Shown here: positions 1 through 25,743 of the stretch, in pieces
Numbering within the stretch: the first letter of the stretch is position 1
How the letters are laid out: each line of letters begins with the position of its first letter
Assembly: GCA_039588275.1 (NCBI GenBank)
Contig: JBDHAC010000051.1
Coordinates: forward strand, 1-25,743
Direction: 5' to 3'
DNA length: 25,743 nt
DNA from: Gemmatimonadota bacterium
Lineage (GTDB): Bacteria; Gemmatimonadota; Gemmatimonadetes; Palauibacterales; Palauibacteraceae
The notes under the pieces: model-generated
The model's input: the letters and a program-made list of their open reading frames with translations, nothing else
Told to the model about the DNA's origin: nothing
Database searches by the model: none
Program-made: the position numbers and the translations under genes

Positions 1-20
1 CGCCTCCACCAGCCGACGGC

Positions 21-105
21 ACATAACAGGACCACTGGCGGCTCGGGCGGGAGCCCTCGCCCAACCCGGCTAACGCCGGGTTCGCCAGTGGCCGAGACGT
101 TAGCT
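21..105 (+). repeat. attC-like site 1
   Basis: ACATAAC-AGGAC-CACTGGCG...AACCCGGC-TAAC-GCCGGGTT-CGCCAGTG-GCCGAGAC-GTTAGCT. Confidence 0.85.
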
Positions 106-197
106 GAAATCGTCTCAGCCTCAGTGTAAGCAGAAAGCCCGACATGAATCGGTCGTCGGAGTTCGAGATCGGGTCTTAAGGCGGTTGAGTCAGGTTG

Positions 198-527
198 ATG
201 GCGACTGTCGAGACAGCATGGAAGAAGTCGGACGGTCCGGTCCGATACCACAAGAGCGAAACCGGGGTGGAACTCGGCGACCGTATCGAGGTCCGAGGCA
301 TCATCCGGAGGCGTCGCGGCATTGTGAACTCTGTCCCCGGAATCTCGGAGCCCCATCCGGAGATGGAATTCAACGCTCTCTACTGGGTCGGGATTTCGTT
401 CGACAACGGTACGTTCACAGGTGTTCTGGTTGATCCGGATACCGGCTGCGTATTGAAGAAGGTCGTGTTTCTCGGGCGTGGTTCTCCGGACCCAGAGCGG
501 CGTCTACCCGACGCACCCTTCGAGTAA
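198..527 (+). CDS. Hypothetical protein (cassette cargo)
   Basis: The one protein-like ORF filling the space between sites 1 and 2. ATG 198 preferred over TTG 195. No family recognised. Confidence 0.7.
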   Translation: MATVETAWKKSDGPVRYHKSETGVELGDRIEVRGIIRRRRGIVNSVPGISEPHPEMEFNALYWVGISFDNGTFTGVLVDPDTGCVLKKVVFLGRGSPDPERRLPDAPFE

Positions 528-570
528 GACGGCAGGCCGGCTTGCCGTGGTGCCGGGCGGCGACGACTTC

Positions 571-669
571 AGCTGACAGGACCACTGGCGGCTCGCCGCA
601 CGGAGGCGGCTCGCCCAACCCGCCACTCGCTGTGCTCAGGCGGGTTCGCCAGTGGCCGGGACGTTATGT
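571..669 (+). repeat. attC-like site 2
   Basis: AGCTGAC-AGGAC-CACTGGCG...AACCCGCC-(14-nt loop)-GGCGGGTT-CGCCAGTG-GCCGGGAC-GTTATGT. Confidence 0.85.
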
Positions 670-672
670 GAC

Positions 673-701
673 ATGACCCCGTTGGAACGCTGTGGTAGAT
701 T
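673..701 (+). promoter_or_regulatory. Putative sigma70 promoter inside the hicBA cassette
   Basis: ATGACC (673-678), 17 nt, TAGATT (696-701) with an extended TG at 693-694, followed by RBS GGAGGAGG and ATG 720. TA cassettes typically carry their own promoter. Confidence 0.5.
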
Positions 702-719
702 GGTGCGCAGGAGGAGGCC

Positions 720-944
720 ATGCGCCCGAATCGAGGCTTGAAATACCGGGTTCTGATCGAACCGGAGGAAGACGGCGGGTACGTCGCTGAGGTGCCGACG
801 TTGCCTGGTTGTCTCTCGCAGGGAGCCACCCGTCAGGAGGCACTCGAGAACGTAAAGGAAGCTATCGCCGTGTACCTAGAGAGTCTCGAGGCGCACGGGG
901 ATCCAGTGCCCCCTCCCATCAGCGAAGAGATCGTAGAGGTCTAG
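720..944 (+). CDS. hicB: HicB family antitoxin (short form, no C-terminal DNA-binding domain)
   Basis: YRVLIEPEEDGGYVAEVPTLPGCLSQGATRQEALENVKEAI matches the HicB partial RNase H fold. Strong RBS. Confidence 0.93.
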   Translation: MRPNRGLKYRVLIEPEEDGGYVAEVPTLPGCLSQGATRQEALENVKEAIAVYLESLEAHGDPVPPPISEEIVEV

Positions 945-945
945 C

Positions 946-1170
946 TTGACGCGGCTTCCGGCGCTGTCCGGTCGGGAGGTGGTGAAAGCGCTGAGCCAGA
1001 TCGGCTACGAATTAGACCGGCAGCGAAGGAGCCACATGATCCTTCGCCACCCGGAGCCTCCGTTTCGCCGCCTCGTTGTTCCCGACCACAAGGAAATCCG
1101 TCGCGGAACCCTTCGCGCGATCATTCGACAGGCCGGGCTCACAGTGACGGAGTTTCTTGATCTGCTGTAA
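946..1170 (+). CDS. hicA: HicA family mRNA interferase toxin
   Basis: LPALSGREVVKAL...RSHMILRH...VVPDHKEIRRGTLRAIIRQAGL, directly after hicB. TTG start. The GSH motif reads RSH here. Confidence 0.92.
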   Translation: MTRLPALSGREVVKALSQIGYELDRQRRSHMILRHPEPPFRRLVVPDHKEIRRGTLRAIIRQAGLTVTEFLDLL

Positions 1171-1186
1171 GGGGTGGGGTCACATC

Positions 1187-1276
1187 ACATAACAGGTCCA
1201 CTGGCGGCTCGGGGCGGACGCCCCTCGCCCAACCCTCTGGCTAACGCCGGGTTCGCCAGTGGCCGAGACGTTATGT
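1187..1276 (+). repeat. attC-like site 3
   Basis: ACATAAC-AGGTC-CACTGGCG...GGC-TAAC-GCCGGGTT-CGCCAGTG-GCCGAGAC-GTTATGT. Confidence 0.85.
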
Positions 1277-1304
1277 GCAATAGCACTTCTCTAGGGGGTT
1301 CAGA

Positions 1305-1439
1305 GTGGGGATCGAACTCGAGTGGTTCAGCCTGCTGATCGTACACTTCACGTGGTGCTGGAAGAACGGGATCGACCCGTGGCGAGCCACGCCCCGGCGG
1401 AAGTACTACGAGCTTCGAGGCTGGGCGTGGTTGGAGTAA
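1305..1439 (+). CDS. 44-aa Trp-rich small protein (possibly an internally deleted cassette gene)
   Basis: GTG 1305 after AGGGGG, TAA at 1437-1439: MGIELEWFSLLIVHFTWCWKNGIDPWRATPRRKYYELRGWAWLE. Fills the cassette between sites 3 and 4. Not in the ORF track. Confidence 0.6.
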   Translation: MGIELEWFSLLIVHFTWCWKNGIDPWRATPRRKYYELRGWAWLE

Positions 1440-1468
1440 AGCAGGAGTGTCAGCGGCCGTGCTACTGC

Positions 1469-1559
1469 ATATAACAGGTCCACTGGCCGCTCCGGCCCCC
1501 GACGAGGCCTCCGCGCAACCCGGCAGGCGCCGGTTTCGCCAGTAGCCGAGACGTCATCT
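1469..1559 (+). repeat. attC-like site 4 (R' is GTC)
   Basis: ATATAAC-AGGTC-CACTGGCC...AACCCGGC-AGGC-GCCGGTTT-CGCCAGTA-GCCGAGAC-GTCATCT. Confidence 0.8.
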
Positions 1560-1631
1560 GCAATCGTGTGAGCTCCGGCACGGGGATGGAAGAGCCGTGG
1601 CGCGAGCAACAGTCGCGAGAAAGGACTCGAT

Positions 1632-2024
1632 ATGCCGTTGAGGGAACGCAGTGCGGAGCTGGCCGTCGGTTGGATCGAGGCGTGGATCAAGATGGACATG
1701 GACTGGCTCCGGCAGCGGCTGGCGCCTGACTTCATCCACGTCAGTCCGTTCGGCAGGTTCGAAGACCGTGAGTCGTACCTGACGGCGGTCGAGCCGATGG
1801 CGCGAAAGAGCGTTGTGGGGCTTACGATCAAGGAGGTAATCGCCAGCGGAAACCAAGCAGCAATCCGCTTCGAGAACAGGACCCCCAAAGGAGCGATCGA
1901 ATCCTGCGACTGGGTCCGCGTTGAAAATGACCTGATCAAGGAGATCAGGTCGTTCTATGACAGTGCTATGATCCGTGAGGTCCTGTCGCCCGCCGAGCAA
2001 GAAGGCCTCAACGGTTCCGACTAG
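1632..2024 (+). CDS. SnoaL-like / NTF2 family protein (cassette cargo)
   Basis: WIEAW..D.D.L...LAPDFIHVSPFG...CDWVRVENDLIKEIRSFYD pattern. RBS AAGGA. Confidence 0.85.
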   Translation: MPLRERSAELAVGWIEAWIKMDMDWLRQRLAPDFIHVSPFGRFEDRESYLTAVEPMARKSVVGLTIKEVIASGNQAAIRFENRTPKGAIESCDWVRVENDLIKEIRSFYDSAMIREVLSPAEQEGLNGSD

Positions 2025-2066
2025 CGGCCAACGGTGCGCCGATCACCGGTCAGGACATGCGACTGC

Positions 2067-2153
2067 AGATAACAGGACCACTGGCGGCTCGGGGCGGGTG
2101 CCCCTTGCCCAACCCGGCTGACGCCGGGTTCGTCAGTGGCCGAGACGTTGTCT
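2067..2153 (+). repeat. attC-like site 5
   Basis: AGATAAC-AGGAC-CACTGGCG...AACCCGGC-TGAC-GCCGGGTT-CGTCAGTG-GCCGAGAC-GTTGTCT. Confidence 0.85.
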
Positions 2154-2437
2154 GAGATCGTCTCGGCATAACCGTAGGTTGTTAGCGTGATACGGATGGG
2201 CGCTTCGCAGCACAATCATTAATTAGAACGACGCAAGCACATAGACCATGAAGGCGTCCTGGATATCCGTGGGTACGGTGGTTCTTGCCTGGCCTTTGGC
2301 CGCGGCAGCCGCCTCTCTCAGAGCGACGGCGTCGCGGACGTAAAGCACTTTATGTCGTAGAGTACCTTCCCGCAAGCGTTTCCGTCAACAGCCGGCGTGG
2401 CCGGTCTTATCTCCCACGCTTTGCTTGAAGTAAGCTG

Positions 2438-2710
2438 TTGGCCTCGATTCTAGCGTTGATCGCGCTCTGTGCCCTGCGGTTCGGATCTAGATTGGCAATT
2501 CCGCTCGTGTGGGTTTTCAACGTCGAGGGAACGGCAGACCTTCTGAATGCCCTGCTCCAAGGCATTCGATACACGACGGATGCAGACCTGGGTGCGACCT
2601 ACTTCAACCCGGCGGTGATCGTGCCCGCGTTGCTCGTCACGCATCACGTGATCTTCATGGTGCTGCTTCGGCCGAAAGGTCCTCCGAGTCAGGCAGAGAG
2701 CCTCGGCTGA
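2438..2710 (+). pseudogene. C-terminal fragment of a membrane protein
   Basis: Three hydrophobic segments (AIPLVWVFNVEGTADLLNA, LGATYFNPAVIVPALLVTH). Starts abruptly inside a helix at a TTG with no RBS. Confidence 0.5.
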
Positions 2711-2770
2711 GCATGGGTCGTCAGCGCGCCGGTTCCGCTAGACGGTCGTGGGGCTAGCCGAAGGGGAGTA

Positions 2771-3529
2771 ATGGTCAGACTGCTACAATCGGTTCTGTTG
2801 GCCCTTGCGGGCGTCACATCCATGTCCGCTCACGCGCCCATCATCATCCGGCACGACGCGGAAGACGAGGTACACCGCGCCCTGGCCGAGCGCTTTCCTT
2901 CCCTCGTGCACCTCAACCTCCCCGATGGCGAAGCGGTCCTCATTCGACCTGGCTGGGTGCTCACCGCTGCCCACGTCGCGACCGAGGTAGCGCCGGGTCA
3001 CGCGCTCACGGTGGGAGGGAACGAGATCGAGGCAGCCGAAGTCGTGCTGCACCCGGAGTGGAGCGATGGCGGTGTGAACGACATTGCACTGGTTCGGCTG
3101 GATCGCCGGGTCCAGCACGTTCGACCCGTAGGAGTCTACGGCGAGCGTGACGAAGAAGGGCGGCTCATCTACGTGGTGGGCCGGGGTGACACCGGGACCG
3201 GGGTGAGTGGGCCTGAGCGCAACGACGGACAAGTGCGGGCGGCCACGAATCGGGTGGACGAGGCAACGGAGTTGTGGCTCAAGTTCCGGTTCGACGATCC
3301 GCGCGACGATCCTGAAGCAGCGACCGAGCTAGAAGGGATCAGCGGCCCGGGAGACAGCGGCGGCCCCGCGTACATCGAGCTAGATGGGATCCAGTACGTG
3401 GTGGGGGTGAGCTCAGGACAGAGTACGCGAGCGACGGGCGGCCGTGAGGGTGTCTACGGCGTCACGGAATACTACACCCGGGTCTCGAGCTATCTCGACT
3501 GGATCGCGCACGTCGTCGGCGAGGATTGA
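2771..3529 (+). CDS. Secreted trypsin-like serine protease (S1)
   Basis: Signal peptide; catalytic motifs WVLTAAH, DIALVRL, GDSGGP; C-terminal YTRVSSYLDWI. Confidence 0.95.
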   Translation: MVRLLQSVLLALAGVTSMSAHAPIIIRHDAEDEVHRALAERFPSLVHLNLPDGEAVLIRPGWVLTAAHVATEVAPGHALTVGGNEIEAAEVVLHPEWSDGGVNDIALVRLDRRVQHVRPVGVYGERDEEGRLIYVVGRGDTGTGVSGPERNDGQVRAATNRVDEATELWLKFRFDDPRDDPEAATELEGISGPGDSGGPAYIELDGIQYVVGVSSGQSTRATGGREGVYGVTEYYTRVSSYLDWIAHVVGED

Positions 3530-3613
3530 GCGCCGGAACTGACCCTGAAAGGTCCGCCCGCGGTTCACCGCCGCCGCCCGCCAGCCGCTACGCTCTCGAG
3601 CAGTGGCGTAGCG

Positions 3614-4108
3614 TCATCCACACAGGATTTGCCGCTCGTGCCATTGCGCGCGGAACCCGCCTTCGACCGTGGACCCGTCCTCGAACCGCAAGCGGAAGAG
3701 CCCGGGGAGCGAGCCGTCGGGTTCCCGCGTCTGGAACTCCACGAAGCCGGACGCGGGCGGATCGCACCGAGTCACTTCCACGGTGCAGCGCATCGCACCT
3801 GCAATCCGCTCCTGGTCGATCTCGAAACGCTCGCCTCCGAGCGCGTCGGCGGGCTGATACACGGAGATCCACACGTACGGACGCCGCACCTCCGAACCCG
3901 GCGGCTCCGCGGGCCGTAGGGTATCCGCCGATAGTGCGATCCAGGTGGCGCGGCCATCCCACGGCGCGCATCCATCCATCGCGTACGCGTACGGCAAGCC
4001 GTCGGGCGGCCCCGGCGGCGGGCTCGTCTCCGATGGGCGGCAGGCGCCGAGCAGCAGGCACGCGGGCGCCAAGACCAACATCGCCTGTTGGCTCACGGGT
4101 GTCGTCAC
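3614..4108 (-). CDS. Hypothetical lipoprotein
   Basis: RBS GGAGGAGG before GTG 4108; lipobox LLGAC; beta-rich mature part. Confidence 0.7.
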   Translation of the reverse strand: MTTPVSQQAMLVLAPACLLLGACRPSETSPPPGPPDGLPYAYAMDGCAPWDGRATWIALSADTLRPAEPPGSEVRRPYVWISVYQPADALGGERFEIDQERIAGAMRCTVEVTRCDPPASGFVEFQTREPDGSLPGLFRLRFEDGSTVEGGFRAQWHERQILCG

Positions 4109-4405
4109 GTTCCTCCTCCACGGCGGCATTCGAGTGAGGCTGTAAAGATGCCACGGGAAGGGCGACCGAAGGTAGTCCTGGGCGACCCTCGGCCAGTTCA
4201 TCTCGTCACTCGATCACGGCCAGGCGAGCAACGGGACACATCCCCCGATCCCTCGCCTCAGGACGTTTTCATCGCAAAATTGTGTCATATGCATCTCGCC
4301 TCTGAGACCCGGCTGGTCGACCGCGAGCGTGCATGACCGAACATTGCTGCGACCGGCCGTTCGCGAGCTCGGGGGCACCGACCGCGATTCGGAAGGAGTA
4401 CCGAT

Positions 4406-5764
4406 ATGAGATGGCTCTTCGTGGCCGCGGCCACGACCCTGGCGGGTGTCACCCTATCCCTGGCACCCGGCGGTCTGGCCGCGCAAGACGACGGAGGGAT
4501 CTTCCCCTTCGACTACGAGCTGGTCGAGCTCGACAACGGATTCAAGGCCTACCTGATTCCCGTGAACGAGCCCGGACGGCTCGCCTACGTGAGCATGGTC
4601 CGCACCGGCAGCCGCGACGAAGTCGAGGAAGGGAAGAGCGGCTTCGCCCACTTCTTCGAGCACATGATGTTCCGGGGCACGGAGAAGTACCCGTACTACG
4701 ACGGGATCACCGCCGAGATGGGTGTGGACCGGAACGCGTTCACGAGCAACGACCGCACCGTCTACTACCTCGTCGGCAACAGCGAGTACCTCGAGCAGAT
4801 CATGGATCTGGAGTCCGACCGATTCCAGAACCTGGCATACGACGAGCCGGCGTTCCGCACGGAGGCGGGCTCGGTGTTGGGTGAGTACTCGCAGGGCGCG
4901 CTGAGCCCGGGCCGCTGGCTGAACGAGAAGACTCGCGAGACCGCCTTCGACCGGCATACCTACCGGCACACGACGATCGGTTTCGAGGCCGACGTCAGGG
5001 CCATGCCCGAGGGCTACGAGTACAGCAAGTCGTTCTACGCGCGCTTCTATCGACCCGAGAACGTGATCCTGGTGATTGCGGGCGACTTCGACGTCGCCGA
5101 GGCGACGGGACTGATCGAGCAGTACTACGGCGGGTGGGAGACTGGCTACGTGCCGCCCGAGGTCGCGCCCGAGCCGGAGCAGACCGCACCGCGCAAGCGC
5201 ACCGTCTACTACCCGGGTCGTACGCTCCCCATCGTCGCCGTCAACTACAAATCGCCCGCATGGAGCGGGACGGACAAGCTCGCAGTGGCGACGGAGGTTC
5301 TGGGGCAGGTGGCGTTCGGCTCCAACTCCGACATCTATCGCAAGCTGGTAATCGACGAACAACGACTCCAGTCCCTTAACGCCGGCTTCGGACTGCAACG
5401 CGATCCGAGCCTCGTGGACGTTTCCGCGATGGTGAAGGACCCGGCGGACATCGATCCGATCAAGGCCGAGATCCAGGCGACGATCGAGCGCTTTCAGACC
5501 GAGCTGGTTGACGAGAAGCGTCTGGAGGACACGAAGAGCAACCTGAAGTACCGATACCTCATGGGACTCGAGACGGGTCAGCAGGTCGCCTTCTCGTTGA
5601 TGACGCCGATCATCAACGCCGGCACGCTCGAGGCGATCGAGGAATACTACGCGACGCTCGCCTCGCTCACGCCCGAGGACATTCGTGAAGCCGCGAACGC
5701 GGTGTTGAAGGAGAGCGGCCGCACCACGATCACCATGTTGCAGGCGGAGGGAGGTGCCCAATGA
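4406..5764 (+). CDS. M16B (insulinase/pitrilysin family) zinc peptidase, catalytic subunit
   Basis: Signal peptide; GSRDE..GKSGFAHFFEHMMFRGT (HxxEH); NAFTS; YRPEN. Confidence 0.95.
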   Translation: MRWLFVAAATTLAGVTLSLAPGGLAAQDDGGIFPFDYELVELDNGFKAYLIPVNEPGRLAYVSMVRTGSRDEVEEGKSGFAHFFEHMMFRGTEKYPYYDGITAEMGVDRNAFTSNDRTVYYLVGNSEYLEQIMDLESDRFQNLAYDEPAFRTEAGSVLGEYSQGALSPGRWLNEKTRETAFDRHTYRHTTIGFEADVRAMPEGYEYSKSFYARFYRPENVILVIAGDFDVAEATGLIEQYYGGWETGYVPPEVAPEPEQTAPRKRTVYYPGRTLPIVAVNYKSPAWSGTDKLAVATEVLGQVAFGSNSDIYRKLVIDEQRLQSLNAGFGLQRDPSLVDVSAMVKDPADIDPIKAEIQATIERFQTELVDEKRLEDTKSNLKYRYLMGLETGQQVAFSLMTPIINAGTLEAIEEYYATLASLTPEDIREAANAVLKESGRTTITMLQAEGGAQ

Positions 5765-7374
5765 GCGCCCTGGCCAGCATCCGTTCCCGGGGACGAGCGC
5801 TTCTCACCGGCCTGACGCTGCTCGGTGTGGCCTCGGCCGCCATCACGACGACCGCCTGCGCTCCGATCGAAACGAGCGGAGGTCCCGAAGGCACCATCAC
5901 CCTGCCCGAGCCCGGCTCGCCCTACATCGCATTCAACATCTGGGTGAAAGCCGGGTCGCAGAACGACCCGGCGGGTAAGGAGGGCCTCGCCGCGCTCACG
6001 GCGTCGCTCCTCTCCGACGGCTCCACGACCGAAGACAGCTACCAGGCGATTCTCGAGAAGCTGTACCCGATGGCGGCCGGGTACGGCGGGAGCGTGGACA
6101 AGGAGATGACCGTGTTCCGCGGTCGAGTCCACGTGGACAACCTCGAGGGCTACTACACGCTTTTCAAGAACTCCCTGCTGCAGCCCGCGTTCAGCGAGTC
6201 GGACTTCGAGCGGGTGAAGTCGCAGATGCTCAATTATCTCGAGCGCGGGCGCCGTTACAGCCGCGATGAAGAGCTCTCCAAGGAGCTGCTCTTCTGGTTG
6301 GCGTACGAAGGGACGCCGTACGAGCACCCCGAAGAGGGCTACGTCGAAACCGTAGAGTCGATCACCCTCGATGACGTGCGTGCCTTCTACGACCAGTACT
6401 ACGTCCGCAACAACATCGTCGTGAGCGTCGGGGGCGGGTACCCGGACGCGCTTGTCGAGCGGGTGCGTGCCGACTTCGACCTGCTGCCCGAGGGCGAGTC
6501 GGCAACCGTGAGCGCACCCACGCCGCTGATGCCCGAGGGCGTAAAGGTGCTGATCGTCGAGAAGGACACGAAGTCGACTCCGATCTCGTTCGGGTTCCCG
6601 ACGACCCTCACGCGGGGAGACGACGACTTCTTCGCGTTGATGACCGCGAACTCGTGGTTCGGAGAGCACCGCAACTCGTTCAGCCGCCTGTACCAGGTGA
6701 TCCGCGACGAGCGCGGCATGAACTACGGGGACTACTCCTACATCGAGGCGTTCCCGCGGGGGTATACCACGCAACAGCCGCCGGTCAACGCCGCACGCAG
6801 CAGCCACCTGTTCGAAGTGTGGATCCGTCCGATCTCGCTCACCGAGCCGGACAACCTCCACGAGCGCTCGCTGTTCGCCACGCGGGCGGCGATGCGCGAG
6901 CTGGAGCACCTGGTCGAGACGGGGATGACGGAGGAGACGTTCGAAGCGAGCCGCAAGTTCCTCCACAACTACACGCAGAAGTACGGCACCACGGTCAGCC
7001 GCCGACTGAGCTACAAGGTCGACGACGAGTTCTACGGTGTGGGCGGCGATGGCTTCCTGGCGTCGATCCGGCCCGGGCTGGCCGACCTGTCCCTGGAGGA
7101 GGTAAACGAAGCGATTCGTAATCACCTCCAGACCGAGAACATGTGGGTCGTGTTCATCACGGCTGACGCGGAGGGGATGAAGGAGTTGCTGCTGAGCGGC
7201 GAGCCGACGCCGATCACATACGCGGGCGCCAAGCCGGACGAGCTGCTGGCCGAGGACATGGAGATCGCGGCCTTCCCGATCCCGGTCGACGAGGACGACA
7301 TCACGATCCTCGGGATCGAGGAGGTATTCCAGAGCCCGCGGGCGACGCCGACGGAGGTCGTCACCGACGAGTAG
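5761..7374 (+). CDS. M16B peptidase, non-catalytic partner subunit
   Basis: GSQNDPAGKEGLAALTASLL (no HxxEH); SRLYQVIRDERGMNYG with the R/Y pair; ATGA overlap with the upstream gene. Confidence 0.92.
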   Translation: MSALASIRSRGRALLTGLTLLGVASAAITTTACAPIETSGGPEGTITLPEPGSPYIAFNIWVKAGSQNDPAGKEGLAALTASLLSDGSTTEDSYQAILEKLYPMAAGYGGSVDKEMTVFRGRVHVDNLEGYYTLFKNSLLQPAFSESDFERVKSQMLNYLERGRRYSRDEELSKELLFWLAYEGTPYEHPEEGYVETVESITLDDVRAFYDQYYVRNNIVVSVGGGYPDALVERVRADFDLLPEGESATVSAPTPLMPEGVKVLIVEKDTKSTPISFGFPTTLTRGDDDFFALMTANSWFGEHRNSFSRLYQVIRDERGMNYGDYSYIEAFPRGYTTQQPPVNAARSSHLFEVWIRPISLTEPDNLHERSLFATRAAMRELEHLVETGMTEETFEASRKFLHNYTQKYGTTVSRRLSYKVDDEFYGVGGDGFLASIRPGLADLSLEEVNEAIRNHLQTENMWVVFITADAEGMKELLLSGEPTPITYAGAKPDELLAEDMEIAAFPIPVDEDDITILGIEEVFQSPRATPTEVVTDE

Positions 7375-7387
7375 CCAGAAACGTTCT

Positions 7388-7431
7388 CTCACGGGGGCGC
7401 GGGGTGCGTGTACCGCCGCGCCCCCGGTGAG
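7388..7431 (+). terminator. GC-rich hairpin after the M16 operon
   Basis: CTCAC-GGGGGCGCGG...CCGCGCCCCC-G-GTGAG inverted repeat starting 14 nt after the stop. No clear U-tract. Confidence 0.45.
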
Positions 7432-7582
7432 TGGAATCGTACCCACCTGGACCATCGTGCCGTGTAAGATCCGGCGTTCTCACGGCATCCTTTACATAGG
7501 ACCCAGCCGCATGGGCCGCGGCGGGACGCGGCCCCACGCGCGGCGAACGTCCGCCCTCGACATCGAGCTCCGGTCAAAGGCG

Positions 7583-7627
7583 ACACTCCCGCAACTAGCC
7601 TTCGGGAGTGTACGAGTTATGTGCCAT
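7583..7627 (+). other. Candidate attI-like entry site of array 2
   Basis: Hairpin ACACTCCCG/CGGGAGTGT, then ACGA-GTTATGTGCCAT. The GTT arm is complementary to the left arm of site 6, but no full repeat precedes it. Confidence 0.5.
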
Positions 7628-7628
7628 T

Positions 7629-7904
7629 ATGAGGGAAGGAGGTGAGGTGCCTCACCGCCAGATACGTAGCTTTGAAGTCTCTGGCGCTCACTGGATTGCT
7701 CGGCGGCAGGAGCCAGCCGAGGGTAATGCCTCTTCTCGCCCCTCTTCTATTCATCATCCCGAGGCCGGCATTTGGTTTGAGAGTACCAGAGGAGAGCATC
7801 GATTCCTGAAGATGGACGAGGACGAACTTCCGGATGCGAGTGAGTTTCGAAGCCTGTCGGGACTTGAGCTGGGCCGGATGCTCAAGCGTGCTATCGAGAA
7901 ATAG
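7629..7904 (+). CDS. Small hypothetical protein (cassette cargo)
   Basis: The start should lie inside the cassette: ATG 7629, or GTG 7647 after AGGAGG. Stop lies 25 nt before site 6. Confidence 0.7.
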   Translation: MREGGEVPHRQIRSFEVSGAHWIARRQEPAEGNASSRPSSIHHPEAGIWFESTRGEHRFLKMDEDELPDASEFRSLSGLELGRMLKRAIEK

Positions 7905-7928
7905 GAGGCAGAGGGTCGTCTCAACGGC

Positions 7929-8018
7929 ACATAACAGGTCCACTGGCGGCTCCGGCCGCTTCGCGGCCTCCGAGCAACTCGGCTAACGCCGAGTTCGCCA
8001 GTGGCCGGGACGGTATAT
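7929..8018 (+). repeat. attC-like site 6 (R' is GGT)
   Basis: ACATAAC-AGGTC-CACTGGCG...GGCCGC-TTC-GCGGCC...AACTCGGC-TAAC-GCCGAGTT-CGCCAGTG-GCCGGGAC-GGTATAT. Confidence 0.85.
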
Positions 8019-8040
8019 GACATTCGCTTGGCGAGGATGC

Positions 8041-8496
8041 ATGAGTAAAGCAGCGCCCCTCACGGCCTTCGTTCTGTTGTTCTGTCATTCGGCGATAGCC
8101 CAGGAGCCGAATCCCATCGGCGGCGTGACCGTGCAGTCTGTCAGACTCTCCGAGGATGTCGCGCCGATTCTCACCGGCAGGATTGTGGACGCACGGGACG
8201 GCCACCCGGTACGTGGCCTTCAGGTGCTCCTGGAAGGAACCGAGATCGGAGGGCTGACCGACCCGAACGGTTGGTTCGAGCTGAAGGGGATGGTGCCCGG
8301 CACGTGGATTCTGGGCATGCGGCTGATCGGATATGTGACCGAGACCGTGGAATTGCGATTGGAGACCGGGACGGTGACGCAAGTCCTGGCCGGTATGCGG
8401 CTCGCCAGAATCCAGGGAGCTTTCCAGTTCATCCCACCGGCTACGCCTCCCCCACCTCGCACGGATACGGTGAGTGCGCACGGACCGGGTTGGTGA
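8041..8496 (+). CDS. Secreted carboxypeptidase-regulatory-like domain protein
   Basis: RBS GAGGA before ATG 8041; signal peptide ending AIA; TGRIVDA..G.P....V.LEGTEIGGLTD.NG.F.L....PG...L....IGY. Confidence 0.8.
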   Translation: MSKAAPLTAFVLLFCHSAIAQEPNPIGGVTVQSVRLSEDVAPILTGRIVDARDGHPVRGLQVLLEGTEIGGLTDPNGWFELKGMVPGTWILGMRLIGYVTETVELRLETGTVTQVLAGMRLARIQGAFQFIPPATPPPPRTDTVSAHGPGW

Positions 8497-8508
8497 GCAG
8501 CGAACGGC

Positions 8509-8600
8509 ACATAACGGGTCCCCTGGCGGCTCCGGCCCCTGACGGGGCCTGCGCGCAAACCCGGCGTTCGCCGGGTTCGCCAATAGCCGGGACGTTATCC
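8509..8600 (+). repeat. attC-like site 7
   Basis: ACATAAC-GGGTC-CCCTGGCG...GGCCCC-TGAC-GGGGCC...AACCCGGC-GTTC-GCCGGGTT-CGCCAATA-GCCGGGAC-GTTATCC. Confidence 0.8.
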
Positions 8601-8692
8601 GCAATGGGCTTTGTGCCCGGTAATGGATTCGGCCTGAAGGATGGAGAGGAAGCTGTCGAGCACGGCAGTATCAATGTGACGAGAGTGCCGGC

Positions 8693-9136
8693 ATGAAAAG
8701 GCTGTTGATTAGCTGTCTCGGGTGTCTCGTTCTCGCGTGCGGCTTCATCACGGGCGAGGAGGAGGAAGAAGAGATCACGCGCGAGCGGCTGATTGGCACT
8801 ATCGAGTTCTACAGTGACCCGGTTCGTATCCAGCTCCCCGGTACTGTCCTGAGAGGCGTCACGTTTGATGTGACGGTGCGCACATACGGAGGCGGTTGCA
8901 TAGACAAAGGCGACACGGAGGTGGAAGTGAACGGCCTCGCGGCCCAGGTGACACCCTACGACATCGAAGTCACGCATATGCCTGCCGGGTCCGTGTGCAC
9001 GGCAGATCTGCGGTTCTACGAGCACATCGGAGAGGTTCGTTTCGATCAGTCGGGTACCGCAACGGTGGTTGTCAGGGGTCGCAAGAAGCCGCAGGACGTC
9101 ATCATCTCCGTGGAGCGAGCAGTGAACGTCCGATGA
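8693..9136 (+). CDS. Hypothetical lipoprotein (beta-sandwich-like, paired Cys)
   Basis: MKRLLISCLGCLVLAC lipobox; GGGC...VCTAD motif. Confidence 0.8.
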   Translation: MKRLLISCLGCLVLACGFITGEEEEEEITRERLIGTIEFYSDPVRIQLPGTVLRGVTFDVTVRTYGGGCIDKGDTEVEVNGLAAQVTPYDIEVTHMPAGSVCTADLRFYEHIGEVRFDQSGTATVVVRGRKKPQDVIISVERAVNVR

Positions 9137-9168
9137 GGAGTGTGTCACGGTAGGAATCGGCCCACTGC

Positions 9169-9260
9169 GTACAACAGGTCCACTGGCGGCTCTGGGCTTA
9201 GGCCCCTCGCCCGACCCCGGGCTAACGCCTGCAAGTTCGCCGGTGGCCGGGACATCAGAC
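9169..9260 (+). repeat. attC-like site 8 (degenerate; R' is ATC)
   Basis: GTACAAC-AGGTC-CACTGGCG...GGC-TAAC-GCC...TT-CGCCGGTG-GCCGGGAC-ATCAGAC. Confidence 0.75.
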
Positions 9261-9293
9261 GCCATTCCGGCGCGTCCGGGGTGAGCATATGTG

Positions 9294-10154
9294 ATGGCTA
9301 ACGAGATGGAACGCCATCGGAAGAGACCTCACCGCCGCTTCACGGCAACCGTGATGGTGGCTTCACTGCTGACGGTCCTGTTCGGCTGCGACGGGTCGAC
9401 GGGTCCAGCCACGCAGCTCGCCGGCACGTTCGGTCTGCTCGAGTACGAAGGGAGCATCGTCCCCGTCGACGAGGGTCCGCTGCCGCCGCGGTCTGGCGGC
9501 GTTTCGAACTGCCATATGATCGTGGCCGACGGGGCGCTGTCTCTGGATCCCGAAAGGCGACGATTCGCGCTCCACTATTCAGTGCGACGATCGTGTGACA
9601 GCGGAATCCTGAGCCAGCCGGGGGAGACAGGCGACTATCGGCCATCCAGCCGGACTCTACGCTTCGAGTCGACGATCGGAGAATTCGACGGGCGACTACG
9701 AGAGGATGGGTCGATCGCGGTCGAGTTCTTCGACCGCACGCTCGTGTTTGGCGGAGCGGCGCACCTTTCGCCGAGGGCGGAGGGTCAATATGAGCTCGTC
9801 GATCTCGCGCAGCTCCCGATCGAGCACGCCGGCGTCGGGAGTCCTCCAGCGGAATCGAGCTGCCCTTTGTTGGTCGATCATGGGATCTTGAGCCTGCGGC
9901 CGCTCTCAGGCCGAGCGATGACGGGTCGGTTCGACATAGACTATGCCCTCCGTTCTTCCTGCACCGACGAGATACGAACGAAAGCCGACGAGTCGGGCAG
10001 CTACGAGCAGGTGGCGGGCTCGCTCACCTTCGCGGGTGAGATCAGCCCGAACGTCGTGCACCCGTTTCGGGGGCACGTGGGTGAGCGGGCGATCGTGCTC
10101 TTCATTGGGCACGATCTGATGTTTCGCTCGGCGGTCGCTGCCCCTGGGCAATGA
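9294..10154 (+). CDS. Hypothetical lipoprotein with two tandem homologous beta domains
   Basis: Lipobox LFGC; internal duplication with two Cys per copy. Confidence 0.8.
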   Translation: MANEMERHRKRPHRRFTATVMVASLLTVLFGCDGSTGPATQLAGTFGLLEYEGSIVPVDEGPLPPRSGGVSNCHMIVADGALSLDPERRRFALHYSVRRSCDSGILSQPGETGDYRPSSRTLRFESTIGEFDGRLREDGSIAVEFFDRTLVFGGAAHLSPRAEGQYELVDLAQLPIEHAGVGSPPAESSCPLLVDHGILSLRPLSGRAMTGRFDIDYALRSSCTDEIRTKADESGSYEQVAGSLTFAGEISPNVVHPFRGHVGERAIVLFIGHDLMFRSAVAAPGQ

Positions 10155-10174
10155 AGGGCCGCGGCCCGAGCGGC

Positions 10175-10223
10175 GTCTAGCAGGTCCACCGGCGGCTCGG
10201 GGCCGGTGCCGGGGACGCGGCGA
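10175..10223 (+). repeat. attC-like site 9 (degraded/shortened)
   Basis: GTCTAGC-AGGTC-CACCGGCGGCTCGGG-GCCGGTG-CCGGGGAC-GCGGCGA. Left half clear, right boundary uncertain. Confidence 0.6.
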
Positions 10224-10255
10224 TCCTGGCCGCGCCCTCGGGTAGCCCCGGCTTC

Positions 10256-11203
10256 TCATAACGCGATTGGGCGGGTCTCGGACTGGCCCCCGACCGACGC
10301 TCCGGCGGACCGGGTGACCTCCCGATAGATCTGCTCCAGGCCCACGGGGCGTACGGAGAGCGACCGGACCGCCAGATCCGCGAAGTCGTTGGCGACCCGT
10401 TCCAGGCTCTCCCGCTCGGGAAGCCACACCGTAACCGCGTCGCCAACGCTCCGGTGCTCGAAGCCGAGCGTGTCTGCCCGTTCCTTGACGGCGCCCGGGT
10501 CGTCTGCGTGGACGATGGCGAGCTCCGCCGCGGGAATCAGCGCCCGTAGCTGGGTCATCGAGCCCTCGGCCGCGATCTGGCCGCCGGCCATGATTCCGAT
10601 GCGAGCGCACAGCGCCTCCGCCTCCTCCAGGTAGTGCGTGGTCAGGAGGACCGTGGTTCCCGCCCTCCGGAGAGATTGGATCAACTCCCACAGTTGGTGC
10701 CGGGCCTCCACGTCCAGCCCCACCGTGGGCTCATCCAGGATGAGCAGAAGCGGCTCGTGCACCAGGCCCACTGCCACGTTGAGCCTCCGGTGCATGCCCC
10801 CACTGAGCGTGGCCACGAGATCGTCCGCACGGTCCTCCAGGCCCACGGCCTCGAGGCAGCGCGCGGCTCGCTCCCGCCGCCCGTCCTTCGCCACGCAATA
10901 CACGCTGGCGAAGAAAAGCAGGTTCTCGACGCAGGTCAGATGCCGGTAGAGGGAGATCTCCTGGGGCACCACACCGATCGTTGACGGAGCGCGGGAGGCC
11001 AGCGTCCGGCCGTCCAGCCGCACTGCTCCGCCGTCGGCCGTGACCAGACCGCAGATGATGTTGATGCAGGTCGTCTTCCCCGCTCCGTTCGAACCCAACA
11101 AGCCGTAGATCTCTCCGCTCGCCACCGCGAAGTCCAAACCGGTAAGGACGCGGGCGTCCCCGAACGACTTCTCCAGATCTCGTACCTCGAGCAGCGCGCT
11201 CAT
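10256..11203 (-). CDS. ABC-2 type transporter ATP-binding protein
   Basis: Walker A GSNGAGKTT, signature LSGGM, Walker B LILDEPT, TTH. Start MSALLEV overlaps the permease stop (TGATG). Confidence 0.95.
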   Translation of the reverse strand: MSALLEVRDLEKSFGDARVLTGLDFAVASGEIYGLLGSNGAGKTTCINIICGLVTADGGAVRLDGRTLASRAPSTIGVVPQEISLYRHLTCVENLLFFASVYCVAKDGRRERAARCLEAVGLEDRADDLVATLSGGMHRRLNVAVGLVHEPLLLILDEPTVGLDVEARHQLWELIQSLRRAGTTVLLTTHYLEEAEALCARIGIMAGGQIAAEGSMTQLRALIPAAELAIVHADDPGAVKERADTLGFEHRSVGDAVTVWLPERESLERVANDFADLAVRSLSVRPVGLEQIYREVTRSAGASVGGQSETRPIAL

Positions 11204-11952
11204 CACGACCCAGACTGCCGATCGAGCATACGGCGGTATGATCTCGTGCCCACCACGATGCCCACCAGCGCGAAGACGACAAGAAACCCCAGGTGATCGG
11301 TTACCGAGCTCCACCCGGCGCCCGTCGCGGACACGGCCTTCAGCGCCTCGTTCATATGGAACACCGGGTTGAGTTGGGTGGCCGCGAACAGGTACGAGGG
11401 CAGCATGTCCGGCGGAAAGAACGTGCCTCCGAGCACCAGGAGTGGCACACCGATGGCCGCCACCGGCCCGTTCACCTCCTCGGTGCTCTTGGCGAAGCGG
11501 GCCCCGAAGTAGAAGCCCACTCCCACGTACGCGGTCACGCTGAGGAGGAGGATGAGCACGCCCAGAAACAGCGAGCCGTGAAAGCGTCCCCCGAAGGCGT
11601 ACGCGATTCCGTAGACGATCGCTGTCTGACCCGCCGCGATGACGAGGAAAGCGACGACGATGCCCAGGAAGTACGCCGCCGGGGACAGGGGCGACAGGAG
11701 GATCCGTTTGAGCGTCTGGCGCTCGCGCTCCCCCACGAGGACCGTGATCGGCCCGGAGAGGCAGCTGAAGAAGAGCGCGGCTCCGATCAGGATACCGGGT
11801 GCCGTGTAGTCGAATGATCGGCTCGTCCCCTGTCCGTCCGCGTAGATCAATCCGAACAGGAGCAGCATGAGGGTCGGGAAGAGCACCCAGAACACGAGGC
11901 TCCGCCGCGTGTGCCAGAGCTCGGTCAGGATCCGCCTCGCGACCGCAACCAT
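11203..11952 (-). CDS. ABC-2 type transporter permease
   Basis: About six TM helices; ERE.QTLKRILLSP; GTFFPPDMLP..L.AATQLNP. Confidence 0.93.
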   Translation of the reverse strand: MVAVARRILTELWHTRRSLVFWVLFPTLMLLLFGLIYADGQGTSRSFDYTAPGILIGAALFFSCLSGPITVLVGERERQTLKRILLSPLSPAAYFLGIVVAFLVIAAGQTAIVYGIAYAFGGRFHGSLFLGVLILLLSVTAYVGVGFYFGARFAKSTEEVNGPVAAIGVPLLVLGGTFFPPDMLPSYLFAATQLNPVFHMNEALKAVSATGAGWSSVTDHLGFLVVFALVGIVVGTRSYRRMLDRQSGS

Positions 11953-11960
11953 GATGCCCC

Positions 11961-12590
11961 CTAACCGCGCCCCTCGCCGTGATGCAGCGGCTCTCCCACC
12001 ACTGACTTCCGCATGCGATCCGCGCGCTCCCGGCGGGCGCGGATAGCGGCCAGGGTCTCGTCGCACCACTCGACGCGCGCCCGCAGCGTACCCAAGCCCG
12101 AGCGCAGCGTGGTGTATTGGTGGAACACGCGGTCGTCGTCGATGGTCTCGAGCGGGTCGCCCTCGACACCGAGATGGTCCAGCCACACCCGCTCGGTCTG
12201 CTCGAGCCTCGCGAGCACCTCCGCCGTCGATTGGTGCAGGGTCTCCATGAAGCGCTCAGTGGCCTCCAGATCCTCCAACGCGCTCATGAAGAAGAGCTGA
12301 GCCAGGTACGTGATGCGAGGTCTCGGGGTTACCGGATCGGACCGAAGCCAGCTCTCGAGCTCGTCACTCCCGGCTTCGGTGGTCCCGTACACGCGCCGTT
12401 CCGGACCGCGGGACGACGGAACGCGTCGGCTGCGAAGCAGGCCCCGCTCCTCGAGTTTCCTGAGCGCCGGGTAGATCTGGCTCAGCTCGGCGAACCAGAA
12501 GTGCCGCGCCGTGCGCTCGAACTCCTGCTTCAGATCGTAGCCCGATGCCGGGTTGCGGAGGATACCGAGGAGGATGTGATCGAGGCTCAA
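11961..12590 (-). CDS. PadR family transcriptional regulator
   Basis: HILLGIL..PASGYDLK..F....HFW....SQIYPALRKLE..G...Y..TEAG; RBS GAGGAG 7 nt before TTG 12590. Confidence 0.92.
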   Translation of the reverse strand: MSLDHILLGILRNPASGYDLKQEFERTARHFWFAELSQIYPALRKLEERGLLRSRRVPSSRGPERRVYGTTEAGSDELESWLRSDPVTPRPRITYLAQLFFMSALEDLEATERFMETLHQSTAEVLARLEQTERVWLDHLGVEGDPLETIDDDRVFHQYTTLRSGLGTLRARVEWCDETLAAIRARRERADRMRKSVVGEPLHHGEGRG

Positions 12591-12622
12591 AGGTGGTCTC
12601 CTCACAGTCTCATGCGGAGCAG

Positions 12623-12642
12623 CTATATAAATACTATAATAG
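12623..12642. promoter_or_regulatory. AT-rich promoter/operator box upstream of padR
   Basis: CTATATAAATACTATAATAG: imperfect palindrome containing TATAAT, in a GC-rich context between divergent genes. Confidence 0.5.
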
Positions 12643-12830
12643 TGGAGCCGTGTGTCCCGAAAGCCTGGGGGAGGACTGCCCCGGTAAGTAGTCCACTAGA
12701 TTCCAGCGCGCCGCACATCGCGGGGACGGAATGAGAGACAACACTCCCGGTAGATGGTATTTTCCTCGCGTCACGAGGTGACCGACTCCGAGCCTGATCG
12801 GCTCACTCACACATAGACACTGGAGGACCG

Positions 12831-13349
12831 ATGCGGTTCATATTGGCGGTCGCGCTGCTGACGCTCGCGTTGCCGGCGCACGCACGCGCACAGGAGGAGG
12901 AGCACGCGCACGAAGGCGATACCTCCGCGATGAGCGAGATCCCCTCCCTGACAGAACAGCAGATCCAGGAGCTGAAGACGGGCGGCGGGATGGGGTTCGC
13001 AAGGCTGGCGGAGGTCAACCATTACCCCGGCCCCAAACACGTCCTCGAGCTGGCGGAAGAGCTCGAGCTCACCGATGAGCAGAGGGAGACGGTCGGTGGG
13101 ATCCGGGCCAAGATGCTGGAGAAGGCGATTCCTCTCGGCGAGAAGATCATCGAGGCGGAAGGCCACCTGAACATGCGATTCCAGCACGGCCACATCGATG
13201 AGGCGGCGCTCCGCGAGGCGACGGACCAAATCGCCGCGCTGTATGGAGAGCTGCGGTACACGCACCTGTCAGCGCATCTCGCGGCGCAGGCGCTACTCAC
13301 GCAGGAGCAGATCGCGACCTACGACCAGTTGCGGGGTTACACGCCCTAG
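12831..13349 (+). CDS. Periplasmic Spy/CpxP-like helical protein
   Basis: Signal peptide; LTEQQ, LELTDEQ and LLTQEQ (LTxxQ) motifs; RBS GGAGG. Confidence 0.8.
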   Translation: MRFILAVALLTLALPAHARAQEEEHAHEGDTSAMSEIPSLTEQQIQELKTGGGMGFARLAEVNHYPGPKHVLELAEELELTDEQRETVGGIRAKMLEKAIPLGEKIIEAEGHLNMRFQHGHIDEAALREATDQIAALYGELRYTHLSAHLAAQALLTQEQIATYDQLRGYTP

Positions 13350-13484
13350 GTCATCCCACACGTGCGGGCTCGTCGAGTGCGCTCGTCGGGCCCCGTTTTC
13401 CTGCCGAAGCGGGCTGTCAGGCCGGACGAGGGCTCGTATAGATTGGCGCGGCCGAGGAATCCTCGCTCACGCACGGTCGAGCCG

Positions 13485-13928
13485 ATGCCACACGAATTCT
13501 CAGTGACCCGAAAGGTCGAGTTCGCCGACACCGACACGGCGGGCGTCGTCCACTTCGCGGCCTTCTTCCGCTACATGGAGGAGGCCGAGCACGAGTTCTA
13601 CCGCTCGCTGGGGGAGTCGGCCTACCGTTGGGAGCCGGACGGAGTGATCGGGATGCCCAGGGTCTCGGCCCGCTGTGACTTTCTTCGCCCGCTCCGTTAC
13701 CCCGCGGAGGTGGAGATCCACCTCACCGTCCGCGAGAAGTCGTCCAAGGCGATCGGCTACGACGTCGTCTTCCGGGTAGCGGACGGGGACGCAGCCGTGG
13801 AGATCGCGCGTGGAGCGATGAAGGTCGTGTACGCATCGCGAGTGCACGGGTCGCAGGATTGGGAGGCTGTGGACCTGCCACCCGTCCTTCAGGAGCACAT
13901 CGAGGTGGCGCCGGAGGTGATCGCATGA
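13485..13928 (+). CDS. Acyl-CoA thioesterase (4HBT/YbgC hotdog fold)
   Basis: KVEFADTDTAGVVHFAAFFRYMEEAE; CDFLRPLRY. Confidence 0.9.
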   Translation: MPHEFSVTRKVEFADTDTAGVVHFAAFFRYMEEAEHEFYRSLGESAYRWEPDGVIGMPRVSARCDFLRPLRYPAEVEIHLTVREKSSKAIGYDVVFRVADGDAAVEIARGAMKVVYASRVHGSQDWEAVDLPPVLQEHIEVAPEVIA

Positions 13929-14566
13929 GGTGGATCGGGAGCTCGACGTTCGCGCTTGCCGGAGCCCTGCTCCTGGCAGGCACGGCCTCGGCGCAAGGTG
14001 CGCGAGGGTTTGAAGTCGGAGCCGGTGTGGCGATGACCACGAATCCCGTCGAGGCGCTGTCTGACGAGACCTGTCCGGCCGGGACGACCTGGGCGAGCGA
14101 GGGTCGGCTGGCCTGGCGCTTCTCGCGTGCGGTCGCGCTCGAAGGTAGCACGGCCCTGCACTGGGAGTCTGCGGACGACTGCACGGATGTGGGACCACCG
14201 CTGCCTCTGGGCCCGTTCGAGCGAACCGTGCGCGACTACCCGGACGGCTACCCGTTCACCACGAGCGACGTGCGGCTCGCGTTCGAGCCCTCGAGTCCCA
14301 GCGGGACGACTTGGTTCCGCGCGTTCGGAGGCTGGGGCTACATGTGGGGGAAGGAGATTGGCTACTGGCTTGCCGGCGGTGGAGTGGTGTTCGGCCGTCG
14401 AATCAGGTTCGTGCTCGACGCCGAGTGGAGGTGGTTCGACGTGCCGTTCGACTCGGTCACGCAGAACTTCCTCGATGCCGTTCTGATTTCGGAGGAGGTT
14501 GTAGACACCGGAGAGGAGTCGCACAACACGTTCACGGTCAAACTCGGATTCCGGCTGCGAATATAG
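13925..14566 (+). CDS. Putative outer-membrane beta-barrel protein
   Basis: Signal peptide ending ASA; amphipathic strands; C-terminal TVKLGFRLRI; ATGA overlap. Confidence 0.7.
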   Translation: MRWIGSSTFALAGALLLAGTASAQGARGFEVGAGVAMTTNPVEALSDETCPAGTTWASEGRLAWRFSRAVALEGSTALHWESADDCTDVGPPLPLGPFERTVRDYPDGYPFTTSDVRLAFEPSSPSGTTWFRAFGGWGYMWGKEIGYWLAGGGVVFGRRIRFVLDAEWRWFDVPFDSVTQNFLDAVLISEEVVDTGEESHNTFTVKLGFRLRI

Positions 14567-14670
14567 GCTTCGATCGACTGCTGTGGCCGAGGTCGTATAC
14601 CGGCAATATATCGTGTGTAAGCCAGTTACGAAGATTACTTAAAGTAATGTATAAAGATCGCCCATGCCCG

Positions 14671-14708
14671 TGATGGGCGCCTCTGAGGGCGCCTCTGATG
14701 GGCGCCTC
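14671..14708. repeat. Short tandem repeat, 3 x TGA(T)GGGCGCCTC
   Basis: tgatgggcgcctc-tgagggcgcctc-tgatgggcgcctc. Confidence 0.85.
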
Positions 14709-14897
14709 GGGAGACCGACCGCCGCAAGAGCCAGAGAAGCGGGGACTCGGGTGTCACATTTCGCCCGTTCATGACATCTAACGGGTATAGCCGAAGAGCC
14801 GGTTTCCAGAGCGCTTGAGTTCTCGAGCGCCCGATCTGATAGAGTGATGACGCGCATCCGCGGTCGTCTCGACAACCCTGCCGTCAACACGCTACCG

Positions 14898-15311
14898 ATG
14901 GCGGTGGCGTGGCGAACTCTGTACGTACTCGCCGTGAGCCTCGCACTTGCCTGCGAGTCCACCTTTGCGCCGCCGATCCCTCCCGAGGCCGAGTGGACGG
15001 AGGGGACCTGGCAATACGTCCTAAGGGCGTGCCCGTTCGGGTTCGTTTCCGAGCCCGACGGCATCGAGCTGCTGACGCTCGAGCCGAGCGGGGACGCACT
15101 CTGGACGGTGGGCGGAAATCTCGTCTCCGTGGAGCGGTTCGAGATCCGGAGGCAGGAGGTCTACTTCGGCAACCTGCTCGTGATCGTGTTCGAGCACCGG
15201 TTCGCGGGAAATCCGATGGCCATCAGCCAAGTCCCGCCGGACACCATGAAGCTCGTGAATCCCAATGTCACGGACCCCTGCGGCTTCTATTACACACGTC
15301 CGGTCGGCTAG
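14898..15311 (+). CDS. Hypothetical lipoprotein
   Basis: Lipobox ALAC; EGTWQY lipocalin-like start of the mature domain. Start uncertain (14844-14898). Confidence 0.7.
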   Translation: MAVAWRTLYVLAVSLALACESTFAPPIPPEAEWTEGTWQYVLRACPFGFVSEPDGIELLTLEPSGDALWTVGGNLVSVERFEIRRQEVYFGNLLVIVFEHRFAGNPMAISQVPPDTMKLVNPNVTDPCGFYYTRPVG

Positions 15312-15368
15312 AGAACCATGCACGGGTGGATGAGCGCCGGTCTTGAAGGGACGCGAACCGGGACAGCC

Positions 15369-16034
15369 ATGAGCGCTCGCTCGCACCACAGACGTCAGGT
15401 CCTGCTCGTTCTCATGGCCTCCTCCGTGCTACTCCGCGCCCTGCCGTTCCCCGTACACGCTCAAGAATCTCCCGCGGCCGGGACCTCCACCGATCCGCCA
15501 GACCGATTCGCCACCACAGCCGCGCTCGGCCTCATGATCTTTCACAGACCGGAGGGCCATCACTTCGCGGAAGACCACCTGTCCTGGCTCGGGCTCGCGG
15601 CGCAGGGCGGGATCGAGTGGCTGGCGCTGATACGAGAGCCGAACGCGGCCATCGCGCTACGAGCCGACCTGGTCCTCAGCTTGGTGCCGAGTAACGGCCA
15701 CGACCATTCTCACGCGCCCGGTCCGTTCCTGGGCCACGGTTCCGTCAGGTGGCTGTTCATCACGGGCCTTCCCGTGAGCATCAGGCTCGGGGCCAGGAGC
15801 TCGAGGAGCGAAGCTCACCCCTACTTCCTGGCCGGTGGAGGACCGTACGTGGCCTCGCACAAGAGTGTCGAGAACACTCTGTCGTGGGGCTGGGCGGGCG
15901 GATTCGGCTACGCGGTCCCGATCGCCCGGAAGACGGTCTTCTTCGAGGCGAGGGTGCATCTGTTGCCGGGAGCCATGCCCGATGACGCGGAGACGCTGTG
16001 GGTGCTGCCGCTCACGGCCGGGGTGTACTTCTGA
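15369..16034 (+). CDS. Putative outer-membrane beta-barrel protein
   Basis: Signal peptide ending VHA; PYFLAGGGPY, GWAGGFGY, FFEARVH; C-terminal AGVYF. Start uncertain. Confidence 0.75.
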   Translation: MSARSHHRRQVLLVLMASSVLLRALPFPVHAQESPAAGTSTDPPDRFATTAALGLMIFHRPEGHHFAEDHLSWLGLAAQGGIEWLALIREPNAAIALRADLVLSLVPSNGHDHSHAPGPFLGHGSVRWLFITGLPVSIRLGARSSRSEAHPYFLAGGGPYVASHKSVENTLSWGWAGGFGYAVPIARKTVFFEARVHLLPGAMPDDAETLWVLPLTAGVYF

Positions 16035-16252
16035 TGCATCCGTCAACCGGCCTCCGGGGGCTTACCCCGATCCTCGCACTGATCGCCATTGCCTGGGACG
16101 GCCTTTTCGGGGGCAAGGTATGCACGCTCATCGGCGACGGGATCCTGGAATCAAGGGACGTGCGGCCCAGATACTACAAGCGGAAGCCGAACGGAGACGG
16201 CTGCGACCCCACCTGCCGAGTCGCCACGATCACCATCCTCCTGGAGTCGTGA
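16034..16252 (+). pseudogene. Probable degraded lipoprotein gene
   Basis: TGATG coupling to the upstream gene; signal-like N-terminus with IAIAW where a lipobox Cys is expected; VCTLIG and PNGDGCDPTC motifs very close together. Confidence 0.4.
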
Positions 16253-16395
16253 CGTCGCGGTTTGCCGCAAGGTGCACCGGATCGCCTCCCACAGTGTCCC
16301 AAGCCCACGGCTTCGATCGTTCTCCTTGTGCACACGATCCAATCGTCGGTGGGTGATCGACGGTCTGGTCGTGGACGGAGGATGGGGAATCGAGG

Positions 16396-16746
16396 ATGGC
16401 GCAGCGAGGCCCGGCACGGTTATCACGCCCACTCCTGGTGGGATTCGGCCTGCTCATTGGCGGGTGGGCATGCGTGAGCCTGACGGATCCCGAGGTCCTC
16501 ACCCTGTTCGTCGCGCCACAGCTGGTTGACTGCGTCGGTATCGGCCCGCAGACGTGCATGTTGGTGAAGGAAAGCCCCGACACGGATTGGACGTATTTCT
16601 ATGATGGGATCGACGGGTTCGACTTCGAGCCCGGCTTCTACTACGAGCTTCGAGTTTTGCGGCATCGGGTCGAGAACCCATCGGCCGATGGCTCCTCGTT
16701 CCGTTACGTGCTGGTGCGGCTCGTCAGCAAGATCCCGGAGGCGTGA
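16396..16746 (+). CDS. DUF4377 domain lipoprotein
   Basis: VAPQLVDCVGIGPQTCMLVKE...W.YFYDGIDGFDFEPGFYYELRV...ADGSSFRY.L. Confidence 0.85.
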   Translation: MAQRGPARLSRPLLVGFGLLIGGWACVSLTDPEVLTLFVAPQLVDCVGIGPQTCMLVKESPDTDWTYFYDGIDGFDFEPGFYYELRVLRHRVENPSADGSSFRYVLVRLVSKIPEA

Positions 16747-16802
16747 GGCGGAAGATGAGTAGGCCGACGACCGGTTCTCCAGGACGAATCGCGAAGATGT
16801 CG

Positions 16803-17171
16803 ATGATGACACACGGCGTCATCCCGATCTTCGCCCTGCTCACCGCGGCGTGCAGCTCGATCACGTTTCCCGATCGGGACCCTAACATTCAGGGCGATAT
16901 CGTAGGGGTCGGCCCCGACATCCCATTCGGGGGCGACAACACGTTCTGGGTCAAGGAGACGCCCGAATCGCCCTGCGGCATCGTGTTCACGGTGACCGAG
17001 TCGACGGACATCGGAGAGCGGCAACCCGACGGCTCGATCGCAGAGCGCTCGTCCGACGACCTGACGGTCGGGCGGACGGTACGAGTATGGGCATCGGGGG
17101 CGATCGCCGAGTCTTGCCCTGGTCAGGCGCGCGCGGCCGACATCGAGTTGATTTCGCGGCTGGAGGATTGA
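16803..17171 (+). CDS. DUF3221/YobA-like OB-fold lipoprotein
   Basis: Lipobox TAAC; DLTVGRTVRVWASGAIAESCPGQARA resembles the ESYP.QA motif. Start uncertain. Confidence 0.7.
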   Translation: MMTHGVIPIFALLTAACSSITFPDRDPNIQGDIVGVGPDIPFGGDNTFWVKETPESPCGIVFTVTESTDIGERQPDGSIAERSSDDLTVGRTVRVWASGAIAESCPGQARAADIELISRLED

Positions 17172-17315
17172 CCTCCGACACCAACCCGCCCCTCGCGGCC
17201 ACGGGATTCCGCACGGCGTTCCCTCGCTTACCTTTCCTCGAGCAACGACGACACCGCCGGATCCCCCCGCGCGGTGCAGCCTCGTGCACGGTCCTGTAAC
17301 AGTCGGCTCGGACCT

Positions 17316-17828
17316 ATGCTTCGACTCGGGATCTTCGTCATCGTGTCCGCCCTGCTCGCGCTCACGCTGCGAGGGCGCCATGCGCACCGCGTCTACCGGT
17401 ACTTCGCCTTCGTGAGCGTGATCGGACTGGTGCTACTCAACGCGGACGCGTGGTTTCGGGATCCGCTATCCCCGCGACAGCTCACGTCGTGGGTTCTCCT
17501 GGCCGGCTCGATCGTGTTCGCGGAGGAAGGATTCAGGCTGCTTCGCGGGAGCGGAGCCCCCGAAGGAGGATTCGAGGAGACGACACGCCTGGTGACGACG
17601 GGCTTGTATCGCTTCGTCCGCCACCCGATGTACGGCTCCATCCTACTCGGGGGCGGTGGCGCGTTCCTGAAGCGCCCGTCGCTCCTCGCGCTGGGACTCC
17701 TGTTCCTCGTCGGGCTGTTCAGCTTCGCGACAGCCCGGGTCGAGGAGGCCGAGAACCTCGAGAAGTTCGGAGACGGGTACCGCGCTTATCAGCAGGGAAC
17801 GAAGTTGTTCATTCCGTTTCTGGTCTAG
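17316..17828 (+). CDS. Isoprenylcysteine carboxylmethyltransferase / PEMT family membrane protein
   Basis: LVTTGLYRFVRHPMY; EEAENLEKFGDGYRAY...KLFIP. Confidence 0.92.
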   Translation: MLRLGIFVIVSALLALTLRGRHAHRVYRYFAFVSVIGLVLLNADAWFRDPLSPRQLTSWVLLAGSIVFAEEGFRLLRGSGAPEGGFEETTRLVTTGLYRFVRHPMYGSILLGGGGAFLKRPSLLALGLLFLVGLFSFATARVEEAENLEKFGDGYRAYQQGTKLFIPFLV

Positions 17829-17858
17829 GCCGGCGCTCGATCGAAGGCTAGCACACGC

Positions 17859-18716
17859 ATGGATCCCGGAATCGATGCTCGCACCGAGACGCCCCGACCC
17901 GGTCTCGTGTTCCTCTCCCTGATGGTAGGTCTGCTCGTCTTCTTCCTGGGCGTGACGTTTGCCGAGCTCGTCCAGCCGAACTGGCTCCTCGTCCAGTGCT
18001 TGCTGGTCGTGGGTCTGCTCGTGACTTCGCTGGGCGTTCGAAGAAGCCCTCGCCTGCATCCGTATTGGAGAGTGGTATTCGTCTACTTCATCGCCTCCTG
18101 CGCACTGCTGTCAAGCAGCTACGCGGGCGATTGGGCTGTTCTCGTCACAGGGCGAAGCCTGGAAACGGTGGAGGGATTCACCGCTCTCAAGCTGGGTGAG
18201 GATGCGGCGATCGTGGTCACGATCGTCGCCCTCGCGCTCCTCTCTCGAACGAAGCTCGCCGAGCTCTTCCTGACGGGCGGCCGCCTACGGCTGGGGCTTG
18301 TCATCGGGCTCTCCAGCTTTATCGGGCTCAGCCTCCTGGGGCTCATGAACACCACATCGCGAGGGGTGACCTCGGAGCAAATCCTCGGTCTCCTGCCGGC
18401 CTACGGGCTCGTCGTTCTGGCGGATGGGTTCATGGAGGAGCTGTTGTTTCGCGGGCTCTTCCTTCGGCAACTCGCGCGGTTCATGAGCGGCAGCGTCGCG
18501 AACGTGGTGACGGCAGTCGTGTTCGCGCTCGCCCACCTCCAGGTCGAGTTCACCGCGTCCATCCCCGTGTTCGTGTTCGTCGTGTTTCTTCTGGGCTTGC
18601 TGTTTGGCTGGATCATGCAGAGGACGGAGAGCATCCTCGCCCCGGCGCTGATTCACGCCGGGGTCGACATGCTCGTCATCGCGGATGCGTTCGCCGCGTA
18701 CGGCGTCGGAGGTTGA
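17859..18716 (+). CDS. CPBP (Abi/CAAX) family intramembrane glutamic endopeptidase
   Basis: EELLFRG, FALAH and LIHAGVD motifs; multiple TM helices. Confidence 0.92.
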   Translation: MDPGIDARTETPRPGLVFLSLMVGLLVFFLGVTFAELVQPNWLLVQCLLVVGLLVTSLGVRRSPRLHPYWRVVFVYFIASCALLSSSYAGDWAVLVTGRSLETVEGFTALKLGEDAAIVVTIVALALLSRTKLAELFLTGGRLRLGLVIGLSSFIGLSLLGLMNTTSRGVTSEQILGLLPAYGLVVLADGFMEELLFRGLFLRQLARFMSGSVANVVTAVVFALAHLQVEFTASIPVFVFVVFLLGLLFGWIMQRTESILAPALIHAGVDMLVIADAFAAYGVGG

Positions 18717-18791
18717 CGCTGGGGTCTCGTCCGAGGCGTCGACCCGGATTGCTCGGATTATCCTAACGGACCGCAGCCAACGCGCGGGCGC

Positions 18792-21185
18792 TCACTCCGC
18801 GCGCAGCGCGTTCATCGGGTCCACACGCACGGCCCGCCGGGCCGGCAGGTAGCTCGCGAGCAGCCCGGCCAGCAGGAGCGCGGCCGTCACCGTCCCGAAC
18901 GTGAGGGGATCGCGCGGATTCACCCCCACGAGGAAGATCGACAGCCCCTTCGTGGCGAACAGAGCCAGACCCAAGCCCACCAGGATGCCGATCCCGGCCA
19001 TGCGGCCACCCTGCCCCAGAATCAACTTCAGCACGTCACGGCCCTGAGCACCGAGCGCCATCCGAATACCTACCTCATGGGTTCGCTGCGAGACGGCGTA
19101 TGCCATCACGCCGTACACGCCCACCACGGCCAGGAGGAGCGCGATGACGGCCACCGCTCCCATGATCTTGGGCATGATCGTCATGCCACCGATCTGGTCG
19201 GCGATGCGCGCGTCCATGATCATGAAGCTGTACGCGGGCTGGTCCGGGTCCATCTCCTGTAGAAGCGCGCGGATGGGCTCGGTGAGCGCGCCCGGATCTC
19301 GGCTGGATCGAACGGCGAAGGCGAGCGAGCGCGTCTCCGACTGTGACTGAGCGAAGAACACCATGGGCGCCGGGTCATCCTCCGGTCCGTACTGTCGGAT
19401 GTCACTTATGACTCCGACGATGGTAGCCGGGCCCGACGAGAACGATAGCTGGCGGCCGATGGGATCGAGGCCGGCCCAGTGGCGCTCGGCCATCCGCTCG
19501 TTGATCAGGATGACCCGCTCCGCCTCCGCACCCTCATCTGCCGTGAAGTTCCGCCCAGCCCGGAGTGGGATCCGGAGCGCGTCGAGGAAGCCCGGCGTGA
19601 CCGTGGAGAAACCGGCGATCGGGCGCCTGTTCGTCGGCATCTCCTCGCCCGGGATCTCGTAGAAGGTTCCGCTCGATCCCATGAGCGGGAGTGGAGCGCC
19701 GGCTCCTACGGCCTCGACGCCAGGCATCGCCTGGACCTGCTCCGTGAAGCGATCGAAGAAGATGCGCGTCTCTTCCGCGGTGGCGTACTTGGTCTCGGGA
19801 AGCGTGACGCGGAACGTGAGCAGGTTGGACGAGTCGAATCCGAGCTCCCGGCTCTGGAGCGATATGAAGGTGCGCACCAGCAGCCCCGAAGCGATGAGGA
19901 GGACCATCGCCAGGGCCATCTCGGACATGACGAGCGCCCGCCGCACCCGACCCCCGCGCCCCCCCGTCGCTCCCCGACTCCCGCCCTCGACCAGACTCTG
20001 ACGTAGGTCCGCGCGGGCGCCTCTGAGCGCTGGCGCCAGCCCGAACACGAACCCGGATCCCAGCGCGACCAGCGCGGTGAACCCGAGCACGCGCGGCGTG
20101 AGGCGAATATCTTCCACACCCGGGAACCAGCTCGGCATCGTGGAGACGAGCCCCTTGATTCCGAACACGGCGAGGAGCACTCCAAACGCGCCGGCGATGA
20201 GCGACAGCAGCAAGCTCTCTGTGAGGAGCTGTCTCAGGATGCGCCCGCGCCCGGCGCCCAGGGCGCTCCGTAACGCTATCTCCCGCTCTCTCCCGGCCGC
20301 GCTCGCGAGCAGGAGGTTCGCGACGTTGGCGCACGCGATGAGCAGTACGAACGCGACCGCGACCGTCGAGATCAGGCTCCCGGCCCGGAACTCCTCCTGG
20401 TAGATGGCGTCCCGAATCGGCACCGCGTTGGCGCCGATCGGACCGTTGGTCTCCGGGTAGGCGGCGGCCAGTCCGGCCGTGATCGCATCCAGCTCCGATC
20501 GCGCCTGCTCGAGCGTGACCCCCGGTTGGAGTCGCCCGGAGACGGCATACGAGTAGCTGGCGCGTGGCTCCTGGCCCGTGAACTGGACGGGGAGCAGGAG
20601 GTCCGGCATCCCACCCAGAATCCGGACGCGCGGCGGGAGGATGCCGACGACCGTATGCGGTACCCCGTCGAAGTTCATCGTGCTTCCCAACACGGTCGGG
20701 TCGGCACCGAACCGCCGGTGCCAGACGCCGTCGCTCAGGAGGGCGACCCCGGGGGCGCCGTCGATCTCCTCGTCCGCGGTGAAGGTGCGACCGTGGGCGG
20801 GCGTCAGCCCGAAGACCTCGAAGAAGTCGGACGTCACACGTACGCCCGAGAGTCGCTCGGGCCGATCTCCGCCCGAGAGGTTGACGCCGACGTTGTGGTA
20901 CAGGGCGAGGTCGAGCGTCCGGCTCTGCTCGCGCCAGTCCCGGAAGTCGGGTATCGAGCTGTTGGCCTCGGTCCACCCGCGTTCCCGATTCGTCGTGTAG
21001 ACCTGGACTATGCGCTCTGGCTCGGGATACGGCAGAGGCCGGATCATGAACACGTCCACCGCCGAGAAGACCGCGGCGTTGGCACCGATCCCGACCGCGA
21101 TCGATAAGATCGCGAACAGCGAGACGATCGGGTTCTTGAGTAGCGCGCGAACGGCGAACCGGAAATCCTGGCGGAGTCGGTCCAT
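18792..21185 (-). CDS. Duplicated MacB/FtsX-type ABC permease (ADOP-like orphan permease)
   Basis: MDRLRQDFRFAVRALLKNP; VLLIACANVANLLL; REIALRSALGA; C-terminal PARRAVRVDPMNALRAE. No adjacent ATPase. Confidence 0.93.
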   Translation of the reverse strand: MDRLRQDFRFAVRALLKNPIVSLFAILSIAVGIGANAAVFSAVDVFMIRPLPYPEPERIVQVYTTNRERGWTEANSSIPDFRDWREQSRTLDLALYHNVGVNLSGGDRPERLSGVRVTSDFFEVFGLTPAHGRTFTADEEIDGAPGVALLSDGVWHRRFGADPTVLGSTMNFDGVPHTVVGILPPRVRILGGMPDLLLPVQFTGQEPRASYSYAVSGRLQPGVTLEQARSELDAITAGLAAAYPETNGPIGANAVPIRDAIYQEEFRAGSLISTVAVAFVLLIACANVANLLLASAAGREREIALRSALGAGRGRILRQLLTESLLLSLIAGAFGVLLAVFGIKGLVSTMPSWFPGVEDIRLTPRVLGFTALVALGSGFVFGLAPALRGARADLRQSLVEGGSRGATGGRGGRVRRALVMSEMALAMVLLIASGLLVRTFISLQSRELGFDSSNLLTFRVTLPETKYATAEETRIFFDRFTEQVQAMPGVEAVGAGAPLPLMGSSGTFYEIPGEEMPTNRRPIAGFSTVTPGFLDALRIPLRAGRNFTADEGAEAERVILINERMAERHWAGLDPIGRQLSFSSGPATIVGVISDIRQYGPEDDPAPMVFFAQSQSETRSLAFAVRSSRDPGALTEPIRALLQEMDPDQPAYSFMIMDARIADQIGGMTIMPKIMGAVAVIALLLAVVGVYGVMAYAVSQRTHEVGIRMALGAQGRDVLKLILGQGGRMAGIGILVGLGLALFATKGLSIFLVGVNPRDPLTFGTVTAALLLAGLLASYLPARRAVRVDPMNALRAE

Positions 21186-21421
21186 TTCGTGATGCCTCGG
21201 TTGGTTCAGTGGCGGCCCTTCGCCGCACACGCCTGTGGCGCTCCGGTCGGGGTCCACGTGACCGGGCTCGACGGCTCGCTCGAAGCACCCTACGGAGCCG
21301 CAGCGCGGGCGGTTTCGACCGCCGCCGTCCGCTTCACGCCAACCTCCCGAGGAGCACCGGGTCCGCGCTACATTCCGGCGTCCAGGAGTCGGGAGTCCTG
21401 ATCGGCCGAACGGGAGCCGCT

Positions 21422-22087
21422 ATGAGTCGGAGGCGACGAGGACAGAAGGTAAAGCGCACCAAGACCGAAGCATGGGGCGAGGTGGCGGCGTCGCTCGAGG
21501 GGCGCATCGATGCCGACAAGAAAGGCAGACCCGAGCGCGTCACCTTCCGCCATGGCGGTTGGGACGTCGTCCTCGACACGTACACGGTGTCGACCGGCAA
21601 CTCGAGCACCACCTACACGCGCGTCCGGGCGCTGTTCAACGGGAGGCCGGACGGTCGAAACGACGATCGCTACGGCGATCGATACGGTGACCAGGGTCAC
21701 TTCGAGCTGGGCATCACGCGGCGCAACCCGTTCCACGCTCTCGCCCGGCTGTTCAGGATTCGCGAAGCTCCGATCGGGTACGGCCGCTTCGACCGTACGT
21801 TCTTCGTGCGCAGCAACGGGCCGGGCCTCGCCAAATCGCTGCTGCGCGGCACCAACGTGGGACGCCTCCTGCTCGACGATCCCAAGGTCAAGCTGGTCGT
21901 GAAGAAGCCTGGCAAGCGGATAAGAAAAGCGGCGGGAGAGGATGTCCGCGAGGTCCAGCTGCAGGTCAGCGGCGTAGTGAAGGACCCCCGGCGTCTCGAG
22001 GACATGGTTCGGTTGTGCACGGAAGTGCTGGACGAGCTGATACGGCTGGGCCCGGCGGTCGAAGGGCCGGTTGAGACCACGCTCTAA
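21422..22087 (+). CDS. Hypothetical protein (DUF3137-like)
   Basis: W.VVLDTYTVSTGNSSTTYTRVRA; G...FDRTFFVRSN; RBS GGGAG. Family label tentative. Confidence 0.7.
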   Translation: MSRRRRGQKVKRTKTEAWGEVAASLEGRIDADKKGRPERVTFRHGGWDVVLDTYTVSTGNSSTTYTRVRALFNGRPDGRNDDRYGDRYGDQGHFELGITRRNPFHALARLFRIREAPIGYGRFDRTFFVRSNGPGLAKSLLRGTNVGRLLLDDPKVKLVVKKPGKRIRKAAGEDVREVQLQVSGVVKDPRRLEDMVRLCTEVLDELIRLGPAVEGPVETTL

Positions 22088-22107
22088 CTGACTGGAGGGC
22101 TTCGCCC

Positions 22108-23496
22108 GTGAAAACCACCCGCATCCTCGTTCGCAACCGCATGGCGCCGCGTCGAATCATCCTGGCGGCGGCCGCGCTCGCCGGAGGGAGCGCCGTGCTG
22201 TCGGTCACGCCAGTGCACGCCCAGGACGACGTACTTCCGGTCATCCTGCCGCTGCGCGAGCGCGCGCAGGTCATGGACCGGTGGCTGGAGCGTCGTCTGG
22301 ATACCGTGGTTCCCGAGCTCATGCGCCGCGAGGGCGTCGACATGTGGATCATCGCCGCGCGCGAGTACAACGAGGACCCGGTGATCGAGACCATGCTCCC
22401 GGCGACCTGGATGGCCGCCCGGCGCCGCACGGTCCTCGTGTTCTACGACCGCGGTCCCGAGGAAGGCGTCGAGCGTCTGGCCGTGGCGCGCTACGACATC
22501 GGTCCGTTTCCCCGTTCATGGGTGCCGGAGGAGGAGCCGGACCAGTGGGCTCGGGTCGCGGCCGTCATCGCCGAGCGAGACCCGCGGCGGATCGCGCTCA
22601 ACCGCTCGACGACCTTCGCGCTCGCGGATGGGCTCAGCGGGACTGAGGGAGAGGCGCTGCTGGCAGCACTGCCGGAGCGCTTCCACGACCGAATCGTCGA
22701 CGGCGAGGGCTTGGCGGTCGGCTGGCTGGAAACCCGCATCCCGGAGGAGATGGAGGTCTACCCCGCGATCTGTCGGATCGCCCACGAGATCATCGCCGCA
22801 GGCTTCTCCGGACGTGTGATCCAACCCGGGGTGACCACAACGGCGGACGTCGTTTGGTGGTACCGCGAGCGGATCGCCGAGCTCAAGCTCGACACCTGGT
22901 TCCACCCCAGCGTCTCGGTGCAGCGTCGGGAGCGAGAGGGGAGGGAAGGTGACTTCTCCAGTCGCCCGGCCGAGGACGTGATCCGTCCTGGCGACCTCCT
23001 GCATGTGGACTTCGGGATTTCGTATCTGGGCCTCAACACGGACACCCAACAGCACGCGTACGTACTACGCAGCCGCGAGACCGACGCGCCAGAGGGTTTG
23101 AAGCGGGCGCTCGCGACCGGGAACACGTTGCAGGACATCCTTACCGACGCGTTCGTGGCGGGCCGGACCGGCAACGAGATTCTGCTCGCTGCGCTCGAGC
23201 GAGCTTCGGCCGAGGGCATCAAGGCCACGATCTACACTCACCCGATCGGTTTTCACGGCCACGCGGCCGGTCCCACGATCGGCATGTGGGATCAACAGGG
23301 TGGCGTGCCGGGTCGGGGGGACTATCCGCTGTTCCCGAGCACCGCGTACTCGATCGAGCTCAACGCGGCGGTGCCTGTCCCGGAGTGGGGGGGACAGGAG
23401 GTACGAATCATGCTCGAGGAGGACGCGTTCTTTGACGGGGAGTCGGTGTGGTACATCGACGGGCGGCAGGAGGGTCTCCTGTTGATTCCTCGTTGA
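22108..23496 (+). CDS. Secreted M24 family (Xaa-Pro aminopeptidase-like) metallopeptidase
   Basis: HVDFG...TDTQ, HPIGFHGH, SIE and EED metal ligands; signal peptide. Start 22108 or 22141. Confidence 0.9.
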   Translation: MKTTRILVRNRMAPRRIILAAAALAGGSAVLSVTPVHAQDDVLPVILPLRERAQVMDRWLERRLDTVVPELMRREGVDMWIIAAREYNEDPVIETMLPATWMAARRRTVLVFYDRGPEEGVERLAVARYDIGPFPRSWVPEEEPDQWARVAAVIAERDPRRIALNRSTTFALADGLSGTEGEALLAALPERFHDRIVDGEGLAVGWLETRIPEEMEVYPAICRIAHEIIAAGFSGRVIQPGVTTTADVVWWYRERIAELKLDTWFHPSVSVQRREREGREGDFSSRPAEDVIRPGDLLHVDFGISYLGLNTDTQQHAYVLRSRETDAPEGLKRALATGNTLQDILTDAFVAGRTGNEILLAALERASAEGIKATIYTHPIGFHGHAAGPTIGMWDQQGGVPGRGDYPLFPSTAYSIELNAAVPVPEWGGQEVRIMLEEDAFFDGESVWYIDGRQEGLLLIPR

Positions 23497-23554
23497 CGAC
23501 ACCGTAAATGTAACGGCTGAATCATCTTCGGCTGATTCGGACCATTCCCGGGAG

Positions 23555-24109
23555 ATGTCCGGTTTGAGCCAGAGCTCCGCAAGTCCCGCAGGGTCATCGC
23601 CCGAGAACGGCCCGCCGCAGGACGCGAAAGGGTCCTCGCACGAGGCGAAGGTGCGAGGCGTCTTCACCGAGGACCTCCTCCTGGATCAGCTTGGACGCGG
23701 CTCCATTCCTCTGGTCCTCGTCTTCGCCCTCGGAAGCGTGCGCGGCTTCCAGGTCGGGTTCGGGTCCCCGGAAGCGTTGCCACTCCTCATCGGAGCGGTC
23801 GTCTCGGGCGTGGCCATGTTCCTGTATGCGCTCCCGACCGTACAGCTCTCCTACGGACATCGAAAGCAACCCTGGATGCCCCTGGCCGCCATCGGCGGGA
23901 TCGTGGCGTACGCGTTCGGTCTGTACCTGATCCTCGTGCTCGGCTTGTGGAATCAGGTGCGGGCTCCGTCTCTCGGGGGTGCCGGGTTGGGCCTGTTCTT
24001 CCTGCTGATGGGGTTCTGGTTTCTCCGGGGCCTCGGACGCGTGGCGGAGCTCGCGAAGCGGATCGACCGGACGATCGAGTCGGACGCGGAGTCAACGAGC
24101 AGATCCTGA
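23555..24109 (+). CDS. Hypothetical membrane protein
   Basis: About four hydrophobic segments; co-oriented with neighbours. Confidence 0.7.
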   Translation: MSGLSQSSASPAGSSPENGPPQDAKGSSHEAKVRGVFTEDLLLDQLGRGSIPLVLVFALGSVRGFQVGFGSPEALPLLIGAVVSGVAMFLYALPTVQLSYGHRKQPWMPLAAIGGIVAYAFGLYLILVLGLWNQVRAPSLGGAGLGLFFLLMGFWFLRGLGRVAELAKRIDRTIESDAESTSRS

Positions 24110-24224
24110 GCTGATCGCGGCCTCGCGAGCCCCGCTCGAGCCCGCGACTGCTTGCCCCCCTGGCGCTCCGGGAGCACGTTTTCGAGGAAACGCACACCCC
24201 GTGACCGTCTTCCAGGAGCACCTC

Positions 24225-25743
24225 ATGCGCACGCTCCGTTGTCCCGTGATCGCATCCGTCCTCCGCTCGCTGTCGGCGCCCGCCTGGGTGGCGCTCATCG
24301 CCGCATCGGTGGCCTTGGGTCGCGCCCCTGTGGCCGGCCAGGATCTGCCTGACATGCCTTCGTTCCAGGAGGTGTTGTCGCTCCAGGTCGTGGGTGGGGT
24401 GGCGATCTCTCCGGATGGTGCCCGCGTCGCTTACACGGTGCGCTCCTCCGACTGGGAGGCGAACCGCGTCGACACCGAGATCTGGCTGGCGGCCGAGGGA
24501 GAGCCTTTCCAGCTCACGCGCACGGCGGACGGGAGCTCGAGCTCGCCACAATGGTCACCGGATGGCCGGTGGCTCTCCTTTCTCGCCGATCGGGGTGAGC
24601 AGAACCAGGTCCACCTCATCGATCCGCGGGGAGGCGAAGCCTGGGCGGTCACCGAGGTAGAGGAGGGCGTGACCTCGTACCGGTGGGCTCCCACAGGCGA
24701 CCGGATACTCCTCCGGGTACGTGAGCCCGAGACCGACGAGGACAAGGCTCGCTCGGAGCAATACGGGACGTACGCGGTCGAAGATGAGGAGTATCGGAAC
24801 TCGCACCTGTGGGTGCTGGAGATCGACCAGCGGGGAGAGACCACCGAACCGGAGCGCTTGACTGAAGGGGACTTCCACGTCGCGGACGCGGAGTGGTCAC
24901 CCGACGCGAGACACGTCGCGTACGTACGTCAGCCGAACGCGAACCTCCTCTCGTTCATGGAGACGGACATCTACATCCTCGATATGGAGTCGAAAGAGAG
25001 CCGCGACCTCGTGACCGGGCCGGGTCCGGACAGCGGCCCCGAGTGGTCCCCCGATGGCGGGTGGATCCTGTTCTCCGAATTCGACAAGGACCTCGGGTCG
25101 CTCTACTACCTGAACGGCGAGTTCGCGAGAATCCCGGCCGCCGGCGGCGAGATCGAGATCCTGACGGGATCGTTCGACGAAGATCCGTTCGGCGCGACGT
25201 GGACCGACGCCGGGATCCGCTTCATGGCGAACGACCGAACCGAGCGGAAGGTCTACACGCTGGATCCAGACACGAGAGCGATCGCGGCGTTGCCGCTCCC
25301 GACGCCGATCGTCGGAAGCTGGGATTTCACCCCGATGGGAAGGCGTTGGCGTTCACCGGGCAGAGCGCCGAGAGCGTGTCCGAGGTGTTCCGGGCCTGGG
25401 GGAGCATGGTGATGGGTCCCGGGGCCGGAGCCTCGGGACGACCGGAGCATGTGAAGCTCACGGACATGGCCTCGCAAACGGTCGACTGGCCGCTCGGAAC
25501 TCGCGAGGTCATCACGTGGACGAGCGAGGACGGCGCGCAGATCGAGGGCGTGCTGTCCAAGCCGGCGGACTACGACCCCGACAGGCGGTATCCGCTCCTC
25601 GTCCAGATCCACGGCGGGCCATCCAGCACGTCACGGCCCACCGCGGTGGCGACGTACGTATACCCGCTCACGCATTGGCTGGCTAAGGGAGCGGTCGTGC
25701 TCCAACCCAACTACCGCGGCTCCGCGGGTTATGGCGAGGCCTT
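24225..25743 (+). CDS. S9 family peptidase (beta-propeller + hydrolase), frameshifted near 25330-25333 and cut by the window end
   Basis: Repeated WSPDG blades. After a -1 shift the frame continues DGKALAF...YPLLVQIHGGP...VLQPNYRGSAGYGE. Confidence 0.88.

Follow-up and report, generated by a model that had tools for sequence, protein, structure and literature searches.

An ageing integron-like cassette array in a Gemmatimonadota genome and the HARP-domain tyrosine recombinase that probably serves it

Are nine related repeats, set between small genes with no integrase in view, the sites of an integron, and if so, which enzyme moves the cassettes? The window, i.e. the whole stretch of 25,743 nucleotides that was analysed, starts at the first base of its contig and holds the repeats at 21-10223. 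We conclude that this region is a real array of exchangeable gene cassettes, built in the style of integrons. With a probability of roughly 0.78, we regard it as the ageing array of a system that resembles an integron but uses, in place of IntI, a related tyrosine recombinase with a HARP domain. One of the two options offered in the initial annotation was a cassette platform that depends on another tyrosine recombinase, and this option fits the cassette boundaries, their mobility, an attI-like site and the insertion-less enzyme of relatives, as described below.

Layout of the array and movement of its cassettes

The array consists of two sub-arrays, between which lie chromosomal genes and, at position 7616, an orphan attI-like site. 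All sites and cassettes are on the positive strand. Site 1 (21-105) is of attC type, with a 5-nt spacer, an unbulged 8-bp stem, two inner hairpins and an 8-nt spacer. It is followed by a cassette (100-663) with a 109-aa ORF (198-527) that has no Pfam match, Site 2 (571-669; left core GAC), a cassette (664-1270) encoding the toxin-antitoxin pair hicB (720-944) and hicA (946-1170), and Site 3 (1187-1276). The next cassette (1271-1553) contains only a putative ORF of 44 codons (1305-1439). Site 4 (1469-1559) has the right core GTC and pairs 6 of 8 stem positions, and is followed by a cassette (1554-2147) encoding a SnoaL-like protein (1632-2024). Site 5 (2067-2153) ends the first sub-array; after it comes a broken ORF without a closing site.

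Site copies 5 and 6 are separated by approximately 5.8 kb. This stretch includes a non-cassette interval (2771-7374) with a trypsin-like gene (2771-3529, positive strand), a gene on the negative strand (3614-4201) and a pair of M16 peptidase genes (4406-5764 and 5761-7374). The region 3613-7374 is syntenic chromosome in the relatives G001, G002 and G015. Next come a GTGTAAGA...GGCATC motif (7462-7495, positive strand) and the attI-like site (7584-7625, positive strand), which the initial annotation had overlooked and where the crossover would fall at G7616/T7617. The motif has five copies in the genome; in G001 it is found where the recombinase gene has its stop codon, and in G002 it precedes the attI-like site. 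It may be promoter-like; a sigma-70 scan of 7300-10400 gave no match.

The first cassette past the attI-like site (7617-8012, of which 7617-7928 precedes the site copy) has no clear gene and is probably decayed. Site 6 (7929-8018; right core GGT) carries a compensatory change in its second hairpin. It is followed by a cassette (8013-8594) encoding a protein with a carboxypeptidase-regulatory-like domain (8041-8496), Site 7 (8509-8600; stem 5/8), a cassette (8595-9254) with a 147-aa ORF (8693-9136) whose start looks lipoprotein-like by eye and which has no Pfam match, and Site 8 (9169-9260; right core ATC). The last cassette, from 9255, contains a 287-aa ORF (9291-10154), also without a Pfam match. 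Eight sites are complete, at 85-99 bp; Site 9 (10175-10223) is a 49-bp remnant that has lost both inner hairpins and has the core GCG for GTT. PADLOC found no match among seven proteins of the cassette region, and an Rfam scan gave nothing meaningful, with a single match of 17 bits.

Nine positive-strand repeats flanking single small genes had been described. The number and orientation of the copies stand, but the rule of one gene per cassette fails in the hicB-hicA cassette, the cassette with only the 44-codon ORF and the 5.8-kb chromosomal stretch.

The right tail of a site and the left flank of the next, compared as in a cassette circle, are identical at 50 of 56 bases; the comparison within sites gives 35 of 56. 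Only 6 of 40,320 permutations match or exceed 50/56. Leaving out the cassette at the attI-like site gives 43 of 49, a value reached by 3 of 5,040 permutations. In the array of G021, the mean is 5.9 of 7 over 14 adjacent pairs, versus 3.7 over 21 sites. Three of the window's cassettes are found in relatives with different neighbours. The hicB-hicA cassette is located directly at the attI-like site in G001 (94.5% over 623 bp), the SnoaL-like cassette has an 86% copy behind a site in G015, and the cassette with the 287-aa ORF has a 79% copy between two sites on another contig in G002, where the counterpart of Site 9 is full length. The M16-to-LTXXQ locus of G001 is without the window's cassettes. 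In these comparisons, cassettes span from one GTT core to the next and have exact ends when they move between genomes.

The repeats are short, GC-rich, palindromic and intergenic, as would be expected of a REP/MITE-type repeat inserted between genes. Such a repeat was predicted to be scattered over the genome, but the nine matches to the repeat are all on one contig of 103 and in one orientation, on the positive strand. The sites show complementarity to one another, genes travel with them, and no RAYT or IS transposase was found among the 29 of 157 window ORFs scanned. We consider an origin of this kind very improbable.

Anatomy of the sites

The 5-nt spacer on one arm, the 8-nt spacer on the right arm and the unbulged CACTGGCG/CGCCAGTG stem are as first described. 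Pairing of the stem is 8/8 in four copies, 7 in three, 6 in one and 5 in one. The canonical attC register pairs merely 2-3 of 7 positions in all nine copies, and 7 of 7 in canonical control sites (Gemmatirosa and class 1 integrons). By this register test none of the nine has an extrahelical base in the L'' box. The sites keep the AAC...GTT cores of integrons (attC motif RYYYAAC...GTTRRRY). Both the AAC and the GTT core are intact in four of nine copies and one or both are changed in five, the decayed variants being GTC, GGT, ATC and GCG as well as GAC and AGC. The AACCCGGC-N4-GCCGGGTT element of the proposed consensus is exact in three of nine copies and inexact in the others. Of 21 related sites, three, all from the window's own sequence family, agree with the suggested bulge in GG(A/T)CC, which was dropped as a general feature.

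A loose core-and-stem descriptor scored 8 on bases 1-10300, against a mean of 0.78 (maximum 4) in 200 base shuffles. The stem covaries, being 91.9% paired with double changes at five of eight pairs. By predicted folding energy, the bottom strand is slightly better than the top strand in 5 of 8 copies. The initial annotation expected that standard attC models may miss these sites. With a stand-in covariance model built from 15 canonical sites, held-out canonical sites scored as much as 40.6 bits, and the highest-scoring complete site of the window had 6.9 bits, in line with this expectation.

The recombinase of relatives and its association with the repeat

The assembly under study (G000) is 86% complete. 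It yielded no IntI over the TIGR02249 cut-off, no HARP recombinase by profile or tblastn, and no half-sites at other contig ends. It had been advised to look for the recombinase left of position 1, but the contig begins there and offers no sequence further left. Among the public runs, no RNA run was listed. No joints were seen in the contigs of X1 and X2, which are uninformative here, although one X2 contig extends 94 bases left of position 1. Since the enzyme is absent from the assembly, its role in the window is deduced from relatives and the link is indirect.

Both other genomes of the genus encode a tyrosine recombinase that has a HARP domain and lacks the IntI insertion, and the same attI-like site comes after its gene. 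The site at 7616 is homologous to the one just 3' of this gene in G001 and G002. An attI-like site beside the recombinase gene, with insertion within GTT, is seen in G001, G002 and locus L027, and the recombinase is upstream of an array, on the array's strand, in L027, L030, G021 and G335. In the cultured Rufibacter tibetensis, a plasmid holds both the recombinase gene and sites of the window's register.

The recombinase is approximately 375 aa long. In brief, it has an N-terminal HARP-like domain, a SAM-like domain and a catalytic domain. The catalytic R, HxxR, H and Y are invariant in all five aligned rows. The initial annotation had called for a check of the array-head enzyme for the IntI-specific insertion, and the relatives' enzymes lack it: the motif distance is 65-66 aa, versus 106-107 in IntI, and they fall short of IntI by about 41 residues. 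They score 206-223 bits on TIGR02249 (cut-off 265). Their clade has only moderate support (88/84). By fold, the recombinase model is closest to 2a3v (VchIntIA). The N-terminus matches the HARP domain of SMARCAL1 (4o66) in sequence (E 1.5e-5), and its predicted fold resembles UvsW (1rif; Z 7.8, rmsd 1.9, 63 aligned), XPB (2fz4; Z 6.5) and HARP 4o66 (Z 5.7), all with Z below 8. Homologues in G332, G334, G355 and G011 lack the HARP part, their alignment starting at profile position 80-85. The clade does not include a group of short recombinases (L230-L232, L052 and L202), of which one is near a canonical attC.

We surveyed 113 genomes of the family, with a threshold of E<=1e-80 for the recombinase. 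The recombinase was found in 12, the repeat in 13 and both in 8 (P 1e-6); when the five genomes used to build the models are set aside, the overlap is 4/9 (P 7e-4). IntI was found in 20 of 113, in three cases together with the repeat (P 0.7). It should be noted that these P values overstate the association, as kin are not independent. The repeat tracks the HARP recombinase (8/13) and not IntI (3/13). Five of the 13 repeat-bearing genomes are without the recombinase gene at this threshold, and 4 of the 12 recombinase-bearing genomes are without the repeat. No site passing the descriptor was found within the 20 kb examined around the recombinases of G334 and G332 and the second copy of G335. Among metagenomes, 79 loci were chosen by protein alone, of which 76 have the catalytic end and 70 are distinct. 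These 70 contain 12 perfect 5/7/8 sites in nine loci, downstream and on the gene's strand, versus none in the other three orientations; one canonical site was found.

These data bear on whether the array is an ordinary CALIN, with unusual attC sites served by a distant canonical IntI and with the HARP recombinase as a passenger or second user. IntI is frequent in the phylum (118/301 genomes), G000 is incomplete, and bulge-less attC mutants can recombine: some attC sites with all bulges deleted were recombined efficiently by IntI1, as described in PMC5027507. G226 has a canonical IntI at the head of an array on the same strand, whose right spacer is 8 nt; the bulge is kept in most of the copies listed but is gone from one, which matches the register of the window. 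As this spacer occurs beside a true IntI, the spacer alone does not separate the classes. The same-strand layout, seen in both G226 and Gemmatirosa, is likewise not distinctive, and both marks were dropped as diagnostic. However, no IntI over the cut-off was found in G000, G001 or G002, the overlap between repeat and IntI is about that expected by chance, and the attI-like site adjoins the HARP recombinase gene. Twenty IntI loci gave six canonical and two unbulged sites, one of the latter being the G226 copy, and eight IntI loci from close relatives gave no arrays, so that Gemmatirosa and class 1 integrons served as controls instead. Of the 25 canonical sites of the Gemmatirosa plasmid 1 IntI, none pairs 7/7 in the register of the window. 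G333 holds both enzymes, and its IntI is without a nearby site. Ordinary attC sites next to a normal IntI, which would have removed the novelty, were not what we found, and we consider the CALIN explanation unlikely.

Real cassettes could also have been integrated in the manner of phage CTX, with the host XerC/XerD acting on a folded strand, or through a plain double-strand, two-exchange reaction of the HARP recombinase. The closest matches in G000 are XerC/D-like genes, the CTX site is free of bulged bases (PMC4792948), and the relatives' recombinase is near NCBIfam XerA (207-215 bits; cut-off 220). However, arrays follow the HARP recombinase though Xer is universal, and the attI-like site and the cassette sites have only GTT and a short tail in common. 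The stem sequence varies freely yet stays paired, which fits recognition of structure and not of a fixed dif-like sequence. On balance, we find this route improbable, even more so than a CALIN.

Returning to a dedicated HARP-domain recombinase, the cassettes run from GTT core to GTT core and insert at the attI-like site, whose place in relatives is immediately 3' of the recombinase gene and on its strand. The site would be read as a folded single strand, in which AAC pairs with GTT around an uneven central loop of 5 versus 8 nt and an unbulged stem, as anatomy and covariation suggest. One strand would be cut within GTT and the junction resolved by replication, presumably as for IntI. We speculate that strand choice and the block on a second exchange, for which IntI systems use bulged bases and the insertion, depend here on the uneven loop and perhaps also on the HARP domain, which might bind the single/double-strand junction or the branched top. 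The recombinase gene of G000 is either in an assembly gap or lost, and the array is partly decayed.

Significance and comparison with known systems

Bulge-free sites, together with an insertion-less recombinase in close relatives, point to a second integron design, and the system suggests a second way of building an integron. We hold it somewhat probable that this is a second integron class, present in several phyla and missed by IntI and attC models, with an IntI sister recombinase without I2, folded bulge-less sites, and strand choice by the uneven loop and a HARP-like junction-binding domain. It would be a living form of the intermediate in the chicken-and-egg problem of I2 and bulges. The IntI insertion serves as the defining mark of integron integrases, and Escudero et al. 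2016 (PMC4792948) see in its co-origin with bulged bases a paradox, to which functional intermediates would be the solution. If true, cassette shuffling without either makes the question of co-origin testable, with the plasmid system of Rufibacter tibetensis as an experimental handle, and integron surveys undercount gene-capture platforms. The window contributes orphan attI-like sites and exact cassette moves within one genus, the enzyme being absent here.

We found no description of this system in the literature searched, mostly open-access papers; the supplements of PMC8138268 and PMC4889954 may list such proteins. Smyshlyaev et al. 2021 (PMC8138268) define an 'integron-like' subgroup of tyrosine recombinases and call the insertion essential for integron function. 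Compared by description, the available text of that paper has no mention of HARP and ties no insertion-less member to cassette arrays.

With sedentary chromosomal integrons and CALIN elements (IntI/attI/attC), the system shares AAC/GTT cores, folded sites after genes, complementarity between sites, cassettes that lack promoters and include a toxin-antitoxin pair, and an insertion site beside the recombinase gene. It differs in sites without the L-box bulge and in a right spacer of 8 nt instead of the 5-6 nt given in PMC5027507. The relatives' recombinase differs from IntI in lacking the domain of roughly 35 residues described in PMC4889954 and in having a HARP-like N-terminus. Gemmatirosa plasmid 1 and G226 are of the same phylum and likewise have the integrase on the array's strand and long branched site tops, and G226 shares the 8-nt right spacer; both differ in a true IntI and a bulge at the 9th base after AAC. 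HARP, UvsW N-terminal and XPB damage-recognition domains match the N-terminus in sequence and fold, but are fused to an ATPase there and to a recombinase here; that the HARP-like domain binds DNA is speculative. Phage CTX, as described in PMC4792948, shares a bulge-free folded single-strand site and an enzyme without the I2 domain. It uses the host XerCD at dif and has no integrase of its own, whereas in the present system, as seen in relatives, a dedicated recombinase is located beside a multi-cassette array with variable stems.

Repeats and cassette boundaries

The window starts at the first base of its contig, in a genome of 4.1 Mb and 103 contigs that is 85.8% complete. The nine related repeats claimed for its plus strand in the initial annotation were confirmed at their coordinates: site 1 (21-105), site 2 (571-669), site 3 (1187-1276), site 4 (1469-1559), site 5 (2067-2153), site 6 (7929-8018), site 7 (8509-8600), site 8 (9169-9260) and site 9 (10175-10223), a 49-bp remnant. 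In a full copy, the left flank runs into AAC and a 5-nt spacer leads to an 8-nt stem arm; two inner hairpins separate this arm from its complement, after which come an 8-nt spacer and a GTT-tail. The stem had been described as unbulged, and in that register it holds, with 8/8 pairs in 4 copies, 7 in 3, 6 in 1 and 5 in 1; a canonical reading, with its bulge at position 4 of L'' and a right spacer of 5-6, gives just 2-3/7 pairs in the window copies. The suggested blind spot of standard models is probable: a stand-in canonical attC model of 15 sites gives at most 6.9 bits to any whole window site, scores held-out canonical sites up to 40.6 bits, and found no sites in the arrays of related genome G021 and locus L030. 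The cores are decayed in several window copies, which fits an ageing array. A DNA profile and covariance model, built partly from window copies, found no repeat copy in the other 102 contigs.

Integron sites have, after GTT, a tail that comes from the following cassette and is expected to match the left flank of that same cassette. Across the 7 bases past the core, tail and own-cassette flank match at 50/56 positions in eight cassettes, against 35/56 within sites, and 6 of 40,320 permutations reach 50/56. Leaving out the cassette that starts at an attI-like site, the match is 43/49 (3/5,040 permutations). The same comparison in the G021 array gave a mean of 5.9/7 over 14 adjacent pairs versus 3.7 over 21 filter-passing sites. 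In G001, one of the two other genomes of the genus, a 94.5% identical copy of the hicBA cassette (663-1281) lies behind an attI-like site instead of site 2. The SnoaL cassette is also present in the related genome G015, the last window cassette is found in G002, the other genome of the genus, on a different contig, and the M16-to-LTXXQ locus of G001 has about 640 bp in place of 5.3 kb in the window. The cargo comprises a toxin-antitoxin pair, small proteins and exported proteins, as is typical of cassettes. The window repeats are cassette ends.

The cassettes after sites 1 and 5 (99-120 and 2147-2167) share the start CTGA(A/G)ATCGTCTC(A/G)GC, which can pair with the right spacer of its site; the cassette after the G001 site has a similar start. 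At 13410-18716, a run of small plus-strand genes (thioesterase, DUF4377, DUF3221, methyltransferase, CAAX protease) resembles cassette cargo but has no sites, and is partly syntenic in G001 and G002.

Recombinases at the array heads

The genome has seven PF00589 matches, with no integron integrase (IntI) over the cut-off and no HARP-type recombinase among them. Scanning genome contigs for the pattern returned 17 loci. A tyrosine recombinase gene precedes the array on its own strand in L027 and L030, and was then seen likewise in the related genomes G021 and G335; in L027 the in-frame N-terminal part is missing. When intact, the gene encodes a HARP-like domain, Phage_int_SAM_4 and Phage_integrase, with invariant catalytic residues. 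The spacing from K-G-x-K-x-R to HxxRH is 65-66 residues in 24/26 recombinase rows (2 not parsed) and 106-107 in 11/13 IntI rows (1 misparsed, 1 not parsed), and pairwise alignment leaves a visible gap where the IntI insertion would be. In a 48-protein tree, midpoint-rooted so that the order of events is not readable from its rooting, these recombinases cluster together (88/84, not starred), separately from Xer and from IntI (100/100). The best fold match of the recombinase model is VchIntIA (2a3v), followed by archaeal XerA. The N-terminal domain matches Pfam HARP in 25/36 rows at E<=0.01 and the SMARCAL1 HARP domain 4o66 by profile (E 1.5e-5), with fold matches to UvsW (Z 7.8, rmsd 1.9, 63 aligned), XPB and 4o66. 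Counting against the reading, the HARP part is missing from some homologues, and for some there is no site in the vicinity.

Co-occurrence ties the sites to this recombinase more than to IntI. Among 113 family genomes, which are incomplete and as kin not independent, so that the P values overstate, the recombinase occurs in 12 and the repeat in 13, with both in 8 (P 1e-6), or in 4/9 without the five genomes that fed the models (P 7e-4); IntI occurs in 20, together with the repeat in 3 (P 0.7). Five family genomes bear the repeat without the recombinase gene, which counts against the pairing. Both G001 and G002 possess the recombinase, and neither has IntI. As an independent test, 79 metagenome loci were picked by protein alone, 70 of them distinct with a catalytic end. 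Perfectly paired 7-bp stems in the 5/8 register numbered 12, spread over 9 loci, and every one lay in the 163 kb downstream on the strand of the gene; the remaining three orientations had none. One canonical site was seen, and there was also enrichment of registers whose right spacer is 4 longer. The stem sequences are widely different yet paired; across an alignment of 20 sites, stem pairing reaches 91.9% and 5/8 pairs show double changes, a result inflated by related sequences. As controls, 25 canonical sites accompany the Gemmatirosa IntI, and class 1 cassettes reach 6-7/7. A further control, 20 IntI loci from the phylum, yielded 6 canonical and 2 unbulged sites. IntI occurs in 118 of 301 genomes of the phylum, a tally that takes in two unpublished genomes (G133 and G217), of which the remaining claims are independent. 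G333 has both IntI and the HARP recombinase, which counts against the pairing, and the canonical IntI genes of close relatives and G333 (L163-L170, L196-L197) have no detectable cassette array nearby (In0-like). In contrast, arrays adjoin the HARP recombinase.

A homologous recombinase was seen in the cultured Rufibacter tibetensis, on plasmid 1 (NZ_CP012644.1; locus L235, 9231-14826); after it come eight small genes on its strand, with sites of 68-69 bp that show the 5/8 register. In the long G021 array (G021:C1:742700-780500), the sites fall into three or more sequence families, with about 92, 146 and 86-150 bp between cores; every family keeps the 5/8 register, and the array includes short repeated cassettes of ~340 bp. 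Three short recombinases in G387 (L230-L232) fall outside the clade, one ~2 kb from a canonical attC.

Insertion sites and proposed mechanism

The window array is in two sub-arrays, copies 5 and 6 being separated by chromosomal genes conserved in G001, G002 and G015. An orphan attI-like motif at 7601-7620 ends in GAG|TTATGTGCC, and its tail matches the flank of site 6 at 7/7 bases. In G001 and G002 the motif recurs ~140 and ~210 bp, respectively, past the recombinase gene. Another orphan copy lies near a contig start (C43:951-970), with no cassette site after it. A recurrent motif, GTGTAAGA...GGCATC, possibly an alternative-sigma promoter, was seen at 7462-7495 and 4140-4160 in the window and on contigs C3, C15, C43 and C65; on C43 it lies ~190 bp before the orphan attI-like site. 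There are 5 strict copies in the genome, 2 of them upstream of attI-like sites, and a partial copy faces the minus-strand gene 3614-4201.

The genes upstream of the G001 recombinase match contig C94 up to its end, 2.3 kb before the gene position, and by G001 synteny C58 precedes the window with a gap between. The recombinase gene may lie in an assembly gap or have been lost. In the last 110 bases of C58, an 8-nt spacer and GTTAT, like a right half-site, directly follow the stop codon of a gene read from its sequence as RidA-like. The G001 sequence departs from C58 there, and this may be where the array begins before crossing the gap into the window. A dispersed ~600 bp repeat (C5, C13, C19, C26, C31, C76, C92, C98; 66-74% alike), common to G001, is probably an insertion sequence.

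At the level of sequence comparison, the cassette limits, their mobility, the insertion site and a crossover within GTT are shown, the last because similarity between attI-like and cassette sites is lost immediately 5' of the G. From site anatomy and covariation, the sites would be read as folded single strands, and one strand exchange would be resolved by replication, as part of PMC4792948 describes for IntI. We speculate that the 5-against-8 loop sets the strand and prevents cutting by the L-side subunit, and that the HARP domain could be an accessory junction binder; binding to forks and to single/double-strand junctions is described for whole HARP proteins in a portion of PMC4035279. Overall, we read the window as holding an ageing, integron-like cassette array run by an IntI-related recombinase without the IntI insertion, with a probability of roughly 0.78.

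Relation to known integrons

Counting against the reading, the related genome G226 has a true IntI followed by a same-strand array (G226:C3:395700-405100) with an 8-nt right spacer. Of six site copies compared, 4 have a bulge at the canonical position, 1 has lost it and 1 is degenerate. Since this IntI array rules out spacer length and gene orientation as distinguishing features, the distinguishing feature is the absent bulge. By sequence, a single deletion seems to separate the two site types, with the G226 array as a structural bridge, and a section of PMC5027507 reports that IntI1 tolerates deleted bulges in some sites. Many G226 cassettes have no clear ORFs.

Passages of Cury et al. (PMC4889954) dismiss insertion-less recombinases near attC sites, and those of Smyshlyaev et al. 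(PMC8138268) describe the insertion as not fully conserved in an integron-like subgroup, yet call it essential. Archaeal integrons possess it, as stated in part of 10.1101/2022.02.06.479319, and the standard definition is restated in excerpts of PMC9024848 and PMC8618304. Our search of mainly open-access literature found no description of a HARP-recombinase cassette system. The system is integron-like in working, yet it lacks two defining features, the IntI insertion and the L-box bulge, and because both are absent we do not class it with the IntI integrons.

Follow-up and report, generated by a model that had tools for sequence, protein, structure and literature searches.

What does it mean that the two ends of each cassette in a bacterial gene array are complementary to each other? 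The question is raised by contig JBDHAC010000051.1 of a Gemmatimonadota bacterium (assembly GCA_039588275.1), of which we analysed a stretch of 25,743 nucleotides, hereafter the window. Here, G|TT marks the start of each cassette, and AAC followed by a palindromic repeat marks its end. The original prediction read the complementarity as a footprint of excision and shuffling. The cassettes have a GC content of 0.60–0.64 and carry HicBA, SnoaL-like and CarboxypepD-like genes as well as unknowns. They are arranged in two arrays, A and B, with the following features.

25–99, forward strand: att-like repeat 1 (AAC ... G|TT), its own cassette truncated by the contig start.
99–663, forward strand: cassette A1, with a 110-aa ORF (195–527) without a Pfam match; paired ends 99–115 / 561–577; repeat 575–663.
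663–1270, forward strand: cassette A2, with HicB (720–944) and HicA (946–1170); paired ends 663–680 / 1176–1193; repeat 1191–1270.
1270–1553, forward strand: cassette A3, short (206 bp to AAC) and lacking a 60-aa ORF in the forward direction; paired ends 1270–1286 / 1459–1475; repeat 1473–1553.
1553–2147, forward strand: cassette A4, with a SnoaL-like gene (1632–2024); paired ends 1553–1570 / 2056–2073; repeat 2071–2147.
2147–2167, forward strand: decayed last unit of array A, a cassette-type 5' end with neither partner nor repeat.
3614–7374, no strand assigned: chromosomal block that separates the arrays and is not a cassette; a reverse-strand ORF and two M16 peptidases.
7460–7618, forward strand: orphan attI-like module whose end reads CGA|GTT (7616); it is homologous to the sequence directly after the recombinase stop codon in the congeners G001 and G002.
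7616–8012, forward strand: cassette B1; paired ends 7616–7632 / 7919–7935; repeat 7933–8012.
8012–8594, forward strand: cassette B2, with a CarboxypepD_reg-like gene; paired ends 8012–8028 / 8499–8515 (start GGT); repeat 8513–8594.
8594–9254, forward strand: cassette B3, with a 147-aa ORF (8693–9136); paired ends 8594–8610 / 9159–9175; repeat 9173–9254.
9254–10200, forward strand: cassette B4, decayed, with a 287-aa ORF (9291–10154); start ATC, end AGC; repeat reduced to its left half (10179); intact homologue in G002.

For the start at 2147 there is neither a repeat nor, within 2300–7600, a partner end, the best candidate matching at 11/17 positions; thus, 2148–7600 does not form a cassette, and there are two arrays in the window. 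A single giant cassette spanning 2148–7616 was considered and ruled out. The chromosomal block has a counterpart in G001 without flanking att repeats. The start at 7616 is preceded by the attI-like site and not by a repeat. A promoter scan of 7300–7700 found none, Rfam gave no match at E values up to 1, and the repeat had no occurrence in viral contigs.

All eight predicted end pairs were recovered at their places and with their scores (14/16, 16/18, 15/17, 14/18, 12/13, 13/17 and 13/17, with a 7-nt run in the last cassette). Over 17 nt, a cassette's own ends match at 108 of 136 positions in the eight cassettes, against a mean of 8.66/17 for other pairings, and the own pairing is the best of all 40,320 permutations (1/40,320 reaches 108/136). 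In the 8 × 8 matrix of all flanks, the row maximum falls on the own partner in 8/8 cases; in 7/8 the own partner is also the unique column maximum, with one tie. The flank across the same repeat scores only 6–11/17, which bears out the claim that the ends do not pair with the neighbouring flank. Positions 12–17 carry the signal even when taken by themselves (40/48 versus 2.1/6 for other pairings; again 1/40,320), and positions 18–25 are at background (16/64). The own ends can form 10 bp, then a single fixed A/C mismatch, then a further 5–6 bp. The original prediction of a stem about twice the usual 7-bp core was overstated: canonical stems measure 10–11 bp in 29 cassettes of Gemmatirosa and 8–13 bp in class 1 cassettes, so that the actual comparison is about 17 versus 11. 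The canonical control comprises one Gemmatirosa array and six class 1 cassettes, after four mis-bounded class 1 intervals were left out. A search for further canonical controls beside the IntI genes of relatives gave one site in 18 loci, no convincing site in five further stretches and none beside the IntI of G447 or G451.

The fixed mismatch, which the original prediction had not noted, lies at position 11: in 8/8 window cassettes, the 5' end has A there and the 3' end has C. On the bottom strand it becomes a T.G wobble, followed by 5–6 more pairs. Among 36 cassettes of this repeat family, position 11 is A/G in 34, and positions 13–17 are paired at 134 of 180 places (null 61). Cassettes from further repeat families that lie beside homologous recombinases, 44 distinct ones of 54, gave 42/44 at position 11 and 151/220 at positions 13–17 (null 67). 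Whereas these have a second helix, the canonical Gemmatirosa integron of the same phylum pairs over 11 bp and then stops, with 36/145 at positions 13–17 (null 41) in its 29 cassettes. Two observations temper the role of the mismatch itself. In G002, the intact copy of the last cassette is paired at position 11. In 17 of the 29 Gemmatirosa cassettes, A stands opposite C at position 12, which suggests that two separate sequence preferences may underlie the mismatch, and not a wobble that is read. The true distinction is the second helix of 5–6 bp past the fixed mismatch, together with a non-canonical repeat geometry and a recombinase that lacks the I2 insertion.

Some eighty cassettes, each with its own matched pair of ends, were seen. 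The complementarity could in principle be a scar of cassette birth, through fold-back copying of one end or gene capture into a ready-made hairpin frame, or else an RNA stem, with later recombination independent of it. That each of these cassettes has its own pair and that unrelated cassettes have the same end frames would fit such an origin. We nevertheless consider it very improbable: simple copying is not expected to leave a fixed mismatch at position 11, and the transcribed strand gives A/C at this position, the wobble existing on the bottom strand only. Moreover, in twelve paralogous 200-bp cassettes of genome G021, position 6 is A:T in four, G:C in seven and an A/C intermediate in one. 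Such a compensatory exchange with its intermediate points to continuing selection.

Folding energies are in favour of recombination of a folded bottom strand by way of circles. At the circle junction, the bottom strand is more stable than the top strand in 33/34 cases, and the circle junction is more stable than the array junction in 31/34. When the inner repeat is folded by itself, the bottom strand is favoured in only 23/34, and mismatches outside position 11 show little strand bias (14 bottom-wobble, 10 top-wobble). This weak bias is in line with a different explanation, in which a recombinase acts on double-stranded DNA in the fashion of Xer, the ends being two binding arms of 11–12 bp that differ at position 11 and the wobble a by-product without any fold being read. 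Letters fixed at positions 8 and 11 on both ends would suit such arms, which presumably resemble the 11-bp arms of Xer dif sites, and the enzyme described below scores near the archaeal XerA and the XerC/D models. However, the cassette-by-cassette co-variation of the variable positions 5–7 and 12–16 is left unexplained, and the arms lie 70–144 nt apart around a conserved palindrome rather than 6–8 bp apart. We therefore regard action on double-stranded DNA as unlikely.

The repeat itself departs from attC. The canonical geometry (5-nt spacer, L box with extrahelical base, 5–6 nt spacer) had no match on either strand of the window, and 0/58 repeats pass it; the L-box score is at most 5/7 in 58/58. 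The same site finder recovers 34 Gemmatirosa sites at 7/7. The spacer offset is +3 in 58/58 repeats versus 0 in 34/34 canonical sites. In place of the bulged L box, the repeat has an inner stem that is flush, with a spacer asymmetry of 3 nt. The inner length of the 58 repeats is 70–144 nt, with a median of 75.

These numbers weigh on the most conventional explanation, an ordinary integrase-less integron array (CALIN) served by a canonical IntI in trans, with the long stem as a lineage habit of attC. The G|TT crossover and the 3' repeat are integron-like, and canonical cassette stems also exceed 7 bp. A canonical IntI scores over the cut-off in 14/61 relatives and occurs elsewhere in the genome in 2/5 genomes holding this repeat, so that action in trans is possible. 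Against this stand the absence of canonical geometry and the failure to find the repeat beside canonical IntI in 18 loci. The second helix is likewise absent from the 29 canonical cassettes and present in the 44 beside I2-less recombinases, and IntI was not found in this assembly, G001 or G002 (84–91% complete). On balance, we judge a CALIN to be a rather poor candidate.

In both congeners, a full-length, co-oriented tyrosine recombinase that lacks the I2 insertion of IntI precedes an attI-like site, which is homologous to the one at window position 7616. Among 23 loci retrieved by repeat pattern (one a duplicate), both loci with a recombinase match have the I2-less type, upstream and co-oriented. 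A 174-aa recombinase beside the G002 array was rejected as the array enzyme, being inverted and of another type. The recombinase of this repeat family lacks about 35–40 residues of the I2 region and scores 179–212 bits against TIGR02249 (cut-off 265). Its top NCBIfam model is XerA, below cut-off, which is also the top VIA match, and the closest solved structure by Foldseek is VchIntIA (2a3v). Homologues were considered in Gemmatimonadota and Latescibacterota, and a search of plasmids at E 1e-60 found no such recombinase. At the N-terminus, Pfam HARP matches 59/111 homologues at E up to 1 (best 6e-5), with scores under the curated cut-off; PDB 4o66 matches the domain at E 0.0016, and residues 7–77 of the predicted model superimpose on T4 UvsW with a middling Z of 7.1 (rmsd 1.8). 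These matches suggest an added HARP/UvsW-like domain. The HARP fold is tied to fork or mismatch recognition.

In the window's own assembly (85.8% complete), we found neither an I2-less recombinase nor IntI, only XerC, XerD and phage-type recombinases. The missing gene probably lies in an assembly gap; the syntenic stretch with ispH is absent too, which fits a gap without proving one. The start at 7616 matches, at 16/18 positions, an attI pattern built solely from the congeners, tied as best with two others among 10,597 scored sites, and no recombinase is adjacent.

That the units are integron-type cassettes, crossing over at G|TT and carrying the repeat at the 3' end, is the part of the interpretation that is supported; movement as circles can only be inferred. 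In G001, the HicBA cassette (A2) begins at the identical GTT and is flanked by other neighbours on either side; identity between the two copies sets in at GTT and extends through the repeat. G002 holds an intact copy of the last cassette (B4), complete with its repeat and followed by a different cassette. Thus, 2/8 window cassettes were found with their boundaries in congeners; two other cassette genes have homologues elsewhere without the boundaries. Low-depth contigs from two runs contained no circle-junction or cassette-skipping joint and carry no weight either way. Unrelated cassettes have the same end frames.

Taken together, we are fairly confident that the paired ends form the outer arm of a folded single-stranded site, in an integron-like system worked by a predicted co-oriented, I2-less tyrosine recombinase with a HARP/UvsW-like domain. 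Cassettes would leave as circles, whose bottom strand would fold into a long hairpin with the T.G wobble in its outer arm; this arm would be recombined with attI, and selection at each re-insertion may keep both ends co-varying. Most speculatively, wobble and second helix could serve as a strand or orientation cue, read by the HARP-like domain and playing the part of the extrahelical base and I2 helix in canonical integrons. The window likely holds an integron-like array of the I2-less class, and this would point towards integrons of a second kind. Whether this extends to a second widespread class is more doubtful: I2 helix and extrahelical base would have been lost together, a fork-binding HARP/UvsW-like domain would read the fixed T.G wobble and the own-end second helix, and the complete oriented site would exist only in the excised circle.

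Published work gives the I2 region and extrahelical bases as the basis of folded-site recognition by integron integrases (PMC3053210, PMC5371416). If this array shuffles cassettes with neither, it represents a second solution to site recognition, and many gene-capture arrays would be overlooked by searches that rely on IntI and canonical attC. If the second class is real, its 10 + 1 + 5 end signature assigns cassettes to it even where no recombinase is assembled, as in the window. For mutational work, the second helix and the invariant position 11 offer targets that are small and exact. The need for matched ends of 16–17 nt in each cassette constrains the question of how cassettes arise.

Our search of listings of openly accessible literature turned up no account of this site or enzyme class; within that scope, the only similar layout in print was rAID-1 of Bacteroidales. 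There, at the 5' end, a tyrosine recombinase resembling XerD (the criterion being >44% identity to the B. fragilis query) precedes co-oriented short genes, largely immunity genes with a GC content of 41% or lower, and repeated intergenic motifs "reminiscent of integrons" (bioRxiv 10.1101/471110; PMC12247911). The preprint's main text gives no site anatomy and does not mention attC, palindrome, hairpin or inverted repeat (bioRxiv 10.1101/471110). Here too, at least two co-oriented genes follow one another downstream, with motifs conserved between them; however, the GC content is 0.60–0.64 and the cargo is not largely immunity genes.

With XerC/XerD and archaeal XerA, the enzyme shares a simple tyrosine-recombinase core; the host's XerC and XerD are separate genes. 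Xer dif and pdif sites consist of two binding arms around a 6–8 bp spacer, whereas here each cassette has arms of its own, with a palindrome of 70–144 nt between them.

The closest likeness is to canonical integrons: promoter-poor cassettes of a single gene, all oriented the same way, crossover at G|TT, 3' palindromic site, own-end complementarity, HicBA cargo, an attI-like first site and VchIntIA (PDB 2a3v) as top Foldseek match. In the same-phylum canonical example, the Gemmatirosa kalamazoonensis array (NZ_CP007129.1), the integrase is also co-oriented. The differences lie in the outer stem (10 bp, mismatch and 5–6 bp versus 11 bp with nothing past it), in the L box, which here has no extrahelical base at the canonical place and a spacer offset of +3 versus 0, and in the recombinase, which lacks the I2 region, reaches 212 bits at best versus 265 (TIGR02249) and has the additional HARP/UvsW-like domain.

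The two ends of each cassette match each other, as the original prediction had claimed. Its quoted end pairs and scores were all correct on recomputation, and over 17 nt the own ends of the window's eight cassettes (A1–A4, 99–2147; B1–B4, 7616–10200) pair at 108/136 positions, a total matched by 1 of 40,320 permutations; non-own pairings average 8.66/17. Numbering nucleotides from the 5′ end against the reverse complement of the same cassette's 3′ end, positions 12–17 alone are paired in 40 of 48 cases and positions 18–25 are at background. Position 11 is unpaired in all eight, with A at the 5′ end and C at the 3′ end (A/G in this notation), giving T·G on the bottom strand.

This signature extends beyond the window. 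Repeat-pattern scans yielded 9 genome and 14 metagenome loci, in which repeat halves delimited 42 intervals; five longer than 1.7 kb and, later, one off by a single base were removed and duplicates (L054, L072) excluded, leaving 36 cassettes including the window's eight. Position 11 is A/G in 34 of these, and positions 13–17 are paired at 134/180 compared with 61 by permutation. Taken by themselves, the 29 cassettes from outside the window pair at 378/493 versus 264. Arrays with different repeats stand in 8 of 20 stretches around close homologues of the recombinase described below. There, using a finder that fixed positions 1–4 and 8 but not 11–17, we scored 54 cassettes, 44 of them distinct; position 11 is A/G in 42, and positions 13–17 are paired at 151/220 versus 67.

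As a canonical control we used the integron on the Gemmatirosa plasmid NZ_CP007129.1 (21622–40406; 29 distinct cassettes), whose intI is co-oriented. Its ends pair over 11 bp (positions 4–11, 217/232) and then set A opposite C at position 12 (A/G in 17/29), the same mismatch as in the window cassettes, one base further out. Positions 13–17 are paired at 36/145 versus 41. The ends of six class 1 cassettes pair over 8–13 bp. The predicted stem of about twice the usual 7-bp core is thus overstated, the contrast being about 17 versus 11: pairing beyond 7 bp is in itself ordinary, and what differs is the second helix, beyond the position-11 mismatch. According to PMC5371416, the R box is 7 bp and the variable part is unpaired in arrays. 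The repeats differ as well: the L-box score on the canonical pattern is at most 5/7 in 58/58 window-type repeats, the inner stem is a flush 8 bp (7–8/8 in 56/58), and the spacer offset is +3 in 58/58 compared with 0 in 34/34 canonical sites.

A recombinase match was found at 2 of the 23 repeat loci, upstream of and co-oriented with the array in both; one copy (L057) appears frameshifted at its start. The protein has SAM_4 and integrase domains, scores 179–212 bits on the integron integrase model TIGR02249 (cut-off 265) and lacks some 35–40 residues of the I2 region. Because an extrahelical base is contacted by the I2 helix in VchIntIA (PMC3053210), it is coherent that both are missing here. 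Of 401 genomes of the phylum, 19 encode close homologues of the recombinase. Canonical IntI is encoded elsewhere in 2/5 repeat-bearing genomes, and no attC was found beside it in those two. Four identical shorter SAM_4 recombinases without the N-terminal domain (G278, L112–L114), some of them close to cassette-like ends, may represent an insertion-sequence-like relative.

Sequence and model comparisons mark the N-terminal domain as HARP-like by three routes that are partly independent. With E values up to 1 allowed, Pfam HARP matches 59/111 homologues, the best at 6e-5 and short of the curated cut-off; SMARCAL1 4o66 matches at E 0.0016; and model residues 7–77 (model mean pLDDT 91) superpose on T4 UvsW with Z 7.1 and rmsd 1.8. 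Atlas structure rows are consistent with this assignment, and the whole-protein top Foldseek match is VchIntIA. The HARP fold binds forks or mismatches; that the domain reads the wobble is a tentative and rather doubtful idea.

Both congeners of the window's genome, G001 and G002, carry a full-length recombinase, each with a CGA|GTT-ending site and then a co-oriented cassette behind it. No copy was found in the window's own assembly (G000, 85.8% complete). Its contig C94 stops ~2.4 kb before the syntenic position and ispH is also missing, which suggests an assembly gap. Window 7460–7618 resembles at both ends the congener stretch behind the recombinase, and on a pattern built from congeners only, 7616 scores 16/18, tied best of 10,597, with no recombinase adjacent. 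Complete or partial copies of this 160–220 bp stretch from recombinase stop to attI also lie at loci without recombinase, and these orphan attI-like modules may themselves be mobile:

Window 7460–7618: orphan attI-like module
G000:C43:750–968: orphan attI-like module, no complete cassette behind it
G001:C16 near 4700 (L018): orphan attI-like module
G002:C149 (L148): orphan attI-like module behind an M16 gene

Across the whole G000 assembly the 75–89 nt palindromic repeat occurs as eight full copies and one left half, all at 25–10200 of the window, which covers bases 1–25,743 of contig C51. An Rfam search gave no match. The repeat is shared by genomes titled as Gemmatimonadota, Longimicrobiales and Latescibacterota. 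Since the cassette start at 2147 has no complementary partner and the 3614–7374 block is present in G001 without att repeats, the window holds two arrays, one continuing past the contig start and the other spanning 7616–10200. Behind the 2147 start, the gene at 2188–2710 appears broken (stop and frame change), followed by a trypsin-like gene (2771–3529) without a repeat. At 91–120 and 2138–2167 the cassette starts can also pair with the final 9 nt of the repeat before them, a competing local hairpin across G|TT; the start they share also stands behind the HicBA cassette of G001. A run of short co-oriented genes at 13859–18716, whose functions are mixed or unknown (DUF4377, DUF3221, PEMT-like, Rce1-like), has no att repeats and is partly common to G001 and G002; these are possibly old cassettes stripped of sites. 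Near 56953 of contig C21 of G000, a single right-half-like repeat copy precedes GTT, with a fragment of a phage-type integrase ~4 kb away.

The same cassettes had been expected with identical boundaries beside other neighbours, and two conform. The HicBA cassette recurs in G001, where the copy is 95% identical from the same GTT onward, the repeat included, and has different DNA on both sides, placing the crossover at G|TT and the repeat at the cassette's 3′ end. The last cassette recurs in G002, where its ends are intact, its repeat is full and a different cassette lies downstream; the window copy is decayed by comparison. The A1 and A4 genes have homologues in G448 and G002 that lack such boundaries, which counts against mobility. 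Low-depth contigs from read sets showed no circle-junction joints, which at that depth weighs neither way.

Predicted circle junctions are more stable on the bottom strand than the top in 33/34 cases, and the predicted circle-junction bottom strand is more stable than the array junction in 31/34. The inner repeat by itself favours the bottom strand in 23/34 and mismatches other than position 11 split 14 to 10 by strand, so this bias stems partly from position 11 itself. An array of G021 (L102, 5337–16372) is interspersed with at least 12 ORF-poor cassettes of 200 bp that are nearly identical to one another; position 6 in twelve paralogues is A:T in four, G:C in seven and A/C in one, on sequence a compensatory series. 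Quite probably, then, cassettes would be excised as circles, the bottom strand would fold and insert at attI, and selection on the circle form would keep the two ends matched. Two observations call for caution with this mechanism: position 11 is paired in G002's version of the last cassette, and the canonical control shows A/C at position 12.

Our literature search, with most subscription journals outside its coverage, found no description of such a site or enzyme class. The closest published layout is that of rAID-1 (10.1101/471110; PMC12247911). Compared with the integron, the system would work alike, but departs from it in two defining features, I2 and attC geometry. New here are the same-phylum canonical control, in which the second helix tells the two kinds apart, and the use of congeners to assign an array without its enzyme.
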